64,000 nt of DNA from assembly GCA_021774075.1 (NCBI GenBank), contig JAJFJK010000038.1:4880-68879 (forward strand), in the 5' to 3' direction. The translations under genes were made by a program, and so were the position numbers. The stretch is from Nitrosomonas sp. (GTDB lineage: Bacteria > Pseudomonadota > Gammaproteobacteria > Burkholderiales > Nitrosomonadaceae). This document shows positions 1 to 64,000 of the stretch, one piece after another (the first letter of the stretch is position 1; every line of letters begins with the position of its first letter). The notes under the pieces were generated by a model. That model had not been told where the DNA came from. It ran no database searches and saw nothing but the letters and a program-made list of their open reading frames with translations.

Positions 1-504
1 ATCATTGATAGTTTTGAGGCTCAACCAGGTCGAGGCATACCGATTGGCAACTTAACAAGCCAGTATTTTGCCAACCATTATTTAGCCGGTCTTGATCACT
101 TCATTAAGGAACAGTTAAACTGCAAATACTATGTGCGTTACATGGATGATATGGTGCTTTGGCATCGTGAAAAACAATATCTAAAGGATGCGCGAAATGC
201 CATTGTAGATTTTGTAAACACACGGCTTAATTTGAATTTGAAGCCTGAGTTACTGAATTTAGCGCAACGTGGCGTGCCATTCTGCGGATATTTGATATTT
301 CCGCACCATATCCGGCTATCGCAGCGTAGTAAAAAGCGCTTTGCTAAAAATTTCCAATATCTGGATGAGCAATACCAAACCGGTGCATTGAGCGAGGCAG
401 AATGCCAACGGCGTGTGTTGCCATTGATTGCGTTCACCCAACATGCCGATGCGACTGAGTTTAGAAAAGATATCATGCAACAAAACAATTCTACAAATTT
501 GTGA
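1..504 (+). CDS. Reverse transcriptase, C-terminal part (5' end outside the window), diversity-generating retroelement (DGR) type
   Basis: Frame 1 is open from base 1. Translation gives GRGIPIGNLTSQYFANHYL (RT motif 4 with the IGxxxSQ signature typical of DGR RTs), then YMDD (catalytic motif 5) at 130-141. Stop TGA at 502-504. Confidence 0.8.
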   Translation: MIDSFEAQPGRGIPIGNLTSQYFANHYLAGLDHFIKEQLNCKYYVRYMDDMVLWHREKQYLKDARNAIVDFVNTRLNLNLKPELLNLAQRGVPFCGYLIFPHHIRLSQRSKKRFAKNFQYLDEQYQTGALSEAECQRRVLPLIAFTQHADATEFRKDIMQQNNSTNL

Positions 505-1241
505 AAGCAGAGAAAATGCAATCCACCATCACCGTTTCTCTTCCCTCCGGTCAGGCCATTGACTTCATTTTTGTCGAAGGCGGTGAATTTGTTATGGGCA
601 ACGACGATAGTCAGTTTGGTAGAGAAAGGCCAACCCATCAAGTAAAAGTCTCTTCATTTTATATTGGTAAATACCCGTTAACGCAAAGCCAGTGGCAAGC
701 AATCATGGGTGAGAACCCTTCTCGATTTCAGGGTGAAAATCGTCCGGTGGATAGTGTTTCTTGGTCTGATGTGCAGTATTTTATACTTAAGCTGAATGAA
801 CAAACGGGTGAACAATTTCGTTTGCCCACTGAAGCTGAGTGGGAATATGCGGCGCGTGGTGGCAAATATAGTCAGGGTTACACTTATTCAGGCAGCGACA
901 AGCTGAAACAAGTGGGTTGGTATAGTGAAAACAGTAATGATGAAACACATGAAGTTGGTTTGCTGCTGGCGAATGAATTAGGTATTTATGATATGAGTGG
1001 CAATGTATGGGAATGGTGTGCGGATTGGTACAGTGAGGATTATTATGAAGGTTGTCAGAAACAAGGCGTAATCGAAAACCCAACAGGCCCTGGCAATGGC
1101 GACTATCGTGTCATTCGTGGCGGCGGCTCTTTCGACAACCCGCTGGACTGCCGCGCTACGTATCGGGGCAGGTATCTACCCGGCCACCGTGGCGACTACG
1201 TTGGTTTCCGGTTGGTTCTTCTCCCCCAGTCAGTGGGTTAG
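501..1241 (+). CDS. FGE/sulfatase-modifying-factor-fold (C-type lectin fold) protein, likely the DGR target
   Basis: Motifs GKYPLTQSQW, RLPTEAEWEYAARGG, YDMSGNVWEWC and GFRLV are typical of the FGE-sulfatase domain. The GTG at 501 overlaps the RT stop (GTGA). An alternative ATG lies at 516. Confidence 0.8.
   Translation: MKAEKMQSTITVSLPSGQAIDFIFVEGGEFVMGNDDSQFGRERPTHQVKVSSFYIGKYPLTQSQWQAIMGENPSRFQGENRPVDSVSWSDVQYFILKLNEQTGEQFRLPTEAEWEYAARGGKYSQGYTYSGSDKLKQVGWYSENSNDETHEVGLLLANELGIYDMSGNVWEWCADWYSEDYYEGCQKQGVIENPTGPGNGDYRVIRGGGSFDNPLDCRATYRGRYLPGHRGDYVGFRLVLLPQSVG
1085..1241 (+). other. Putative DGR variable region (VR) at the 3' end of the target gene; boundaries approximate
   Basis: This stretch is visibly GC-rich and adenine-poor compared with the rest of the ORF. 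It sits at the extreme C-terminus of a CLec/FGE fold, where DGR VRs normally lie. No template repeat is present in the window. Confidence 0.45.
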
Positions 1242-1355
1242 TCGTTCGGCTTTCCCGTGAGCAATAATCCCCGGAGGGGCAGGAAAAAAGAATCAAAGTA
1301 GTACTGCAAGCAAGGAGGGAGGGACGACCGAATGGCGCAGTACGGCAAGATCGCG

Positions 1356-1502
1356 TTATTTCCCAATACAGAAATGCGAAAAAATCTCGCCGAGCAAATC
1401 ACCTGCGGTAAATCTTCCGGTAATCGCTGATATAGCCTTTTGCGAAAGGCGCAATTCTTCGGCCAATGCTTTCAGGTTGCCAATTCCTTCTTCGGGGAAA
1501 GC
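1356..1502 (-). pseudogene. Remnant copy of the mnmE 3' end (last ~48 codons plus stop)
   Basis: Bases 1356-1401 are identical over 46 nt to 2422-2467, the 3' end of intact mnmE. Minus-strand translation is ...[36 protein letters not shown], compared with MnmE ...[36 protein letters not shown]. Confidence 0.8.
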
Positions 1503-1519
1503 GGAGTGCTAAGTCATGG

Positions 1520-1687
1520 TTATGTTTTTTCTTGGTCAATTACCTGTCCGGGGTCTATACGTACTGGCCTGCCATTCTGGAAGATGATGGCATATTGTCC
1601 CAGGCGTCTTTTTCTGTCCAAAGCGGCCATTACAGCACGCCTGAGTGCGTCTTTAACTTGCTGTGATTGATGTTGAATTTCAGTCAT
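1520..1687 (-). CDS. Small hypothetical protein (55 aa) overlapping the stop of the zeta-like gene
   Basis: Manual translation: MTEIQHQSQQVKDALRRAVMAALDRKRRLGQYAIIFQNGRPVRIDPGQVIDQEKT. Its ATG overlaps the upstream stop (ATGACTGA). It falls below the ORF-track length cut-off. Confidence 0.35.
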   Translation of the reverse strand: MTEIQHQSQQVKDALRRAVMAALDRKRRLGQYAIIFQNGRPVRIDPGQVIDQEKT

Positions 1688-2261
1688 GCTGCATCTGCTC
1701 TAGTAGGTTATTAAAAAGCATCGAATTCTCGATGGTTTGACCTTTTGCATCTTGGACAAAAATTACTTCAGGTTCTGAACCTGAGTTATCCAGACAAATT
1801 GTTGAATGACATATGGGCGCATATTGTTTTAGAAGGTTGGTGATACTACGCGGATATCGCCTGACAATCGCTTCACGTGGAATATCATGACCACCATGTG
1901 CCACTCGCTCCGCAACACGTTCAATAGACATTTCGACGCTGGGTAACCACAAGTAGAACAAATACACTTGCCAACCATCAGTAATCATCTTCTGAATTAA
2001 TCGCAAATAGGTTTTACCTGAAAGCGTTGTCTCAAAAGCAAAACTCTCACGTCGTTCAATATAATCCCGAATCTCTGTTAGAAACAACCGGCTTGCTGTT
2101 AACCACTCTTTTTCAGGTGATAAGGGTGATAGACCTGCGGCAATCAAATCAGCATTAACAAAGTTTCGACAATGTGCAATTTCTGGAAGATAGGTTAGTG
2201 CAAAAGTGGTTTTCCCTGCCCCATTGGGGCCAGCGATAATACGACAAACTGGCGGGCTCAC
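1680..2261 (-). CDS. Zeta-toxin-like P-loop kinase/ATPase (COG4185-type)
   Basis: Walker A motif IIAGPNGAGKTT, followed by FVNADLIA, FAFETTLSG, ERVAHGGHDIPREAIVRRY and a CLDNS layout typical of zeta-toxin-family proteins. GTG start. Confidence 0.75.
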   Translation of the reverse strand: MSPPVCRIIAGPNGAGKTTFALTYLPEIAHCRNFVNADLIAAGLSPLSPEKEWLTASRLFLTEIRDYIERRESFAFETTLSGKTYLRLIQKMITDGWQVYLFYLWLPSVEMSIERVAERVAHGGHDIPREAIVRRYPRSITNLLKQYAPICHSTICLDNSGSEPEVIFVQDAKGQTIENSMLFNNLLEQMQHD

Positions 2262-2368
2262 ACTTTCACCTCCACAATCGTCATGGTGTCCTTGCCAAAG
2301 CTATTTACTATTTTTACCGCGGTTTTACGTCGTCGAGGTCTCGCTTTCTGGGAATCAGTTAATTTCAT
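2258..2368 (-). CDS. Small ORF (36 aa), candidate antitoxin, translationally coupled to the zeta-like gene
   Basis: Manual translation: MKLTDSQKARPRRRKTAVKIVNSFGKDTMTIVEVKV. Its TGA overlaps the GTG of the downstream gene (GTGA). Confidence 0.3.
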   Translation of the reverse strand: MKLTDSQKARPRRRKTAVKIVNSFGKDTMTIVEVKV

Positions 2369-2421
2369 TCATTAATTATTTCAATTAAGTTGCAATCAAA
2401 GTTTTCTTAGTCTATCAGAGA

Positions 2422-3783
2422 TTATTTCCCAATACAGAAATGCGAAAAAATCTCGCCGAGCAAATCATCCGCCGTAAATCTTCCGGTAATCGCTGATAAA
2501 GCATCTTGTGAAAGGCGCAGTTCTTCCGCCAGTAGTTCCAGTTGGTATTCATTCTGGGTGTAGGTTTGAGCGCATTCCAAATGGTTTTTTGCTGCGGTTA
2601 ATGCTGCCAGATGGCGTTGTCTGGCCATAAACAGGCCTTCACCGGCATTGTTGGATTGCCAGCCGGCCATGTCGAGTAATTTTTTCCGTAGCAGGGTAAT
2701 ACCGGCACCTGTTTTGGCGGAGAGGTAGATGACAAAATTGTTGTTGATTTCTTCAATTCTTGGGGCTTCATCGCATAAATCTATTTTGTTGACGATGGTG
2801 AGCAGCGGTTTATCGGCGAGCAGATTAAGCAAAGATTCCGGTTTTGTATCGCTAATATGCTGGCTGCAATCGATCAGCCAGATAATGATGTCGGCATTTT
2901 CAATCGCTGCATGGGTACGCGCAATGCCTTTTTGTTCGACGATATCTTCGGTTTCACGCAGGCCTGCGGTGTCAATGATATGCAGGGGAATGCCTTCGAT
3001 TTTAATGGCTTGTTGAATGGTGTCACGGGTTGTTCCGGGAATTTCTGTGACGATGGCCACGTCATCTTCAGCCAATTGGTTGAGCAGGCTGGATTTGCCG
3101 ACATTGGGTTGGCCGACTAACACGACTTTTATGCCTTCTTGTAGTAACTTGCCTTGTTGTGCTGAGGTTAGCACTTGTTCGAGATGTTGCTGGATGTCGT
3201 TCAGTTTGTCTTTTATTTGTAATGTTTGCAGGTTATCTATTTCTTCTTCGGGGAAATCGAGCGTGGCTTCGATGAGTATGCGCAGGGTTGTTAGTGCGCT
3301 GACCAATTCGTCGATGGTTGTTGAGAAATGGCCTTGCAATGAGCGTATTGCACAGCGTGCCGCTTGTGTGGTGCTGGCTTCAATAATGTCGGCCACGCTT
3401 TCAGCCTGAACCAGATCAAGTTTGTTATTGAGATAGGCGCGCAGCGTGAATTCGCCGGGTTGCGCCAGACGGGCACCGCTTGCGATGCATTGGTCGAGCA
3501 GCAGATTCATGATGGCCGGGCCACCGTGCCCTTGTAATTCCAGGACATCTTCACCGGTGTAAGAGTTGGGTGCCGGAAAATAGAGCGCAATGCCTTGATC
3601 AATGACTTGTCCATCGGCATCAAGAAATTGGCTTAATGAAGCATAACGGGGTTTGGGTTGTTTCCCAAGCAGGGTTTGGGTCAGTTGCTGCAGATTGTTG
3701 CCAGAGATGCGGATAACGCCAATCCCGCCGCGACCGGGCGGGGTTGCAATGGCTGCAATAATTTCAGCTTGAGGCCTTCCCAT
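2422..3783 (-). CDS. mnmE: tRNA uridine-5-carboxymethylaminomethyl modification GTPase MnmE (TrmE)
   Basis: Full-length 453 aa. G-domain motifs GQPNVGKSSLLN and DTAGLR, and the C-terminal CIGK signature. Conserved position next to yidC. Confidence 0.97.
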   Translation of the reverse strand: MGRPQAEIIAAIATPPGRGGIGVIRISGNNLQQLTQTLLGKQPKPRYASLSQFLDADGQVIDQGIALYFPAPNSYTGEDVLELQGHGGPAIMNLLLDQCIASGARLAQPGEFTLRAYLNNKLDLVQAESVADIIEASTTQAARCAIRSLQGHFSTTIDELVSALTTLRILIEATLDFPEEEIDNLQTLQIKDKLNDIQQHLEQVLTSAQQGKLLQEGIKVVLVGQPNVGKSSLLNQLAEDDVAIVTEIPGTTRDTIQQAIKIEGIPLHIIDTAGLRETEDIVEQKGIARTHAAIENADIIIWLIDCSQHISDTKPESLLNLLADKPLLTIVNKIDLCDEAPRIEEINNNFVIYLSAKTGAGITLLRKKLLDMAGWQSNNAGEGLFMARQRHLAALTAAKNHLECAQTYTQNEYQLELLAEELRLSQDALSAITGRFTADDLLGEIFSHFCIGK

Positions 3784-3845
3784 ATGGTTGCCGCATTTAG
3801 AAATTTTAACAGGGCATCATGCACTGATGCCCTGAAATATAAATA

Positions 3846-5828
3846 TTACTTCTTTCTTGCTTTTCTAGGTCTGCCCCTTGGCTTAGGCTTAGGCTTGGCC
3901 TTGGAATTAGCGTCGGTGGCCGTAGTTGCAGTCTTAGCCGTAGCCGCTGCAGCAGGTTGGCTTGGTTTTTCTTGTTTGACGGGCTTGTCGTCGGAAGAAC
4001 TTTCTTTTGCTTCTTCTTCAACTTTGCTGTCTGTGTCTTTAGCTTCCACGTCGTCATCAGAAGGCGCGGGCAGCTCTAACGTCTCTTCCTCATCATCAGT
4101 GGATTTGGCTGTGCCCTTACCTCTGCTTTTATTCTTTTCTTCTTCGGCTGCGGCCTTTTTCTCAAACATGCGCGTGATCTGCCATTGCTGAGCGATGGAG
4201 AGGATATTGTTACACAGTGAGTAAAGTACTAACCCGGATGGGAAAAAGAAGAAGAAAATACTAAACGCAACAGGCATAATCTGCATGACTTTTGCCTGAA
4301 TAGGATCTGTTGGTTTGGGGCTGAGTTTGGATTGTACCCACATGGAAACACCCATTACCAATGGGAGTACATAATAGGGGTCGGGTACGGACATGTCCGT
4401 GATCCATAAAGCCAAAGGCGAATAACGTAACTCAACGGCCGCCAACAACGTCCAGAACAGAGCAATAAATACCGGGATCTGAACCAGGATCGGCAAACAA
4501 CCACCCATTGGGTTAATTTTTTCCGCTTTATAAAACTCCATCATGGCTTGATGCATACGTTGGCGGTCACTGGAATATTGCTCGCGTATGCGCTGCAATC
4601 TAGGTGTGACCACGCGTAATTTAGCCATAGAACGGTAACCGGCAGCAGATAATGGGAAAAATATCAGTTTGACGGTTAAAGTCAGGAGAATAATGGCGAC
4701 CCCCCAATTATCAACATAAGAGTGATAGAAGGAAAGCAACGTAAATAATGGCACTGCCAGTATAGTTAACCAACCATAGTCAACGGTTAGCTCAAGCCCT
4801 GGAGATAATTCAGCCAGTTTCTTTTGTTCTTGTGGGCCAGCATAAAACGGCATGCTGATGCTATGTATTTGGCCCGGCTCAACAGCACCCACGGGGGCAA
4901 TAACACCCGCCGTATACTGGTTAGGCGCCAAGCGCTTGGCATAATATTCACGCGGGCTACCGTCTTCCGGCAACCAGGCGGTCAGAAAATAATGCTCAAG
5001 CATGGCAACCCAGCCATTATCGGCATTGGTGGGATATTCCGCTTTATTTTTATCCAGATCGGAAAAATGTATTTTCTGAAACTTTTCTTCTTCCGTGTAG
5101 AGCACTGGCCCTGTATAGGAGTGCGACAGGAAGCCTGTGCCCACTGGCTTGTTTGGGTCACGCAGCATCTGGAAGTATGAGAATGGCATAATTGTAGAAT
5201 CGCTATGATTTACAATTTCAAACTCAACATCAATGACATACTGGCCTCGATGGAAGGTGTAAATTTTTGCGACTTGTATACCATTCACTTCCGGTGCCAA
5301 CAGACGGACAACCACCTTGTCTTCGCCCGGTCTCAGTTCATAGTTATAAATATTCGAATCAACGGTGTATTTTGTTTTATGGCTGGGCAAGCCGTCACCA
5401 ATCAATCCGGATTGCGCCACTTGAAAACGCGTGGCCTGGTCCAGTAATAAGCTGTAGGGCTTGCTTTCATCCTCTCTGGAAGGATGTTCCAATAAACCAA
5501 GCTGACGTATATCGCCGCCCGCTGTATCAATTTCAACCACCACCATATCCGTTGTGACTTGAACTTTTTCGCCAATATCCAATAAGTTAGGTGTTATGGA
5601 TGGGTCGGTGCTCTCTATTCCAGCAGCAATGCCGGAACCTCCGGTTGAAGGGGCAAGTTCATCGCCTGGAACAGGCAGGGGATCATGACGCTGATCGGTG
5701 GTGCTGGTTACTGCGCCGCCGGATGCTAATTGCGGGGCGGTGGAATTTAATTCTTTCCGCCACGATTCCCACAGAAACAGCAGTGAAGTGGATAAAATAA
5801 TAATGAGTAGAAGTTTTTTTGTTTCCAT
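3846..5828 (-). CDS. yidC: Membrane protein insertase YidC with a long charged C-terminal tail
   Basis: N-terminal TM segment, a large periplasmic domain, and a conserved TM core (GGCLPILVQIPVFIALF). Lies between yidD and mnmE. An extra ~110-aa acidic/lysine-rich tail ends in KPRGRPRKARKK. Confidence 0.97.
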   Translation of the reverse strand: METKKLLLIIILSTSLLFLWESWRKELNSTAPQLASGGAVTSTTDQRHDPLPVPGDELAPSTGGSGIAAGIESTDPSITPNLLDIGEKVQVTTDMVVVEIDTAGGDIRQLGLLEHPSREDESKPYSLLLDQATRFQVAQSGLIGDGLPSHKTKYTVDSNIYNYELRPGEDKVVVRLLAPEVNGIQVAKIYTFHRGQYVIDVEFEIVNHSDSTIMPFSYFQMLRDPNKPVGTGFLSHSYTGPVLYTEEEKFQKIHFSDLDKNKAEYPTNADNGWVAMLEHYFLTAWLPEDGSPREYYAKRLAPNQYTAGVIAPVGAVEPGQIHSISMPFYAGPQEQKKLAELSPGLELTVDYGWLTILAVPLFTLLSFYHSYVDNWGVAIILLTLTVKLIFFPLSAAGYRSMAKLRVVTPRLQRIREQYSSDRQRMHQAMMEFYKAEKINPMGGCLPILVQIPVFIALFWTLLAAVELRYSPLALWITDMSVPDPYYVLPLVMGVSMWVQSKLSPKPTDPIQAKVMQIMPVAFSIFFFFFPSGLVLYSLCNNILSIAQQWQITRMFEKKAAAEEEKNKSRGKGTAKSTDDEEETLELPAPSDDDVEAKDTDSKVEEEAKESSSDDKPVKQEKPSQPAAAATAKTATTATDANSKAKPKPKPRGRPRKARKK

Positions 5829-5989
5829 TTTTATTTGGTCAGGTTAATTTTTCCGACAATATCCTTAAATTGTTGTGCATTTCACAGTTTCCAGGGTTAG
5901 CCTTATTTGCATATTGCAGCACTATTATTGTCGATATGCTTTAAATAGCCACGCTGTAGTCGGGCATCTAAACCCAATAAGCTTGTTTG

Positions 5990-6199
5990 TTAAGGCACAG
6001 GTTCATAGCCACCTTTGCCCCAAGGGTTGCAACGCAGTATACGCCAGATGCTCAGCCGCATTCCACGCAAGAATCCATGTTTAGCCAGAGCTTCACAAGC
6101 ATATTGTGAACAGGTCGGGCTAAAACGGCAGGAAGGCGCCAGTAATGGGCTAATGCAGTATTGATAAAGTTTAATTAAACCAATAACTAACCGTGACAT
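5990..6199 (-). CDS. yidD: Membrane protein insertion efficiency factor YidD
   Basis: 69 aa with [19 protein letters not shown] and the conserved Cys pattern. Sits between rnpA and yidC. Confidence 0.9.
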
Positions 6200-6585
6200 T
6201 GTTGTAGTTGAAGCATGAGTAATTTGGCTTCAGTGGTTAATTGTAATGTATTATTCTTTGCAACAGGACGACGCAATCGGATTACCCAATCCAACTGTAT
6301 AGTTTTTTCATCCCGTTGATGCATGCGAAACATTTCCCTAAATATGCGTTTGGCCCGATTTCGCCTAACTGCACGCCGCTCCACTTTTTTGGCAACAATA
6401 AGCCCTAATCGAGGATAAGCAAGATTATTGGGCTTAACGTACATTTGAATAAGATCGCTGCTGGCCTGACACTTAAAACGCATTACCGCAGTAAACTCTT
6501 CTGCTTTATGTAATCTGTGGCTTTTTGGCAGGGAATGAGTTTCTACAAAGCTAATAATAGATTTTTGATATCCAATAAAAATCAA
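6187..6585 (-). CDS. rnpA: Ribonuclease P protein component (start codon uncertain)
   Basis: [13 protein letters not shown]..., [10 protein letters not shown] and a basic RRNRAKR motif. Lies directly downstream of rpmH. The track start is a TTG overlapping the rpmH stop, so the true start may be further downstream. Confidence 0.9.
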
Positions 6586-6716
6586 ACACCCAGTCGAGTA
6601 CGACCTTTTGCGCGACGCGCTCTAATAATAGCTGCGCCACTACGTGTCTTCATGCGTACAAGGAAACCATGTGTACGCCTTCTTTTTATAACTGAAGGCT
6701 GATAAGTACGTTTCAT
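6582..6716 (-). CDS. rpmH: 50S ribosomal protein L34
   Basis: Manual translation: [44 protein letters not shown] (44 aa). It falls below the ORF-track length cut-off. Confidence 0.95.
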
Positions 6717-7065
6717 TTCTCTCTCAAATTCTTAAGTCAATAGAACCCGCTATTACAACCTGTTATGGGGTCTGATGTCAACTGTATTTTAGCGATAATT
6801 CAAATTGATTGATTTGTCGGTATAAAAGAAATGTGCGTTTCTTGATGACACTGTACCTTTGGCCAATTTGCCAACAAGAAATATATAGATATATTGTGGA
6901 TTAGCGTTTACACGGGATTAGCCTGAATATTGCATCAGTTGCTGGAATATTCAGATTAGTATGCAATGAATTTTCAATCGTTGCATTTCTTAAAATGTGG
7001 AATTACACTGACAATACAGATAACTTAACAATAAAGTTTCAGTGGGTTCGGGGAGGAAAACAATA

Positions 7066-7530
7066 ATGAATTTTGCGGCAGTAGTTAATCATCGATCTGA
7101 AGATCGTCGTCAGGGCATGCCATTTTTCTGCGCGTATCATATGGGGATTAGGCCCGGTAGACGGATGAATGAGCGTAGATTCAGTAAAGGGGGGGCGGCA
7201 TATGTTGACCGCTATTCGAATCATTTAATGTTTTGTGTCATTGGTATTTTGTTACTCAGTATATGTGATGCTGTTTTTACATTAAGGATACTGGCGAATG
7301 GCGGTGAAGAGCTGAATTGGTTTATGGCGGTGCTCATTGAAGACAATGTGAGTAAATTTATTGCTTTTAAATTAGCGCTGACATCTTTGGCGCTTATCTT
7401 ATTGGTTATTCATCATAATGTGCGGCTTACGAGTAAACTGTATGTACGTCATCTGAAATACATGATTTTGACGGGTTATAGCATATTAATTGGTTATGAA
7501 TTACACTTGCTTAATCTTGCTGCGGCATAG
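7066..7530 (+). CDS. Small integral membrane protein (possibly DUF5658-like)
   Basis: ATG at 7066 preceded by GGAGG. Arg-rich N-terminus followed by 3 predicted TM helices. The longer track ORF from 7042 lacks an RBS. Confidence 0.55.
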   Translation: MNFAAVVNHRSEDRRQGMPFFCAYHMGIRPGRRMNERRFSKGGAAYVDRYSNHLMFCVIGILLLSICDAVFTLRILANGGEELNWFMAVLIEDNVSKFIAFKLALTSLALILLVIHHNVRLTSKLYVRHLKYMILTGYSILIGYELHLLNLAAA

Positions 7531-7568
7531 TGATCAAGTTGTAAATGTAAACTAACCAAAGGATAGAA

Positions 7569-7775
7569 ATGACTGACAGTGAACAAAAAATAGTAATTGA
7601 TGGTAATGAATATTTATTGTCATCACTCAGTGATGAAGCGAAGGCGCAGATTGGTAATCTACAGTTTGTGGAGAGCGAGATTGCACGATTGAAAGCGAAA
7701 TTAGCCGTAGCCAGTACCGCAAAACTTGCCTATCAGGCCGCATTAAAAAATGCCATTCCAACGGAAACGCATTGA
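7569..7775 (+). CDS. Hypothetical small coiled-coil protein (68 aa)
   Basis: AAAGGA RBS upstream of the ATG. Amphipathic helix region (EIARLKAKLAVASTAKLAYQAAL). Confidence 0.45.
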   Translation: MTDSEQKIVIDGNEYLLSSLSDEAKAQIGNLQFVESEIARLKAKLAVASTAKLAYQAALKNAIPTETH

Positions 7776-7794
7776 TTAATCGGTAAAATAGAAA

Positions 7795-9162
7795 TCAATT
7801 GCTAGCTGTAAAGTAAGCAGAGATTTTTTGTAAATCATCCAGAACCAGCGTACCTGCGGCAAATTGCAAACGCAGATACGCCAGCAAATAGTTGTATCGT
7901 GCTTCAGTCAAATCACGTCGTGTTGTAAATAACTGTTGTTGTGCGTCTAATAGATCCAGGTTAATGCGAATGCCACCCTGGATGCTCTTTTGCGTGGCGT
8001 GGACAAGTAATTCTGCTGATTCTACCGCTAATTCCAATGATTTAATTCTTTGGGTGCTACTTTGCAGAAGTCTGTGTTGTGTACGTATCTCGACAAGTAC
8101 GCCATCCTTTATGGCATCAAGATCAGCTTCAGCGCGCGCATGATTTGCTCTTGCTTGCCTGGTAATAGCGTTAACACGACCGCCGGAATATATGGGGATA
8201 TTGACCTCAACCCCGATAGAAGCAAAGCGTGCGTCACGGTTTTGAACAATAAATGATGCTGCTTTATTTCTACTGAGGCTGGCAACCAGGTCGACACGCG
8301 GCGCATGCCCTGCATGGCTCCTATTGATTTCTTGTTGTTCAGACATCACTGTGTGACGTTGTGTTGCAAGCTCAGCATTGCGCTCAAGTGCTAATGCTTG
8401 CCAGCTATCATAGTCGGGTAGTTGAATGGCGTGAATCTGGAATGTATCGGATAATCGATTGAGTTGTTTTATTTCTTGTCCTACGATTGCTTCAAGTCTA
8501 AGTTGTGCGATTTCCATTTCATCATTGGCTTCAATGATTTGTGCTTGCGCTAAAGAAAACCTGGATTGTGTTTCAAGTACATCGGTTGTGGTGCCCTCGC
8601 CTTTCTGTAACATATGTTTGTTGACATGCATGAGTTCTTCCAGTGCATCCCGCTGTGTTTTGGCAAGATTAAAACGATCTTGTGCCAATAATGATTCCAC
8701 ATAGGCTTCAAAAAGTCGTACAACGAGTAGTTGGCTGTTACCGGTAAATCTGGCCCGGCTGGAATTGGCTCTCGCGTGGCCTTGACGATAGGTGGCGACA
8801 GCTTCCATATTTAGTAGCGGTTGGCGTAAAGATAGTGTGCTGACGTTACTGTCAAAATTGAGTGGCGATTGCGTACGAGCTGTGGCAGGGGAGGTGGCGG
8901 TAGCATCGGTAGCACTAAAAATCTGTGTTCCAGTATTTCTACTTTGCACGTGGGTGATGGATAAATTGGGGAGCAATCCTGCACGCCCGATTGTGGCTTC
9001 TTGTTGTCCGGCCTCATTTTCATGGATGGCGGAACGATACACCGGATCATGTTGTAACGCCGCTTCATAGGCGTCCAGGAGCCCCAGTGCCTGGGCAATA
9101 CCTGCTTGACCCATGAGCGTAAAAGAAATTGCAACAAGAAGTTTTTTGCCGGTGAATAACAT
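7795..9162 (-). CDS. TolC-family outer membrane factor of the type I secretion system
   Basis: 455 aa with a signal peptide and the two-repeat TolC architecture (LLDAYEAALQHDPVYRSA near the N-terminus). Last gene of the ABC-HlyD-TolC operon. Confidence 0.9.
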   Translation of the reverse strand: MLFTGKKLLVAISFTLMGQAGIAQALGLLDAYEAALQHDPVYRSAIHENEAGQQEATIGRAGLLPNLSITHVQSRNTGTQIFSATDATATSPATARTQSPLNFDSNVSTLSLRQPLLNMEAVATYRQGHARANSSRARFTGNSQLLVVRLFEAYVESLLAQDRFNLAKTQRDALEELMHVNKHMLQKGEGTTTDVLETQSRFSLAQAQIIEANDEMEIAQLRLEAIVGQEIKQLNRLSDTFQIHAIQLPDYDSWQALALERNAELATQRHTVMSEQQEINRSHAGHAPRVDLVASLSRNKAASFIVQNRDARFASIGVEVNIPIYSGGRVNAITRQARANHARAEADLDAIKDGVLVEIRTQHRLLQSSTQRIKSLELAVESAELLVHATQKSIQGGIRINLDLLDAQQQLFTTRRDLTEARYNYLLAYLRLQFAAGTLVLDDLQKISAYFTASN

Positions 9163-9167
9163 GATAA

Positions 9168-10526
9168 TTATTCTTCGCTCATGGATGAATGAAGCCGGTC
9201 AAGAATCGGTTTGAACATGTAGTTCATTAGCGAGCGTTCACCGGTTTTGATGAATATTTCCACCGGCATGCCTGCACGCACTTGATGATGCGTCAGTAAT
9301 TTCATGCCTTCCAGTGTAACTTTGGCTTTTATGTTGTAATACGGCATCCCTGTATGCTCGTCCGTTAATCGGTCAGCCGATACACGAGACACAATGCCGG
9401 GGATATTGGGTGTTTTATTTTGGTTAAATGCGGAAAAAATCAAATCAACATGCAGTCCGGGATGCACCTTGTCAATTAAATGTACCGGCACCTCCCCAGT
9501 AATTACGAGCATGTCCTCGTTGGGTACAATGTCCATCATGCGAAACCCTGAACCGACAACACCGCCTTCTGTGAAAATATCAATGCCTACGACAATGCCA
9601 TCAACAGGCGCTTTTACCTGGACATTGGCCAACTCAAAGTCCTGCCCCATTAGTCGGCTGTTTAATGACTCTTCTTCGCGTTGTATGTCCGATAACTGCT
9701 GGCGCACTTCTTTTTGGTATTCTTCCTGCCGTTGCACGCGTCGTAACGTTAATTCAGCAATTTGGCGCTGAATGCGGCCCATGTTGCCATTGTTCTCAGA
9801 AATTTCACCGGTTAATTGCGCGTAAGTACGTTCCTGGTCAAACACGCGATTACGCGGCACAAAGCCGTCAGTTGCCAATTCACGTAAACTATTAAGCTGT
9901 TCGTCCAGAAAAGATAACTGCGTTTGTTTGCTTTTTTGTAATGATCTAAGACCCTGTAATTGAATTTCTAAACCCGCAATGTTTTCGTCAACCGCCGCCA
10001 ATTCATGTTGTAAGGATAATTTACGTGAGGCAAACAACTGCTTTTGTAAGCTCAGGGTGTTGGCGATTCTCAAGTCATTTTGTAGCGCAAGCAGCGACGG
10101 TGGAAAGGCGACCTCGGCTGCATTATCGCGTTCAGCAATTAAACGCGCCTCAACGGCACGCGCTGAATTGAGTTGGCCGCGCGTAATTTCCGCCTCTGCC
10201 TTGACTTGAACATCATTCATCTCAACCAATACCTGCCCTGCATTGACCGTTTCACCCTCCTTGACCAGGATTTTGTCTATGGTGCCGCCCGTTTGATGTT
10301 GCACCGCTTTACGATGGCTCGATACGGTTACGGTGCCGGACAACGGCACGCCTTTGTCAAGCGGTGCAAAGAAAGCCCATAATAAAAAACCACCGAAGCC
10401 CGCGATGACAATCCACCATCCCAAACGTGCGTGCACGGTATCATCTGTTTTAACGAGATCACTGGGCAGTGTGTTAGCTGGAATAATTTGAGTGGTTTTT
10501 TGCTCTTCTACAACCAAGGACTTCAT
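9168..10526 (-). CDS. HlyD-family type I secretion membrane fusion protein
   Basis: N-terminal TM segment, a long coiled-coil hairpin, lipoyl/barrel motifs and a C-terminal ...PVEIFIKTGERS...F.P motif typical of T1SS adaptors. Confidence 0.92.
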   Translation of the reverse strand: MKSLVVEEQKTTQIIPANTLPSDLVKTDDTVHARLGWWIVIAGFGGFLLWAFFAPLDKGVPLSGTVTVSSHRKAVQHQTGGTIDKILVKEGETVNAGQVLVEMNDVQVKAEAEITRGQLNSARAVEARLIAERDNAAEVAFPPSLLALQNDLRIANTLSLQKQLFASRKLSLQHELAAVDENIAGLEIQLQGLRSLQKSKQTQLSFLDEQLNSLRELATDGFVPRNRVFDQERTYAQLTGEISENNGNMGRIQRQIAELTLRRVQRQEEYQKEVRQQLSDIQREEESLNSRLMGQDFELANVQVKAPVDGIVVGIDIFTEGGVVGSGFRMMDIVPNEDMLVITGEVPVHLIDKVHPGLHVDLIFSAFNQNKTPNIPGIVSRVSADRLTDEHTGMPYYNIKAKVTLEGMKLLTHHQVRAGMPVEIFIKTGERSLMNYMFKPILDRLHSSMSEE

Positions 10527-10587
10527 AACTTTTCCTGTAGGGTTATCAGCGAAATAATTAATCTATACATGATCATTTACCAATTGA

Positions 10588-12375
10588 TCAAGCACTGGTG
10601 TCAACCACATTGACTGTTGGTGTTGCTTGTTTTTGCTCTGCTTGTTTCTTTTCCTGCTGCTGTGTCAATTGGGCTTGTTGTGCCTGTTTTTGTTGTTCGC
10701 TTAGTTTTGCTAATACTTGATCCGTTGGACCAAACATATTTGCCATGCCATCATGCAGTAGCAGTAATTTATTGGTAACACTGATAATACTGGTTCGATG
10801 CGTGATCAGAACAATGGTTTTCCCACGTTTGCGTAAATCAATCAGCGCTGCCAATAATGCCTGCTCGCCAACGTCATCCAGATTTGAGTTGGGTTCGTCA
10901 AGTACAATCAATGAAGGATCATCATACATGGTGCGTGCCAGGCCAAGACGCTGTTTTTGTCCACCTGACAGACCTGCGCCGCCATCACCTAATAGTGTGT
11001 CATAGCCTTCCGGCATATTTAAAATCATTTCATGAACACCTGCGCGCTTGGCTGCTAAAATGACCTTGTCTGCGTCAATTTCACCAAAACGTGCAATGTT
11101 CTCAGAAACGGTGCCGCTGAATAATTCAATGTCTTGTGGCAGATAGCCGACATGTGAACCGAGTTCATCTTTGTTCCACAAATAAACATCCGAGCCATCT
11201 AAGCGTACTTTTCCGCCGACAGCCGGCCATACACCAACCAGTAGGCGTGCCAATGTCGACTTGCCTGATCCACTGGGGCCGATTACACCCAAGACCTCAC
11301 CGGCAGCAATTGAAAAACTCAATCCTTTGATAACAGCAACCTTGGAGCCCGGCGGTGCAGCCGTGACATTCTCGACTGAGATTACACCTTTTGGTTTGGG
11401 CAGTGCCATGCCTGCCTCACGAGCAGGATTATTTTCCAGTAATTTAGTCAGGCGCTCATAAGCACTACGCGTGCTGCCAAATTGTTTCCATACACTGATC
11501 AGTAGCTGAACTGGTGCAATCGCTCTGCCCAATAATATAGAACCGGCAATCATCATGCCGGGTGAAATCTGGTCATCCAGCACCAATAATGCGCCCAATC
11601 CCAGCATCATTGATTGCAGTGCAACGGTGGATGATTTTGATATCGCGGTGACGATGCCGGATTTCTCACTGGCTTCCGCTTGCAGATTCAGGAATTTACT
11701 ATGTAGCTTATACCAGCGTGCCTGTAGATTGGGCAGCATGCCCATTGCTTCAATGACTTCGGCATTGCGTAAGTTATTGGAAGCCATGTTGGTGGACACA
11801 ATCGCCATGGAATTCGCTTCTTCCAAAGGTTTGCGCGATATCTTTTCGTTGATATAGGCGAGTATGATTAATACTGTTGTGCCACAAATGGCAAAAATAC
11901 CCAGCCAGGGATGAAACATAAAAATAACAAAGACATATATCGGAAACCAAGGGGCATCAAAGAAAGCAAACAAGGCATTGCCTGTCATAAACTGACGTAT
12001 GCTCGTCAAATCTTTTAAAGCTTGTCCCGCATTACTGTCACCCTGTTTTAGGTTTTGTTCAAATGCAGCGGTATAGACGCGTTTATTTAGTTTTGCGTCA
12101 AGTTGTGCCCCCACACGAATCAACACAAAGGTGCGCACATATTCAAGCGCACCCATAAAAATATAAGCGCCCAGCATGATGAGTGTCAGCATTAACAGTG
12201 TTGTTTCGTTACGGCTGGTTAATACGCTGTCATACAGTTGCAACATATAAATTGCCGGCATGAGCATTAACATGTTGATGACAGCACTGAATACACCGAT
12301 GGTACGAAAAGCTTTTTTGAAGCTGGCTAAGACCTGTGCCACTTCATTTTGAGGCAGTTTAAATTTTGATTTCAT
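10588..12375 (-). CDS. Type I secretion system ABC permease/ATPase (PrtD/RsaD type, no C39 domain)
   Basis: 6-TM domain plus NBD with [22 protein letters not shown] and LDEPNSNLD motifs. Its ~595 aa size is typical of RTX or S-layer exporters. Confidence 0.92.
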   Translation of the reverse strand: MKSKFKLPQNEVAQVLASFKKAFRTIGVFSAVINMLMLMPAIYMLQLYDSVLTSRNETTLLMLTLIMLGAYIFMGALEYVRTFVLIRVGAQLDAKLNKRVYTAAFEQNLKQGDSNAGQALKDLTSIRQFMTGNALFAFFDAPWFPIYVFVIFMFHPWLGIFAICGTTVLIILAYINEKISRKPLEEANSMAIVSTNMASNNLRNAEVIEAMGMLPNLQARWYKLHSKFLNLQAEASEKSGIVTAISKSSTVALQSMMLGLGALLVLDDQISPGMMIAGSILLGRAIAPVQLLISVWKQFGSTRSAYERLTKLLENNPAREAGMALPKPKGVISVENVTAAPPGSKVAVIKGLSFSIAAGEVLGVIGPSGSGKSTLARLLVGVWPAVGGKVRLDGSDVYLWNKDELGSHVGYLPQDIELFSGTVSENIARFGEIDADKVILAAKRAGVHEMILNMPEGYDTLLGDGGAGLSGGQKQRLGLARTMYDDPSLIVLDEPNSNLDDVGEQALLAALIDLRKRGKTIVLITHRTSIISVTNKLLLLHDGMANMFGPTDQVLAKLSEQQKQAQQAQLTQQQEKKQAEQKQATPTVNVVDTSA

Positions 12376-12474
12376 TGGTAAGAATGTTGATTAACAAAAT
12401 ATGCAGCCTAACTTGTTTGCTAAAAGTGCAATTGCACCACCAAGTGTAAAAAGTATGCAAAGAATACATGAAAA

Positions 12475-12490
12475 TGTGATCTGTGTCACA
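12475..12490 (-). promoter_or_regulatory. Perfect CRP-type operator TGTGA-N6-TCACA upstream of the T1SS operon
   Basis: The sequence aaaTGTGAtctgtgTCACAttt is a 22-bp near-ideal CRP consensus. Its centre lies about 107 nt upstream of the ABC start codon, just downstream of the CRP-family gene. Confidence 0.6.
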
Positions 12491-12517
12491 TTTTTATCGG
12501 AATGAAAATCTAATTCA

Positions 12518-13300
12518 TTAAGTACACTGTACCAATTTCTTTAATGCATTTGGATCTGTAATAATCAAACGGTGCGCTTCTTTCTTGACGATTCCCTGCT
12601 GTGCCAGCATAAGTAGGGTGCGTGTTACCGTTTCACGGCTGGTATTGATCATATTTGCAATTTCCTGGTGGGTGGGCAGGTTTTCCACCAGTTCCTGTTT
12701 CTCTGCGTTTTTTTGTTTCATAAAGGCCAAAAAACTGAAAATTCGCTTTGACGTATTGTTAATACTGAGCAAGGTGCGGAATTTATGATCACGCAGTACT
12801 TTCTGAGCCAAATGAAACTGCACCTGGTGCGCAACGGAAGGCGTATGTGTAAACAAATGTCGCGCTACTGCAGCCGGTAAGAATGCGATCAAAACATCAC
12901 TGAGCGCCGCCACCGTAGACATATGCACAGACTGATTAATCAACGCAACTTCGCCAAAAAAACTGCCGGGCGATAATAAACTCAGTCCGGTTACGCTGCC
13001 TTGTTCTGTTCGGTCAACAACCTGGATTCTTCCTGAAAGTAACAGCAATAAATGATCGGCACTTGCACCCTGTTGTAAAATTACATCACGTCGGACGTAT
13101 TGTTGGATGCTGAGATGCTTTTTAACATGTTCCATCTCGTTGCCGGTTAGTTGTGACAGCAGTGGAATATTCCGTAAATTAATGGTTATATTAACCTTGC
13201 TTTTATTTGGCACAGGTGCCGGAGGTATCGGTATGCCAGTCGACGGCGGTGATACCGGTGCATCTTCCAATGAAACAAGCAGGTTTTTTTTGTTAGCCAT
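12518..13300 (-). CDS. Crp/Fnr-family cNMP-binding transcriptional regulator with a Pro-rich N-terminal extension
   Basis: cNMP-binding domain (FFGEVALI...). C-terminal HTH with recognition helix SRETVTRTL, an RE..R pattern as in CRP. Confidence 0.85.
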   Translation of the reverse strand: MANKKNLLVSLEDAPVSPPSTGIPIPPAPVPNKSKVNITINLRNIPLLSQLTGNEMEHVKKHLSIQQYVRRDVILQQGASADHLLLLLSGRIQVVDRTEQGSVTGLSLLSPGSFFGEVALINQSVHMSTVAALSDVLIAFLPAAVARHLFTHTPSVAHQVQFHLAQKVLRDHKFRTLLSINNTSKRIFSFLAFMKQKNAEKQELVENLPTHQEIANMINTSRETVTRTLLMLAQQGIVKKEAHRLIITDPNALKKLVQCT

Positions 13301-13386
13301 TAAATTTTTGTAAGTAAATCCTATGGTTCAAGTTAAAACAATCGGGGAGAAAAATCAATATTCATTCGTTCAGTTAGTCAGATTCA

Positions 13387-14355
13387 TTAATGCAACCATT
13401 GGTGATACCAAGCAGCCGTCGCACATAAACCCTGCTCCAGTGTATGAGGTGGAACCCAGTCCAACTCGTCACGTAACTTTGCATCGTTTACGCGCAACGA
13501 GCCGAGCAATTTGTCGATTTGTGCCGAACGTCCCAACACTGCTGCAGCAGTACGTAACAGACTGGGCGGAAAATAGAACGAGCGGTTTTTGCGCCCCAAT
13601 GCAAGCGCGATTTTTTTTACCAGCAACGTGGTGGAGACATCCTCACCATCCCGTACCAGGTAGGTTTGTCCTGCAGCTTTAGGGTGGGTCGCACAGGTCA
13701 TCATCGCACTCACCAGATTGCCTATATACACCAGACTGCGAGCGTTGTGCATGCCCGCCAGGGGCATCGGGATTCCTTTGTTTACCGTGTTTAAAAGGCT
13801 GAGGAAATTCCCTTTTACGCCGGGGCCATATACCAGCGGCGGACGCACGACCACTACTTCCAGGCCCGTGTCTTGCGCGATGCGCTGCAATGCTTGTTCG
13901 GCCTCCCATTTCGAGATGCCATAGGGATCCAGAGGCGCTGGCTTATCTTGTTCGGTGTAGCTGTGCTGGCCATGCGTCTCCTCGCCGTTTACCTTAACTG
14001 AGCTTACGTAAACAAACCGCTTTACCCCGGCAAGCGCTGCTTGTTGCGCCAGATGAGATGTGCCGTATAAATTGACCTTGAGAAACGCTGCCAGTGGATC
14101 AACGGCCTTATCTTTCATCACATGCACCCGCGCGGCGAGATGAATAACGACATCTACGTCGACCAATGCAGCAGCCCAATCCGTCTGGTCATTTATCTGT
14201 CCGACTGTTACTGGTTTTATGCCTGAGTTTGTGTCTGGGGAAAATTGATGTGGTGTGCGCAGAGCCGCTTTAACATGCCATCCTTGTCTGAGCATCTGCG
14301 TACATAGCGCCTGGCCGACAAAACCGCTGGCGCCAGTAACAAGAACGCTACTCAA
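13387..14355 (-). CDS. NAD-dependent sugar epimerase/dehydratase (SDR family)
   Basis: VLVTGASGFVG Rossmann motif and YGISKWEAE (YxxxK catalytic motif). Confidence 0.85.
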   Translation of the reverse strand: MSSVLVTGASGFVGQALCTQMLRQGWHVKAALRTPHQFSPDTNSGIKPVTVGQINDQTDWAAALVDVDVVIHLAARVHVMKDKAVDPLAAFLKVNLYGTSHLAQQAALAGVKRFVYVSSVKVNGEETHGQHSYTEQDKPAPLDPYGISKWEAEQALQRIAQDTGLEVVVVRPPLVYGPGVKGNFLSLLNTVNKGIPMPLAGMHNARSLVYIGNLVSAMMTCATHPKAAGQTYLVRDGEDVSTTLLVKKIALALGRKNRSFYFPPSLLRTAAAVLGRSAQIDKLLGSLRVNDAKLRDELDWVPPHTLEQGLCATAAWYHQWLH

Positions 14356-15518
14356 GTCAAATCCTCTACTGCCTCACGGTACAAATCGGCATAGGCTTTG
14401 CCCAAAGCACTGCCGGAAAATAAACGTTCGTATCGTGTGCGCGCCGCCAGCCCCATTTCTTCCGCCATTGAGGTTTCGCGCAATAATTGATTCATGGCTT
14501 GTGCGAGGTCATTTGGTGCCTCCGGTGGCACAACGATGCCGGTTTCTTCATGCCTATTAACATAGGAGGTGCCTGTGCCTATTTCACATGAAATTTGCGG
14601 TTTGGCAAACATAGCGGCTTCTACCAATACCATTCCGAAAGCTTCCGAGCGCAAGTGTGAAGGAAGCACTAACGCACGGCACGATTGTAATAAGGCTACT
14701 TTTTCCGTGTCCGATATTTGCCCCGCAAATATCACATTGTGTCCTCCGGTTTGCGTTAGCAATTCTTGCAGAACCTGTTCTTCCGGTCCGGAGCCTGCGA
14801 TGACAATTTTCGCGTCGACATGGCGTGCGGCCTGAATCAGTGTATGCAATCCCTTATAATAGCGCAACACGCCGATGAACAAGAAATAGGGCTCATTTTG
14901 TATCAGTTTAATGCGCTCAAATACTTTGTGATCCGCTTCCTTTGAGTAAGACTCTTCCACGATCCCGCTTGGAATCACACGCACTTTCTCACGAATGGAT
15001 GGATGGTTAAGCACAGGACTGGTGCGTGCATAGGGTGGAGAGGTCGCAACAATGAACCGCATTGCTTTTAAAGTACGCCACATCAAAGGCGCATAGATCT
15101 TACCTAATATTTTCTGCCGTACAATATCCGAATGATACGTCATCACCGCAGGAATTTGCGGACGGCCTATGGCATGCAAAATGTCTCCAAATGGCCAAGG
15201 AAAGTGATGGTGAATAATATCGGAAACCCCGCAGCACTTGGAAAACGTTCTAATTGAAGCTATTCCTCCCAAGTCGCAGGACGCAGGTGCTGCCCAGGAT
15301 CGTGTTCTCAACACCATGCCTTCTGGTCGGGAAATTACTTCTGGATACGGTGTGGGCGAGAGGGTAAATATCTTCGTGTCTACACCAAAACCGGCAGTGG
15401 ACAAACCAACCTGTCTAATCACCTCTTGCAATCCACCGGGCGGGTCTGGGAAATAGGTGCGGTAAACCTGCAAGGCCTGAAGATTGTTACTCAGTTTGTC
15501 ACTCAGCATGTTACTCAC
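14352..15518 (-). CDS. Glycosyltransferase, GT-B fold (family 4 like)
   Basis: C-terminal EAFGMVLVEAAMFAKP...E motif of GT1/GT4 enzymes. Overlapping stop/start codons with its neighbours. Confidence 0.85.
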   Translation of the reverse strand: MSNMLSDKLSNNLQALQVYRTYFPDPPGGLQEVIRQVGLSTAGFGVDTKIFTLSPTPYPEVISRPEGMVLRTRSWAAPASCDLGGIASIRTFSKCCGVSDIIHHHFPWPFGDILHAIGRPQIPAVMTYHSDIVRQKILGKIYAPLMWRTLKAMRFIVATSPPYARTSPVLNHPSIREKVRVIPSGIVEESYSKEADHKVFERIKLIQNEPYFLFIGVLRYYKGLHTLIQAARHVDAKIVIAGSGPEEQVLQELLTQTGGHNVIFAGQISDTEKVALLQSCRALVLPSHLRSEAFGMVLVEAAMFAKPQISCEIGTGTSYVNRHEETGIVVPPEAPNDLAQAMNQLLRETSMAEEMGLAARTRYERLFSGSALGKAYADLYREAVEDLT

Positions 15519-16221
15519 TTTTAACTAAAAATCTTAGGCACAGATTTTTTGCCAAGTGCCAGCGAGAAGCCAGAATTTGTGCAAAACCTCGTCGTTTTTC
15601 CGGGGTGACATTGTGTTGATGCCGACGATAGCCCATTAAAGCCATATCCAGAAAATAGGGTGGCTCATAAATTGAGTTTACACAGCCAATCCATACATCA
15701 TGCATGATATTCTTCGGGAATGGCAAAAACCGATGGGCTACCGATTGCCGAAATGCCATGCTACAACCCAAGTACTTATTCTTGGTGATATTGTGCCATA
15801 TGCTGGGGGAAAAGCCTCCCCGGCTTTTAAGAAATGATTCTGCGACGACTTCATCCGCATCATTTATGATCTCCGCGTCACTCAAAACGAGTGTCACGTC
15901 CGGGCGCTCATCAAAAACGTCGAGAAACCGTTTTACCTTCTCTGGGTACCAAATATCATCCTGGTCACTCAGAAAAATAACGCTTCCTGAAGCCTGTTGG
16001 ATCGCCTGTTCAAATGTTCGGACTATCCCTCGATTGCAATCGTTACGGTAAATTTTAATGCGTTCGTCGCCTATGTTTTCCACCACATCAAGTGTTGCAT
16101 CTGATGAGTGATCATCTACCAGAATAACTTCATCAACAGGCTCGAGTTGGCATAGCATGCTTTCAAGCTGCCGCTTGATATAAAGGGAACCATTATACGT
16201 TGCCATACAGACGGAGATCAT
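15511..16221 (-). CDS. Glycosyltransferase family 2
   Basis: The ISVCMATYNG...VDDHSSD...SDQDD pattern of GT-A family 2 enzymes. Confidence 0.85.
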   Translation of the reverse strand: MISVCMATYNGSLYIKRQLESMLCQLEPVDEVILVDDHSSDATLDVVENIGDERIKIYRNDCNRGIVRTFEQAIQQASGSVIFLSDQDDIWYPEKVKRFLDVFDERPDVTLVLSDAEIINDADEVVAESFLKSRGGFSPSIWHNITKNKYLGCSMAFRQSVAHRFLPFPKNIMHDVWIGCVNSIYEPPYFLDMALMGYRRHQHNVTPEKRRGFAQILASRWHLAKNLCLRFLVKSE

Positions 16222-16244
16222 TTTAGGTTGCCGTGTACAGTCAT

Positions 16245-19200
16245 TTAACTCACTAGTCCGTGACCGCAGTAGTGATCATCCAGCGTTAATGCACCAAGAA
16301 TAGCCTGCTCTGTTTTGGAAGGGTTCTCGGCAAATGCCTCAAATAAGGCCGTTGCGATATCCGCAGGAACCTGAAAATTGTCGGTCAGCTTATCTCTTAC
16401 GGCAATGCTTTGGTCTACAAAATCCATAATGCCTCGTCGTATTTCCACGCGGGTCAACATTGCCTGGCGTTCTTCTTCGCTCAAATGACGGAATTCAGGA
16501 AGAATTTCGTTAGAATCTCCCAACCGATAACGCACAATTTGTGCATCATCAGAGCTTAATAATTTTTCGAGGGAAAAACTTTTTACGAAGATCAATGGGG
16601 GGTTGTCGAATGCATTAACGTAATGACCAAAGCAGCCTTGCGTGATTACATCATATTGTGAAGATATGCTCTCGGCACGTTCCTCAGTCACCATATAATA
16701 ACCATGTATGCTGCAATTCGTCAGACGATTCAGGCGGCCTTGTATCGTTGCCGCATAACCAATGTCCACGATGGCTGACGAGGTGGCGGTGTTGAGTCCC
16801 ATGTCGTTTAAATAAGCTAATAATCCTGGGCGTTCATCCTGAGCCTGCGCCAGAATACGTTCTTCAAGCGCTTGCAATAGCGGTATCAAGTGGTCAACAT
16901 TATTTTTCTTAACCGATACCAATTTGTTTTTGGGCCATAGCTTACGTTGTGCAAATTCATCGCATTCCGCCTGTGATAATGTCAATCCATAGCGGACTTG
17001 TATAAACTCGGATAGGCGGTTGGAAGAATAATTCACACGCGCTATTTCGAGGATGTCCTCCAGGTTTGAAATCATTGGGACAGTCACTGCGCGGCGTGAG
17101 AGTACGAGGTAATCAGCGGGTATTGCGTTGGTATCATTTGAGAACCAGCGGTCATAAACCATCTTCAGTATTTGTCCCTCTCGTGCGAGAAAGTGCAGGT
17201 GTTGAATACCATCTGCTGTTGCCTTTGCCGCCAGCCATTGAATAAAGGACAGCACCAAAGGCCCGGCAACGGCATATCCAATCGCCCAAGGTGTGGCGGG
17301 AACGAGATCTGAAGGGTCAAACTTTGGGAAGAATAAAGGCTGAAAATTGTCTCGTACAAGTATGCCAAGGGTGAGCTGCAGATTAATGTCTTCCCGATAT
17401 AATGAGCGCTCAATTAATGGTCCCAAGCGGGGGATGGCGCGTGCTAATTCTACCGGCCGTAGAATATGCAGACACTGTATTGCCATACCTCCGGGAATCT
17501 GGATATCAGAGTGTTCATTGTCTCCGATCATCATGGTCGCATTTGGGGAAACCTGTTCCTGAACCAATATATGGCGGTAAAGATCACCTGTATCCTTGCG
17601 CAGACCAATATCGGAAGATAAATACAGTTGACGCCAGCCTGTTATGCCATGGTCTTTTAGCATTGCTTCAATCGTTGATTTGGGTAAATACATATCACTG
17701 GCTAAAATGACTCGTTTACCCAAATTCACAGCGGAATGCAACAGCGCAATAACTTCCGGTCGGGGTGCCACGGACTCCATTTCAAGCGTTTCTTCGAGGT
17801 GGCGTAATTGTGTTATGGATTCGGCTGACAGTCCAGATAGTATGGATAATTCTTCAAAAATAGCATCCAAGCCGATATCTCGCCCAGCTTTCTGACGTGC
17901 ATATGCTTCCGCTGTGGCACGTAATTCAAGATAAAGCTTACCGGTTTTACCGCCTATTCGTTGCGCAATAATGGGTTTAATGTCTTCCGGATTGAGTAAC
18001 GGGCGCAGCAGGAGTATGTCGAAAATATCGAAAATAATCAGGCGTATGTCTGGGTCCGCCAACATAGCCTGAATATTTTCTGGTTTACGTTCAAGATATT
18101 GTTCAAAACGCCAGCGAGACCAGCTATTCGATTGCGTATCCTGCAGAATCAGTGTGTTGAGTCCTGCTTGACCGGTTACCAGAACAAATAAACGCTCCAG
18201 ACAGTGTGCCAGGGTCGCATCCTTTTGCCCGGCTTCCTTGGGAAAATCTTCAATTTCTATTTTTGCGTTGAACAGTGGCCGCAGGGCTTCCGAACGCGCC
18301 CAAAACATAGACCCCGCAGGAAAATCAAAATAACCTGTTGGCGTATTTATTATGCCGAGCTTATTACACCAAATCAGCCCACATGTTTTATTGGAAAGCC
18401 AAGTATATGCAGAGTAAGGTAAGCCTGAAAAGTTTTGCGGGTAAATAAAGCCAACCTGCTGGTCACCAGTCAGTAATGCAAAAATCCTGCGGATCTGTGA
18501 TTCGCTTCCTAACAGGTTTGTCAGCAAGTATTCCCGCCAGCCGTCAGTCGCACCTTTATTGTAAAGTGATTTCTTGCTGTGAATATGGCATATGTAGTCA
18601 TAGCCTTGCAGTGCCTCACCAAAAGCACAAAACATCGGCGCAATGTCGCGTCCGCGATTGGGTACGATTGTCACGGTAAGTTGCTCTAATCGAGATAATT
18701 TGGAGAAGGTTTGCTTGCATAGGTTGCAAGTAGTCTCGTCAGGTGTCGAGACAAACAGGTCATAGGAAAACGGCATATTGCGCAGAAAGCCTGCAAATTC
18801 TGTGGCTAAATCGGCATAAAAAATATGCGCGTGAATGGCAATGCGGCCTGGCGGCATGCTGGTTAAGGGCGAGGTACCGGAAACATCGATCATCCCTGCC
18901 AAATGACCCTCAGAAGCTGCCAGGAATTGTGTGAGTGTGCCATATGTTCTGATGCGCCACATTTCATAATTCGTTATTCCGGCAAAAAGTGGACCAGCTA
19001 TCCGATAGACCACATTTAACAAAACGCTACGCAAGCGTTCCGGTAGGTGCCAGTAGACCATCTTCAGGTGTGGTATTAGTCGGTGACGCAGCCCGGCCAA
19101 TGCTTCGCGATGCTGACCACGCACAATTCGGGTGAAGAAGCGTAAGGGAGCTGTGATTTTCCATGATGATGAATGCGTCAAGCCATCAATCATTTTATGT

Positions 19201-20852
19201 AATGACTTCTCTCGAGCTGTGCTCACAAGCGCATCTTGCGTGAGTCGATTTTGCAGAGAAGTGATTAGATTTTCATTGTGTATCAATTTGTTACCGAGAT
19301 GAGTAGATTGGTCACGGAGGTCAGTTACTTGGTCACGGAGGTCAGTTACTTGATCTCGGAGGCCAGTGATGATTTCTTCCCTATATTCAATCAAATCATC
19401 CAGTTGTTCACCTGTCAGCCGCGTTTTCCATTTGTTGAGGATTTTGCCTCTTAATTCGCGAATAACATTTTTATCCTGCTCAATCCCCAAACCGGAATGC
19501 CCATAATTTCTATACACAGCACTCACTTTATCAACATGCAACATTAAGGTGTGTTGTGTTAGCTGAACCCAAAAGTCCCAATCTTCAAAGAATTCCAGGT
19601 TTTCATCAAAGGAACAGCCATCAGCTAGCAGGGAACGTTCAAACAGCACGGCGTGAATTGGGATGAAATTTCTGCCCCAAAGTCGGCGCTGGTCGAATGA
19701 TTCATTAAACTCAGTCGCTGTTGCAAATTTTCCTTCAACATAGTGCTCGACACGAATGCCGGCGTATGCACTACGAAAATTATTTTCATTTTGTAAAGCT
19801 GTAACCAAGCCAGCGATATGTTCAGGATAAAACAGATCGTCATCATCTAGGAAAATCAAATATTCTCCTTTAGCTGCCCCCATACCAATGTTTGCAGCGC
19901 TACTGCGATTCAACGGTTGATCGCTTTCTGCTATACGTAAAGGAAAACGTCCGCACCACTCATCTAGTTTTCTATGCGTGAGGCCCTTGGCATTAACCAC
20001 CACAACTTCAATATTCGAATGGGTTTGCAATGCAACAGAATCCAGTGCCTCAGATAATGTAGGACGATCGATACTGCGAATAATGACACTGACCAGTGAC
20101 ATGTCTTTACTATTTATAGCTAGCCTCAAGGCTTTCTGGCGGCTGTGCTCTGACTGATAAAGCTTAAATGGGTCACCTGCCAGCTCCTCAGCAGACATTA
20201 GAATATATGCCTCGGCTGCCGTCACACTGGCTGGTAGAGTATAAGTGCGATAACGATTGAGTGCGGCAATATGCAGGTCATAGCGTTGCTTTACATTTTG
20301 AGAAGTAAAGCATTCCATAGCAGCAATTTTGCGTGCAGCAAGATCACTAATGTCGAGCAATTGATTGGGTTGGAGTGGAATACCAACTTCATATAGTGCA
20401 AGGCGTACTGTCTTGCCCGTCCTTCTGATTGCTTCTACGACGGCCATTCCAAGCGCTCGATGATCCGGATGCATTTCGAAAATTGATGGTGCATAAATCA
20501 GATCAGCATTCGTTTCACCAATGGCGGTGATAATTTCTTGTATCAGTTTTTCGCTATAGTTGATCTCCCGATCCCGGTATTGCCAGAAAGTGGGTGTGCT
20601 GCAGCCAAGAATTTTGGCGGCAGCAATGCTTTCATTTTGGCGTTGCGCAGTGTATTCAGCAATTTCCCCATCGCTTACACCATGTGCGCCATCGGTCACT
20701 ACAATTACGTTAACGGGTATACCTTGTTCAATATGACGCATAATAGCGCCACCACAACCAAATACCTCATCATCTGGGTGAGGGGCAAACACTAGTGCAT
20801 GTGTGCAAGGGATATTTGTAACGGCTTGATCAGGAACTAGTATGTTTTCCAA
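16245..20852 (-). CDS. 1535-aa multidomain glycan biosynthesis protein: PIG-L/LmbE deacetylase, GT2, coiled coil, RgpF-like domain, HAD-like phosphatase, C-terminal domain
   Basis: PHPDDEVFGCGG (LmbE). A GT2 segment (VSVIIRSIDRP...FLDDDD). Heptad repeat LRDQVTD x3. RgpF-like IAIHAHIFYADL...NRGRDIAP...HIHSKKS. HAD motif IIFDIFDILL. Confidence 0.85.
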   Translation of the reverse strand: MENILVPDQAVTNIPCTHALVFAPHPDDEVFGCGGAIMRHIEQGIPVNVIVVTDGAHGVSDGEIAEYTAQRQNESIAAAKILGCSTPTFWQYRDREINYSEKLIQEIITAIGETNADLIYAPSIFEMHPDHRALGMAVVEAIRRTGKTVRLALYEVGIPLQPNQLLDISDLAARKIAAMECFTSQNVKQRYDLHIAALNRYRTYTLPASVTAAEAYILMSAEELAGDPFKLYQSEHSRQKALRLAINSKDMSLVSVIIRSIDRPTLSEALDSVALQTHSNIEVVVVNAKGLTHRKLDEWCGRFPLRIAESDQPLNRSSAANIGMGAAKGEYLIFLDDDDLFYPEHIAGLVTALQNENNFRSAYAGIRVEHYVEGKFATATEFNESFDQRRLWGRNFIPIHAVLFERSLLADGCSFDENLEFFEDWDFWVQLTQHTLMLHVDKVSAVYRNYGHSGLGIEQDKNVIRELRGKILNKWKTRLTGEQLDDLIEYREEIITGLRDQVTDLRDQVTDLRDQSTHLGNKLIHNENLITSLQNRLTQDALVSTAREKSLHKMIDGLTHSSSWKITAPLRFFTRIVRGQHREALAGLRHRLIPHLKMVYWHLPERLRSVLLNVVYRIAGPLFAGITNYEMWRIRTYGTLTQFLAASEGHLAGMIDVSGTSPLTSMPPGRIAIHAHIFYADLATEFAGFLRNMPFSYDLFVSTPDETTCNLCKQTFSKLSRLEQLTVTIVPNRGRDIAPMFCAFGEALQGYDYICHIHSKKSLYNKGATDGWREYLLTNLLGSESQIRRIFALLTGDQQVGFIYPQNFSGLPYSAYTWLSNKTCGLIWCNKLGIINTPTGYFDFPAGSMFWARSEALRPLFNAKIEIEDFPKEAGQKDATLAHCLERLFVLVTGQAGLNTLILQDTQSNSWSRWRFEQYLERKPENIQAMLADPDIRLIIFDIFDILLLRPLLNPEDIKPIIAQRIGGKTGKLYLELRATAEAYARQKAGRDIGLDAIFEELSILSGLSAESITQLRHLEETLEMESVAPRPEVIALLHSAVNLGKRVILASDMYLPKSTIEAMLKDHGITGWRQLYLSSDIGLRKDTGDLYRHILVQEQVSPNATMMIGDNEHSDIQIPGGMAIQCLHILRPVELARAIPRLGPLIERSLYREDINLQLTLGILVRDNFQPLFFPKFDPSDLVPATPWAIGYAVAGPLVLSFIQWLAAKATADGIQHLHFLAREGQILKMVYDRWFSNDTNAIPADYLVLSRRAVTVPMISNLEDILEIARVNYSSNRLSEFIQVRYGLTLSQAECDEFAQRKLWPKNKLVSVKKNNVDHLIPLLQALEERILAQAQDERPGLLAYLNDMGLNTATSSAIVDIGYAATIQGRLNRLTNCSIHGYYMVTEERAESISSQYDVITQGCFGHYVNAFDNPPLIFVKSFSLEKLLSSDDAQIVRYRLGDSNEILPEFRHLSEEERQAMLTRVEIRRGIMDFVDQSIAVRDKLTDNFQVPADIATALFEAFAENPSKTEQAILGALTLDDHYCGHGLVS
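19308..19370 (-). repeat. In-frame 21-bp tandem repeat (2 perfect units plus 1 degenerate unit) inside the coiled-coil segment
   Basis: ttggtcacggaggtcagttac occurs at 19308-19328 and 19329-19349, with a degenerate third unit at 19350-19370. It encodes LRDQVTD LRDQVTD LRDQSTH. Confidence 0.9.
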
Positions 20853-21047
20853 TAATTTCTCAGTGTTAAGTTAGTATTATGTTCTGAGGTCTTTTTTGAA
20901 CACAAATATTGATTATTTTAACCCGAATGTTTCATGCATTCATATGAAGTTCATGCAGGAGATGGGTTTTACAAAAGGTGAGCAGCATTGAGATTCAAAC
21001 AGTCAAGCAAACAGTTTGATTGCGCCATGAGTAGTCAAGTTGTAAAT

Positions 21048-21267
21048 TATCCTAAAACCTCAGTTGGATGATGCTTAGAGTGCATTGTTGTTTATTTTTA
21101 GCAAGGCGCATTGAGGCGTAATAACTACGCAGCAAAAGGTAAAGAACGGTGTGCTATAAGCATCATAGCGTGGTTCATCTTTAGGGGGACTCGCATTTGC
21201 CAAAACATTTGTTTTGTTTCATGAGATTGTCCATTGTTGAAGCGACCAACTGAGGATTTTAGGATTA
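21048..21267. repeat. ~220-bp intergenic element bounded by ~20-bp inverted repeats
   Basis: tatcctaaaacctcagttgg (21048-21067) pairs with ccaactgaggattttaggatta (21246-21267). A nested inverted repeat is atgatgcttagagtgc / gtgctataagcatcat. Confidence 0.4.
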
Positions 21268-21279
21268 TGCAACAATGCG

Positions 21280-23103
21280 TTACTTGAAATCAGTATCGCC
21301 ACTCATTAACCACCAATGATTTTTCAGTATTTCGGGGGCCGGGCCGTCGCTCCAGGCGTTTGTTGGTATGCGAATATTCAATGTTTGCTGCGTTCCGCCC
21401 GTGCCAGCAAAATGTGCAGCAAAATTTTCTGTAATACGACAGAGTACTCGATTAATGCCATGCATACTCGCAAGCCGTCTGGCATGAATAACCATTACTG
21501 GAATTTCGCATAAAGGTGCAACAATGTCGATGATTTCGCAGTATTCAGGATTGTAACGTAGCACTAAGATGCCACGTACACGTTCATTGAAACGGTTTTT
21601 CACCAGCATGATTTGATACTGTTGACTGGGATGGTCGAGATAACGGTGTTGTAGATATTGCCAATCTCGTACACCGATGATTGACTCTTGCAGATCTGCA
21701 GCCATACGCTGCCAGCATTCATCGATAGCAGTAGTTGTAAATTCTGTTTGATTATGATCAAACGGGTGTAGGCGTGTTCCCCATAGGGGTATGCGTGACA
21801 TGGCGTTCCATGAAAATTCAAGCATATGTCCAACCTCGGCGTATAACCCATGCCGTTCGGCAACTTTCATTGCACGTTCATTTGGGAAGCCAAAACCCAC
21901 TAGATAGGGTTTGCCGTATCCGATGTAGCGTTCCAGAAAAGTTGCTGCCATGAGGAAAAAGGGTCCTTTTTTGGTAAGGATGCCGCGCTCACTTGCATCA
22001 ACGATGACGTCGCCAATTTGTACGGCGGTTTGCGGTTGTCCAAAAAATAAGATTTTTCGGCTAAGGCCACCATAGTGGGCAATTAATTGATTTTCCCGCC
22101 ATATGCAAATTTCAGCTCCTGGATTTGAACCATATTTCCATTGCCAGGTTTCCGGTGTCATACGGTGGTTAAATGTTTTTTCAAATAAGGCAAGCATTTC
22201 GGGCACCTGATCTTTTTTCAGTCGTTGCAGGCGCCATTTGGGCGTTGATTTTTTCCTGAAATGCAATAGGCCATAGCCATAATGTCCGCTGGCATATTTT
22301 TTTTGATAATTACGATTTGATTCGTCCAGTTGTATCAACTGTTCTTCGCTTAAATTCAGTTCCTGAACCAGACGCTTGCGGTGCACCGCTGTCATGTGTA
22401 GCAGATAATCTAGCGTGGGCGCGGCCATGGTGGATAAATCCAGGCGTTCAACCAGTTCAAATCCAAATCGTTCGGCCAGTGCTATCATATCGTCAAGCAG
22501 GTGCAATCTTTCCATTTCTGTCTCAACGCGTTGCAATGCAAATTCATCCAGGATTAATAGGTTGCCGGATGAAGACAGCAAATCCGACGCCTTATTAAAA
22601 ATAACCAATGGTTCAATATATTGTGCGGATTCTTGAAACAACATAACATCGAAGCTTTTTGCCCCGGATTCAAAGTCTTCCAGGTATTGACAAGTAATGG
22701 TTGCTGATTTGTCCAGATATTTGTGGATATGATGAATTTGTTGTGCATCGGGGGTGATGCCATGCACGTGATGGCCTTGTTGCGTAAGTAGAGAAAAAGT
22801 GGCACCAAGGCCAACGCCCACTTCCAGAATGCGGCAAGAGGAAGCAGGCAGTCTGGAGATGAGCAAGTCCGTTGAATATTGCTGTGCTGTCTGAAGATCG
22901 GTTTCGTGATTCTCAAATAGTCCGTAATGTAAATAGGTTGCTTTCCCTTCCTGCAAGAGCAGTGTGTGGGCATAGACATTTAGCGGAAAGGTCAGATCCT
23001 TATAGGGTGAAGGCGATGCGGTAGAGAAAGAATCGATACGATTGCTTAGCCGGAATAATTTTGTTTTGTCTGTTGTGAATTTTTGGTTAATGGTCATTTT
23101 CAC
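21280..23103 (-). CDS. Two-domain protein: N-terminal class I SAM-dependent methyltransferase plus a C-terminal acyltransferase-like (GNAT/FemAB-like, tentative) domain
   Basis: SAM-binding motif ILEVGVGLGATF. Located in the Wzm/Wzt glycan cluster. The C-terminal domain assignment is tentative. Confidence 0.7.
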   Translation of the reverse strand: MKMTINQKFTTDKTKLFRLSNRIDSFSTASPSPYKDLTFPLNVYAHTLLLQEGKATYLHYGLFENHETDLQTAQQYSTDLLISRLPASSCRILEVGVGLGATFSLLTQQGHHVHGITPDAQQIHHIHKYLDKSATITCQYLEDFESGAKSFDVMLFQESAQYIEPLVIFNKASDLLSSSGNLLILDEFALQRVETEMERLHLLDDMIALAERFGFELVERLDLSTMAAPTLDYLLHMTAVHRKRLVQELNLSEEQLIQLDESNRNYQKKYASGHYGYGLLHFRKKSTPKWRLQRLKKDQVPEMLALFEKTFNHRMTPETWQWKYGSNPGAEICIWRENQLIAHYGGLSRKILFFGQPQTAVQIGDVIVDASERGILTKKGPFFLMAATFLERYIGYGKPYLVGFGFPNERAMKVAERHGLYAEVGHMLEFSWNAMSRIPLWGTRLHPFDHNQTEFTTTAIDECWQRMAADLQESIIGVRDWQYLQHRYLDHPSQQYQIMLVKNRFNERVRGILVLRYNPEYCEIIDIVAPLCEIPVMVIHARRLASMHGINRVLCRITENFAAHFAGTGGTQQTLNIRIPTNAWSDGPAPEILKNHWWLMSGDTDFK

Positions 23104-24388
23104 GATTAGTGGTTATGCTACCATTTTCCCATCGATGGGGAATCGAAAAGTAGCCTTGTAATCGGCCTGTCTGTTGCACCTGCAAGGTTGCCGCGCCTTC
23201 TGCTGAATCATAAAGATGCAAACCACGCTCACATAATAAATATGCATTTACCAGGTATTCTCCCTTAAGCAGTGGCAGATGATCCAGGTTGAGACAAATT
23301 TGGGATGATCCATCTGCTTTTCGCTGCATGCTTATGCCATCTTCCCATGTGGCCGCACTGGTGAGTGTGCGTCCATCCATAGTATGTAGCGTAACAGCTA
23401 CGCTAGGACAAGGCAATGTTGGATCAGAAGCAAAAGCAACTTGTATCATGATACTTGATTTGCCGCTAATAATAACAGCGTGTTGGTCACTTGCGTCATC
23501 AATGACGACGTTTACTGTTTTAAGATATGCGCTACCACTTGTCTGCTCAACTTCCGCGATGGGTGAAATTTTATTGTTAATAGCGGGTTCATCGGGAGCA
23601 TCCAGTAAATTTTTATCCAGAAATGCCTGATAAGCGGCAACCACCTGAGCTGAGTCGCCATCGGCCATTAATTTCCCATTATTGATCCAGATAGCGCGTG
23701 AACATAAAGATTCAACCTGAAATAAGGAATGGGAGCAAAATAAAATGGTTTTGCCTGCATCATGCATTTGCATAATGCGGTTAAATGATTTACGGGAAAA
23801 AGCACCATCACCGACTGATAACGCTTCATCAATAACCAGGATATCAGGATCTACATTAATCGCCACCGAGAAGGCTAGGCGTACATACATGCCGCTGGAA
23901 TAAGTTTTAACCGGTTGATCAATGAAACTGCGAATGCCGGAGAAATCAATGATATCTTCCATGCGATCAGCAATTTCTGACTGATTCAAGCCCATGATTG
24001 CTGCACCCATCAGAATATTCTCGCGTCCGGTAAACTCTGGACTAAACCCAGCACCCAGTTCCAGTAATGCAGCAATACGCCCGCTTACCTGTATTGTTCC
24101 GCTAGTGGGTGTCAAAGTGCCGCAAACCAATTGCAACAGCGTTGATTTTCCTGAGCCGTTCTGACCAACAATGCCAACCACTTCACCGGGCATTATCGTT
24201 AGATCAAAATCGCGTAGCGCCCATAACTCACGATAATACTGGCGTTTGCCACGCCATAAGAATTGCATGAGCCGGTCTTTGGGTTGTTTGTACAGCTGAT
24301 AGCATTTGGATAGCTTGAGTGCTTGAATAGCTGCGTCAGAATTTTGGGATTTAAAGGACATCGGCAAATCCCTTACGCGTTTTTTCAA
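23087..24388 (-). CDS. wzt: Polysaccharide ABC exporter ATP-binding protein Wzt with a C-terminal extension
   Basis: NBD motifs [22 protein letters not shown] and LVIDEALSVGD, plus a ~180-aa C-terminal domain as in O-antigen Wzt proteins. Confidence 0.88.
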   Translation of the reverse strand: MKKRVRDLPMSFKSQNSDAAIQALKLSKCYQLYKQPKDRLMQFLWRGKRQYYRELWALRDFDLTIMPGEVVGIVGQNGSGKSTLLQLVCGTLTPTSGTIQVSGRIAALLELGAGFSPEFTGRENILMGAAIMGLNQSEIADRMEDIIDFSGIRSFIDQPVKTYSSGMYVRLAFSVAINVDPDILVIDEALSVGDGAFSRKSFNRIMQMHDAGKTILFCSHSLFQVESLCSRAIWINNGKLMADGDSAQVVAAYQAFLDKNLLDAPDEPAINNKISPIAEVEQTSGSAYLKTVNVVIDDASDQHAVIISGKSSIMIQVAFASDPTLPCPSVAVTLHTMDGRTLTSAATWEDGISMQRKADGSSQICLNLDHLPLLKGEYLVNAYLLCERGLHLYDSAEGAATLQVQQTGRLQGYFSIPHRWENGSITTNRENDH

Positions 24389-25175
24389 ACCAGATCAGGC
24401 CGATCCAGGCGCTTAGTAAGGCGACGGCATAATATATAAGGAGGCCGATCCAATTCGGTAATTGATCATATAAAACCACTCCCCGCGTCTGTTCAATGAT
24501 AAAAGTAAGCGGATTAAGATACAGATAATCCCGGACGGATTGCGGTAGCGCGGAAGCGGGATAAAAAATTGGGCTCATGAATAACAGCATGGTAAGCAAT
24601 AAACCAATGAATTGGCCGATGTCCCGTACAAATACACCCACCGAGGCGAGCAGCCAGGAAAACCCCATGATCAGTAATAACAGGGGCAGTATGATAATAG
24701 GCAGGAATAAAAGCGTCCAGGTGACAGTATGGCCGGTTGCAAACAGAAAGATTAGCAAAACAAAAAAACTAATGCAGGCATGAAACAATGCAGCGCCCAA
24801 TTGCACCCAGGGCAGTATTTCCAATGGAAAAATGATTTTCTTGACATAATTAACGTTAGACAAAATCAACCGCGGTGCGCGTGAAATACATTCAGAGAAC
24901 AAATTAAACACAATTAATCCGGCAAATAACAGTAGCGCAAATTCAAACCGGTTGTCACTACTGTCAACATTTTCCAGGCGTACTTTAAACACAACGCTAA
25001 ACACAAAAGTGTAGATTGCCAGCATTAAAAGGGGCGTGACAAAGGACCATAATAGTCCAAGAAACGAGCCACGATAACGGCTGATCACCTCACGCTTAAC
25101 CATCTGCAGCACAAGTGGATGGTGTTGCCGCAGGCTCAGAAAAATATTCAAAAAGGTGGTTTTAGATTGGTGCAA
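24351..25175 (-). CDS. wzm: ABC-2 type polysaccharide exporter permease Wzm
   Basis: 274 aa with 6 TM segments and the N-terminal REVISRYRGSFLGLLW ABC-2 signature. Overlaps wzt. Confidence 0.88.
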   Translation of the reverse strand: MHQSKTTFLNIFLSLRQHHPLVLQMVKREVISRYRGSFLGLLWSFVTPLLMLAIYTFVFSVVFKVRLENVDSSDNRFEFALLLFAGLIVFNLFSECISRAPRLILSNVNYVKKIIFPLEILPWVQLGAALFHACISFFVLLIFLFATGHTVTWTLLFLPIIILPLLLLIMGFSWLLASVGVFVRDIGQFIGLLLTMLLFMSPIFYPASALPQSVRDYLYLNPLTFIIEQTRGVVLYDQLPNWIGLLIYYAVALLSAWIGLIWFEKTRKGFADVL

Positions 25176-25709
25176 GAAGTAAAATTAAAGTAAATGAAAT
25201 AAATATTATCGCAGATTTAGGCGTGAATCTGATTAGTGTTTTGGCTGATTATGTATAATTCCGTTACAGAATGGGGATGCCTGAAAACAATTATTTTGTT
25301 GCATAGCCTATTGAAGACTAAGCCATAAACCAACTATATTCGGTTATATTATTTGATTCAGAATGAGTCAACTATATCAATAGGAAATTATATTTTATGT
25401 CCTGGAGAATTATAAACTTCTAGAAAAAGCAGGTTGTTACCCGTTACTTTAAAATGAATGCATGAATTTATTCTGCTATATTGCTGCACATTGTTGTAAT
25501 TTAACAACAAGCCTGAAGTAAAACTTGAGTGATATACTTGCCAACCGCGTTTGTTTTGGGCAGAATGCGACTTAACTTGGCTTTTATGGTATTTTCTGCT
25601 AGGCAAATTACAGTTCTGGCAGGGTTGCTGAGAGACAATGTGAAAAGTGAAAAACTTGCAAGTAATTTACTTTCGAAATATTTTTTAATTTTTAATCAAG
25701 GGAGCTCCC

Positions 25710-28058
25710 ATGGCTATAACTAGTGAACAACAGAGTGACATTCTGAAGGTTGTTGCAGGTCTGTTTAATGCAGCACCAGGTGGAAGCAATTTATCTGACT
25801 TAGCAAGTCAGGTGGATGGTGGCGTATCTGTACAACAGCTTGCAGATGGTTTGGCGGCACATCCAACATTTACCAATGGCGTTATGGCTGGTAAGGTTAC
25901 AACAGCAGCTCAGACTGGTGTTCTGTTGGGTAACTTTGGCTTGGCTGCAGGTAATGCTGATGCAACCAGTGCTGATGCTCAAGCTGAGGCTTTCTTTACC
26001 TCTCAGATTGACGCAGGTGTTGGCTTTGGTGCGATCGTTTATGAGGCAGTGACTTTCCTGTCAGGTACTGTTGGATCAGAGTTCACTGAAACACAAACTT
26101 TGCTGAATAATAAAGTGTTGGTTTCAGAGGCCTTTTCAGCAAGTAGCTCCTCAGATGATTTAAGTGAGCTGCAAAATGTACTTTCCAATGTAACTGGCAC
26201 AGCGCCATTTACACAGGCAGATGTAGATGCAGCTTTGGATGATTCTGGGTCATCTGGAACGGGTCAAACATTTACGCTGACAACCGGTACTGATAATGTA
26301 ATTGGTACTTCTAGTAATGATACTATTATTGGTGAGCTGACACCGCTTGTAAGCATTGATGCTTCAGATCAAATAAATGGTGGTAGTGGAACTGATACAT
26401 TTAAGATATTTGGTGCTTTTACTGGCGGAACTTCAGCAACAGGTGTTCTTTCGAATATAGAGACTCTGTTTGTTGCGAATGTTGCTGCTGCTGCCCAGAA
26501 CTTTACTACCCTAACTAAAGCAGGCCAGGGTATTGAGATGATTGAAATCGATAATGCATCATTATTGACTGGTCACACGATCACAACAACGACTGGTCAA
26601 ACTTTGAGCCTTTCAACTGGTTCAGCGAATGGCGCAACAGCTGGTGCTGTAACATGGGCGGGTCCTGTAGCCGACGCTTCATTGAATCTTTATCTTAACG
26701 GCTATCAAGGTGGTGTAGGTGTCACTCCAGCTGCTTTTACTGCTACAGGCGCTTTAGCGACAACGGTAAACATTAATTCAATTGGTGCGTCTAACGCAAC
26801 GGGTACATTTACAGGCCCTACATCTACATTGGATCATGTCATAACAGGCGACCAAAAATTCACCTATGCATTAGCAGCTGCTGATGCTGCTGCGCTGAAC
26901 GGCATAGATGCCAGTGGAAACACAGCTGGAGGAGTTAATGTCAATACAACAGCAGCTACGACAAAAGCAGCATTCACATTTGTAGGTGGTGCGGGTGATG
27001 ATTCGATTACTGTAGCAGATAATAATCTGGGGTCGTTGACTGCGGGTAGCCAACTTGATGGTGGTGCGGGTACCAAGGATAAGCTGGGTATTTTTGATAC
27101 CGCTTTAACTGCTGCAGAGACAACCGCGATTAATGCAGCACTAAACTTTGAAGTGTTGGGTTTAAATGCAGCCATAACACTTGATGGTTCTTCTTTAACC
27201 TCAGTACAATCGTTTGCGATTGATACAGCAGCGCTTACAGATGTGATCACTAATATGGCAACAGGTGCGAATGTTGCGTTGAACGCATCTTCAACTGCAC
27301 AAACATACAGTGGCGCTGTTGGCGTGAATGATCTGAGTATTGACATTGGTTCTGGAACAAATGCTGCGATCACATCAACCGCCCTGACAATTGGTCAAAC
27401 AGCGGTTGCTTTAAGCTCAAATGGTGTTACTGGTACGACTAATGTAATTACCACTTTAGCCAATGCAGACAACAGTGTTTATACCGTTACGGGTTCTGCA
27501 GGTTTGACAATTACCAATGCAACTGCTGCAACAGCAACGGGTACAAAATTTGATGGTTCTGCAATGACAGGTGCTTTGACAATTGTTGGTAACGCAACAG
27601 CATTTGCTACAGGCAGTGGTTTGGGCGATATTATCATCGGTGGTAGTGTTGCTGATACGATTACGTCAAGTGTTAACGGCGCAACCATGACAGGTAATGG
27701 TGGTGCAGATAACTTTAATGTAAGTGTCGCATTAGGTGGTATAAGTGCTACAGCGATGTTGCCTACTGTCACTGATTTCACTAAAGGTGATATTCTTACG
27801 TTCGGTGCTACTGCAGGTGCATTTACTGCTGCGAAAGTTGATTTGTCAGGAGCAGCTAATGTAGCTGCAGCGCTTGACTTATTAGCTGCTGGAAGCAACA
27901 GCGACCTGAAATGGGGTAATTTCGGCGGTAATACATATGTTGTTGATGATGTCGATGCAGGTGCAACATTTGCAGCGACTGATACTGGTGTCGTGCTTAC
28001 AGGTACACTGGATCTCTCAACCAGTACGTTCGCAGCTAACGCTATTACATTCGTTTAA
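25710..28058 (+). CDS. RsaA-like S-layer protein (T1SS substrate)
   Basis: 782 aa, Cys-free, rich in Thr/Ala/Gly/Ser, with no Sec signal peptide. Contains FTLTTGTDNVIGTSSNDTIIG. RTX-like GGxGxD motifs are GGSGTDTF, GGAGDDSI and GNGGADNF. The C-terminus KWGNFGGNTYVVDDVDAGATFAATDTGVVLTGTLDLSTSTFAANAITFV resembles the RsaA secretion signal region. Confidence 0.85.
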   Translation: MAITSEQQSDILKVVAGLFNAAPGGSNLSDLASQVDGGVSVQQLADGLAAHPTFTNGVMAGKVTTAAQTGVLLGNFGLAAGNADATSADAQAEAFFTSQIDAGVGFGAIVYEAVTFLSGTVGSEFTETQTLLNNKVLVSEAFSASSSSDDLSELQNVLSNVTGTAPFTQADVDAALDDSGSSGTGQTFTLTTGTDNVIGTSSNDTIIGELTPLVSIDASDQINGGSGTDTFKIFGAFTGGTSATGVLSNIETLFVANVAAAAQNFTTLTKAGQGIEMIEIDNASLLTGHTITTTTGQTLSLSTGSANGATAGAVTWAGPVADASLNLYLNGYQGGVGVTPAAFTATGALATTVNINSIGASNATGTFTGPTSTLDHVITGDQKFTYALAAADAAALNGIDASGNTAGGVNVNTTAATTKAAFTFVGGAGDDSITVADNNLGSLTAGSQLDGGAGTKDKLGIFDTALTAAETTAINAALNFEVLGLNAAITLDGSSLTSVQSFAIDTAALTDVITNMATGANVALNASSTAQTYSGAVGVNDLSIDIGSGTNAAITSTALTIGQTAVALSSNGVTGTTNVITTLANADNSVYTVTGSAGLTITNATAATATGTKFDGSAMTGALTIVGNATAFATGSGLGDIIIGGSVADTITSSVNGATMTGNGGADNFNVSVALGGISATAMLPTVTDFTKGDILTFGATAGAFTAAKVDLSGAANVAAALDLLAAGSNSDLKWGNFGGNTYVVDDVDAGATFAATDTGVVLTGTLDLSTSTFAANAITFV

Positions 28059-28112
28059 TCTTCATTGCAAGAGACACATCTGGCTGAGAGGCTGGATGTG
28101 GCGAAAACTAAA

Positions 28113-28144
28113 AAGCCCTACCAGTACTTGGTGGGGCTTTTTTG
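28113..28144 (+). terminator. Rho-independent terminator of the S-layer gene
   Basis: The stem agccctacca / tggtggggct (one G-U pair) is followed by a TTTTTT tract. Confidence 0.8.
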
Positions 28145-28216
28145 TATATTACTGTTAAGCGGATTAGCTCGGTACGGCGGATAAGCAGAGCGTCATCCGC
28201 CGTAACTGAACAAATG

Positions 28217-28254
28217 AAAAACCTTCAGTCTAGCAATAGGCTGAAGGTTTTTTG
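28217..28254. terminator. Second hairpin terminator (potentially bidirectional)
   Basis: aaaaaccttcag ... ctgaaggttttt: a 9-bp perfect stem flanked by A and T tracts. Confidence 0.55.
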
Positions 28255-28543
28255 CATCTTTATGCCCAAGAATTAAAGCTGTAAGGATTTTCTGCTAGTT
28301 AAATCGTTACACGTAACATTCGCTATAAGCTCTCTAATTAGAGCAACAAAATCAAATCTCTGATCGGATTCAACCTATGTAGAGTTTTTTATGCGCCAAG
28401 AACCCCCCTATTGTTTTGGAAGACAATTTTTCACAGACGTTGTCAATAGCATTTGTGTTACAGTCAAGAGTAGTTCAATAAACGCTTTGATCATCAACAC
28501 CGTGAATTTGTGGATTTGTAAATGCGATTAATGCGCTGGAGAG

Positions 28544-30739
28544 ATGCAATTAAATAATTCCGTGTCAATACCAGAAGACCGCCTTGCTTCGGCACAATAC
28601 CACGCTCAATCTGGTCGTTTCCCCGAAATGTTGGCTGCCTGCCAGCACATCATCGAAATCCATGGCGACAGTGTCGAAACATTGCTGCAAGTTGGGGTAT
28701 TGTTATTGAACTTTGGGTTTCTCAGCCGTGCACGCGAGTGTTTTACGCGGATATGCAAACTTGCGCCCGATGACCTGCGTGGCGTGGTTAATATGGCTAA
28801 TTTAGCACGTGATGCGGGTGACCATACTGAATCCCACCGATTGTATGCCATGTTGCAGGAACGCCTGCCCAACCATTCGGTTGTGCGACGTAATGCGCTG
28901 GTCAGCATGGAATACGATCCAGCAGCTTCAGATAGCGAGCGGCTGATACAAGCACGTGCTTGGGGCGAATGGGCGGCTGTACAAGCGGGTGGTTTTCATG
29001 CACGTCCAGCCATGCGTTTGCTAGAAAACCGTCCACTGCGTATTGGTTATGTTTCCGCCGACTTTTGTCAGCACACTGTTGGTTTATTTGTAAAAGATGT
29101 GCTTGCTGCGCATAAACTAGATCAAGTGACTGTCTTTGCTTATAGCGCTGGACAGGTAAAGGACTGGGTGACGGAAGCAATTCGTATAGTAAGCCAGTTT
29201 CGGGATGTAGCCACCCTGAATGATGCTGATCTCGCGGCGCTGATTAAACAGGATGAAATTGACCTATTGGTAGATCTCTCCGGTCACACTGCCGGTTCAC
29301 GTTTGACGGTATTTGCTTATCGACCTGCCCCAGTTCAGGTGAGCTGGTTAGGTTATTTTGCTACGACAGGTTTATCCTGCATGGATGCAGTATTGTTGGA
29401 CAAGTGGCATGCACCCGAAGGGAGCGAAGCTCAATTTGTTGAACCGATTATTTCACTGTCCACGGGTCGTTTTTGCTTTCAACCAGTCCCTTGGGCACCG
29501 GATACCGTTGCGCCACCGCCATATTTGAAGTCAGGTCATGTTACCTTTGGCTGCTTTAACAATACGGCTAAGATTAATGCAGAGGTGTACGATGTATGGG
29601 CCAAGATTCTGGTTGCCATTCCAAATGCTACTCTGATTTTGAAATGGCGAACTTTTGCAGATGATTTATTGTGCCAGACGGTGCGTGATTGCTTTGCTCA
29701 GCGCGGTGTCGCACCTGAACGAGTTGAATTGCGTGGTGCTTCCTTTCATGCCGATGTTTTGCGAGAATACGCTGACATTGACATAGCATTGGATCCGTTT
29801 CCTTTTACTGGCGGTTTAACCAGTTGCGAGGCCTTATGGATGGGTGTGCCAGTGGTAACTTGGCCGCGAAGTCGGGTGGTGAGTCGGCAAACATTCGCGC
29901 TCCTTTCGGTCATTGGTTTGCCAGAATTGGTAGCGGGTAACGCAGATGACTATGTGTGTATAGCGGTAGCGTTGGCCAAAGATAAAAAGCAATTGGCTGC
30001 ATTGAGAAGTGGCATGCGAAAGCGGATGTCAGCTTCACAGTTGATGGATGTGAACGGTTTTACGCATCAGCTTGAACAATGCTTGATTGCCTTATACCAA
30101 GATGTGGCTGCTAAAGAGACATTATTAATAATGAACACTAAGAATATTCTCCATGTCGGCCCTGGCCATCGTAAGAACGGTGCCAAATTGCCACCAGCAT
30201 TTCAAACAACCGAATGGCATGAAATCCGCCTTGATATAGATCCAGCTAACGAACCAGATATCGTCGGTTCAATGCTCGACATGGCTGAAGTTGAGAATGA
30301 CTGTGTGGATGCCGTCTATTCTGCGCATAATATTGAGCATGTTTATTCGCATGAGGTGCCGATAGTGCTGAAGGAATTCTTGCGCGTACTTAAGCCAAAT
30401 GGTTTTCTAGTCGTTACCTGCCCAGACTTGCAGACAGTGTGCCAACTCGTAGTCGATGATAAATTGATTGAGCCTGCATACCATTCGCCCGCTGGCCCGA
30501 TTGCGCCATTGGATATCTTATACGGACATGGTGCGGCACTTGCTGCAGGCCATCACTATATGGCACATAAGTGCGGTTTTACCTTAAATTCATTAACGTT
30601 AGCATTGAAATCCGCAGGGTTTAAAACCATTGCCGGCAAACGTCGGGCAAGAGGTTTGGATTTATGGATGGTAGCGACAAAGTGTCAGAAAGATGAAACA
30701 GAAATCAGGACGTTGGCAGGAAAGGTGTTACCAGAGTGA
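28544..30739 (+). CDS. TPR repeat, GT41 (SPINDLY/O-GlcNAc-transferase-like) glycosyltransferase and C-terminal SAM methyltransferase fusion
   Basis: GT41 hallmarks: RIGYVSADFCQHTVG, DLLVDLSGHT, VQVSWLGYFATTG, FGCFNNTAKI, DIALDPFPFTGGLTSCEALWMGVPVVTW. C-terminal LKPNGFLVVTCPD methyltransferase fold. Confidence 0.8.
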   Translation: MQLNNSVSIPEDRLASAQYHAQSGRFPEMLAACQHIIEIHGDSVETLLQVGVLLLNFGFLSRARECFTRICKLAPDDLRGVVNMANLARDAGDHTESHRLYAMLQERLPNHSVVRRNALVSMEYDPAASDSERLIQARAWGEWAAVQAGGFHARPAMRLLENRPLRIGYVSADFCQHTVGLFVKDVLAAHKLDQVTVFAYSAGQVKDWVTEAIRIVSQFRDVATLNDADLAALIKQDEIDLLVDLSGHTAGSRLTVFAYRPAPVQVSWLGYFATTGLSCMDAVLLDKWHAPEGSEAQFVEPIISLSTGRFCFQPVPWAPDTVAPPPYLKSGHVTFGCFNNTAKINAEVYDVWAKILVAIPNATLILKWRTFADDLLCQTVRDCFAQRGVAPERVELRGASFHADVLREYADIDIALDPFPFTGGLTSCEALWMGVPVVTWPRSRVVSRQTFALLSVIGLPELVAGNADDYVCIAVALAKDKKQLAALRSGMRKRMSASQLMDVNGFTHQLEQCLIALYQDVAAKETLLIMNTKNILHVGPGHRKNGAKLPPAFQTTEWHEIRLDIDPANEPDIVGSMLDMAEVENDCVDAVYSAHNIEHVYSHEVPIVLKEFLRVLKPNGFLVVTCPDLQTVCQLVVDDKLIEPAYHSPAGPIAPLDILYGHGAALAAGHHYMAHKCGFTLNSLTLALKSAGFKTIAGKRRARGLDLWMVATKCQKDETEIRTLAGKVLPE

Positions 30740-30951
30740 ATAATTTTAAGTAAGTAAATATAAAATGTAGCACCCCAATGGAGTTAATCATCAAATTCTG
30801 CAGGATGATCAAGCTACAATATAGTGTGGTGGTTCGTCTTATGCAGACAGCTTGAATCAAAAGAATGCAGTGTATAATGCCGGTAACTTTTCCAGGTGTT
30901 GGAATTCAAATTTGTGTACTGTTCAGTTTATATAAGCAGCATTCAATTCAT

Positions 30952-31092
30952 GGGCACTTCTAAAAACCCAGATTTCATCCCAACTGCTGTGTTACAGAAA
31001 AAATTTATTACCGTCATACCAAACATATGCTGCGTTGCAATATTTTTTCTGCGCATTGCATTTGGGCGAACGCTGAATTTTTAGAAGCGCCC
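30952..31092 (+). mobile_element. MITE-like element, family A, copy 1 (~141 bp)
   Basis: Terminal inverted repeats GGGCACTTCTAAAAA ... TTTTTAGAAGCGCCC. It is highly similar to 33205-33346 and has no coding capacity. Confidence 0.7.
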
Positions 31093-31152
31093 TAAAATAA
31101 GATAATCGCGGTTTTTCGTAATTATTATATTCAATTCTCTGGCCCATTAGTT

Positions 31153-33186
31153 TTGCGCTATTCTAAATTAATTCTCAGATTAATTATATCTGGCATGGCT
31201 TTGGCTATGGCCGGATCAGTTATGGCTTATCATCCAGTGGAATCGGTGCATTTGCCACGTATGCCGGAAGTCGTTGTGGTTGAAGACGCAGCTGAGAACA
31301 AAGCCGAACGAGAACTGGAGCAGCCTGAAATCGTGTTGCGTGATGACAGGCTACGCCGCAAACGCGAAGCAAATTTGGGTGACACGTTATCCCAGGAGTT
31401 GGGGATTACTTCTAGCAGTTTCGGGCCGGGCGCAGGGCGGCCGATTATTCGCGGGCAGGACAGTTCAAGAGTCAGAGTTTTAGAAGGTGACATTGGTACC
31501 GGCGATCTTTCCATTATTAGCCCGGATCATGCCGTTGCTACGGAGACAATGAGCGCATCACGTATTGAAGTCCTGCGTGGCCCATCAACACTACTTTATG
31601 GCAGTGGCACATCCGGTGGTATTGTGAATGTCATTACGAATCGTATTCCTGATCGTTTATTCAAGTCGGTTAGCGGTAATTTTGAAGGGCGTTTTAATTC
31701 GGCGTTGGAAGAACGCACCGGGGCGTTGAATGCATCGGGTAGTCAGGGTCGGTTCTCCTGGAATATCGAAGGGATGAAAAGAAAAACCAACGACATAAAA
31801 ATACCCGGACGTGCGAATAAGAATGACCCCAACAGTCCATCAGGCGTAGTCAGAAACAGTGCGATAGATTCCAGCAATATATCTGTGGGTGGTTCTTATA
31901 TTGGTGAACGGGGTTTTGTCGGCGTATCAATTACCCGACTGGAGAGCTTTTATGGTATTCCCGGCCCGGAAGGGGCAACAATTGATATGGGGCAAACACG
32001 TTATGGCTTGGCCGGTGAGTTGGATAATCCTTTGCAAGGATTCGAGCAGCTAAAACTACGCATGAACTATAATGATTACCAGCATAATGAGCTGGAAGAC
32101 ACGGGTGAGATTGGTTCAAGTTTTAAGAACAATGAGGTGGAAGGCCGCGTTGAATTGCTGCACGCGCCAATTGCGCAATGGCAAGGTATTGTGGGTGTGC
32201 AATTCCAGAATCGTGATTTTTCCGCCAAGGGTGAAGAAGCATTTGTGCCGTCATCACAGTCGCATTCGGTTGGTTTGTTTATGTTGGAAAAGCGCCGTTT
32301 GGATCGTTGGCAGTTTGAAATTGGTGGACGTTTGGAACATGCCGCCCAGAATCCACAAGGCAATCAATTTCAATCACGCGATTTTGGTTTGTACAGTGTT
32401 TCAGGCGGCAGTGCCTGGGAATTTGTTGATGGTTATCAAATTGATTTAACCGCCACCCGCGGGCAGCGTGCGCCAACCACGGTTGCCTTGTATGCCAATG
32501 GCATCCACATTGCAACCAATACTTTTGATCATGGTAACCAAAGCTTAAGCAAAGAAACGTCTAACAACTTTGATTTTTCTTTGCAAAAAACAAGCGGGGC
32601 TGTTAGAGGCCGGGTGAATTTGTTTTACAACCATATTGATAACTATGTTTTCCAGCAAAGTCGCGACAGCAATGGCGATGGCCTGGCAGACCGGGTGAAT
32701 GATGAGGGTGTGTTGGATGCGGACGGTGCTTTTGTGGTGCAGGACTTTTCTCAAACACGCGCCAGATTTTACGGCGTGGAAGCTGAAGCCACCGTTGCAC
32801 TATTACCCGACATGCTGGATTTGAGGGTCTTCACCGATATCGTGTATGCCAATTTAAAAAATAACGGCAAAGTTCCGCGCATGACACCGCAGCGTTTTGG
32901 CGTCGATTTGGATTACAAATGGAATTCATGGCTGGCGAATTTTAATGTGACACGTGTAACCCGTCAGAACCGGGTGGCGACATTGGAATCTGAAACACCG
33001 GGTTATACCCTAATGAATGCTGAAGTTGCGCATCGTTTCAAACGGGGCCATTCGACTTACCATACCCTGTTTTTGCAGGGAAGAAACTTACTGGATAGTG
33101 ATATTCGCGTACATACCTCTTTCTTAAAAAACACTGCGCCACTACCTGGGCGTGCCATAGTGGTTGGTATCAGAGGGGAGTTTTAA
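31153..33186 (+). CDS. TonB-dependent outer membrane receptor
   Basis: Signal peptide, plug domain (DTLSQELGITSSSFGPGAGRPIIRG), a 22-strand-type barrel and a C-terminal ...VGIRGEF aromatic terminus. TTG start. Confidence 0.9.
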   Translation: MRYSKLILRLIISGMALAMAGSVMAYHPVESVHLPRMPEVVVVEDAAENKAERELEQPEIVLRDDRLRRKREANLGDTLSQELGITSSSFGPGAGRPIIRGQDSSRVRVLEGDIGTGDLSIISPDHAVATETMSASRIEVLRGPSTLLYGSGTSGGIVNVITNRIPDRLFKSVSGNFEGRFNSALEERTGALNASGSQGRFSWNIEGMKRKTNDIKIPGRANKNDPNSPSGVVRNSAIDSSNISVGGSYIGERGFVGVSITRLESFYGIPGPEGATIDMGQTRYGLAGELDNPLQGFEQLKLRMNYNDYQHNELEDTGEIGSSFKNNEVEGRVELLHAPIAQWQGIVGVQFQNRDFSAKGEEAFVPSSQSHSVGLFMLEKRRLDRWQFEIGGRLEHAAQNPQGNQFQSRDFGLYSVSGGSAWEFVDGYQIDLTATRGQRAPTTVALYANGIHIATNTFDHGNQSLSKETSNNFDFSLQKTSGAVRGRVNLFYNHIDNYVFQQSRDSNGDGLADRVNDEGVLDADGAFVVQDFSQTRARFYGVEAEATVALLPDMLDLRVFTDIVYANLKNNGKVPRMTPQRFGVDLDYKWNSWLANFNVTRVTRQNRVATLESETPGYTLMNAEVAHRFKRGHSTYHTLFLQGRNLLDSDIRVHTSFLKNTAPLPGRAIVVGIRGEF

Positions 33187-33204
33187 CGTTACAATTTGAA
33201 TTGA

Positions 33205-33346
33205 GGACACTTCTAAAAATCCAGATTTCATCCCAACTGCTGTGTTACAGAAAAGATTTATTACTGTCATAATAAACATATGCTGCGCTGCAAAATTTTT
33301 TCTGCGCCTTGCAATTTGGGCGAACTCTGAATTTTTAGAAGCGCCC
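33205..33346 (+). mobile_element. MITE-like element, family A, copy 2 (~142 bp)
   Basis: Same orientation and near-identical sequence to 30952-31092. TIRs are GGACACTTCTAAAAA ... TTTTTAGAAGCGCCC. Confidence 0.7.
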
Positions 33347-33381
33347 CTGATTACATAGTAAAAATCAAACACAAAAAAATT

Positions 33382-34341
33382 ATGTCTGCATCCGGCTCAA
33401 AAAAAGTAATTTATGCTGCATTAGTGGGTAATGCCCTGATTGCGGTTACCAAATTTACCGCTTCGGTGATTACCGGCAGCTCGGCCCTGTTGTCTGACGC
33501 GATTCATTCGCTGGTGGATACCGGTAATCAGGGATTGTTACTGTACGGGATAAAAAGGGCCGAGAAACCGGCAGATAAAGATTATCCGTTTGGATACGGC
33601 AAGGAAATTTATTTTTGGAGTTTCATTGTTGCCAGACTGATTTTTGCTTTGGGTGCTGGTGTTTCCATCTATGAAGGCATCCGCCACATGATATCCCCCG
33701 AACCGATTAGAAATCCGATGATTAACTATATCGTGTTGAGTTTGGCCCTGGTTTTTGAAGGCGTGGCTTGGTATATGGCGCTGAAAGAATTTAGAAAAGG
33801 CAAAGGCAAATGGAGTTATGTCAAGGCCGTGCAACGTGCCAAAGACCCATCCGTGTTTGTGGTGCTGTTTGAGGATTCGGCGGCATTGTTAGGTCTGCTG
33901 GTGGCATGTGTCGGTATTTTATTATCTCAAGCGACGGGGATCTTATGGTTTGACGGTCTGGCGTCAGTGATTATCGGCCTGATTTTGGCTTCCACAGCCA
34001 TTTGGCTGGCCTATGAGACCAAAGGTTTGCTGATTGGCGAAAGTGCCAACAGTGAAGTGAATCAGGAAATTCACGCAATCGCTGCCAGCTATAGCGGCAT
34101 TGATCATGTCAATGAAGTACTGACTTTGCACATGGGGCCGGGATTTATTCTGGTCAATATCAGTATCGATTTTGTTGACAGCACCTCCGCGGCAGAGGTT
34201 GAACAAACCATTGCAGCCATTGATCAGGAAATCAAAGCCAGAAATACATTGGTTAAACGGGTGTTTATTGAGGCTGAAAGCCGCATAGTGAAGAAAATCA
34301 GCGCAACAGCAGTGAAGAAAAAAGACACGAACTATTTATAG
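33382..34341 (+). CDS. Cation diffusion facilitator (CDF) family metal efflux transporter
   Basis: 6 TM segments with the HSLVDTGNQ motif in TM2 and a C-terminal cytoplasmic domain. 319 aa. Confidence 0.9.
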   Translation: MSASGSKKVIYAALVGNALIAVTKFTASVITGSSALLSDAIHSLVDTGNQGLLLYGIKRAEKPADKDYPFGYGKEIYFWSFIVARLIFALGAGVSIYEGIRHMISPEPIRNPMINYIVLSLALVFEGVAWYMALKEFRKGKGKWSYVKAVQRAKDPSVFVVLFEDSAALLGLLVACVGILLSQATGILWFDGLASVIIGLILASTAIWLAYETKGLLIGESANSEVNQEIHAIAASYSGIDHVNEVLTLHMGPGFILVNISIDFVDSTSAAEVEQTIAAIDQEIKARNTLVKRVFIEAESRIVKKISATAVKKKDTNYL

Positions 34342-34447
34342 TTTTTGTATTTGTTCCACCGATTAAAAATTCAATATTATAATTGGTAGGCGGCTTGTCA
34401 TTCAAAGGTATAATTCTTACCTAACGTGACAGCTGGTTGAAACAAGA

Positions 34448-36715
34448 ATGGCAAAATGGTCCAAGCAACTTCTCCTGGGTGTGTTCATCGGCCTGTTCGG
34501 TGTCATCGTGAATCTGACGCCACTGGGTTTGGCGCTGGAAGAAAAGTTCGGCTTATATTGGTTGTTTCACTTACGTGGTCCAGTGACCGCGCCCAATGAT
34601 GTTGCGGTTGTTGCGATAGATCGACCTTCGGCAACTGCGCTGGATTTGCCCATTACGCCCCGGTCATGGCCGCGTGAATACCATGCGCGTTTAATAGAAA
34701 AATTAACCGCAGCTGGTGCCCGTGTGATTGTGTTTGATTTGTTGTTTGACACGCAAGGCATTGTGCCGGAAGACAATGTCAAACTTGCGCACGCAATGCA
34801 ACAAGCACGCAATGTCGTTGTTGTTGAGCGATTGGTTTTTGAGGAATCGGAATTACTTGCGGATTTTGTCGATCAACCTTATAACCGTTTTACCCAGGAA
34901 GGTACTTCCAAGCTCCTGCCAATGATTGCAGATACTGTCATGGCACACGCACCTTTTCCTTTACCCAAAGCTGCCAGAGTAAATAATTATTGGACTTTTA
35001 AGGCCGGTGCCGGTGATGTGCCAACCATGCCTGTTGCAGCATTACAGGTATATGCCTTGCCGCTGTATGATGATTTTGTTCGCTTGTTACAAAATGTAAA
35101 TCCGGCTTATGCAGCAAAATTACCCGTTGATAAGGCTGCGCTGGATATTGATGGTTTGCTTTTAACCTTACGCAATATTTTTGTAAATGATCCCCACATC
35201 GCACGCTTGATGCAAGCGGCGTTAAATCGTGACACCAATTTGGATGAGGCAAAGAAACGGGTTATTAATGCACTTCTAAATGTGTATGCCGGTGACGAGA
35301 TACGCTACATCAATTTTTATGGCCCGCCGCGTAGCGTCAAGACGGTGCCGTATTATCAGCTATTGCAATTAGACGGCAGTGAATCAATAGAAAATCACCA
35401 GCAGCAATTTGATTTCCAAGATAAAGTGGTTTTTGTCGGATTCTCTGCCGCAACACAGCCCGAGCAGGACAGAGTCAGAGATGATTATCATACAGTGTTC
35501 TCAAACCCTAATGGGCTTTTCATCAGTGGTGTTGAGATTGCTGCGACAGCGTTTGCCAATTTATTAGAAAACCGGCCTATTAGGCCTTTTCCGTTTACTG
35601 GTAGCTTGGGGCTTCTTTTTGTTCTGGGCTTTGGCATGAGTGTGGTTTTTCTGGCATTACCCAATCGCAGTTCAATAGCATTTGGCTGTTTCTTAATTTT
35701 CATTTATGCTTTCAGTGTTTTTTATCAGTTTAAACACGCAGGACTCTGGCTGCCTTTAATTGTTCCGATGTTTCTGCAATTGCCACTTGCGTTATTTGGT
35801 GCTGTATTCCTAAGATATCTTGACGCTAAAAAGTCGCGACAACAGCTGCAGGAAGCATTTGGGTATTTTCTGCCTGAGCGTGTCGTTAACGATATTGCCA
35901 AAAGCTCAGGGGCGATTTTTTCCAATACTCAATTGGTATACGGCGCTTGTCTGGCGACTGATGCAGACATGTATACGAGACTTGCCGAGAACATGGACCC
36001 AGTAGAATTAGGTCGCTTGATGAACGATTATTATGCCGTATTGTTTGAACCCGTTCGTCAGCATAATGGCATTGTCTCAGATGTTGTGGGAGATGCCATG
36101 CTTGCAATATGGACAGCTTCTGCGGCTAATATCGCTTTGCAGCGACGCGCATGTCTTGCATGTCTGGATATCGCTGAAGCTGTTGAGCGGTTCAACCAAT
36201 TCAATCAAGCCAATGGTCGAAAAATATTACCGACCCGAATTGGATTACATGCGGGTGAAATGTTACTGGGCAATATTGGTGCCATTGACCATTACGAATA
36301 TCGTGCAGTTGGCGATATGGTGAATACGAGCAATCGCATTCAAGGCATGAATAAATATCTGGGTACGCGATTATTGGTGTCCAGTGCAGTAGTCGCAGGC
36401 CTGGATGAATTTTTGATACGTCCGCTTGGTGGGTTCGTGTTGTTTGGCAAATCATCGTCGGTGGATCTGGTGGAATTGATCACACACAAACAAGCGGCTA
36501 GTAATGAACAATTGTGGCTGTGTGAAGTATTTGCCAGTGCATTGCATGCCTATCAATTACAAAAATGGCAAGAGGCCATTAAAGATTTTTCAGAAATTCT
36601 TAGAGCATTTCCAAAAGATGGGCCAGCACGATTTTTTCTGGGGCATTGTCAACGTCAGATGCAGGCACCCCCCATTGATTTGTGGAGTCCTACTATCCGT
36701 ATGGAGAGTAAATAA
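34448..36715 (+). CDS. CHASE2 sensor domain-containing class III adenylate/guanylate cyclase
   Basis: N-terminal TM segment plus a periplasmic CHASE2 domain (VAVVAIDRPS...VIVFDLLFD), followed by 3-4 TM segments. The cyclase domain has metal Asp residues (LATDADMYT, VGDAMLA) and VNTSNR. There is a TPR-like tail. Confidence 0.9.
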   Translation: MAKWSKQLLLGVFIGLFGVIVNLTPLGLALEEKFGLYWLFHLRGPVTAPNDVAVVAIDRPSATALDLPITPRSWPREYHARLIEKLTAAGARVIVFDLLFDTQGIVPEDNVKLAHAMQQARNVVVVERLVFEESELLADFVDQPYNRFTQEGTSKLLPMIADTVMAHAPFPLPKAARVNNYWTFKAGAGDVPTMPVAALQVYALPLYDDFVRLLQNVNPAYAAKLPVDKAALDIDGLLLTLRNIFVNDPHIARLMQAALNRDTNLDEAKKRVINALLNVYAGDEIRYINFYGPPRSVKTVPYYQLLQLDGSESIENHQQQFDFQDKVVFVGFSAATQPEQDRVRDDYHTVFSNPNGLFISGVEIAATAFANLLENRPIRPFPFTGSLGLLFVLGFGMSVVFLALPNRSSIAFGCFLIFIYAFSVFYQFKHAGLWLPLIVPMFLQLPLALFGAVFLRYLDAKKSRQQLQEAFGYFLPERVVNDIAKSSGAIFSNTQLVYGACLATDADMYTRLAENMDPVELGRLMNDYYAVLFEPVRQHNGIVSDVVGDAMLAIWTASAANIALQRRACLACLDIAEAVERFNQFNQANGRKILPTRIGLHAGEMLLGNIGAIDHYEYRAVGDMVNTSNRIQGMNKYLGTRLLVSSAVVAGLDEFLIRPLGGFVLFGKSSSVDLVELITHKQAASNEQLWLCEVFASALHAYQLQKWQEAIKDFSEILRAFPKDGPARFFLGHCQRQMQAPPIDLWSPTIRMESK

Positions 36716-36783
36716 AATATTCGGGTTTTAAGAAATAATCACATCACATGTTATTCCATTGATGCACAAACATTAGCACTGTT

Positions 36784-36901
36784 TGTGAGAAAGCGCACAG
36801 ACAGCTAACAAAATAGATTCTAGAATTGTAGTCAGATTATATTGATTATTATCGATTTGTAGTTACCTAGGCTGGTTTCAGACTATTTCTCTCGTATAAT
36901 G
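36784..36901 (+). promoter_or_regulatory. Candidate cNMP-regulator-dependent promoter of FecR-TPR-barrel paralogue A
   Basis: TGTGAgaaagcGCACA at 36784-36799. TTGATtattATCGA at 36842-36855. An 18-nt block TATTTCTCTCGTATAATG at 36884-36901, identical to 42304-42321, contains a perfect TATAAT. Confidence 0.45.
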
Positions 36902-36996
36902 AATTGGTCGAGCTGGTTTTTTGAGCGCTTAGCTCTTTAAGGAAGCGAGTGAAATAAGTGCCCATGTTCCAATTACGAGAGAGATAGAAACTAATA

Positions 36997-39900
36997 ATGG
37001 GAATTTGTCAGATGTTTGTATTGAACTTATTTAAGAGCAATACTTCAGCGAATGCATCTGTCGGTTTTATTTTATTGGTATTTCTTGGTTTTACGGATAA
37101 AGTTTATGCGACAGAATCTTGTGAATTACCGGTGGCGCAAATTGTTTCAGCCCAGGGTGTCATTGAGTTGCGTCGTGCCAATGAAACAATTTGGCGGCAA
37201 GTAGCCATGAATGCCATACTTTGTTCTGGTGATATGATTCGCGCACGTTCACATAGCCGAGCGTCACTTCGGCTGAGCAATGAAAGTATGCTCAGACTGG
37301 ATCAGAGGACAACCATTACATTTCCCCAATCAGAACAAGATAAAGCCACCTCGCTATTGGATTTATTGAAGGGCGCGATACATATTATTACCCGCACACC
37401 CAAGCCATTCAAAGTCAGAACACCATTTATTAATGCAGTAGTCGAGGGCACCGAATTTTTTGTCGGTGTTGATGAAGACAGTACAACGCTCGTCCTTTAT
37501 GAAGGGCAAGTAACCGCTAGTAATGAACAAGGTAGTCTTGTTCTAGTTGACCATGAAGCTGCGGTTGCCACTAGAAACCAAGCGCCGCGTAAAGAAATCA
37601 TTGTGCGCCCAATAGATGCGGTGCAATGGGCGCTCTACTATCCGGCAATCATTGATTATCATCGCAACGGTAGTGCTCAAAGTGATGACCCAATTAGCTT
37701 GTTGATTCGTGAAGCAGTAGATTTGTTAACTGTTGGGCGGGTGAACGAGGCAAGGGTTGTTATTGAGCAGGTACAGGCACAGGTGGCACTCGAACCAGAC
37801 AATAGTGAAATCATTGCAATACAGGCAATCATTGCAGTGGTGCAAAATGATAAAGAGCAGGCCTTAAATCTGGCAACGCGTGCAGTTGAGTTTGACCCAA
37901 CTTCCTCAGCAGCAAAACTTGCCTTATCTTATGCGCTACAAGCGCACTTCAAAATTGAAGAGGCATTGGAAATTGTCCAGGAGGCAGTAACACTTGATTC
38001 AGATAATGCATTGTTGTGGGCCAGATTAGCTGAATTACAAATGTCTGTCGGCGATTTAGATCGTGCATTAAACGCAGCGCAACGTGCGGTGAATTTAAAT
38101 CCGGATATTGCGAAAACACAAACCGTATTAGGCTTCGCTTATTTACTGCGCATTGAAACGCAAACGGCAAAGACCATGTTTAGCAAAGCTATCCTGCTTG
38201 ATCAGGCTGACCCGATGCCAAGATTAGGGATGGGCTTAGCATTAATACGTGAAGGGGCACTGGAAGCAGGGCGTATTGAGCTAGAAATTGCAGCCAGCCT
38301 TGACCCAGCCAATTCACTGATTCGTAGTTATCTGGGCAAAGCCTATTTTGAAGAAAAACGCTATCCGCTTGCAAGTACACAGTTTAAATTGGCCAAAGAG
38401 CGCGACCCATATGACCCTACACCCTGGTTTTATGATGCCATCCAGAAACAGACTCAAAATCGCCCGGTAGAAGCATTAAAAGACATACAAAAATCAATTG
38501 AACTGAATGATAATCGCGCTGTGTATCGGTCCAGACTGCTGCTGGATCAGGATCAAGCCGGGCGTGGTTCTAGTCTGGCACGAATTTTTGGCAATCTGGG
38601 ATTTGAGAAACGTGCATTGATGGAGACTGCTAAATCCTTAAGCTTTGACCCATCCAACCATTCGGCACACCGGTTTTTATCGGATACCTATGCCAATATT
38701 CCAAGACATGAAATAGCGCGAGTAAGTGAACTACTTCAAGCGCAACTATTGCAGCCAATTAACGTAAACCCGGTGCAACCACATGCAGCCGTGCCAGATC
38801 TCAATATTATTACTGGCACTGGACCATCCGTAGCAGGTTTTAATGAGTTTGCGCCGTTGATGGAACGAAACAAACCACAACTGGTTGCTTCAGGCGTTGT
38901 TGGTAATCAGGGAACGTTGGGAAACGAAATGGTTTTTTCAACGCTCTATGACCGGACTTCAGTCAGTCTGGGGCAGTTTCACTATGAAACCAATGGTTTT
39001 CGTCCAAATAATGATCAGAAGCATAATATCTACAATGCATTTATTCAGCATGCTTTTTCATCGAAATTGAATATCCAAGCTGAAGTGCGTACGCAAGAAA
39101 AAGAACATGGTGATATTGAACTTGATTTTAATCCAATGCTTCTTGATAAAAAAGAAAGAAGAACATTCAGAAAAGATACTGCACGTTTGGGTGCTAGATA
39201 TTCACTTTCAAGAAAACAGGATATCATCGTCTCCATGATTTATGGAAACAGAAAATTTAAAGGTAACAATTTATTTCAGCTTTCACCAAACCCAAATGAA
39301 ACTAGCAATCTATATCAAGTAGAAGCGCAATATTTATTTCAGGACAAATTTTTCAACTTAATAGCAGGAGGTGGGCTATCATCAAGAAAAACTAATGACT
39401 CAAGCCCTTCTTCAGTAGTTAACGATAAATTTGAACGCGAAAATGCTTATTTATATACATTATGGAATCTGCCTAAAAATATCAGTACAACTCTAGGGTT
39501 CAGCTATAATTCATTTCATGCTGACAGAAGTAGTGTGAGCGCATATAAAATAAATGAATTTGATCCAAAATTAGGCCTGCAGTGGAATATCACCAAAGGT
39601 TTAAGATTGCGCTTGGCCTGGATTGAAACGATCAAAAATGACTTATTGATTCAACAAACCATTGAGCCGACGCAGGTGGCTGGTTTTAATCAATTTTTTG
39701 ATGATCCAAATGGAACAAAATCAAAACGCAAAAGTGTTGGCCTAGACTTTCAAATTTTTAATAACCTGTATGGTGGTGTTGAAGGCTCAGTCCGTAAATT
39801 AAAAATTCCGTCTATAGATAAAATTGGTTTTCGTGAGCAAACGGAACAAGCGTATCGTGCCTATCTGTATGGATTAATCAGCGCAAACTGGTCTGTTACC

Positions 39901-40305
39901 GGGGAATTTGAATTCGAAAGCTTTAAAAGAAGTAAACAATCCGCTGGGCTAAACCCGTCTGATATCGAGACTCTGAGTATGCCCATAAAAATTAATTATT
40001 ATAACCCTATGGGAATATTCGCCAGTATCAAAGGAACCTTTGTAAGGCAGGAAATTAAGCGAGGCAATCCCATTCGATTTGACCCAGAAATAGGTAAGAC
40101 TGAAGGCTTAAGTGATTTTTTCTTGCTGAATGCAATTGCTGGTTATAGGTTGCCATCTCGAAGAGGGCTACTCAGCTTTGAAATCAGAAATATTTTCAAT
40201 GAAGATTTTAATTATCGTAATTCGTGGTTCCAAGTTTCAGAACCAACAATACCCAGATATATTCCAAGCCGAACGTTTTCTTTACAACTCACTTTAAATT
40301 ATTAA
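36997..40305 (+). CDS. FecR-domain, TPR and C-terminal outer-membrane beta-barrel-like protein, paralogue A (1102 aa)
   Basis: Signal peptide ending ...VYA/TESCE. FecR-like domain (LCSGDMIRARSHSRASLRLSNESMLRLDQRTTITF). Multiple TPRs. C-terminal ~500 aa with alternating beta-strand pattern ending ...LQLTLNY (aromatic terminus). Confidence 0.8.
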   Translation: MGICQMFVLNLFKSNTSANASVGFILLVFLGFTDKVYATESCELPVAQIVSAQGVIELRRANETIWRQVAMNAILCSGDMIRARSHSRASLRLSNESMLRLDQRTTITFPQSEQDKATSLLDLLKGAIHIITRTPKPFKVRTPFINAVVEGTEFFVGVDEDSTTLVLYEGQVTASNEQGSLVLVDHEAAVATRNQAPRKEIIVRPIDAVQWALYYPAIIDYHRNGSAQSDDPISLLIREAVDLLTVGRVNEARVVIEQVQAQVALEPDNSEIIAIQAIIAVVQNDKEQALNLATRAVEFDPTSSAAKLALSYALQAHFKIEEALEIVQEAVTLDSDNALLWARLAELQMSVGDLDRALNAAQRAVNLNPDIAKTQTVLGFAYLLRIETQTAKTMFSKAILLDQADPMPRLGMGLALIREGALEAGRIELEIAASLDPANSLIRSYLGKAYFEEKRYPLASTQFKLAKERDPYDPTPWFYDAIQKQTQNRPVEALKDIQKSIELNDNRAVYRSRLLLDQDQAGRGSSLARIFGNLGFEKRALMETAKSLSFDPSNHSAHRFLSDTYANIPRHEIARVSELLQAQLLQPINVNPVQPHAAVPDLNIITGTGPSVAGFNEFAPLMERNKPQLVASGVVGNQGTLGNEMVFSTLYDRTSVSLGQFHYETNGFRPNNDQKHNIYNAFIQHAFSSKLNIQAEVRTQEKEHGDIELDFNPMLLDKKERRTFRKDTARLGARYSLSRKQDIIVSMIYGNRKFKGNNLFQLSPNPNETSNLYQVEAQYLFQDKFFNLIAGGGLSSRKTNDSSPSSVVNDKFERENAYLYTLWNLPKNISTTLGFSYNSFHADRSSVSAYKINEFDPKLGLQWNITKGLRLRLAWIETIKNDLLIQQTIEPTQVAGFNQFFDDPNGTKSKRKSVGLDFQIFNNLYGGVEGSVRKLKIPSIDKIGFREQTEQAYRAYLYGLISANWSVTGEFEFESFKRSKQSAGLNPSDIETLSMPIKINYYNPMGIFASIKGTFVRQEIKRGNPIRFDPEIGKTEGLSDFFLLNAIAGYRLPSRRGLLSFEIRNIFNEDFNYRNSWFQVSEPTIPRYIPSRTFSLQLTLNY

Positions 40306-40318
40306 CAGGAGAAATAAA

Positions 40319-40771
40319 ATGAAGTCAATTAAAATAGTTTGTGCAATTATTCTCAGTATTGTAGCAATTTTTTCAGTTTTTGTAGTTGGTAAGCTTGCAT
40401 CAAGTGGTTTTCCAGTAAAAGCTTATGTGCTCGGAGGTGAACTAGACTTCATTAGCAAAGTTGAACCAACATTGTCCGAGAAAAGATCTTTTACAATAGA
40501 TTTAGATCAACCAGAAGAAGCTTTTCATCACATATTGGTTGCAAAAACAATTGACCCAGAAAAAAATGATGTTAAATATGATTTATATACCCCAAGACAT
40601 TTAATTGCAAATTACACTCCACATATGGAACAACATGAAGATTCATTCTTACAAATAGTTAATGTCGCGTTTGCTCAATCTGTAAGCAGTTGTAACCATC
40701 AAGATATAATTTGTGGACACTACACGGATAACAACGGAAATCAAGGTAGTGGTTGTTGGTGTAGCCCGTAG
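40319..40771 (+). CDS. Small signal-anchored or secreted protein with a Cys-rich C-terminus (...GSGCWCSP)
   Basis: AGGAG RBS, 13 nt after the paralogue A stop. N-terminal hydrophobic segment and 4 Cys in the last 30 residues. Confidence 0.6.
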   Translation: MKSIKIVCAIILSIVAIFSVFVVGKLASSGFPVKAYVLGGELDFISKVEPTLSEKRSFTIDLDQPEEAFHHILVAKTIDPEKNDVKYDLYTPRHLIANYTPHMEQHEDSFLQIVNVAFAQSVSSCNHQDIICGHYTDNNGNQGSGCWCSP

Positions 40772-41061
40772 CCAAGGTTATATTGACCATCATGAGGCAA
40801 AACAGTCGGTCTAAAGCCCGTGGTTTGGCTCATTCATTAGTCGTCCCTGAAAGCCCTCAACCCGCTAATAAAATTAAATGATGTACGTTCTTTTGATGAT
40901 CATTTCGACTGAGAATGGTAGATGAAATACTGTTTTCTTGTCGAAATGGTTAACAAAAATGTGTGCTCAAATAATCCATATACCCGGGTATTTTTTTGAA
41001 AAGAACTATAGTCAGAATGGGGTAAAAAACTCAGCCTAGTTATCATGGCGGAAAGCTTTTG

Positions 41062-41811
41062 CTAATACAAGAAAACATTATCTAATACACCGATGAGCTT
41101 AAAATCGCCATTAAAGTGGTTGTTGATAATACTGGCCGCTTCATTTGTTACAAGTTCAAACATCTTATCGTCAGTCCGCACATCTGGCTCAGGTGTATCA
41201 TTTAATACTTCGAAAAGTAATGCTCGAAATTCTTCAGTATTTTCTTTTTTATTAGAAAATTCATTTATTTGTGCCAATTCAGATTCATCAAGTGCTGAAA
41301 ATAAATTAATTAGTGATCCATAAAATAAAGATTCAACACTTTCTTCTGTTGCTGGAACGTTGTTTAAGTGTCCAACACCTAATTCTTCAGTATCATAGAT
41401 TTTATCATCACTTTGAAGGGTATATATAGGGCCCAAAAAAAGCGGATAGATCCCATCAAAAGAAAGTAGGGATTGAACTTGCTCACTTAGAGAAGAGTTT
41501 GATAAAACCTCTATGTTATTATTGAAATTTACTAGATTTTCTAAAGAATCTGGATCAGAGTTAAATAAAATACTTGTATTATCTAGCTCACGTGGATCAA
41601 GATCATTAAATGTAAAATATTCAGTAATAACCTCCGTCGGAAAATTAGTAATTTCATTCAGCATCGCATTTGTTACACCACTTTCCCGGGCTGCAGCAAA
41701 TATCACTTCCGGCTGATCAATGTTTATAGTAATAAAGTCAGCTGCTTGTTGAATTGAAACTCCTCGTTTGGCTAATTGTTCTTCTGCGGATATAAATTGT
41801 TTTGTTGACAT
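41062..41811 (-). CDS. Acidic hypothetical protein (249 aa from the RBS-supported start)
   Basis: The ATG at 41811 is preceded by AGAGGGGAGG. Highly acidic with no recognisable motifs. The track ORF extends to 41982 without an RBS. Confidence 0.5.
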   Translation of the reverse strand: MSTKQFISAEEQLAKRGVSIQQAADFITINIDQPEVIFAAARESGVTNAMLNEITNFPTEVITEYFTFNDLDPRELDNTSILFNSDPDSLENLVNFNNNIEVLSNSSLSEQVQSLLSFDGIYPLFLGPIYTLQSDDKIYDTEELGVGHLNNVPATEESVESLFYGSLINLFSALDESELAQINEFSNKKENTEEFRALLFEVLNDTPEPDVRTDDKMFELVTNEAASIINNHFNGDFKLIGVLDNVFLY

Positions 41812-42206
41812 AAAACCTCCCCTCTTATAGATAATAATAAAAGCTATGGTTTGATTGGATTGAACTTCACGTTGCGCACTATTTAACTCCAAATAACGCT
41901 GATCAAACACCCCGACGATAGAGTTATCTGCCACAAGACTATTAATAAGATTAAGCGATTTATCAATGATCAATCTTATCACTGTTATATCAGGCTTTCT
42001 GGCTGACTTCTCAAGTTAATCTGATCTGACAGGATAGTATGTTTTGCAAGATGCGTATATTAGTTTTTCATCAATCCACAGTAAAGTTTCGGATCATGAG
42101 TCAATATTTTTTCATATAGATTACGCAATAAGATCACTTGTCAAATCATGTGATTTGAGCATCCAAAATTTGCATCTACCATTTTAAGCAACTCATTAGC
42201 TTTTTT

Positions 42207-42321
42207 TGTGCGTTTTATCACATACGAAATGTGGTTCAGTCGCTAAACTCAGATTACGTTTGATTTGCATCAATCAGCAAAATATCCAGAATACCCTCAA
42301 GGTTATTTCTCTCGTATAATG
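42207..42321 (+). promoter_or_regulatory. Candidate cNMP-regulator-dependent promoter of paralogue B
   Basis: TGTGCgttttaTCACA at 42207-42222. Perfect TTGATttgcATCAA at 42260-42273. Conserved block TATTTCTCTCGTATAATG at 42304-42321. Confidence 0.45.
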
Positions 42322-42419
42322 CACCGAAAGTCTAAATTAGGTTCTTGAGTACGCAGCTCCTTTTGGAAAGTGAGTTCAGTGTTAGTACTCACAACGCCAA
42401 CTGCGAGAGATAGATTCAA

Positions 42420-45400
42420 ATGAGAACATGTTGGATATTGAAGCTGAACTTACTGAATAACAGTAAGTTAGCAATTACGTTTGTAATATGTTTTTTATTT
42501 TTCTTTATTGGTTTTGTAGACAGGACTTATGCAGCAGAATCATGTGAATCATCACCAGTGGCGCAAATCGTTTCAGTTCAGGGGACGATTGAATTGCGTC
42601 GTGCGAATGAAAGTGTTTGGCGGCCAGCAGCTATGAATACCGCACTTTGTTCGGGTGACATGCTTCGGGCGCGTTCACACAGTCGCGCAGCACTGCGTTT
42701 GAGCAATGAAAGTATGCTACGGCTGGATCAGCGCACCACGCTGTCATTTCCGCAAGAAGAAAAAGCCATTTCGCTGTTGGATCTGGTCAAGGGTGCAATA
42801 CATGTTATTACCCGCACATCCAAGCCTTTTGAAATCAGAACGCCATTTCTTAATGGGGCTGTTGATGGCACCGAATTTTTTGTTGGTGTTGATGAAGATA
42901 GCACACGATTGGTTATTTATGAAGGTCAGGTAACCGCCAGTAATGATCAGGGCAGTCTTGTTCTGGTTGATCATGAAGCGGCAATTGCCACCAAGCATCA
43001 GGCCCCACAAAAAGAAGTCATCATGCGCCCAACCGATGCGGTGCAATGGGCGCTGTATTATCCCGCCATTATTGATTATCAGCTTGATGCTGGTATTGAG
43101 CGCGATGCTATCAGTACACTGATTCGTGATGCGTCGCATTTGTTGACAATCGGGCGGGTTGATGAAGCCACAACAGCAATCAAACAAGCACTTGAAATAG
43201 CGCCGGATAAGGGTAGGGGCAGCAGTGACGCCTATGCTTTAAAGTCGATGATTGCCATGGTGCAAAACGACAAAGACGCAGCGCTGCATTTCGCGACACA
43301 GGCCGTCGAACTGAATCAAACTTCAGCGGCTGCATGGTTGGCGTTGTCGTATATTCAGCAAGCGAATTTTGAAATTGATGACGCACTGGCCAGTGTGCAG
43401 GAAGCGGTGGCGATAGACGCACAAAATGCCCTGGCCTGGGCGCGTCTGGCTGAATTACACATGTCCACGGGTTATTTGAAGCATGCTTTGGATGCGGCGC
43501 AACATGCCGTGAATTTCAACCCCGCTTTGGCTAAAACACAAACGGTATTGGGTTTCGCCCATTTGCTGAAAATCAACACCGAAGAAGCCATTGCAATCTT
43601 TACGCAAGCCATCCAGCTCGATCAGGCCGACCCCATGCCCCGGCTGGGTTTAGGTTTGGCGTTGATACGCGAAGGCGAGCTTGAAGCCGGGCGGGTTGAA
43701 CTGGAAATTGCAGCTAGTCTTGATCCAGCCAATTCGCTGATACGCAGTTACTTGGGTAAAGCGTATTTTGAAGAAAAACGCTATGCATTGGCTGAAACCC
43801 AGTTTGATCTGGCCAGGGAGCGCGACCCGTATGATCCGACACCGTGGTTTTACGATGCCATCCAAAAACAAACACAAAACAGGCCGGTGGAAGCACTCAG
43901 CGATATCCAAAAATCGATTGAACTGAATGATAATCGGGCGGTGTATCGATCCAAGTTATTACTGGATCAGGATCAGGCCGGGCGTGGATCAAGCCTGGCG
44001 CGTATTTATGACAATCTGGGTTTTGAGAAACGCGCCCTGATGGAAACGGCCAGATCATTAAGTGCAGACCCGGCCAATCATTCAGCGCACCGCTTTTTGT
44101 CGGATGCCTACACCAATATCCCACGCCACGAAGTCGCGCGCGTTAGTGAGCTGCTGCAAGCGCAATTGTTGCAACCGATCAATGTGAACCCCGTGCAACC
44201 GCACCTTGCCGTGGCGGATCTCAATATCATCACCGGCACCGGCCCAACCGCAGCAGGCTTTAACGAATTTGCCCCGCTCATGGAGCGTAACAAACCGCAG
44301 TTGGTTGGCTCGGCGATTGTCGGCAGTAACAGCACCGTGGGTAATGAAACAGTACTCTCAGCATTGTATGACCGCGCTTCGGTCAGCATCGGTCAATATC
44401 ATTTTCAATCCGACGGATTTCGTGAAAATAATGATCAGAAACACAATGTCTACAATGCCTTCATGCAGTATGCAGTGACACCGCGCTTAAATGTTCAGGC
44501 GGAAATACGTCGGCGCAAGACTGAGAATGGCGATTTGCTACTGGATTTCGATACAACCAATTTTAGAAATCAACGACGAATTCTAGAACAAGATACGGTA
44601 CGTGTAGGCGCAAGATACGCGTTGTCACCACGCCAGGATTTGATTGTTTCAGCCATGTATGCAGATCGCCAGGAGGACATCACTTTAGCACCTGCACCCG
44701 GTGTTGGCATTAATTCAGGGATAAAAGATAAGGGATATCAAATAGAAGGACAATATTTATTCCGCGAAGACTATTTTAATCTTGTTGCAGGTGGTGGCGT
44801 TTACAAAATTGATGCGCAGAGCCAAGTGCAAGTTTGTCAGGGACCTTGTTTTCCCTCTCCAGTAATAAATTTTACGAGAGAACGCGAAAATGCATATCTC
44901 TATTCAAATTTCAGTTACCCGGAAAACGTAACGGCAACGCTGGGTGTGAGCTACGATGCATTTAAAGATGTTGTCGATGATAAGTTTGATACATTTAATC
45001 CAAAATTTGGTCTGCAATGGAATATCAGCGATATGTTCCGTCTGCGTCTTGCTTGGTTTGAAACAGTCAAGGCTGCATTGATTACCAATCAAACGCTGGA
45101 ACCCACGCAAGTGGCCGGTTTTAATCAATTGTTTGATGACCTGAGTGGCACCCGGGCGCGACGCATGGGGGTAGGTTTGGATGCTTATTTCACCAAAAGT
45201 ATCTACGGTGGGTTGGAAGTATCTGAGCGTGACTTAAAGGTTCCTTTTGCTGATGGGGTAACAGCGGCATTATTGGCGAGTGAGAAACAACAAGAAAGAC
45301 TTTATCGTTCCTATCTGTACTGGTTGCCGCATGTCCATTGGACGATCAATGGCGAGTTTCAGTTTGAGCGCTATACGCGTAATGCAACGAGTATTGGTGG

Positions 45401-45743
45401 TGCTGACAAACCATTTCAGATTCAAACGCTCAGCGCCCCATTGGCGATCAATTATTTTCACCCGAGTGGTTTTTTCAGCAAATTCACCACAACGTATGTA
45501 CAACAAAATCTAAAGCGGCTAGCTGCTTCGTCATTGAGAGACGGCACCGATGATTTTGTATTGTTTGACGCGGCAATTGGTTACCGGTTGCCCAACCGCA
45601 GAGGCCTGGTCAGTCTGGAAGGCAGAAACCTGAGTAACGAGGATTTCTTTTACAGGAATGTCAATTTTCAGATAAATGAAGCGATTACGCCTCGTTTTAT
45701 CCCGACACGCACAATTTTTGCGCGTGTTACTTTGAACTTTTAA
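42420..45743 (+). CDS. FecR-domain, TPR and C-terminal outer-membrane beta-barrel-like protein, paralogue B (1107 aa)
   Basis: Same architecture as 36997-40305. Long identical stretches include DPANSLIRSYLGKAYFEEKRY, DPYDPTPWFYDAIQKQTQNRPVEAL and ARVSELLQAQLLQPINVNPVQPH. Ends ...ARVTLNF. Confidence 0.8.
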   Translation: MRTCWILKLNLLNNSKLAITFVICFLFFFIGFVDRTYAAESCESSPVAQIVSVQGTIELRRANESVWRPAAMNTALCSGDMLRARSHSRAALRLSNESMLRLDQRTTLSFPQEEKAISLLDLVKGAIHVITRTSKPFEIRTPFLNGAVDGTEFFVGVDEDSTRLVIYEGQVTASNDQGSLVLVDHEAAIATKHQAPQKEVIMRPTDAVQWALYYPAIIDYQLDAGIERDAISTLIRDASHLLTIGRVDEATTAIKQALEIAPDKGRGSSDAYALKSMIAMVQNDKDAALHFATQAVELNQTSAAAWLALSYIQQANFEIDDALASVQEAVAIDAQNALAWARLAELHMSTGYLKHALDAAQHAVNFNPALAKTQTVLGFAHLLKINTEEAIAIFTQAIQLDQADPMPRLGLGLALIREGELEAGRVELEIAASLDPANSLIRSYLGKAYFEEKRYALAETQFDLARERDPYDPTPWFYDAIQKQTQNRPVEALSDIQKSIELNDNRAVYRSKLLLDQDQAGRGSSLARIYDNLGFEKRALMETARSLSADPANHSAHRFLSDAYTNIPRHEVARVSELLQAQLLQPINVNPVQPHLAVADLNIITGTGPTAAGFNEFAPLMERNKPQLVGSAIVGSNSTVGNETVLSALYDRASVSIGQYHFQSDGFRENNDQKHNVYNAFMQYAVTPRLNVQAEIRRRKTENGDLLLDFDTTNFRNQRRILEQDTVRVGARYALSPRQDLIVSAMYADRQEDITLAPAPGVGINSGIKDKGYQIEGQYLFREDYFNLVAGGGVYKIDAQSQVQVCQGPCFPSPVINFTRERENAYLYSNFSYPENVTATLGVSYDAFKDVVDDKFDTFNPKFGLQWNISDMFRLRLAWFETVKAALITNQTLEPTQVAGFNQLFDDLSGTRARRMGVGLDAYFTKSIYGGLEVSERDLKVPFADGVTAALLASEKQQERLYRSYLYWLPHVHWTINGEFQFERYTRNATSIGGADKPFQIQTLSAPLAINYFHPSGFFSKFTTTYVQQNLKRLAASSLRDGTDDFVLFDAAIGYRLPNRRGLVSLEGRNLSNEDFFYRNVNFQINEAITPRFIPTRTIFARVTLNF

Positions 45744-45755
45744 AAAGGAAAAAAA

Positions 45756-46007
45756 ATGAATGATTTACCTGAAGCAGCAAAAAAAGCGTTGGAAGAAGCA
45801 GGTGTAGACGTTGCGGCGGTCATTTGTGTTGATAAGCAGGGTAAAACACATATGATGAAAGACAAGAATGTGAGCGGTAACGATACGAAGTTCCCTATTG
45901 AAACCACCGCGATTGAAGACATTACGCCGATGAGTATGGTGCGACATAAAGGATCGCAGTGTGTAACCATTATTATCGGCGGTGTGTCTTATACAATCTG
46001 CTGGTAA
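45756..46007 (+). CDS. Small protein (83 aa) ending in CVTIIIGGVSYTICW
   Basis: AAGGA RBS, 12 nt after the paralogue B stop. No signal peptide. The C-terminal 15 residues are shared with the next small ORF. Confidence 0.6.
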   Translation: MNDLPEAAKKALEEAGVDVAAVICVDKQGKTHMMKDKNVSGNDTKFPIETTAIEDITPMSMVRHKGSQCVTIIIGGVSYTICW

Positions 46008-46090
46008 CAGTCGTTTTATTTAGGCGGGGTTCGGTATACAGTTCTGTATTGATCCCCGTTTGTTGTTTGGATTAGAAAACACTGTATTTG
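45960..46090 (+). repeat. Repeat unit 1: core-peptide coding end plus 3' flank with hairpin
   Basis: tgtgtaaccattattatcggcggt...ctggtaacag...ggcgggg..gttctgtattgatccccg... is repeated at 46219-46350. Confidence 0.8.
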
Positions 46091-46143
46091 AGTACGTTCT
46101 GCATCCTGTTTTTTTTGGTACTACTATTAAAGGGGAGAATCAA

Positions 46144-46266
46144 ATGAAGAGAAAAATCATTATTCTTATCAGTACTATTGTGATGGCTGGTTATATGTCA
46201 AGTGGATTTGCTTATGATTGTGTCACTATTATTATCGGTGGTTTGCCTATGACATTCTGCTGGTAA
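46144..46266 (+). CDS. Secreted mini-protein precursor (40 aa), predicted mature 17-mer YDCVTIIIGGLPMTFCW
   Basis: AAGGGGAG RBS 6 nt upstream of the ATG at 46144. Typical Sec signal MKRKIIILISTIVMAGYMSSGFA. Two Cys residues in the mature part. Confidence 0.6.
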   Translation: MKRKIIILISTIVMAGYMSSGFAYDCVTIIIGGLPMTFCW

Positions 46267-46350
46267 CAGTTTTTTATTCAGGCGGGGATTGGTACGTAGT
46301 TCTGTATTGATCCCCGCTTGTGCTGTTTGAATTAGCAAATGCAGTATTTT
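46219..46350 (+). repeat. Repeat unit 2: core-peptide coding end plus 3' flank with hairpin
   Basis: Direct repeat of 45960-46090. The hairpin gcggggat ... atccccgc has an 8-bp stem. Confidence 0.8.
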
Positions 46351-46502
46351 AACGCTCACGTTATTCAATCGAATTGGTGTATCCGCACATAGATTTAATT
46401 CGTATCACAAATCCTAATTTCCGTTCGTAATGCTGGTTTTATTCACCCTTGTGTAATTGTGGGTTAGAATACAGATTCATAAACAGCAAATCTAAACAAT
46501 AA

Positions 46503-47222
46503 ATGTCTACACGGCACATATCAAAAGAGCGGGCCGTTGCAATGCTCTCGGCGGTCAAGGAATTTCAAGGTTTGTCTTTAGTAGACTTGGAAACGATCAA
46601 TGAGGCTTGTAACTGGCAGCGTTATGAGGCGAATGAAGATATCGTCAGATATCATGATCATACGAATAGCGCGTTCTTCATTGCGCAGGGTGAAATTCGT
46701 GTCTCGTATAGTGCCTTGTCAGGCCATGAGGTCATTTTATGCGACTTGTCGGCTGGTGAGATGTTTGGTGAGTTGACGGCGATTGATGGCGAGCCCCGCT
46801 CGGCTTCTGTTGTTGCGAAAATAAGTACATTATTGGCTTGCATGCCAGCGGCTGCTTTTTTGAATTTAATTTCTTCGAATCGGCAAGTTGCCGAGGCGAT
46901 CCTCAAACGTCTGACGGGACAAATTCGCCGTCTTACCGAGCGGGTTTATGATTTCAGTACATTGGCTGTGCGTAATCGTATTCAAGCTGAAATATTGCGT
47001 TTGGCACGAAATAATATGACCGTCGACAATACAGCGGTTATTTCCCCTGCACCCACACATTTGGATGTCGCTAATTTTGTCAGTACACATCGTGAGGCAG
47101 TGACGCGTGAGCTGAAACATTTAGCCGGAGAGAGTCTGGTTATTCGCAAGGGCCAGGATTTGCATGTGCTGGATGTCGGCAGATTAGCCGACATGGTTAA
47201 TGAAGTGCGGGGTTGTAGTTAG
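46503..47222 (+). CDS. Crp/Fnr-family cNMP-binding transcriptional regulator
   Basis: cNMP-binding site FGELTAIDGEPRSASVVA. HTH with recognition helix HREAVTRELK (CRP-like RE..R). The stop codon TAG lies inside the terminal repeat of the adjacent MITE. Confidence 0.85.
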   Translation: MSTRHISKERAVAMLSAVKEFQGLSLVDLETINEACNWQRYEANEDIVRYHDHTNSAFFIAQGEIRVSYSALSGHEVILCDLSAGEMFGELTAIDGEPRSASVVAKISTLLACMPAAAFLNLISSNRQVAEAILKRLTGQIRRLTERVYDFSTLAVRNRIQAEILRLARNNMTVDNTAVISPAPTHLDVANFVSTHREAVTRELKHLAGESLVIRKGQDLHVLDVGRLADMVNEVRGCS

Positions 47223-47384
47223 GAGGCTGTCCGAGAATAGAATAATCTACTGCGGAAAAGCCATATTGGTCATATTTTCCGATCATTTTCGTTAAATAGA
47301 AAAACTATTCGCCTCAAATGATCAAAAAATCTGTCTCAAAATGGCTTTCCCTCGCTACGATTACTATTCTCGGACCGCCTCCTG
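47220..47384 (+). mobile_element. MITE-like element, family B, copy 1 (~165 bp)
   Basis: TIRs TAGGAGGCTGTCCGAGAATAG ... CTATTCTCGGACCGCCTCCTG. The whole element is an imperfect palindrome and is the reverse complement of 54778-54943. Confidence 0.75.
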
Positions 47385-47463
47385 GTACTCCTTCAATATA
47401 AATTAGCCGGAATACTAGAAATTTTCATGTTATTCAATCATTGATCTATTAAGCCTCGTCTAA

Positions 47464-48753
47464 TTGTGGCAAACTTCTAGCCTAATTTATCACTGGCTTA
47501 TTTTATTCGTGTCTGCTTACGAGCTTTTCATTGGTTTGCGTTATACACGTGCTAAACGCCGCAACCACTTCATTTCATTTATCTCATTAATTTCCTTATT
47601 GGGTATCACGCTGGGAATGACTGCGCTCATTACCGTGATGTCTGTTATGAATGGTTTTCAGGAAGAGGTGCGTGCGCGTATTCTCGGCGTGGCGTCGCAT
47701 GTGCAGGTGAGTGGTATGGATGGCACCCTAAACAATTGGCCACGTACTGCGGCTGAAGCGGCTCAGCACCCATTCGTGGAAGGTGTTGCGCCGTATGTGA
47801 GTGCGCAGGGCATGTTGTCACATAATCAAGTGGTGCAAGGCGTGATTGTGCGTGGGATTCTGCCGGATAGAGAGGATGACGTGGCGGATTTTGCCGATTT
47901 GATGGTCAGTGGTGAGCTGAATCATCTGGTGCCGGGAGAGTTTGGTATCGTCATTGGTATGGAATTGGCGCGTTCGATGGGTGCTTTCAGGGGCGACAGG
48001 ATTGTATTAATTTCGCCGCAGGGCCAGGTCACACCGGCGGGTATATTGCCGCGCCTGAAACAGTTTACCGTTGTCGGGATTTTTGAGGCCGGGCATTTTG
48101 AATATGATTCGGGATTGGTGTTGATTCATATGGCGGATGCGCAGAATCTCTATCGTATGGGTGATGATGTTTCTGGTGTACGCTTGAAGTTGCATGATAT
48201 GTTTCAAGCGCCACAGGTGGTTGCGGAACTGCCCGCCATTGTGTCGAACACTGTTTTTATCAGCGATTGGACACGCCAACATGCCAATTATTTCCGCGCG
48301 ATACAAATTGAGAAACGCATGTTATCGTTGATTCTCGCCTTGATTATTGCGGTTGCGGCATTCAATATTGTTTCCACACTGGTGATGGCGGTTACCGATA
48401 AACAATCCGACATTGCGATTCTACGCACACTGGGTGCCAGCCCGCGCAGTATTATGAAAGTGTTTATTGTGCAGGGCACTTTCATCGGAGTTTTTGGCAC
48501 TATTCTGGGCGTTGTTGGCGGTGTGCTACTGGCTTATAACGTGGGGGAAGTGGTGGCATTTATTGAATGGCTATTCAGTGTGCAATTCCTGTCGCATGAA
48601 ATTTATTACATCAGTAAGATCCCAACCGACCCACAGCTCAACGATATCGTAACCGTCGCGGTGGTTTCCTTCATTTTAAGTTTGCTGGCAACCATTTATC
48701 CGAGTTATCGCGCGTCCAAAGTGAATCCGGCAGAGGCGCTGCGCTATGAGTAA
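47464..48753 (+). CDS. Lipoprotein-releasing system permease, LolC/E family (probable GTG start at 47509)
   Basis: [24 protein letters not shown]-terminal signature. MacB/FtsX-type 4-TM topology with a periplasmic domain. Followed by lolD with overlapping stop/start. Confidence 0.9.
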
Positions 48754-49441
48754 TATCGTGCTTTCCTGCCATGACTTGCATAAAAGTTTTTTTCAAGGTG
48801 AGTTAGAGGTGCCGGTACTGAAGGGCGTGAATCTGCAATTGGCTAAAGGTGAAATGATGGCCATTGTCGGCGCTTCCGGTTCGGGTAAAAGTACCTTACT
48901 GCATTTATTAGGTGGGCTGGATGAACCCACTAGTGGCGAGATAAATATTTTAGGTCAAAATATTGCCGGGATTGATGAAGAAAAGAAATGCCAATTGCGC
49001 AATGGTTCGCTGGGTTTCATCTATCAATTCCATCATTTGTTGCCAGAATTCAGTGCGCTAGAGAATGTGGCTATGCCGTTGCTGATCAGGCGGCTGAAAA
49101 AAAGCGAGGCTTATGATCGCGCCACAGAAATATTGCAACAAGTTGGTCTGGCGCATCGCTTAACGCATACGCCCAGCGAGTTATCGGGTGGTGAACGTCA
49201 ACGTGCTGCGGTAGCACGCGCACTGGTGACGCAACCGGCCTGTATTCTGGCGGATGAGCCAACCGGCAACCTTGACCGGCAAACGGCAGAAGGTGTTTTT
49301 GAATTAATGCTGACGTTGAATCAAAAAGCCAATGCCAGTTTGATTATTGTCACGCATGATTTGCAACTCGCGCATCGTGCAGAGCATGTGAAACAACTGG
49401 TTGATGGCGTGTTGTGTGATGTATCAAAATTGAAGCAATGA
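48746..49441 (+). CDS. lolD: Lipoprotein-releasing system ATP-binding protein LolD
   Basis: [26 protein letters not shown] and [11 protein letters not shown] motifs. Overlaps the upstream LolC/E gene. Confidence 0.9.
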
Positions 49442-49486
49442 TCGCATATTTTATTTCCCCCCTTATTGAATATTCTTAGTTAGTTT

Positions 49487-51205
49487 ATGCGCACCCTTTT
49501 TACTTATATTATGGTTTTTCCCCGGCGCAGCGCTTTCGTGTTGTTTGCGCTGTTGATGGCCGGTATTGCTGAAGCGCTCAGTTTGACGGCTTTACTGCCT
49601 TTGTTGTCGATAGCGGTGGGAGAAACGAGTGATTCAGGGATCGGTAAATTTATGGGCGACGCGCTGCTGAGTATTGGTATCGAACCGACCTTGGATATGA
49701 TATTGATCTTTATTGTTGGCGGCATGTTTACCAAGGGATTGATCCTGCTTATTGCGAATCGTCAGGTGGGTTACACCGTTGCACATGTCGCCACGGCCTT
49801 GCGCTTGAATTTGATTGAAGCGTTGCTGGCCAGCCGCTGGCAGTATTACTTGCGTCAACCGGTTGGTTCATTGGCTAATTCAGTGGCAACGGAAGCCTAT
49901 CGTGCAGCCAACGGGTTTGAGCATAGTGTGAATGTTTTGGCCTTATCCGTACAAGTGTTTGTTTATGCGATAGTGGCATTGTTTATCTCCTGGCAAGCTA
50001 CCTTGGCTTCGCTTTTTATCGGGCTGTTTTTATTGATTGCATTAAATCGTTTGGTGCGTGCGACGCGCCGGGCTGGTAACAAGCAAACACAATTACTGCG
50101 TGATTTGTTATCTTATTTATCTGACGTACTAGGTTCCGTAAAATCACTCAAGGCAATGGCGCGTGATAATGTTGCTGATGCCATTTTGCATGATCAAACC
50201 AAACAACTGGAAAAAGCCACGCGTCGCGAGGTGATGAACAGAGCAGCTTTGGCAGCTTTGCAAGAACCGATTCTGACCGCGCTGACAGCGGCTGGCTTAT
50301 ATCTTGCATTAGTCGTTTGGGAGCTTTCTTTGCCGGAAGTCATGGTGATGGTTTTTTTGCTCACGCGTATTCTTGGGTTACTTAATAAGACCCAACGCCG
50401 GTATCAACAATTGACCGTGCAGGAAAGCGCCTATTGGGCGCTGCGCAAAGCAGCGGAAGACGCGGCAGCCGAAGCGGAGAATACAACCGGAATACTGGAA
50501 CCAACGTTGCAGAAAGGGATTACGCTACAGCATGTCAAATTTGATTACGGCGACAAAACAATTTTCAAAGACTTGAATATCGAAATACCGATCAATTCGT
50601 TTACCGCTGTGATGGGGCCGTCCGGTGCGGGTAAAAGCACCTTGCTCGATTTGCTGTGCGGATTGACTGAACCCGGTTCGGGTGAAATTAAAATTGACGG
50701 GGTGTCACTGCACGATATTAATTTACGCCAATGGCGTCATATGATCGGCTATGTGTCTCAAGACACTATCTTGTTACATGACAGCGTTATGAATAACATC
50801 ATAGTAGGCGAGCCTTCATTGACGGCAGAAGATGCCGAACGTGCATTACGCCAAGCGGGAGCGTGGGATTTTGTTAGTAAACTGTCAGATGGGATGCAAA
50901 CCACAGTTGGAGAGCGTGGCGGCATGTTGTCAGGCGGACAGCGTCAACGTATCGCCATCGCGCGCGCACTGGCCCATAGCCCTTCCTTCCTGATTATGGA
51001 TGAACCAACCAGCGCCCTGGACCCGGAAAGCGAACAAACCATCTGTGAAACATTACAGGAATTGTCAAAAGACTTAACGATTATCGCCGTATCGCACCAG
51101 CCTGCTGTCATCAATGCGGCGGATAATGTGTTTATCCTGTCGAATGGGGAAGCAGAAGCGTTGTCGCATGTGCCGGATATGCATGAATCCGGTAGGTTGC
51201 AATAA
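49487..51205 (+). CDS. ABC exporter, fused permease/ATPase (MsbA-like, 572 aa)
   Basis: 6-TM N-terminal domain. NBD with GPSGAGKSTLL, LSGGQRQRIAIARAL and IMDEPTSALD. No peptidase domain. Confidence 0.85.
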   Translation: MRTLFTYIMVFPRRSAFVLFALLMAGIAEALSLTALLPLLSIAVGETSDSGIGKFMGDALLSIGIEPTLDMILIFIVGGMFTKGLILLIANRQVGYTVAHVATALRLNLIEALLASRWQYYLRQPVGSLANSVATEAYRAANGFEHSVNVLALSVQVFVYAIVALFISWQATLASLFIGLFLLIALNRLVRATRRAGNKQTQLLRDLLSYLSDVLGSVKSLKAMARDNVADAILHDQTKQLEKATRREVMNRAALAALQEPILTALTAAGLYLALVVWELSLPEVMVMVFLLTRILGLLNKTQRRYQQLTVQESAYWALRKAAEDAAAEAENTTGILEPTLQKGITLQHVKFDYGDKTIFKDLNIEIPINSFTAVMGPSGAGKSTLLDLLCGLTEPGSGEIKIDGVSLHDINLRQWRHMIGYVSQDTILLHDSVMNNIIVGEPSLTAEDAERALRQAGAWDFVSKLSDGMQTTVGERGGMLSGGQRQRIAIARALAHSPSFLIMDEPTSALDPESEQTICETLQELSKDLTIIAVSHQPAVINAADNVFILSNGEAEALSHVPDMHESGRLQ

Positions 51206-51294
51206 TCAAAGAATACTGCATCACACAGTGCTGAGGTATTATTCTCCTAGAATTCCTGAGTATTGAAGCAATGGATGCCGCCATTTCAGGACTG

Positions 51295-51314
51295 GTTTCT
51301 TAATCTTAAGAAAC
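51295..51314. terminator. Palindromic hairpin between convergent genes (possible bidirectional terminator)
   Basis: gtttcttaa tc ttaagaaac is a perfect 9-bp stem. It is AT-rich, so it is a weak call. Confidence 0.35.
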
Positions 51315-51329
51315 TCAGTTCAATGGTGT

Positions 51330-52571
51330 TTAAGGTTGCGCGAACAACTCAGCTTTTATCCTGGCAATACGCGCCTTGCGCACATTGGCATTAATGGCAT
51401 CAGCCAGACGCGTAGTGCCATCATGTTTTTCTGTGAGTCCGATTGCGATTTCGCCGGCATTGACGCTGGTTGCGGCAATATATGCCTGGTTTAAGTGTGC
51501 AAACGGAATATAGGTTTTTTTCGCATAGCCCGGGCGACCATGAAAATCACAGGCGCAGGCTTGTAAAAATTCATTGAAGCGTCCAGGTTTTCGGTAAGCA
51601 TCGACGGCTTGCAACATGTCAGCGATGGTTGATGCTTTCAACTCGGTGGCACGGTGCACATTGCCGTGAAAGCGCGCGACCAGCAAAGCAAGTTGGCGTG
51701 ATTCTTTGGGTATTCTGATGCGCTCACATAAGCCTTCGACCAAATCCACGCTACGTGCCTCATGGCCAATATGGCGCGGCCATTCCTCCGGTGGTGTGGT
51801 GCCTTTGCCGAGGTCATGAGTCAATGCGGCAAAACGCACGGCCAGTGAGTAATTTTTTGCGGCGGCATGATCGATTGCCAGCATGATATGTAAACCGGTA
51901 TCTATTTCCGGATGGGCATGTGGCGGTTGTGGGACGCCAAACAATACGTCAACCTCAGGGATTATGCGGGCCAGCGCACTGCATTCACGCAGTATATAGA
52001 ACATACGTGATGGGTTGTCTTCCATCAAGCCTCTTGAAAGCTCTTGCCAAACACGTTCTGCAACCAAGGCGTCGACTTCACCGCTATGCACCATTTCATT
52101 CATCAGTGTCAGTGTTTCCGGTGCAATTTGAAAACTGAAACGTGCGGCAAAACGGGCGGTTCTCAGAATGCGTACGGGATCTTCAGAAAATGCCGGGCTG
52201 ATATGGCGGAGAATACCGGCTTCCAGGTCAGCCACGCCATTAAACGGGTCAATAATATTGCCGTCCTCATCCTTGGCAATGGCATTTATCGTTAAGTCGC
52301 GTCGCGCCAGGTCTTCTTGCAGTGTCACTTCAGGCGAAGCAAATACCTCGAAGCCTTTGTACCCACGGGAAACTTTTCGTTCAGTACGCGCCAGTGCATA
52401 CTGTTCATGTGTTTGGGGATGCAAAAATACCGGAAAGTCTTTGCCAACCGGGCGATAGCCCAGTTGTATCATTTCTTCCGGGGTCGACCCAACGACGACA
52501 TAGTCATGATCTGTTATGGCTAGTCCCAATAATTCGTCGCGAACTGAACCGCCCACCAAGTAAGTTTTCAA
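51330..52571 (-). CDS. cca: Multifunctional CCA-adding tRNA nucleotidyltransferase with HD domain
   Basis: MKTYLVGGSVRDELLG N-terminus, RDLTINA motif and an HD-domain segment (LTHDLGKG). Confidence 0.93.
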   Translation of the reverse strand: MKTYLVGGSVRDELLGLAITDHDYVVVGSTPEEMIQLGYRPVGKDFPVFLHPQTHEQYALARTERKVSRGYKGFEVFASPEVTLQEDLARRDLTINAIAKDEDGNIIDPFNGVADLEAGILRHISPAFSEDPVRILRTARFAARFSFQIAPETLTLMNEMVHSGEVDALVAERVWQELSRGLMEDNPSRMFYILRECSALARIIPEVDVLFGVPQPPHAHPEIDTGLHIMLAIDHAAAKNYSLAVRFAALTHDLGKGTTPPEEWPRHIGHEARSVDLVEGLCERIRIPKESRQLALLVARFHGNVHRATELKASTIADMLQAVDAYRKPGRFNEFLQACACDFHGRPGYAKKTYIPFAHLNQAYIAATSVNAGEIAIGLTEKHDGTTRLADAINANVRKARIARIKAELFAQP

Positions 52572-52619
52572 TGTGCAGAATAAAGCTGAATGGTTAGAGA
52601 AAATAGCCTATTGGGCGCC

Positions 52620-54542
52620 CTATTTTGAATTAACCACGCCAAGGCGTTGTTTTAGCGTTGGTCTATTGTGGTCATGTTGCAAGACTTTGGCATAATACAT
52701 TGAGTTTTTCAAAACCTTTTTTACATAGTCGCGTGTTTCATTGAAAGGAATGGTTTCAGCGTAGATTGCGCCTTCCAATTGTTTCGTGTCATCGCGCCAG
52801 CGCCGGGCGCGGCCCGGGCCAGCGTTATAGGCGGCAGAGGCTAACAGGGGTTGATTATCCAGGTCATTAAGAACATGTTTCAGATAATAAGTGCCCAGGC
52901 GTAGATTTGTATTCACGTCACTGACCAGGCTTTGTTTAAAATTGCGTAACCCCAATTGACTCGCGACCCATTTGGCTGTAGCCGGCATCAACTGCATCAA
53001 ACCTGTCGCGCCGGCACCGGATCTAATATCCGTGACAAAACGGCTTTCCTGGCGGATCAAGCCGAATACCCAGGCTTCATCAAGTTCCTGCTGTTGCAGG
53101 GCATCTTGTAATTGATCACGATAAGGCGCTAAAAAGCGCAGATTAAAATCATGGTGCAAAACAGTTCTGTTGGCTGCATTAATTGCGCGGTCATACAGTC
53201 CGTGGCGGCGTGCAACCTCTGAAGCCGCCAGTAATTCCATATCATTAAAGTCACGTAGCGCCCAGACCCATTCACGAAAGCCGTCAATACGTATATTCAA
53301 GCGATAAAAGGTCAATGTGCGTTGGATACCCGGTCGTTGTTGCATGGCTTGTATATCCGCCTCACTGATAAGGCTGACTGGGTCGGGCAGGCTGATAATG
53401 TCACCCAATTCTTCCTTGGCCAATTGTCCATAGAAATCAAGCTTCGTGCTTAAAGGAATAAGAATGTTATTGGCGGCTAGTAGATCACCTTTTTCTTTTA
53501 ATGCACGCGCTTTCCAGTAACGCCATGTTGTGTCCCGTTGTTCTCCATATGGCATGCTTGCGATGCTTTCCAACACCATATCCCAGTTTTGTACGCGTAA
53601 TGCACTACGTACTTGCCAAGTACGTAAGGTTTCTGTCAATGGATAGGGTGTTTGAGTATTCCTGGCCTCAATAAACCAATCCAGCGCACGCGGGTCATGT
53701 CTGAGCGCCGCGCGGTGTCCCAGTCTGCCCAGGAAATAGGATTGATCAGATTCGTTAAGCGATGCTTTGACTTTAGACCAATGTGCGTAAGCCTGATTGG
53801 TGTCATTGCGCAACAGGCGTAATAGTGCAAATAAAATAATTTCACGCTCGGCACGTGATTTTGGTGTGTTCTTTTGACGCTTTAAATACGCTAATGGATT
53901 CTGCGCTGCAGCATTTAGATTGCTGATACTCAATGCTGCTTTGCTGTGCAGGTGTCGATTAATATATCGCGCCACACTGGTTTGCCCAGCTTCTAATGAG
54001 ATCCTAATTCGAGACCAAATATCTTCAACAGTAACCTTGTTTTGAGATATTAATGCATTAAATACCGGTGTGCAGCTGTCCGGCATACTGTACGCATTAA
54101 ACCAAATTGGGAGGGCGTCTGTGAGTGCAGTATTATCGCCTGCAGCAAGACGTTGTTGTATTGAATAACATTGCAGTTCTATGTTGTCATTTACCAGGCG
54201 CGGGTATTCTGTTGCAAAAAGATCCCATTGTTGATTCTCGCCAAGAATTTCTAACCATTCCTCGCGTAAGCGATCAGCGATAAGCTCATTTTCATGACGG
54301 GCAAGAAAGGCTTTGACGGTGGCAGGTTCAGCAGCGCGTAGTTTTAAGCGTAATTGATAAAAATCAATGTAGGGTGCGAAAATATGCGAATGTAAGTTTT
54401 TTGCATGGCTGGCTAAAAGACTGGCATTGCCAGCCGAAAATGCTTTGCGTGCGGCTATAAAACTGCTGTCCTGGTCCGCCATGAGTGGGCCAGCATAAAT
54501 TAATAGCAGTAGTAATCCGAATAGATATTTTCTCATGGTCAA
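52620..54542 (-). CDS. slt: Soluble lytic murein transglycosylase (Slt70-like)
   Basis: Signal peptide, a superhelical U-domain and a C-terminal catalytic motif set: RQESRF, GLMQLMP, AYNAGPGR. Confidence 0.9.
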   Translation of the reverse strand: MTMRKYLFGLLLLLIYAGPLMADQDSSFIAARKAFSAGNASLLASHAKNLHSHIFAPYIDFYQLRLKLRAAEPATVKAFLARHENELIADRLREEWLEILGENQQWDLFATEYPRLVNDNIELQCYSIQQRLAAGDNTALTDALPIWFNAYSMPDSCTPVFNALISQNKVTVEDIWSRIRISLEAGQTSVARYINRHLHSKAALSISNLNAAAQNPLAYLKRQKNTPKSRAEREIILFALLRLLRNDTNQAYAHWSKVKASLNESDQSYFLGRLGHRAALRHDPRALDWFIEARNTQTPYPLTETLRTWQVRSALRVQNWDMVLESIASMPYGEQRDTTWRYWKARALKEKGDLLAANNILIPLSTKLDFYGQLAKEELGDIISLPDPVSLISEADIQAMQQRPGIQRTLTFYRLNIRIDGFREWVWALRDFNDMELLAASEVARRHGLYDRAINAANRTVLHHDFNLRFLAPYRDQLQDALQQQELDEAWVFGLIRQESRFVTDIRSGAGATGLMQLMPATAKWVASQLGLRNFKQSLVSDVNTNLRLGTYYLKHVLNDLDNQPLLASAAYNAGPGRARRWRDDTKQLEGAIYAETIPFNETRDYVKKVLKNSMYYAKVLQHDHNRPTLKQRLGVVNSK

Positions 54543-54777
54543 AATAAACTAAATGTAACGAGATAGAAGGACAGCTTAATAGTATAAGTTGTATCGTTAG
54601 TTTTTTTCGGAAGTTAAGGAAGTGCCGATTAATTCATGGGTCAATATCTGAGGGCTAAAATTTCTCATTTCTATTTGACCCAGAATTAATCGATATCTCC
54701 TTGAACTATCGCAGCCATGTCTGCGATAGTTTTTGTGTTGCATTTTTATTTCCCTCTGAGTCTTGGGAGGTTTTTGC

Positions 54778-54943
54778 TAGGAGGCTGTCCGAGAATAGTG
54801 GTCGTAGCGAGGGGAAGTAATTTTGAGGCAGATTTTTTGATCATTTTAGATTAATAGTTATTCTATTTAACGAAAATGATCGGGAAATCTGACCAAAATA
54901 GCTTTCCCGCAGTAGGTCATTCTATTCTCAGACAGCCTCCTAG
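54778..54943 (-). mobile_element. MITE-like element, family B, copy 2 (~166 bp, inverted relative to copy 1)
   Basis: TAGGAGGCTGTCCGAGAATAG ... CTATTCTCAGACAGCCTCCTA. The flanking TA dinucleotides are compatible with a TA target duplication. Confidence 0.75.
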
Positions 54944-54953
54944 TAGTAATAAA

Positions 54954-56297
54954 TTAGATCACACCTTGACCTAACATTGCGTCAGCTACTTTAACGAAAC
55001 CGGCGATGTTGGCACCATCAACATAATTAACGCTGCCATCAGGTTTGGTACCGTATTCCAAACAGGACTTATGGATGGCTTGCATAATTTCCAGCAGTCG
55101 CGCATCAACTTCATCATGTGTCCAGGCAAGGCGCATGGCATGTTGGCTCATCTCTAAACCTGAAGTGGCAACACCACCAGCATTGCTTGCTTTACCTGGC
55201 GCATAAAGCACTTTATTGTTATGGAAACATTCTACCGCCTCAGCCGTTGATGGCATATTTGCGCCTTCTGCAACACAAACCACACCATTATTGACCAGAA
55301 TTTGCGCATCTTCACCGCTGATTTCATTTTGCGTGGCACAAGGCAATGCAACTTCTACCGGCACATGCCAAGGTTTTGTGTTGGGCACAAAAGTTGCGTT
55401 GACACGTCTGGCGTATTCATCGACACGTGCATATAGTTTATTTTTCACTTCCGATAATATTTCGAGTTTTTCAGTGGTGAAACCGTCTTCATCAACGACT
55501 GTGCCGCTTGAATCTGAAATTGTAACCACCTTGGCACCCAGCGCCATGGCTTTTTCAATTGCAAACTGGGCAACATTGCCAGAGCCGGAAATAGAAACAC
55601 GTAGCCCATTAAATGAGCGTCCTGCATGTTTCAGCACTTCGTCAGCAAAATACACTGTGCCGTAGCCCGTTGCCTCAGGGCGTACCAGTGATCCGCCAAA
55701 ACTGAGGCCTTTGCCGGTAAAGATACAATCAGATTGATTCGCCAGTTTTTTTACCATACCGGCCATATAACCCACTTCACGTCCACCCACGCCAATATCA
55801 CCAGCCGGTACATCGGTGTTTGATCCAACGTGGCGGAATAATTCGCTTGCATATGCCTGACAGAAACGCATGATTTCACCAGGGCTTTTTCCCTTGGGAT
55901 CAAAATCCGAACCACCTTTGCCGCCGCCCATAGGCAGTGTTGTTAAGGCATTTTTAAAGGTTTGTTCAAATGCCAGGAATTTAAGAATAGAAAGGTTCAC
56001 TGACGGGTGGAAGCGTGTGCCGCCCTTGTATGGGCCAATCGAAGAGCTATGTTGTATACGATAACCACGATTTACTTTTACTTCATTTTGGTCGTCCACC
56101 CAGGCGACGCGGAATATAATGACGCGTTCTGGTTCCACCAGACGGTCTAAAACGCCATGTTCAGCATAGCATGGGTTTTCGGTGATGAAAGGCCACAGGC
56201 TTTCCATGACTTCTTTAACAGCTTGTATAAATTCCGGTTGGACTGGATTGCGTCCAGCAACATAATCGCTGAACTCCTGAAAACTTTGATATTTCAT
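54954..56297 (-). CDS. gdhA: NADP-specific glutamate dehydrogenase
   Basis: 447 aa with GGGKGGSDFDPKGKS and the dinucleotide-binging GSGNVAQ motif. Confidence 0.95.
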   Translation of the reverse strand: MKYQSFQEFSDYVAGRNPVQPEFIQAVKEVMESLWPFITENPCYAEHGVLDRLVEPERVIIFRVAWVDDQNEVKVNRGYRIQHSSSIGPYKGGTRFHPSVNLSILKFLAFEQTFKNALTTLPMGGGKGGSDFDPKGKSPGEIMRFCQAYASELFRHVGSNTDVPAGDIGVGGREVGYMAGMVKKLANQSDCIFTGKGLSFGGSLVRPEATGYGTVYFADEVLKHAGRSFNGLRVSISGSGNVAQFAIEKAMALGAKVVTISDSSGTVVDEDGFTTEKLEILSEVKNKLYARVDEYARRVNATFVPNTKPWHVPVEVALPCATQNEISGEDAQILVNNGVVCVAEGANMPSTAEAVECFHNNKVLYAPGKASNAGGVATSGLEMSQHAMRLAWTHDEVDARLLEIMQAIHKSCLEYGTKPDGSVNYVDGANIAGFVKVADAMLGQGVI

Positions 56298-56522
56298 ATA
56301 AATTTCCCCGATTGTATAAAGGTTATTAGCGAATGCCCAATTCTGCCAAATTAATGCATAAGCTGCACTGTATTTTTATAAAAAAATAGGATAAATGTTT
56401 AAGTTTTATTAAAATTCAAACTGAATTTCATAATTTTTATAGCAAAATAGTGCAAATTTTTAGAAATTTTTATAGGTGCAGCATTGTCTGAATAAAATGA
56501 AACGTATCAACATTAATAGCTT

Positions 56523-57170
56523 ATGAAAAAAATTTCCAGAAGAAACATTATAAAATTTGGCATGCTGGGCAGCCTAACGGGCATACTTGGTGTCGGTAAC
56601 AGTATTGCAAAAATACTAACGAAACCAACACCTAGAGAGGTTGAAGGCCCGTTTTATCCGGTTGCAGACCAGACAGACAAAGATGCCGATTTAACAAAAA
56701 TTAATGGCCGAAATGGCTTGGCCAAGGGTCAGCATATCATTATTAGTGGTCAAGTTAGGAACATAAGCGGCCAACCGGTTAAAAATGCGGTCATTGAAAT
56801 CTGGCAGGCCAATGCGAATGGCCGCTATCATCATCCTCGTGACCCTAATAAAGCGCCGCTTGATCCAAATTTCCAGGGTTGGTCAGTCATCAAAAGTGAG
56901 CAGAATGGCACTTATCATTTTAAAACGGTGACCCCCGGTTCTTATCCAGCCACAAAAAACTGGATCAGACCACCGCATGTTCATTTTAAAATTTATAAGC
57001 AGGGTTACCCAACGCTAATTACGCAGATGTATTTTCCTGATGAAGCACTCAATAAGACCGACTTGTTATTGACCCAAAAAAGGGCGACGGAACAAGCTGC
57101 AATGATTGCTAACAGAGTTGGTCAACAAGGCAATTTAATTATTTACGAGTATAATATTATTTTGTCCTAA
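56523..57170 (+). CDS. Intradiol ring-cleavage dioxygenase-like protein with a Tat-type signal
   Basis: SRRNIIKFG twin-arginine signal. VEGPFYP, IEIWQANANGRYHH and PPHVHFKI motifs of the protocatechuate/intradiol dioxygenase fold. Confidence 0.8.
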   Translation: MKKISRRNIIKFGMLGSLTGILGVGNSIAKILTKPTPREVEGPFYPVADQTDKDADLTKINGRNGLAKGQHIIISGQVRNISGQPVKNAVIEIWQANANGRYHHPRDPNKAPLDPNFQGWSVIKSEQNGTYHFKTVTPGSYPATKNWIRPPHVHFKIYKQGYPTLITQMYFPDEALNKTDLLLTQKRATEQAAMIANRVGQQGNLIIYEYNIILS

Positions 57171-57219
57171 AAATCGCTAGGCTATGGCTAATAAGGTTCT
57201 TGATTCTAAGGAATTTTAC

Positions 57220-59859
57220 TTATAATTCCACGCTGCATTTGAAATCAGCTTTGGCAAATATTTTATCAGTATCATCTGCTGGTACAGGTCTTGAGAACAG
57301 GAAGCCCTGCCCATAATCACACCCCATCGCTAACAGCAATTTATATTGTAAAGGCGATTCAATTCCTTCTGCGATAACTTTGATATTGAGTTTGTGCGCC
57401 ATAACAATTATTGCTTCACATAAAGCAATATCTTGAGAGTCTGGTGTTAAGTTTTGTATAAATGAACGATCTATTTTTATGTAGTCGATATCAAGTTCTT
57501 TAATGCGCGATAATGATGAATAACCAACGCCAAAGTCATCTAAGGCTACGCCAATTTGTGCATTACGAAATTCTATTAGCTGCTCAAAAACTTTCGATTC
57601 ATTTTCAAGCAGAAGACTTTCGGTAATTTCAATGACAATATGACCTCCTGCGAGATCAATCTCTTCAATATAAGCTAACCAGTTATTGAGGATGTTTTTA
57701 TTTTGAAATTGTGCGGGTGACATATTAATGCTGATTTTAAATTTCTTGTCGTACTGCGTTATCCATTTTTTTGTTTGATTGACTGATTCCTTAAATACCC
57801 AGTTGCCAATCTCTCTAATTAATCCTATTTTTTCGGCTATTGGGATGAAGTCCTTTGGATTAATAATTCCTTTTGATGGATGGTTCCAGCGTATTAGTGC
57901 TTCGAATTTTTTGATTTCTAGTGTATTTAAATCAACAATCGGTTGATAATGCAGTTGAAACTGATCTAAAGCTATTGCTTGATGTAGCTCGATTATTTGT
58001 TCCTGGCGATTCTGAGCCTCTTGTTGCATTGAGGGGGTAAAATATTTAAAACAACATTTGCCGGAAGTTTTTGCGCGATACATGGCTTGATCAGCATGCC
58101 TAAGTAAGGATGCAGAATCCTGGGCATCGGAGGGGAAAAGTGAAATCCCTATGCTTGCAGAAATGTAAGCTTTTTCCAGTGCAAGTTGGAACGGCTCCGA
58201 GAGAGACTTAATAATATTTGTTGCAATTCGATCAATATTAATGGTGTCTTCAAAGTCGGGCAATATAACAGTGAATTCATCACCGCCAATTCGTGCAATT
58301 GTATCGGTTTCTCTTACGTTAGAAATAATACGTTGAGATGCTTCTTTAAGTAAATGGTCACCCAGCTCATGCCCTAGAGAATCATTAATATCTTTAAAGC
58401 GATCTAAATCGATAAATAATAGTGCAAATGGTTGGTTGGTGCGATTTGATTTTCGAATTGCTTGCTGTACTCGATCGTTAAACATTCTGCGATTAGGTAA
58501 CTTGGTTAACGAATCAAAGTTCGCTTGCTCTACGATAACCCTATCAGATTCTTTCTTGTCTGTGATGTCATAGAATAATGCCACGCGATGATCTACCAGT
58601 CCATTGGTGTCTTTAATCGATGTAATATTGATTTCTTCTGGGTAAATATCACCGTTTTTTCGTTTATTCCAGATCTCCCCTTGCCAAAACCCGGTGTTGT
58701 TAATGCTCTCCCACATGTTTTGGTAGAACAATTTATCATGCAGTCCTGAGCTGAGAATTCTGGGGTTTTTTCCTATGATATCTTTTTCTGAGTAGCCTGT
58801 TATGCGGGTGAATGCAGGATTTATACTGATAATGGCATTGTTGATATCGGTGACAAACATTGCTTGGCTGCTATGCTGATAAACCGCATTGGCAAGTTGA
58901 CGCTCTGTGATATCTGTATGGGTGCCAACCATTCGCAACGCTTTGCCATTTTTGTCACGATTGATCACTTTTCCTCGTGAGATAACCCATGACCAACTTC
59001 CATTCTCGCGTAACACCCGGTGCTTATTTTGGTAGAAGTCAGTTTTACCATCGAGGTGCTCTTGTAGTGCAGTCTCAACTTTCAAAATATCATCTGGATG
59101 GATTCTTGATTTTCTTGATGTGTTATGTGATTTCTTCTCAATTTTTTCTAATAAAGGATGACTGTTTTTGGAGTAATATTCTTTATCTTGTTCGAGACTC
59201 CAATCCCATACGGATTCGCTGCTTCCTTCTAAAATAAAGTCCCAACGTTCTTCACTGGCTTGAAGTTCCCTTTCAGCTCGCATGCGTAGTGATTTCTCTC
59301 TCATCAGTTCTAATGTTCGATGAGAGAGATTGTCGTACATATTGAGAACGGTATTGATAAGGGTTCTTGTCAAGCCAGACATTTCTTCTTCAGCGAGAAT
59401 TTTGGCTTGCTCGATTGATTTATTGGCGTCAATAGCTTTAACGACCTTTGCCATTCGCTTGTCACTGTCCAGAATATGGAAGGCTAGCCAATGCGACAGA
59501 AAGGAGACAATTTCCTGTATTACTTGATCTAGTGGTTTATTTTCTTCTTCTTTTTTTAAAGCAATAACCTTGTCAATAAACGACTCATGAGTGTGTTCGT
59601 GTTTTTCATACCACTCATCATCATCCTTGAAATAGCTTTTCCATATTTTTTCTTCAGTTTTAAAGTGATAGTCCGCATAGTCTGCCAGTTCATCAAATAT
59701 CTTATTTAGAACAATGGGGGTGGATCTAGAGGCGAGGTGGGTCGCAAGTTGATTTAAAATATGTACCAACTGTTTATGTTGTTCATCAATTTGATCAATT
59801 CCCGTTTCGAAGTTTTTGTTCCATGGAAAAATTTCAATAAATTCAACATGATCATTCAT
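57220..59859 (-). CDS. Hemerythrin-like domain, PAS, PAS, GGDEF, EAL signalling protein
   Basis: N-terminal WNKNFETGIDQIDEQHKQLV hemerythrin signature. Two PAS segments. IGGDEF and EALIRW motifs are intact. Confidence 0.9.
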   Translation of the reverse strand: MNDHVEFIEIFPWNKNFETGIDQIDEQHKQLVHILNQLATHLASRSTPIVLNKIFDELADYADYHFKTEEKIWKSYFKDDDEWYEKHEHTHESFIDKVIALKKEEENKPLDQVIQEIVSFLSHWLAFHILDSDKRMAKVVKAIDANKSIEQAKILAEEEMSGLTRTLINTVLNMYDNLSHRTLELMREKSLRMRAERELQASEERWDFILEGSSESVWDWSLEQDKEYYSKNSHPLLEKIEKKSHNTSRKSRIHPDDILKVETALQEHLDGKTDFYQNKHRVLRENGSWSWVISRGKVINRDKNGKALRMVGTHTDITERQLANAVYQHSSQAMFVTDINNAIISINPAFTRITGYSEKDIIGKNPRILSSGLHDKLFYQNMWESINNTGFWQGEIWNKRKNGDIYPEEINITSIKDTNGLVDHRVALFYDITDKKESDRVIVEQANFDSLTKLPNRRMFNDRVQQAIRKSNRTNQPFALLFIDLDRFKDINDSLGHELGDHLLKEASQRIISNVRETDTIARIGGDEFTVILPDFEDTINIDRIATNIIKSLSEPFQLALEKAYISASIGISLFPSDAQDSASLLRHADQAMYRAKTSGKCCFKYFTPSMQQEAQNRQEQIIELHQAIALDQFQLHYQPIVDLNTLEIKKFEALIRWNHPSKGIINPKDFIPIAEKIGLIREIGNWVFKESVNQTKKWITQYDKKFKISINMSPAQFQNKNILNNWLAYIEEIDLAGGHIVIEITESLLLENESKVFEQLIEFRNAQIGVALDDFGVGYSSLSRIKELDIDYIKIDRSFIQNLTPDSQDIALCEAIIVMAHKLNIKVIAEGIESPLQYKLLLAMGCDYGQGFLFSRPVPADDTDKIFAKADFKCSVEL

Positions 59860-60097
59860 TTGGTAGAGTTCGCCGTTGTGTGTTGATAAAATATCCTTGG
59901 TTGATTTAGCTAATTTTAAGAGACTCTTTTGGTGTGTATTTCAAAATGCAGTGTTCTAGAAGAACGTTGTAGAGATTTTTTTCTTTTAGGTTGGCAGAAA
60001 CAGTTAAGACAAAATTTTATTAACCGGGTTCGTTTTTGCCCATTTTCGCAGTAGATTAGCCATAAACCCAATCGGGTTGTTCATTCTTATTAAAGAT

Positions 60098-60150
60098 TAT
60101 TGATCAACAAGGATATTTAACCATTTACGAGTACAATATTGTCCTGAAAA
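60098..60150 (+). pseudogene. Remnant of a dioxygenase gene 3' end (direct repeat of 57111-57170)
   Basis: The remnant attgatcaacaaggatatttaaccatttacgagtacaatattgtcctgaaaa aligns with gttggtcaacaaggcaatttaattatttacgagtataatattattttgtcctaaaaa. It encodes DQQGYLTIYEYNIVL, compared with GQQGNLIIYEYNIILS*. Confidence 0.6.
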
Positions 60151-60196
60151 CAAAACGGCACGCTGGTATATTAAAACTGCCGCTTAAGCATCATAA

Positions 60197-61180
<984 letters not shown>

Positions 61181-61210
61181 GCTATGATTGTGGATTTGGA
61201 TTGAAAGGCT

Positions 61211-61774
61211 ATGAAACAACGCGATAAACAATCTAAATCTGGCTCAATGGATGATGAGGATGATAGTGCGTTGTTTCGTGATGCAATGCATGGTGTGGCG
61301 CCGTTAGCAGATGCAAACACAGTTGTTCACAAACAGCCGCAACCGCCAGTGATTCCCCGGCCAGCAAAACATCAAGCGCAAGATGCTGTAGAAGACTCAC
61401 TCTCTGATCATATTGCATTGGAAATTGAAGACGGGGATGAATGGTCTTACCTGCGCCCTGGTTTAGCACGCTTAACACTGCGGCGCTTACGGCGCGGTTA
61501 TTGGAAAATCCAGGCCTATTTGGATTTACATGGTTTTACGCGTGACGAGGCAAGGCAGGCGTTGGTGGCTTTCCTGGATGAATGTGCGCAGAATGAATAC
61601 CGCTGTGTACGTGTTATCCATGGCAAGGGACTCAGTTCAAAAAATCGCCAACCCGTGTTGAAAATCAGGATTGGAAACTGGCTTGCGCAGCGCGATGATG
61701 TTCTGGCTTTTTGTCAGGCTAAGCCTGAAGATGGCGGTGGCGGTGCGGTGGTGATTTTGCTCAAGTCTTCATAA
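61211..61774 (+). CDS. Smr-domain protein (SmrA-like endonuclease)
   Basis: C-terminal Smr domain: LDLHGFTRDEA ... VRVIHGKG. Confidence 0.85.
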   Translation: MKQRDKQSKSGSMDDEDDSALFRDAMHGVAPLADANTVVHKQPQPPVIPRPAKHQAQDAVEDSLSDHIALEIEDGDEWSYLRPGLARLTLRRLRRGYWKIQAYLDLHGFTRDEARQALVAFLDECAQNEYRCVRVIHGKGLSSKNRQPVLKIRIGNWLAQRDDVLAFCQAKPEDGGGGAVVILLKSS

Positions 61775-62149
61775 TTATAATGATGGATTGGATTCGTGTG
61801 GAAAAGCCTTTTCATACTGACTTTGGCATGTAATACAACGCTGTGCGGAAGGGTGCGCCATCAGTCGGTCAAATCCAATTTCCTCGTCACAATCAATACA
61901 ATCGCCAAATTCCAGTTCCATAAATTGCTTCAGTGATACGTCGAGTTCGCGCATCTCAATAATCTGGCGATCAATAAGTGCTGTATCAATATCATCTGGA
62001 ATATTGTGAATATCATCAGCCAAATTAACATCAAACCCATTCTCGGAGTGCAGCAGTTCGCTTCGAATTTCTTCCTGAAGCTGTGTATAACGCTTTTGCA
62101 TAGCAGCTTTCAGTTGCGTTAATTGATCTTGCGTAAAGTTCGTCATCAT
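61775..62149 (-). CDS. DksA/TraR-family C4 zinc-finger protein
   Basis: Coiled-coil N-terminus plus CIDCDEEI...CITC four-Cys zinc finger. Confidence 0.8.
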   Translation of the reverse strand: MMTNFTQDQLTQLKAAMQKRYTQLQEEIRSELLHSENGFDVNLADDIHNIPDDIDTALIDRQIIEMRELDVSLKQFMELEFGDCIDCDEEIGFDRLMAHPSAQRCITCQSQYEKAFPHESNPSL

Positions 62150-62230
62150 GCACCTTCAATTGTAATTTTTTCAATGCGCATTCTGCAAGTAATCAGTTGT
62201 CCTCATATTGATTCGTATCAATAGAATCCA

Positions 62231-62764
62231 TCACATTGCTTGCAACCGTTTTAAATCTTCAATGACATCCGTTGAATTATTTGTTGCGCTGACTGATAAA
62301 TACACCTTGGCAATCTTGCCTTGTGGATCAATCAGAAAAGTATTGCGCTGAGCAAATTTTATAATACCTAAATTTATAAGCGAATAATATTTTTTTGCAA
62401 TTTCCATCTTATTGTCAGCCAGAAGCGGAAATTGCAAGTTATATTTTTTGGCAAAATCAGCATGGCTGTGTGTGTCGTCTACACTGATACCAATGACCTT
62501 GGCGCCTAAATCTGTCAGTTTTTGCAGATTATCTCGAAACGTGCAGGCTTGTTTTGTGCAGCCCGGCGTGTCATCTTTTGGATAAAAATACAGTGCCAGC
62601 CATGTGCCTTGGAATTCTTCTAAGCGATGTATTTTCCCATGCTGATCAGCTAATTTAAAATCAGGTGCGGATTGCCCTACTTTGAGCGGATTTTTACGCC
62701 GTGTGAAAAGCAAAAAAACCAATCCGATCGGCATTAATATTATTGTTATTATTAGCCATTCCAT
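62231..62764 (-). CDS. bcp: Peroxiredoxin of the Bcp/PrxQ type with an N-terminal membrane anchor
   Basis: The FYPKDDTPGCTKQAC motif holds the peroxidatic and resolving Cys residues. N-terminal hydrophobic helix. Confidence 0.85.
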   Translation of the reverse strand: MEWLIITIILMPIGLVFLLFTRRKNPLKVGQSAPDFKLADQHGKIHRLEEFQGTWLALYFYPKDDTPGCTKQACTFRDNLQKLTDLGAKVIGISVDDTHSHADFAKKYNLQFPLLADNKMEIAKKYYSLINLGIIKFAQRNTFLIDPQGKIAKVYLSVSATNNSTDVIEDLKRLQAM

Positions 62765-62779
62765 GATGATTCCCCGTGA

Positions 62780-64000
62780 TTATTTTATGATATTTTGTTT
62801 TGCTGGCCATAGCCAGAAACATAATAATAATGCGGCACAAGCAGCTATTATGCCAGCAAACAAAAATGCGGTTGCGGCATTGTAAAGATACCAGATTGTG
62901 CCAAATAATAAGCCGGCCGGTATTGCTGCAATGCCACTGGTTAAATGATACCAGCCAAAAGCTGTGCCACGTTCATTTGATTTTGCATAATCACTGATTA
63001 ATGCCCGCTCAGCGCCTTCACTCATACCAATAAACAATCCATAAAAAATACTCACCATCCATAATTCTGTATTATCGGTTACCAAACTTAACATCAAGAA
63101 CGATAATGCGAAGGCAATCCAGCCTATCAGTATTAACATGCCACGCCCAAAATGATCGGCTAATTGTCCGCCCGAAGTTGACGTGATGGCTTTTGAAAAG
63201 TTTAATGCCGACCACAACAGTAATAATTCAACAACACCTAATCCCAACTCATGGCCCAATAATAAAATATAAGTTTCGGAAGCGCGTGCAAAGGTAAAAA
63301 GCATTAATACCAACAGATAATGCTGCATTGGGCGGGATAATGCAGACCAGCGTAGTGGTGATAATGGTGGCTGCGATTCTAATTCTGTCGGTGCTAGAGG
63401 AGGTTTTTTTTCTTCTGTTACGCCAACACTGATGAGTAATACTGCAATAAATCCGGGAACAGCCGACCATAAAATGACTTCACTAAGACTTAAATCAGAC
63501 CATGCTAAAACAGCTGCTGCTGTTAATCCGCCAGCAACCGCACCGGCATTATCCAAGGCGCGGTGAAAACCAAATGCGTAGCCACGCATATGTGGTGGTG
63601 TTGCGTCGGCCACCAGCGCGTCACGCGGGGCGCTGCGTAATCCTTTGCCAACACGATCAATACTACGTAAAATCAACACAACCACCCATGTGCCAGCCAA
63701 GCCCAAGAGCGGGCGGGATAGATTAGAGAGTGTATAGCCTGTTACGGCCAAAGTTTTACGTCGCCCGTGCTTCACGTCAGAATGCCTGCCAGCCCACAGT
63801 TTAATAAAACAAGCCAGTGCGTCAGCAACGCCCTCAATGAGTCCAAGTGCAATTGGTCCGGCAGCCAATACAGAGGCTAGTAATATTGGAATGAGGGGAA
63901 TGACAATATCAGAAGCGAAGTCATTGAAAAAACTGACCAGAGCGAGAAAAATTACAGTTTGGGGCAGCTTTTTTGAATCTGAAGCAGGCGTGCAATTTGG
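62780..64000 (-). CDS. MFS transporter (5' end runs off the window)
   Basis: The frame stays open from 63868 to base 64000 (...KKLPQTVIFLALVSFFNDFASDIVIPLIPILLASV...). Multiple TM helices and an MFS-type loop (GRHSDVKHGRRK). Confidence 0.8.
   Translation of the reverse strand, partial: PNCTPASDSKKLPQTVIFLALVSFFNDFASDIVIPLIPILLASVLAAGPIALGLIEGVADALACFIKLWAGRHSDVKHGRRKTLAVTGYTLSNLSRPLLGLAGTWVVVLILRSIDRVGKGLRSAPRDALVADATPPHMRGYAFGFHRALDNAGAVAGGLTAAAVLAWSDLSLSEVILWSAVPGFIAVLLISVGVTEEKKPPLAPTELESQPPLSPLRWSALSRPMQHYLLVLMLFTFARASETYILLLGHELGLGVVELLLLWSALNFSKAITSTSGGQLADHFGRGMLILIGWIAFALSFLMLSLVTDNTELWMVSIFYGLFIGMSEGAERALISDYAKSNERGTAFGWYHLTSGIAAIPAGLLFGTIWYLYNAATAFLFAGIIAACAALLLCFWLWPAKQNIIK

Follow-up and report, generated by a model that had tools for sequence, protein, structure and literature searches.

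The gene cluster at positions 34448-47222 of the window (the whole 64,000-nt stretch of Nitrosomonas sp. DNA that was analysed) is an envelope-spanning signalling module comprising an outer-membrane barrel with a periplasmic arm, an inner-membrane CHASE2 cyclase and a Crp-type regulator. It probably represents the Nitrosomonas version of a pathway that has been studied before, NsrA-CyaK-Clr of Sinorhizobium meliloti, rather than a new type of system. An initial annotation of this DNA had stated that no characterised system with this composition was known, which is incorrect given the work on that pathway (PMC7529298, PMC13001267). The core mechanism it put forward, in which a FecR/TPR-barrel protein acts on a CHASE2 cyclase and a Crp-like protein, in place of an ECF sigma factor, reads the product, matches the S. 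meliloti pathway (PMC7529298, PMC13001267) and agrees with the architecture and gene adjacency of NsrA as well as with the synteny, CRP-type boxes and FecR-CHASE2 co-variation described below. Its overall interpretation is partly supported, with the label of secretion module having no direct support. An ORF check located all of the genes A to H where that annotation had placed them; these and associated features are as follows.

34448-36715, plus strand: A, CHASE2 receptor cyclase (755 aa; Pfam CHASE2, E 3e-30; Guanylate_cyc, 8e-10)
36784-36799, plus strand: CRP-type box TGTGAGAAAGCGCACA 5' of B, centre about -41.5 (-10-like TAGAAT at 36821-36826)
36842-36855, plus strand: FNR-like palindrome TTGATTATTATCGA in B leader or second promoter
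to 36900, plus strand: conserved AAGGT..CGTATAAT element in B leader or second promoter (TATAAT at 36895-36900)
36997-40305, plus strand: B, predicted FecR-TPR-linker-barrel outer-membrane protein, paralogue 1, NsrA-type (1102 aa; ends ..TLNY)
40319-40771, plus strand: C, coupled partner of B (150 aa; 13-nt gap after B)
41062-41982, probable start 41811, minus strand: D, acidic ORF convergent with the B-C operon
42207-42222, plus strand: CRP-type box TGTGCGTTTTATCACA 5' of E, centre about -41.5 (-10-like TAAACT at 42244-42249)
42260-42273, plus strand: FNR-like palindrome TTGATTTGCATCAA 5' of E
to 42320, plus strand: conserved AAGGT..CGTATAAT element 5' of E (TATAAT at 42315-42320)
42420-45743, plus strand: E, predicted FecR-TPR-linker-barrel outer-membrane protein, paralogue 2 (1107 aa; ends ..TLNF)
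45756-46007, plus strand: F, coupled partner of E (83 aa; 12-nt gap after E; ends ..TICW)
46144-46266 (best reading), plus strand: G, further mini-gene (40-aa precursor with Sec-type signal peptide)
46279-46320, plus strand: terminator-like hairpin 3' of G (older copy 3' of F, about 46021-46062)
46503-47222, plus strand: H, Crp-family cNMP-dependent regulator (239 aa; Pfam cNMP_binding and HTH_Crp_2)

Cyclase A and the barrel proteins B and E

The membrane topology of A, as read from its sequence, starts with one transmembrane helix and a periplasmic CHASE2 domain; three further transmembrane helices lead to the class III cyclase domain, and the protein ends in a short TPR-like tail. Both metal-binding Asp residues, the Asn and the Arg of the catalytic domain are kept. 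A Lys at the substrate position of class III cyclases specifies adenine; this position is Asp or Glu in the cyclases of these loci. Because it is Asp in A, the product of this enzyme may be cGMP or an unusual nucleotide, with cAMP not assured. Pfam/ORF annotation of the window found no phosphodiesterase gene in the locus.

Domain architecture and barrel type were computed directly for the two large proteins. Pfam identified FecR and TPR domains in both B and E, along with a weak match to TonB_dep_Rec_b-barrel. In both, a signal peptide, FecR, TPR, a very conserved linker and the barrel follow one another; in E the signal peptide extends to residue ~38, with FecR (48-199), TPR (204-502), the linker (505-624) and the barrel (627-1107) behind it. 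AlphaFold2 models residues 627-1107 as 22 strands (pLDDT about 70-88), the best PDB matches of which are TonB-dependent transporters, with FecA first (E 1e-14). At the level of this model, the C-terminal membrane barrel predicted by the initial annotation is confirmed, as a 22-strand barrel of TonB-dependent-transporter type; the resemblance it had drawn to BcsC, PgaA, PelB and Slam does not hold for a barrel of this type. Profile searches for kinship with PgaA/BcsC gave matches covering the TPR region only, far below the cut-off. Such searches detected neither a Plug domain nor a DUF560 barrel in the barrel proteins, and Pfam/ORF analysis found no N-terminal signalling domain in them and no ECF sigma gene.

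B and E share 64% identity overall, with the FecR domain (77-84%) and linker (82-95%) more alike than the barrel (40-62%). The linker is the most conserved part of proteins of this type, yet its AlphaFold2 pLDDT is below 40, too low to trace the transduction path. B groups with a clade whose partner proteins are transmembrane-anchored and end in CxC. Directly 5' of E there is no cyclase gene, as is the case for some other barrel genes.

Synteny, CRP-type boxes and co-variation

A survey of homologues and their neighbourhoods showed that the gene arrangement recurs in 77 loci of Nitrosomonadaceae and relatives and is not due to chance, in line with the initial annotation's treatment of these genes as one pathway. 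Of 64 loci, 44 have a cyclase gene directly 5' of the barrel gene and in the same orientation. A Crp homologue follows downstream within 4.5 kb in 17 of 51 loci, and the region 5' of the cyclase often contains a syntenic gene for a canonical TonB-dependent receptor. The acidic ORF D is a real gene and no bystander, as its family is syntenic with the module, being kept downstream in 19/51 related loci with frequent tandem duplicates. Its product is predicted to be cytoplasmic and all-alpha (AlphaFold2 pLDDT 88.8); the model has no PDB fold match, and none of 67 homologues carries a Pfam domain (orphan family).

H possesses the phosphate-binding motif PRSAS and a CRP-type recognition helix REAVTR (R-E-x-x-x-R); among solved structures, Vfr, Clr (7pza) and CRP are its best relatives. 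Sites with at most one mismatch to TGTGA-N6-TCACA were also computed directly, as was their spacing, and were scored as boxes within 400 nt 5' of a barrel gene. Such a box is present at 54 of 79 barrel genes (about 1 expected), and barrel genes hold 55 of the 96 boxes in 1.42 Mb, an enrichment of about 50-fold. In 42 of these 54 cases the box is followed by a -10-like hexamer that begins at +29.5 or +30.5 relative to the box centre, which is class II spacing. Another Crp-like regulator, encoded at 12518-13300, has a recognition helix of this type as well and could bind these boxes instead of H. The boxes place the barrel operons among the outputs of a Crp-type regulator but do not show that the barrels are inputs of the cyclase.

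Comparison of evolutionary distances showed a co-variation of r = 0.90 for FecR with CHASE2, against 0.80 for FecR with the catalytic domain and 0.81 for CHASE2 with the catalytic domain; the excess of the FecR-CHASE2 correlation was above zero in >99% of bootstrap resamples. On the DNA the catalytic domain sits between CHASE2 and FecR, yet the FecR-CHASE2 correlation is the higher. Barrel distances hardly co-vary with the remainder of their own protein, and those of the small partners follow the barrel (r = 0.76) but not FecR (only 0.16). This co-variation pattern was observed directly, although for neighbouring genes it can partly stem from shared recombination history and not from physical contact.

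We infer from these data the direction of signalling, the physical contacts, the identity of the nucleotide and of the box-binding Crp-like protein, and the nature of the signal. B and E would be exported, with the 22-strand barrel in the outer membrane and the FecR domain, TPR array and linker in the periplasm. At the cell surface or outer membrane, each barrel would form a variable input unit jointly with its cognate small protein, which is C in the case of B and F plus G in the case of E. A change in this unit would travel along the linker and TPR array as far as the FecR domain. The latter would touch CHASE2 on the periplasmic side of A, the only cyclase, and switch on its cytoplasmic catalytic domain, and the cyclic nucleotide, possibly cGMP or an unusual one, would bind a Crp-type regulator, most likely H. 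Acting on the TGTGA-N6-TCACA boxes at about -41.5, this regulator would activate the B-C and E-F(-G) operons, and the sensors would therefore also be targets of the pathway, giving positive feedback. Having similar FecR domains and divergent barrels, the two paralogues would feed different inputs into one cyclase.

Coupled small proteins and alternative readings

Tightly coupled small genes were identified behind 69 of 83 barrel genes, about half of them encoding lipoproteins. Their products are Cys-containing and hypervariable, switching type between close relatives yet tracking the barrel. C possesses an N-terminal transmembrane segment or signal anchor, four C-terminal Cys residues and the ending ..GSGCWCSP, with no Pfam match; partners of this type occur behind B-like barrels in 9/14 cases. 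F carries a C-terminal Cys-x12-Cys-Trp hairpin and is homologous to a lipoprotein version in another locus (L004). A signal peptide is absent from F and from all 12 of its homologues (83-88 aa), which is difficult to square with a partner acting in the periplasm or at the surface. The predicted mature peptide of G, YDCVTIIIGGLPMTFCW, consists only of a 17-aa Cys hairpin. Positions 45960-46063 (3' end of F and its terminator) and 46219-46321 (the G copy) are 81-86% identical, and G evidently arose by partial tandem duplication of this segment. The description of the small genes as encoding CW-terminal mini-proteins does not hold in general among homologues of the coupled genes, whose products are for the most part lipoproteins, or proteins anchored in the membrane, with 130-270 aa (whole span of partners 40-270 aa).

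The barrel and its cognate lipoprotein could also form an uptake or surface-display machine, that is, a transporter-like or display pair switched on by Crp/cNMP, after the models of TbpA/TbpB, BtuB/BtuG, SusC/SusD and Slam with its surface lipoprotein; the CHASE2 cyclase would then sense a ligand of its own, independently of the barrel proteins. This is unlikely. The barrel is of the transporter type and a TonB-dependent receptor is often encoded nearby, but the Plug domain is undetectable and the DUF560 barrel is absent. The coupling of small genes to barrels and their co-variation would suit such a pair, as would boxes that set the operons downstream of the regulator, whereas the closer tracking of CHASE2 than of the catalytic domain by FecR speaks against this reading. 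We know of no role of the FecR domain in transport. Furthermore, FecR and CHASE2 genes are paired in unrelated lineages (PMC9239204, PMC5192318), and genetics places NsrA, the homologue in rhizobia, upstream of the cyclases (PMC7529298).

A self-signalling loop is less probable still. In this reading the cell would export signals of its own, namely the small Cys proteins or the disulfide hairpin released from them as in G, and the cognate barrel would sense them; the result would be a polymorphic circuit for autoinduction or kin recognition, with positive feedback through Crp. The reduction of G to a signal peptide and hairpin, the variability of partners that still track the barrel, and positive control of sensor and partner operons by the pathway's type of regulator are consistent with this; however, most partners are not diffusible peptides, F-type proteins have no export signal, Pfam/ORF analysis identified no processing or modification enzymes in the locus, and NsrA answers an exogenous protein signal (PMC7529298). 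That unrelated genes merely lie side by side is hardly credible, for although H and D are each downstream in a minority of loci and E is among the barrel genes lacking an adjacent cyclase, this is already contradicted by the cyclase-barrel adjacency, the box enrichment, the domain-specific co-variation and the same pairing in rhizobia.

Comparison with known systems

The reading of the cluster as an NsrA-type signalling module rests on a pathway studied in S. meliloti (NsrA, SMb20775; Tian 2012; Garnerone 2018; PMC7529298; PMC13001267; PMC10127613), and characterised there by genetics: the CHASE2 cyclases CyaK/CyaD1/CyaD2 depend on the outer-membrane receptor NsrA, encoded beside CyaK, to make cAMP in response to the signal, and Clr reads this cAMP (PMC7529298, PMC13001267). 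On pSymB, the gene of a 1197-aa protein lies directly 5' of a CHASE2 cyclase gene, and the Ensifer orthologue of this protein contains FecR and TPR domains. The B/E family aligns with NsrA over FecR and TPR with 99.2% probability (hhalign, E 1e-19), at only about 26% identity; the barrel halves are colinear over 468 columns with marginal similarity (E 1.5e-4, probability 52%), indicating weak homology. A is 26% identical to a rhizobial CyaK-like cyclase. Both systems place a large secreted FecR-TPR-barrel protein (barrel of about 500-600 aa) beside a CHASE2 class III cyclase and employ a Crp-family regulator to read the nucleotide, with no ECF sigma factor. As the architecture of B and E is that of NsrA, the proposed mechanism has a characterised precedent. 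The Nitrosomonas locus differs in its gene order (cyclase then barrel, against nsrA then cyaK), its two tandem paralogues, the orphan protein D, the translationally coupled, hypervariable Cys partner genes (none follows nsrA), the cyclase Asp or Glu (Lys in CyaK) and the CRP-type boxes on the barrel operons (no Clr box was found near nsrA). A legume cue is excluded as the signal, since the Nitrosomonas host, unlike rhizobia, is an ammonia oxidiser with a free-living habit.

The Fec system (FecA-FecR-FecI) likewise uses a periplasmic domain of the FecR family together with a barrel of 22 strands, and information passes from outer to inner membrane, as would be the case here. In Nitrosomonas, however, FecR is fused to the barrel protein instead of being an inner-membrane anti-sigma factor, the plug, N-terminal signalling domain and ECF sigma gene are lacking, and the output would be a cyclic nucleotide. 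As for TbpA/TbpB, BtuB/BtuG, SusC/SusD and LptD/LptE, a barrel gene adjoins that of a cognate lipoprotein and the pair co-evolves; the Nitrosomonas barrel has no detectable plug, its partners (40-270 aa) are unrelated to those lipoprotein families, and a FecR-TPR signalling arm makes up the N-terminal half of the protein.

The association of FecR and CHASE2 genes has already been published for two other lineages. Campylobacterota carry a cluster in which genes for a TPR protein and a phosphodiesterase accompany those for a CHASE2 adenylate cyclase and a FecR-domain outer-membrane protein, and its authors proposed a single pathway (PMC9239204). The grouping of cyclase, FecR-domain outer-membrane protein and TPR repeats is shared with Nitrosomonas, but the Campylobacterota cluster has a separate TPR gene and includes the phosphodiesterase, which Pfam/ORF annotation did not find in the Nitrosomonas locus, and it was described by gene neighbourhood only (PMC9239204). 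A Burkholderia operon encodes a LysM-FecR protein and a CHASE2 histidine kinase (PMC5192318), the gene of a secreted FecR-domain protein again adjoining that of a CHASE2 receptor; its output is a histidine kinase and response regulator, and its FecR protein binds peptidoglycan through LysM and is not fused to a barrel. Because the pairing occurs there too, this analogy suggests that FecR and CHASE2 are a general partner pair.

Domain organisation of the barrel proteins and their gene neighbourhood

The ORFs reported at this locus by the initial annotation were all confirmed in the sequence at their positions. The genes of the module are as follows:

34448-36715, plus strand: A, class III cyclase with CHASE2 (E 3e-30) and catalytic (35950-36400) domains
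36997-40305, plus strand: B, large protein with a leader, FecR domain, TPR array and weak TonB_dep_Rec_b-barrel match, C-terminus ..TLNY
Starting 13 nt past B: C, small partner protein of 150 aa
41062-41811, minus strand: D, acidic protein of an orphan family
42420-45743, plus strand: E, paralogue of B with a leader, FecR domain, TPR array and weak TonB_dep_Rec_b-barrel match, C-terminus ..TLNF
Starting 12 nt past E: F, small partner protein of 83 aa
46144-46266, plus strand: G, 40-aa ORF (best reading), preceded by a Shine-Dalgarno sequence and encoding a signal peptide
46503-47222, plus strand: H, Crp-family regulator with cNMP_binding (PF00027, 4e-19) and HTH_Crp_2 (PF13545, 2e-8) domains and a PRSAS motif

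B and E are 64% identical. Pfam analysis placed a FecR domain (PF04773) near the N-terminus of each (E 5e-17 in B, 5e-15 in E), and a Sec-type leader, read from the sequence, is predicted to end between VYA and TE in B and between TYA and AE in E. The DNA comes from a Nitrosomonas, and the best-matching homologues belong only to Nitrosomonas, Nitrosospira or Nitrosovibrio. An AlphaFold2 model of E (43 input sequences, mean pLDDT 69.9) showed this organisation:

Residues 14-33: leader helix
Residues 48-199: FecR domain, beta-rich
Residues 204-502: TPR helices
Residues 505-624 (nt about 43932-44291): linker, modelled poorly (pLDDT below 40)
Residues 627-1107: barrel of 22 strands (pLDDT about 70-88)

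Foldseek comparison of E with the PDB gave TonB-dependent transporters alone as top matches (FecA, E 1e-14, then PqqU, Fiu and BtuB), so the barrel is real and of transporter type. The C-terminal barrel suspected at first is thereby upheld by its 22 strands, the FecA match and the terminal aromatic residue, while the likeness then drawn to BcsC, PgaA and Slam is not: those exporters, like PelB, possess family-specific barrels (16-18 strands, or DUF560), whereas that of the window is of the TonB-dependent-transporter type. NCBIfam matches of B and E to PgaA/BcsC fall in the TPR region alone, at 17-23 bits against cut-offs of 367-858, and no polysaccharide synthase genes were found next to B or E. 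The transporter-type barrel, together with the confinement of family matches to the TPR region, rules out an exporter of the BcsC/PgaA/PelB type; the sole Slam-like trait of the system is a neighbouring lipoprotein gene.

With TonB-dependent transporters B and E share the 22-strand barrel; they were likewise rejected as true transporters of this type for want of a detectable plug (PF07715 gave no match in either protein even at E 10). The linker sits where the plug of a transporter would be, and an LNIIT motif within it recalls the end of transporter plugs, a likeness that is local and not significant. When the linker was aligned with the plug of the TonB-dependent receptor encoded in the window, hhalign gave a probability of 0.13%. 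No other part of the family is as conserved as the linker (mean pairwise difference 0.12 vs 0.47 for the barrel). The linker-plus-barrel module was identified in 3,305 representatives of 50%-identity clusters (E <= 1e-3), and most of these proteins are ~1100-1150 aa long with the module at the C-terminus.

A genome scan identified 77 related loci. Synteny across genomes, proposed as a check on the module, was found for the cyclase in 44 of the 64 loci that had enough flank, its gene standing immediately upstream in the same orientation, and in fewer loci for the regulator, a Crp homologue (at least 50% identity, within 4.5 kb downstream) being present in 17 of 51. Two barrel genes occur in eight loci. 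A gene for a CHASE2 cyclase or a Crp-like protein is also found close to more distant members, which come from MAGs of Gammaproteobacteria and Binatia. Chance juxtaposition of the genes is excluded. In many related loci the gene directly upstream of the cyclase encodes a canonical TonB-dependent receptor with a Plug domain; in the window this gene (31153-33186, plus strand) is separated from A by a cation-efflux (CDF) gene.

Cyclase, Crp-type regulators and promoters

Cyclase A has, from its sequence, one N-terminal TM helix and three further TM helices between the periplasmic CHASE2 domain and the catalytic domain. Alignment with Cya2, other solved cyclases and orthologues showed that it possesses both metal-binding Asp residues as well as the transition-state Asn and Arg. 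The adenine-specifying Lys (position -4 from the second metal Asp) is replaced by Asp in A and by Asp or Glu in all of its Nitrosomonadaceae orthologues, while rhizobial CyaK has Lys; Asp or Glu at this first specificity position is as in guanylate cyclases. The second specificity position is occupied by Arg, Asn, Ser or Thr, and in A by Arg instead of Asp or Thr. The nearest solved match is Cya2 of Synechocystis (2w01), which has Glu at the Lys position and is a guanylate cyclase. Given the replaced Lys and the likeness to Cya2, the product of A may be cGMP or something else.

In regulator H, the PRSAS motif lines up with ERSAW of Vfr (the Arg-Ser phosphate-binding motif) and the recognition helix is of CRP type (R-E-x-x-x-R); its nearest solved relatives are Vfr, Clr and CRP. 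Upstream of both barrel genes the following elements were identified:

36784-36799: CRP-type box before B, one mismatch, with -10-like TAGAAT at 36821-36826
36842-36900: palindrome and AAGGT-N11-TATAAT element before B
42207-42222: CRP-type box before E, one mismatch, with -10-like TAAACT at 42244-42249
42260-42320: palindrome and AAGGT-N11-TATAAT element before E

Only three such boxes occur in the 64-kb window. Among the related loci, a TGTGA-N6-TCACA box with at most one mismatch lies within 400 nt upstream of 54 of 79 barrel genes and upstream of none of 49 cyclase genes; boxes of barrel genes make up 55 of the 96 sites that 1.42 Mb contain, the expectation being about one. In 42 of the 54 cases the distance from the box centre to the start of the -10-like hexamer is exactly +29.5 or +30.5, a spacing that puts the box at the class II position (centre near -41.5); transcription of B and E would on this model start near 36833 and 42256. 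By box and spacing, the barrel operons are targets of a Crp-type regulator. H can be named only as the candidate for this role, since a helix of its type also occurs in another Crp-like protein, encoded at 12518-13300 (minus strand); as the recognition helix of this second regulator (SRETVTR) is also of CRP type, it could share the boxes with H. The second regulator lies beside a type I secretion set in the region 7795-13300, and a perfect CRP box (TGTGATCTGTGTCACA, 12475-12490) is found between it and the ABC gene:

10588-12375, minus strand: ABC exporter, next to the second Crp-like regulator
9168-10526, minus strand: HlyD
7795-9162, minus strand: TolC-like OEP

Many loci also have a conserved FNR-like palindrome (TTGAT-N4-ATCAA), set five helical turns (about 52-53 bp) past the CRP box, and after it, some 100 nt ahead of the start codon, the conserved AAGGT-N11-TATAAT element. 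This stretch may act as a leader element or as another promoter, in which case second starts may lie near 36907 and 42327; Rfam analysis of the conserved leaders (~100-165 nt) identified no known RNA element.

Small partner proteins, protein D and domain co-variation

A small ORF follows 69 of 83 barrel genes at a gap of about 0-19 nt (mostly 12-15 nt). These partners are hypervariable. Lipoproteins bearing a Cys-bounded hairpin at the C-terminus account for about half; about 15, C among them, are membrane-anchored and end in CxC, about eight have a CC[IV][FY] motif and no signal, and the remainder are of other types. With partner types so varied across the loci, the CW-terminal mini-proteins that had been listed as a component of the module are a local feature of the window and do not define the system. 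No Pfam or NCBIfam match was obtained for C or F. The family of F consists of only 12 proteins (83-88 aa), all without a signal peptide, and its domain is also found behind a lipoprotein signal in one related locus (L004). A tandem duplication of ~105 nt was identified at 45960-46321 (spacing 259 nt, copies 81-86% identical); by sequence, mini-gene G evidently arose from the duplicated last 16 codons of F together with the terminator hairpin, set behind a new signal peptide. In another locus (L030, 13903-14064) a second small ORF after the partner repeats its C-terminal motif (GHSEGGAWIAGYW vs GHVEGGAWISGYC), and this ORF is evidently another local duplication of a partner's C-terminal end, like G.

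Protein D has 67 homologues, all Nitrosomonas-type, of about 250 aa and without a Pfam domain. Its AlphaFold2 model is all-alpha and confident (pLDDT 88.8, pTM 0.86), and comparison of the model with the PDB gave no fold match (best E 2.4). A homologue is present in 19 of 51 loci, always convergent with the barrel-partner operon and often in tandem copies (e.g. L023, L031, L044, L056, L057, L063 and L073); none was seen after F-type partners among the loci. G+C content over 40000-42000, covering C, D and the intergenic sequence, is 0.35 compared with about 0.45 elsewhere, a drop that fits the partner and D genes being exchangeable or recently acquired.

Pairwise distance matrices of single domains were compared for 41 cyclase-barrel gene pairs. 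The distances of FecR correlated with those of CHASE2 at r = 0.90 and with those of the catalytic domain at 0.80, while CHASE2 correlated with its own catalytic domain at 0.81; more than 99% of bootstraps gave a positive FecR-CHASE2 excess. That the highest correlation is between FecR and CHASE2 is the opposite of what simple linkage would give, because the catalytic domain stands between them on the DNA. The barrel showed r of only 0.16-0.24 with all other domains, the N-terminal half of its own protein included. For 62 barrel-partner pairs, partner distance correlated with barrel distance at r = 0.76 (Mantel 0/300), with FecR at 0.16 and with TPR at 0.13, and partner type tracks barrel clade. 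The linkers of B and E are 82-95% identical, compared with 77-84% for their FecR domains and 40-62% for their barrels. Recent gene conversion between B and E was rejected as the source of linker conservation, as their third-codon-position identity in the linker is not raised. We read these patterns as two putative modules, namely a transducer (FecR, TPR and linker) matched to the cyclase, and an input cassette (barrel and small protein) that would be swapped by recombination. The FecR-CHASE2 correlation gives indirect support to the idea that the barrel proteins, as receptors of the NsrA type, would be needed for cNMP synthesis by the cyclase in response to a signal. Co-variation between neighbouring genes is suggestive, a hint and not proof of contact.

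Proposed pathway and comparison with known systems

The best explanation of the locus, and one that we consider probable, is a relay of the NsrA type, leading from outer-membrane input to cyclase to Crp-type regulator with positive feedback. A surface input would be received by the barrel and its small partner and passed through the linker and TPR array to FecR, which would act on CHASE2 and hence on the cyclase. The resulting cNMP would be read by the Crp-type regulator, which would switch on the class II promoters of the sensor operons and so feed back positively. The main rival, which we regard as unlikely, is that each barrel and its partner serve transport or display and are merely controlled by the pathway; a self-signalling reading seems to us very unlikely.

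A more specific form of the cassette idea is quite unlikely: barrel and small Cys protein would form an exchangeable cassette, shuffled by recombination at the ultra-conserved linker, while the FecR-TPR transducer to which it is joined would stay constant and dock on CHASE2. In that case ammonia oxidisers would possess polymorphic surface sensors, possibly for self/non-self peptides, for phage or grazer contact or for their own exported hairpin peptides, all converging on one cyclase making cGMP and not cAMP. If true, the long-sought input of CHASE2 would be a FecR-domain protein partner and not a small ligand. 

CHASE2 is, to our knowledge, among the commonest extracytoplasmic sensor domains and has no known ligand. 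Comparison of the loci described here adds support to a proposal that goes back to the NsrA work, namely that CHASE2 takes its input from an outer-membrane-anchored FecR-domain partner. We know of essentially no study of cyclic-nucleotide signalling in Nitrosomonadaceae, and the locus offers experimental handles: its pair of class II Crp-type promoters, the barrels with their cognate partners, and the cyclase, whose specificity residues predict a non-cAMP product.

Signalling of the Fec type, in which an ECF sigma factor works with FecR as an inner-membrane anti-sigma factor and with a transducer bearing an N-terminal signalling domain, differs from the window system, whose FecR domain lies within a secreted outer-membrane protein. 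Sigma-factor domains are absent from all genes at 28.5 to 52.5 kb, and ECF signalling of this type was rejected as no sigma factor is present.

No characterised system of this make-up was known to the initial annotation, but one exists, the NsrA-cyclase-Clr pathway of Sinorhizobium meliloti. A tblastn search of plasmids with E led to Ensifer megaplasmids, where a 1216-aa FecR+TPR protein, the NsrA orthologue (FecR match E 2e-17), is encoded directly upstream of a CHASE2 cyclase. The S. meliloti pSymB orthologue (1197 aa), annotated as a TonB-dependent receptor, abuts an adenylate/guanylate cyclase gene. We take this gene to be nsrA from its site directly upstream of the cyclase gene and its fitting length. 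The length of 1197 aa fits the published span of the NsrA barrel, residues 600-1200 (PMC7529298). The FecR+TPR part of 43 family members aligned with S. meliloti NsrA at an hhalign probability of 99.2% (E 1.2e-19, 451 columns), and BLASTP gave E 8e-22. The match between the barrel halves is colinear over 468 columns and marginal (hhalign probability 52%, E 1.5e-4). A is 26% identical to a rhizobial CyaK-like cyclase, and in both organisms the barrel-protein gene adjoins that of a CHASE2 class III cyclase (A then B in the window). In S. meliloti, cAMP from the NsrA-pathway cyclases activates the Crp-like Clr (PMC7529298, PMC13001267), which responds to cAMP and also to cGMP (PMC10127613). The boxes of the window are of E. 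coli CRP type, unlike the TGTT-N8-AACA type of Clr, and no Clr-type box was found near S. meliloti nsrA. Association of FecR and CHASE2 genes has also been described in two other groups, namely Campylobacterota (PMC9239204) and Burkholderia (PMC5192318), in the latter with an output through a histidine kinase.

The module of the window is no new category of system: this kind of system is already known, with genetic support in S. meliloti, and FecR-CHASE2 association has been published. New here are the branch in Nitrosomonadaceae, the hypervariable partner genes coupled to the barrels, the pattern of two-module co-variation, the class II promoters with Crp boxes that precede the sensor operons, orphan protein D and the non-adenylate specificity residues of the cyclase. 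With these loci, a pathway described in a legume symbiont is extended to the Nitrosomonadaceae, a family of ammonia oxidisers.

Follow-up and report, generated by a model that had tools for sequence, protein, structure and literature searches.

In bipartite outer-membrane receptors such as TbpA/TbpB, SusC/SusD and LptD/LptE, the cognate partner is encoded alongside the receptor, and the ComC/ComD and AgrD/AgrC systems of quorum sensing are polymorphic peptide-receptor pairs. The FecA-FecR-FecI system employs a periplasmic FecR-type domain as the link from an outer-membrane barrel to a signalling protein in the inner membrane. The NsrA/CyaK/Clr pathway of S. meliloti senses a protein signal (PMC7529298, PMC13001267). 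It involves an outer-membrane FecR-TPR-barrel protein encoded beside a CHASE2 cyclase (CyaK; CyaD1, CyaD2), with a Crp-family cNMP regulator as its output. The inputs of CHASE2 sensor domains and NsrA-type receptors are largely unknown, and this only worked example points to a protein signal.

Organization of the locus and comparison with described systems

A gene set resembling the S. meliloti pathway, with a small gene for a Cys-containing protein behind each of two receptor genes, is present in a 64,000-nucleotide stretch of a Nitrosomonas contig (hereafter the window). Its genes are as follows:

34448..36715, + strand: CHASE2-domain nucleotide cyclase (755 aa), the first gene of the module (Pfam CHASE2 3e-30, Guanylate_cyc 8e-10)
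36997..40305, + strand: NsrA-like outer-membrane protein paralogue 1 (1102 aa), with a signal peptide, Pfam FecR, TPR and, at the C-terminal end, TonB_dep_Rec_b-barrel
40319..40771, + strand: 150-aa type-2 small protein, starting 13 nt past the paralogue 1 stop, with an N-terminal membrane anchor
41062..41982, - strand: convergent acidic ORF of at most 306 aa, probable start MSTKQF at ~41811
42420..45743, + strand: NsrA-like outer-membrane protein paralogue 2 (1107 aa), Pfam FecR, TPR, TonB_dep_Rec_b-barrel
45756..46007, + strand: 83-aa leaderless type-1 small protein, starting 12 nt past the paralogue 2 stop; C24, C69 and C82-W83 conserved
46503..47222, + strand: Crp/Fnr-family regulator (Pfam cNMP_binding 4e-19, HTH_Crp_2)

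The two large paralogues are 62% identical, and both match the Pfam FecR model, several TPR models and the TonB_dep_Rec_b-barrel model. The same domain order is found in an S. meliloti pSymB counterpart, a 1202-aa FecR-TPR-barrel protein that adjoins a CHASE2 cyclase and was taken as NsrA from its size and this adjacency; paralogue 2 is collinear with it. The similarity is low, as pairwise BLASTP of the large gene against the pSymB protein gives identities of 30% over 175 aa in the FecR region (E 2e-15), 23% for the TPR stretch and 29% at the end of the barrel, a collinear but weak match. The window differs further from the S. meliloti locus in its reversed gene order, with the cyclase first, in its two tandem receptor paralogues, and in the small Cys-hairpin gene behind each receptor. 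In S. meliloti, nsrA and cyaK have no such gene between them, and the small partner is therefore not universal. Such a component is not described in PMC7529298 or PMC13001267. The FecR-type domain recalls the FecA-FecR-FecI system, but in the window it is fused to the barrel protein itself, the inner-membrane partner is the CHASE2 cyclase, and no ECF sigma factor, TonB-dependent plug or STN domain was detected in the window system.

A homologue of the CHASE2 cyclase adjoins the large gene in 57 of 80 loci, mostly directly upstream, and a Crp-like gene was found in 29 of 80 related loci; the Crp/Fnr-family regulator at 46503-47222 is likely to be the output of the cyclase module. The gene neighbours in the window also include a CDF transporter and LolCDE-like genes. 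The convergent ORF has no known domain in Pfam or NCBIfam; in 25 of the 80 loci the small gene is followed by an opposite-strand homologue, as it also is in L005 and L010.

Two families of small cysteine-containing proteins

The 83-aa ORF, which ends in ...SQCVTIIIGGVSYTICW and has no N-terminal hydrophobic segment, is a genuine gene, because it has full-length homologues (53-86% identity) and a dN/dS of 0.12-0.17. In the window it lies in frame with paralogue 2 behind a single TAA. A readthrough product fusing the barrel to the 83-aa domain was considered and rejected, the small gene being out of frame in L002 and L014 and preceded by a tandem double stop in L001. An exhaustive profile search with the 83-aa family yielded 71 representative clusters. 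The type-1 family profile, characterized by a DK-x-G hairpin, an FPI-x-T motif and a GS-x-C...(G/N)G...C signature, matches the 83-aa ORF over its full length (E 1.5e-39). Profile matches to giant multi-repeat proteins (P0046, P0062, P0065, P0080 and P0095) were discarded as spurious strand-turn-strand matches to Ig-like/TIG repeat surface proteins.

In the AF2 model the 83-aa protein forms one compact domain (pLDDT 93.8), in which C69 and C82 occupy opposite ends of an antiparallel hairpin made of the last two strands (69-74 and 77-82). A disulfide-stapled C-terminal hairpin is hence plausible in this predicted structure, in keeping with the disulfide-constrained peptides or domains proposed in an earlier note on this DNA. 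Residues 77-79, at the hairpin tip, vary among close homologues, the rest of the protein being conserved. With signal peptides classed by simple pattern rules and starts placed at the first ATG, 49 of the 98 distinct type-1 family members are leaderless and 39 (~40%) carry a lipobox. The Cys69/Cys82 pair is retained in 42 of the 49 leaderless members, and an additional Cys24 is present in 26 of these 49 versus none of the 49 others. The lack of an export signal in the 83-aa protein counts against a partnership with an outer-membrane barrel.

The 150-aa protein ends in ...CNHQDIICGHYTDNNGNQGSGCWCSP, with the C-terminal motif C125-x6-C132-x13-C146-W-C148. A homologue in the same gene context is 50% identical and retains all four C-terminal cysteines, which probably form two disulfides. 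The hydrophobic anchor is conserved and a lipobox is absent. The corresponding BLAST cluster (cluster 2) has 10 members, each directly behind an NsrA-like gene. Compared with the 83-aa protein, the 150-aa protein gives a BLASTP E-value of 1; it lies outside the matches of the type-1 family HMM, and hhalign of the type-2 and type-1 alignments returns a probability of 21% over 45 columns that do not include the Cys motif. By these comparisons the 150-aa type would represent a second family, not demonstrably homologous to the 83-aa type. All three small ORFs with Cys-containing C-termini reported in the earlier note are present, as is a direct repeat of ~130 nt (see below), and its suggestion that the small proteins form one family stands for shared motif and position. 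Common descent is not supported, and the word 'family' can be applied across the two types only by motif and position, no homology between the 150-aa and 83-aa proteins being detectable.

Neither window protein has a Pfam or NCBIfam match, and Pfam searches with 51 and 12 members of the small families returned nothing but one stray FhuF_C match (0.007). Foldseek searches of the PDB with either model of the small protein gave no match at E <= 0.001, with TM <= 0.35, and did not return an STN or FecA signalling domain. The best PDB relative by sequence profile, a CBS-pair protein (E 0.014), was judged to be a local motif resemblance and rejected. There are thus at least two undescribed small-protein families without a counterpart in Pfam, NCBIfam or the PDB.

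Conserved position behind the receptor genes and co-variation with the barrel

To survey the position behind the large genes we used 78 genome loci from several phyla, containing 92 large genes, and counted ORFs of at least 50 aa that start no more than 40 nt past the large-gene stop. Such an ORF follows 60 of the 92 large genes, in counts that are not phylogenetically independent, and BLAST sorts these ORFs into 14 clusters. A C-terminal C-x(6-18)-C pattern is present in 45 of the 60, versus 5.5 +/- 2.2 in residue shuffles. The earlier note had called for a search of other genomes for ORFs ending in CW behind FecR-TPR-barrel genes; small ORFs whose C-terminus carries a Cys...Cys pair indeed follow homologous large genes in Nitrosomonadaceae, Nitrospirota, Methylomirabilota, Deltaproteobacteria and Gammaproteobacteria. 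The gaps between receptor and small gene are 10-20 nt, which is typical of co-translation. The predicted localisation of the small protein differs between loci, with cytoplasmic, inner-membrane-anchored, lipoprotein and Sec-secreted classes, and a single common binding mode is therefore uncertain. All nine two-receptor arrays pair one leaderless with one exported partner.

The type of the small protein tracks the barrel and not the FecR-TPR part of the large protein. The nearest neighbour by barrel sequence shares the partner cluster in 46 of 56 cases, versus 24 of 56 when neighbours are chosen on their FecR-TPR sequence; with labels permuted, the mean is 15.4 and the highest value 28. Likewise, the more identical two barrels are, the more similar their partners tend to be (Spearman 0.37, versus at most 0.155 in permutations), and N-terminal identity shows no such correlation (-0.05). 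The barrel of paralogue 1 is closest to barrels that have partners of the 150-aa type, and in a comparison with L010, whose partner is of a different type, its N-terminal part is 87% identical and most of its barrel only 38-53%. Closely related barrels, 70-76% identical, are accompanied by either lipoprotein or leaderless partners. The link between small proteins and FecR-TPR-barrel genes drawn in the earlier note is borne out by this co-variation, part of which could come from physical linkage and need not imply contact, since the small gene borders on the 3' end that codes for the barrel.

The direct repeat and the 40-codon ORF

Downstream of the 83-aa gene the window contains the following additional features:

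45960..46090, + strand: direct repeat copy A, the last 48 coding nt of the 83-aa gene and its 3' flank
46023..46058, + strand: GC-rich terminator-like hairpin with a weak U tract (-22.4 kcal/mol, z -3.9 versus shuffles)
46144..46266, + strand: 40-codon ORF, remnant of a secreted paralogue, retaining RBS, signal peptide and last 17 codons
46219..46350, + strand: direct repeat copy B, the last 48 coding nt of the remnant ORF and its 3' flank
46281..46316, + strand: second hairpin copy, terminator-like, with an 18-bp stem (-30.4 kcal/mol, z -6.2 versus shuffles)

The two repeat copies are 81% identical between 45960-46016 and 46219-46275 and 86% identical between 46014-46063 and 46272-46321, with similarity extending by eye to ~46090 and ~46350. 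The first hairpin also follows the orthologous genes in L001, L002 and L092. A terminator scan flags only the second hairpin, and the U tracts of both are interrupted. The hairpin was also considered as a dispersed repeat or known RNA, and this was rejected, as the window has just two copies and Rfam gave no match.

The ATG of the 40-codon ORF, at 46144, sits 6 nt after AAGGGGAG, and the translation reads MKRKIIILISTIVMAGYMSSGFA/YDCVTIIIGGLPMTFCW, ending at 46266. At this site L001 and L002 carry a full-length secreted paralogue of 131 and 128 aa, respectively, and DNA alignments to both show the window copy to be that gene minus ~270 nt, in frame; in the closer relatives L092 and L093 the gene is wholly absent. 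The type-1 profile matches only the C-terminal end of the 40-aa ORF (E 3e-4). On the strength of these alignments, the 40-codon ORF derives by in-frame internal deletion from a secreted 128-131-aa paralogue of the 83-aa gene, and the full-length secreted paralogue is, by the same comparison, dispensable in the lineage of the window. The repeat had been explained in the earlier note by the copying of a core and its terminator as a unit onto different N-terminal parts; the intact genes of L001 and L002, the in-frame loss in the window and the empty sites of L092 and L093 speak against this.

The remnant might nevertheless have kept a function, being translated, exported by Sec and cut after GFA to release the 17-mer YDCVTIIIGGLPMTFCW as a disulfide-hairpin ligand of minimal size for the receptor. 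The deletion is in frame and spares both cysteines, the terminator hairpin, a strong RBS and a plausible signal peptide that has a G-F-A site, and within the family no motif is more conserved than the retained part. We nonetheless find this quite improbable: one deletion in three would be in frame by chance, both strands belong in the model to the sheet of the 83-residue domain and do not form a free module, and the full gene in L001 and L002 versus none in L092 and L093 is a pattern of loss. Moreover, there is no other truncated copy of the small gene among the 91 loci examined, and the deletion junction was not found in JGI metagenome contigs.

Functional implications

We put at slightly better than even the chance that the locus encodes a Nitrosomonas-type NsrA/CHASE2-cyclase/Crp(Clr) envelope-to-cNMP module with two receptor units, in which the small proteins are cognate, co-diversifying partners of the barrels. 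Unit 1 would consist of barrel paralogue 1 and the membrane-anchored 150-aa protein, and unit 2 of barrel paralogue 2 and the leaderless single-domain 83-aa protein with its Cys69-Cys82 hairpin and variable tip. Each small protein would bind its own barrel via the Cys-bounded hairpin, the conserved periplasmic FecR-TPR arm would relay occupancy to the CHASE2 domain of the upstream cyclase, and the resulting cNMP would act on the Crp-like regulator. Barrel binding, for which the co-variation of partner type with the barrel is indirect support, the relay to the cyclase and the membrane side on which the partners act are inferred. Such an arrangement would resemble TbpA/TbpB, SusC/SusD and LptD/LptE in that a barrel gene is followed by a small partner gene, in that ~40% of type-1 members are predicted lipoproteins, and in that partner and barrel diversify together. 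It differs in that the 83-aa partner of the window is leaderless and the 150-aa one membrane-anchored, neither with a lipoprotein signal, in that they have no sequence or fold relation to the partners in those systems, and in that they would serve a module whose output is signalling, not transport.

The small proteins could alternatively be released self-signals, the leaderless forms leaving the cell by lysis, vesicles or another route, becoming oxidised and being sensed from outside by the cognate barrel of kin. NsrA of S. meliloti senses an external cytoplasmic protein, ribosomal uL2, and extracts of many organisms are active (PMC7529298). The frequent retention of the Cys69/Cys82 pair in leaderless proteins, though the cytoplasm should prevent a disulfide, points in the same direction, as do the variable hairpin tip, the many partner types that co-vary with the barrel as the sole surface-exposed part, and the consistent pairing of a leaderless with an exported partner in the two-receptor arrays. 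With release, there would be private, polymorphic pairs of signal and receptor in the manner of pherotypes or 'necrosignals'. As in ComC/ComD and AgrD/AgrC, receptor and putative ligand are encoded side by side, and the sensing part of the receptor co-varies with numerous specificity types; in contrast to those systems, the small proteins are folded domains of 80-270 aa rather than short processed peptides, processing or export machinery is lacking, the receptor is an outer-membrane barrel, and the small protein is only a candidate ligand. We hold such release to be unlikely, given that it has no known export route, that the confinement of Cys24 to leaderless members fits a reduced cytoplasmic or metal-binding protein, that the 150-aa protein and other membrane-anchored partners are unable to act from outside, and that the closely similar barrels noted above take lipoprotein or leaderless partners alike. 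The leader-plus-core precursor envisaged in the earlier note, from which the 83-aa protein would yield a short modified or disulfide-bonded RiPP-like peptide, is scarcely credible. Small size, a conserved Cys-containing C-terminus and a GG dipeptide within the motif might suggest it, but conservation spans all 83 residues and the most variable ones lie inside the hairpin, the model is a confident single domain with its C-terminal strands within the sheet, and many family members are ordinary lipoproteins. A RiPP or bacteriocin identity was rejected, as neither the window nor the syntenic loci L007 and L010 contain a modifying enzyme (maturase), a C39 or other processing peptidase or a dedicated exporter nearby.

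It is also conceivable, though rather unlikely, that the linkage is purely genomic and that the small proteins have their site of action elsewhere, the leaderless ones for instance at the cytoplasmic portion of the cyclase or at an unrelated target; co-variation would then come solely from their adjacency to the barrel-coding region and recombination with it en bloc. Leaderless partners are common, the localisation classes are heterogeneous, and recombination with its breakpoint near residue 650 of the large protein would move the barrel and the downstream gene together. On the other hand, the persistence of a Cys-pair ORF in the same slot across several phyla, with gaps of 10-20 nt, argues for a function shared with the receptor, and no association with partner type is seen for the N-terminal region, encoded only 2 kb away in the same gene.

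Conclusions

The most eye-catching element of the window, the 17-mer 'core', is what gene decay has left and not a gene for a peptide. Annotation could now take in at least two small-protein families, and a position-fixed, unannotated small gene that co-diversifies with the barrel is a concrete candidate partner or ligand for NsrA-type receptors. More doubtfully, ammonia oxidisers and members of other phyla may carry polymorphic self-encoded signal/receptor pairs, in which a small disulfide-hairpin protein, often leaderless, from damaged or lysing kin is recognised by a co-evolving NsrA-like barrel that acts on the CHASE2 cyclase and a Crp-like regulon. If true, this would provide the first genetically encoded cognate ligands for CHASE2 pathways and define a kin- or damage-sensing channel.

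Small genes behind the tandem receptor genes

The earlier note described three small ORFs behind the two large genes of the window, and these, with their C-termini, were recovered as reported. A further ORF converges on the first of them. The features are as follows:

40319-40771, + strand: 150-aa small protein with a conserved N-terminal hydrophobic anchor and the C-terminus ...CNHQDIICGHYTDNNGNQGSGCWCSP
41062-41982, - strand: convergent, acidic ORF (up to 306 aa), probably starting at MSTKQF
45756-46007, + strand: 83-aa small protein without a signal peptide, C-terminus ...CVTIIIGGVSYTICW
46144-46266, + strand: 40-aa ORF with a strong RBS and a Sec-type signal peptide, followed by YDCVTIIIGGLPMTFCW

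The large gene and the 83-aa ORF behind it share a reading frame (45741-45758), with one TAA and four codons between them. An N-terminal extension is impossible, because the stop-to-stop frame begins directly after the large-gene stop. This layout is not conserved: the equivalent ORFs of loci L002 and L014 are out of frame, and that of L001 follows two tandem stop codons.

A first search with the 83-aa protein recovered 11 homologues (53-86% identity), conserved along the entire length, among which C24, C69, C82 and W83 are invariant. A profile search raised the number of homologues to 28, with Nitrosomonas as the only source name given, and an exhaustive profile search yielded 71 representative clusters of this family (type 1) at E <= 1e-3. 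A few giant matches to the profile are Ig-like repeat proteins and were taken as spurious. Typical type-1 members are 80-160 aa long, are either leaderless or equipped with lipoprotein or Sec signals, and share the motif ...DK-x-G...FPI-x-T...GS-x-C...(G/N)G...C. The dN/dS of the window gene against three orthologues is 0.12-0.17, and neither Pfam nor NCBIfam models match the family. The 83-aa ORF is therefore a genuine gene, and its family is unannotated. The proposal that it encodes a leader-plus-core precursor is not borne out, as conservation extends over the whole protein.

An AlphaFold2 model of the 83-aa protein, built from a 51-sequence alignment (pLDDT 93.8, pTM 0.69), predicts a helix (residues 6-14) and five main strands, of which the final two (69-74 and 77-82) make a hairpin with a two-residue turn at G75-G76. 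Judged by strand register, C69 would face C82 across this hairpin. Residues 77-79 at its tip are the most variable part of the otherwise conserved protein among close homologues. No solved relative was found via Foldseek or a PDB sequence profile.

The 150-aa protein represents a second type of small protein. Its one close homologue (50% identity) retains all four C-terminal cysteines, and is encoded directly behind a barrel gene that shares 67% identity with paralogue 1 (36997-40305); a convergent ORF homologous to the 306-aa one comes after. In the genome survey the 150-aa protein clusters with nine others of 143-183 aa, each combining an N-terminal anchor with a C-x6-C...C-[WYQTG]-C end. 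Homology of the 150-aa protein to the 83-aa family was not shown by BLASTP (E=1) or hhalign (probability 21%). The 306-aa ORF has no Pfam or NCBIfam match; its homologues lie on the opposite strand, just behind the small gene, in 25/80 related loci. In receptor arrays with one exported partner its homologue usually comes behind that partner, and the ORF may thus belong to the module as an additional component.

Duplication and decay of the second small gene

The direct repeat noted earlier at the ends of the 83-aa and 40-codon genes is real, with 81% identity across the last coding bases and 86% across the flank, and each copy contains a stable hairpin after its gene (z-scores -3.9 and -6.2, respectively). 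There are no further copies of the hairpin in the window, and the hairpin region has no Rfam match. The two hairpins (46005-46075 and 46264-46335), compared with those of L001, L002 and L092, are 62-81% conserved among paralogues and orthologues. As the paralogous proteins are only ~50% identical, the hairpin may have a role beyond that of a terminator.

The origin of the 40-codon ORF is illuminated by L001, a 37.7-kb metagenome contig with a syntenic module in the order CDF transporter, CHASE2 cyclase, large gene, 83-aa gene, second small gene, Crp and LolCDE. The second small gene of this contig encodes 131 aa, in which a signal peptide and a linker precede another, complete copy of the domain with the end CVTIVIGGVPHTFCW; its equivalents in L002-L004 encode 128 aa. 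DNA alignment shows which parts of this gene survive in the window: the RBS and the beginning of the signal peptide at one end, the final 17 codons and the terminator at the other. The ~270 nt between these parts are missing, which amounts to a net loss of 91 codons. L092 and L093 have 83-aa genes with 86% and 81% identity, respectively, to the window gene; here the second small gene is absent and the Crp gene comes next. The 40-codon ORF is thus the deletion remnant of a secreted paralogue, and the tandem pair arose by whole-gene duplication, hairpin included, after which the second copy is found complete, truncated or lost. The earlier note's view that a core and its terminator were copied as a unit is therefore wrong: the whole gene was duplicated, and ~270 nt were then deleted from the second copy. 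Only the core and terminator appear duplicated because, at their 3' ends, the window copies match each other (81-84% similarity) as well as they match their orthologues (69-84%). Since the C-terminal 17-mer, proposed as a released core, makes up two strands of a larger predicted sheet, it would probably not be stable as a module by itself.

No other truncated copies of the small gene were found in the 91 loci examined, and the deletion junction is absent from JGI metagenome contigs. A 216-aa protein from JGI and Logan contigs (P0013) carries a truncated secreted domain copy and a second complete copy in a single ORF, with a signal-peptide remnant between them, and is another rearrangement between tandem paralogues.

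A conserved slot behind NsrA-like receptor genes

Both large proteins, which are 62% identical, combine a FecR domain and TPR repeats with a barrel at the C-terminus; in the window their genes are flanked by a CHASE2 cyclase gene on the upstream side and a Crp-like gene on the downstream side. A tblastn search of plasmids matched a 1202-aa FecR-domain protein of S. meliloti pSymB, which has the same domain order and a weak but collinear similarity. A CHASE2 ORF comes directly after the gene for this protein, and from size and position we take the pair to be NsrA/CyaK. NsrA is an outer-membrane barrel protein required by CHASE2 cyclases for the response to the protein signal uL2, and the output of the pathway is the Crp-like Clr (PMC7529298, PMC13001267). 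In Campylobacterota, CHASE2 cyclases have been noted to cluster with FecR-domain outer-membrane proteins (PMC9239204), and in Burkholderia the partners of FecR-domain proteins are CHASE2 histidine kinases (PMC5192318). A small partner protein goes without mention in the NsrA and CHASE2-FecR literature covered.

On pSymB of S. meliloti ml45 (L013, 10167-12470) the cyclase downstream of the NsrA-like gene is split between two overlapping frames, one (10522-11718) encoding CHASE2 and the other the cyclase domain, owing either to a strain frameshift or to faulty sequencing; no gene is shown in this interval by the PLSDB table, in which annotation is incomplete. In the window, the Crp gene is followed by LolC/E-like and LolD-like genes and a 572-aa ABC exporter-type ORF (47464-51205). 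L001 has size-matched genes in the same order, the 565-aa product containing Pfam ABC_membrane and ABC_tran domains. We saw no sign that these Lol-like and ABC exporter genes belong to the module.

We scanned species-representative genomes for full-length homologues of the large genes and obtained 78 phylogenetically non-independent loci (40-72% identity), mostly from Nitrosomonas, Nitrosospira and Nitrosovibrio, the remainder coming from Methylococcales, Nitrospirota, Methylomirabilota, Binatia and several deltaproteobacterial lineages. A cyclase homologue is present in 57/80 loci and a Crp-like gene in 29/80. The search for Cys-ending ORFs behind homologous large genes, suggested earlier, showed that, with starts placed at the first ATG, 60 of 92 large genes are followed by an ORF of at least 50 aa whose ATG lies no more than 40 nt (usually 10-20 nt) past the stop. 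These ORFs fall into 14 BLAST clusters, the 83-aa family (cluster 1) having 30 members and the 150-aa type (cluster 2) 10. A C-x(6-18)-C pair no more than 8 residues from the end is found in 45 of the 60, against 5.5 +/- 2.2 (maximum 14) in shuffles. In the distant phyla similar ORFs lie somewhat further downstream, with ends such as ...NPTCGWYFFGGRWYWLCW or ...GSTCTIVWNPATRRYQRVCG. The small-gene slot behind the receptor gene is thus general. A Methylomirabilota MAG (L088, ~13350-14500) has two tandem small paralogues behind its receptor gene (stop-to-stop 171 and 176 codons), both ending ...HPGSTC...RRY.RVC[GS], an independent tandem duplication in the same slot.

Co-variation with the barrel and functional implications

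When receptors were compared by the barrel (residues 660-1109), the nearest neighbour had the identical partner cluster in 46 of 56 cases, and by the N-terminal region (residues 40-640) in 24 of 56; permuted labels gave a mean of 15.4 and a maximum of 28. Partner similarity correlates with barrel identity (Spearman 0.37, permutation maximum 0.155; partial correlation given the N-terminal part 0.51) and not with N-terminal identity (-0.05). Paralogue 1 and the receptor of L010 (262-3570), which have different partner types, are 87% identical up to ~residue 650 and 38-53% identical in most of the barrel. The receptor genes are mosaic, which suggests that barrel and small gene are exchanged as a cassette. 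As partner type tracks the barrel, the variable unit is the barrel plus the small gene, set on a conserved FecR-TPR part.

Position, conservation and co-variation together uphold the partnership of small and large proteins proposed earlier, at the level of sequence; the best-supported reading is that each small protein serves its barrel as a cognate partner or ligand. The small protein would bind its cognate barrel, the conserved FecR-TPR arm would relay this to the CHASE2 cyclase, and the resulting cNMP would act on the Crp-like regulator. Since the small gene adjoins the barrel-coding end of the large gene, linkage could also produce the co-variation without any binding of the small protein to the barrel; we regard this rival as improbable.

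The main difficulty for the partner or ligand reading is localization. By simple pattern rules for signal peptides, the 98 distinct type-1 members comprise 49 leaderless proteins, 39 lipoproteins and 10 Sec or anchored forms; the Cys pair is retained in the leaderless forms. A third cysteine in the C24 column (window 45825-45827) is present in 26/49 leaderless and 0/49 exported members, and the leaderless forms may bind metal or stay reduced. All nine two-receptor loci (window, L018, L019, L043, L045, L050, L051, L054 and L062), several of them mutually related, combine one exported partner, lipoprotein or membrane-anchored, with one leaderless partner; in two cases the leaderless ORF is found only 130-160 nt further downstream. 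By analogy with NsrA, which senses a cytoplasmic protein from outside, the leaderless partners may be released kin or damage signals, a more novel and less probable reading kept viable by this precedent and by the localization data. The wider pattern, and the part that deserves follow-up, is an undescribed small-protein component that co-diversifies with the barrel of NsrA-like receptors.
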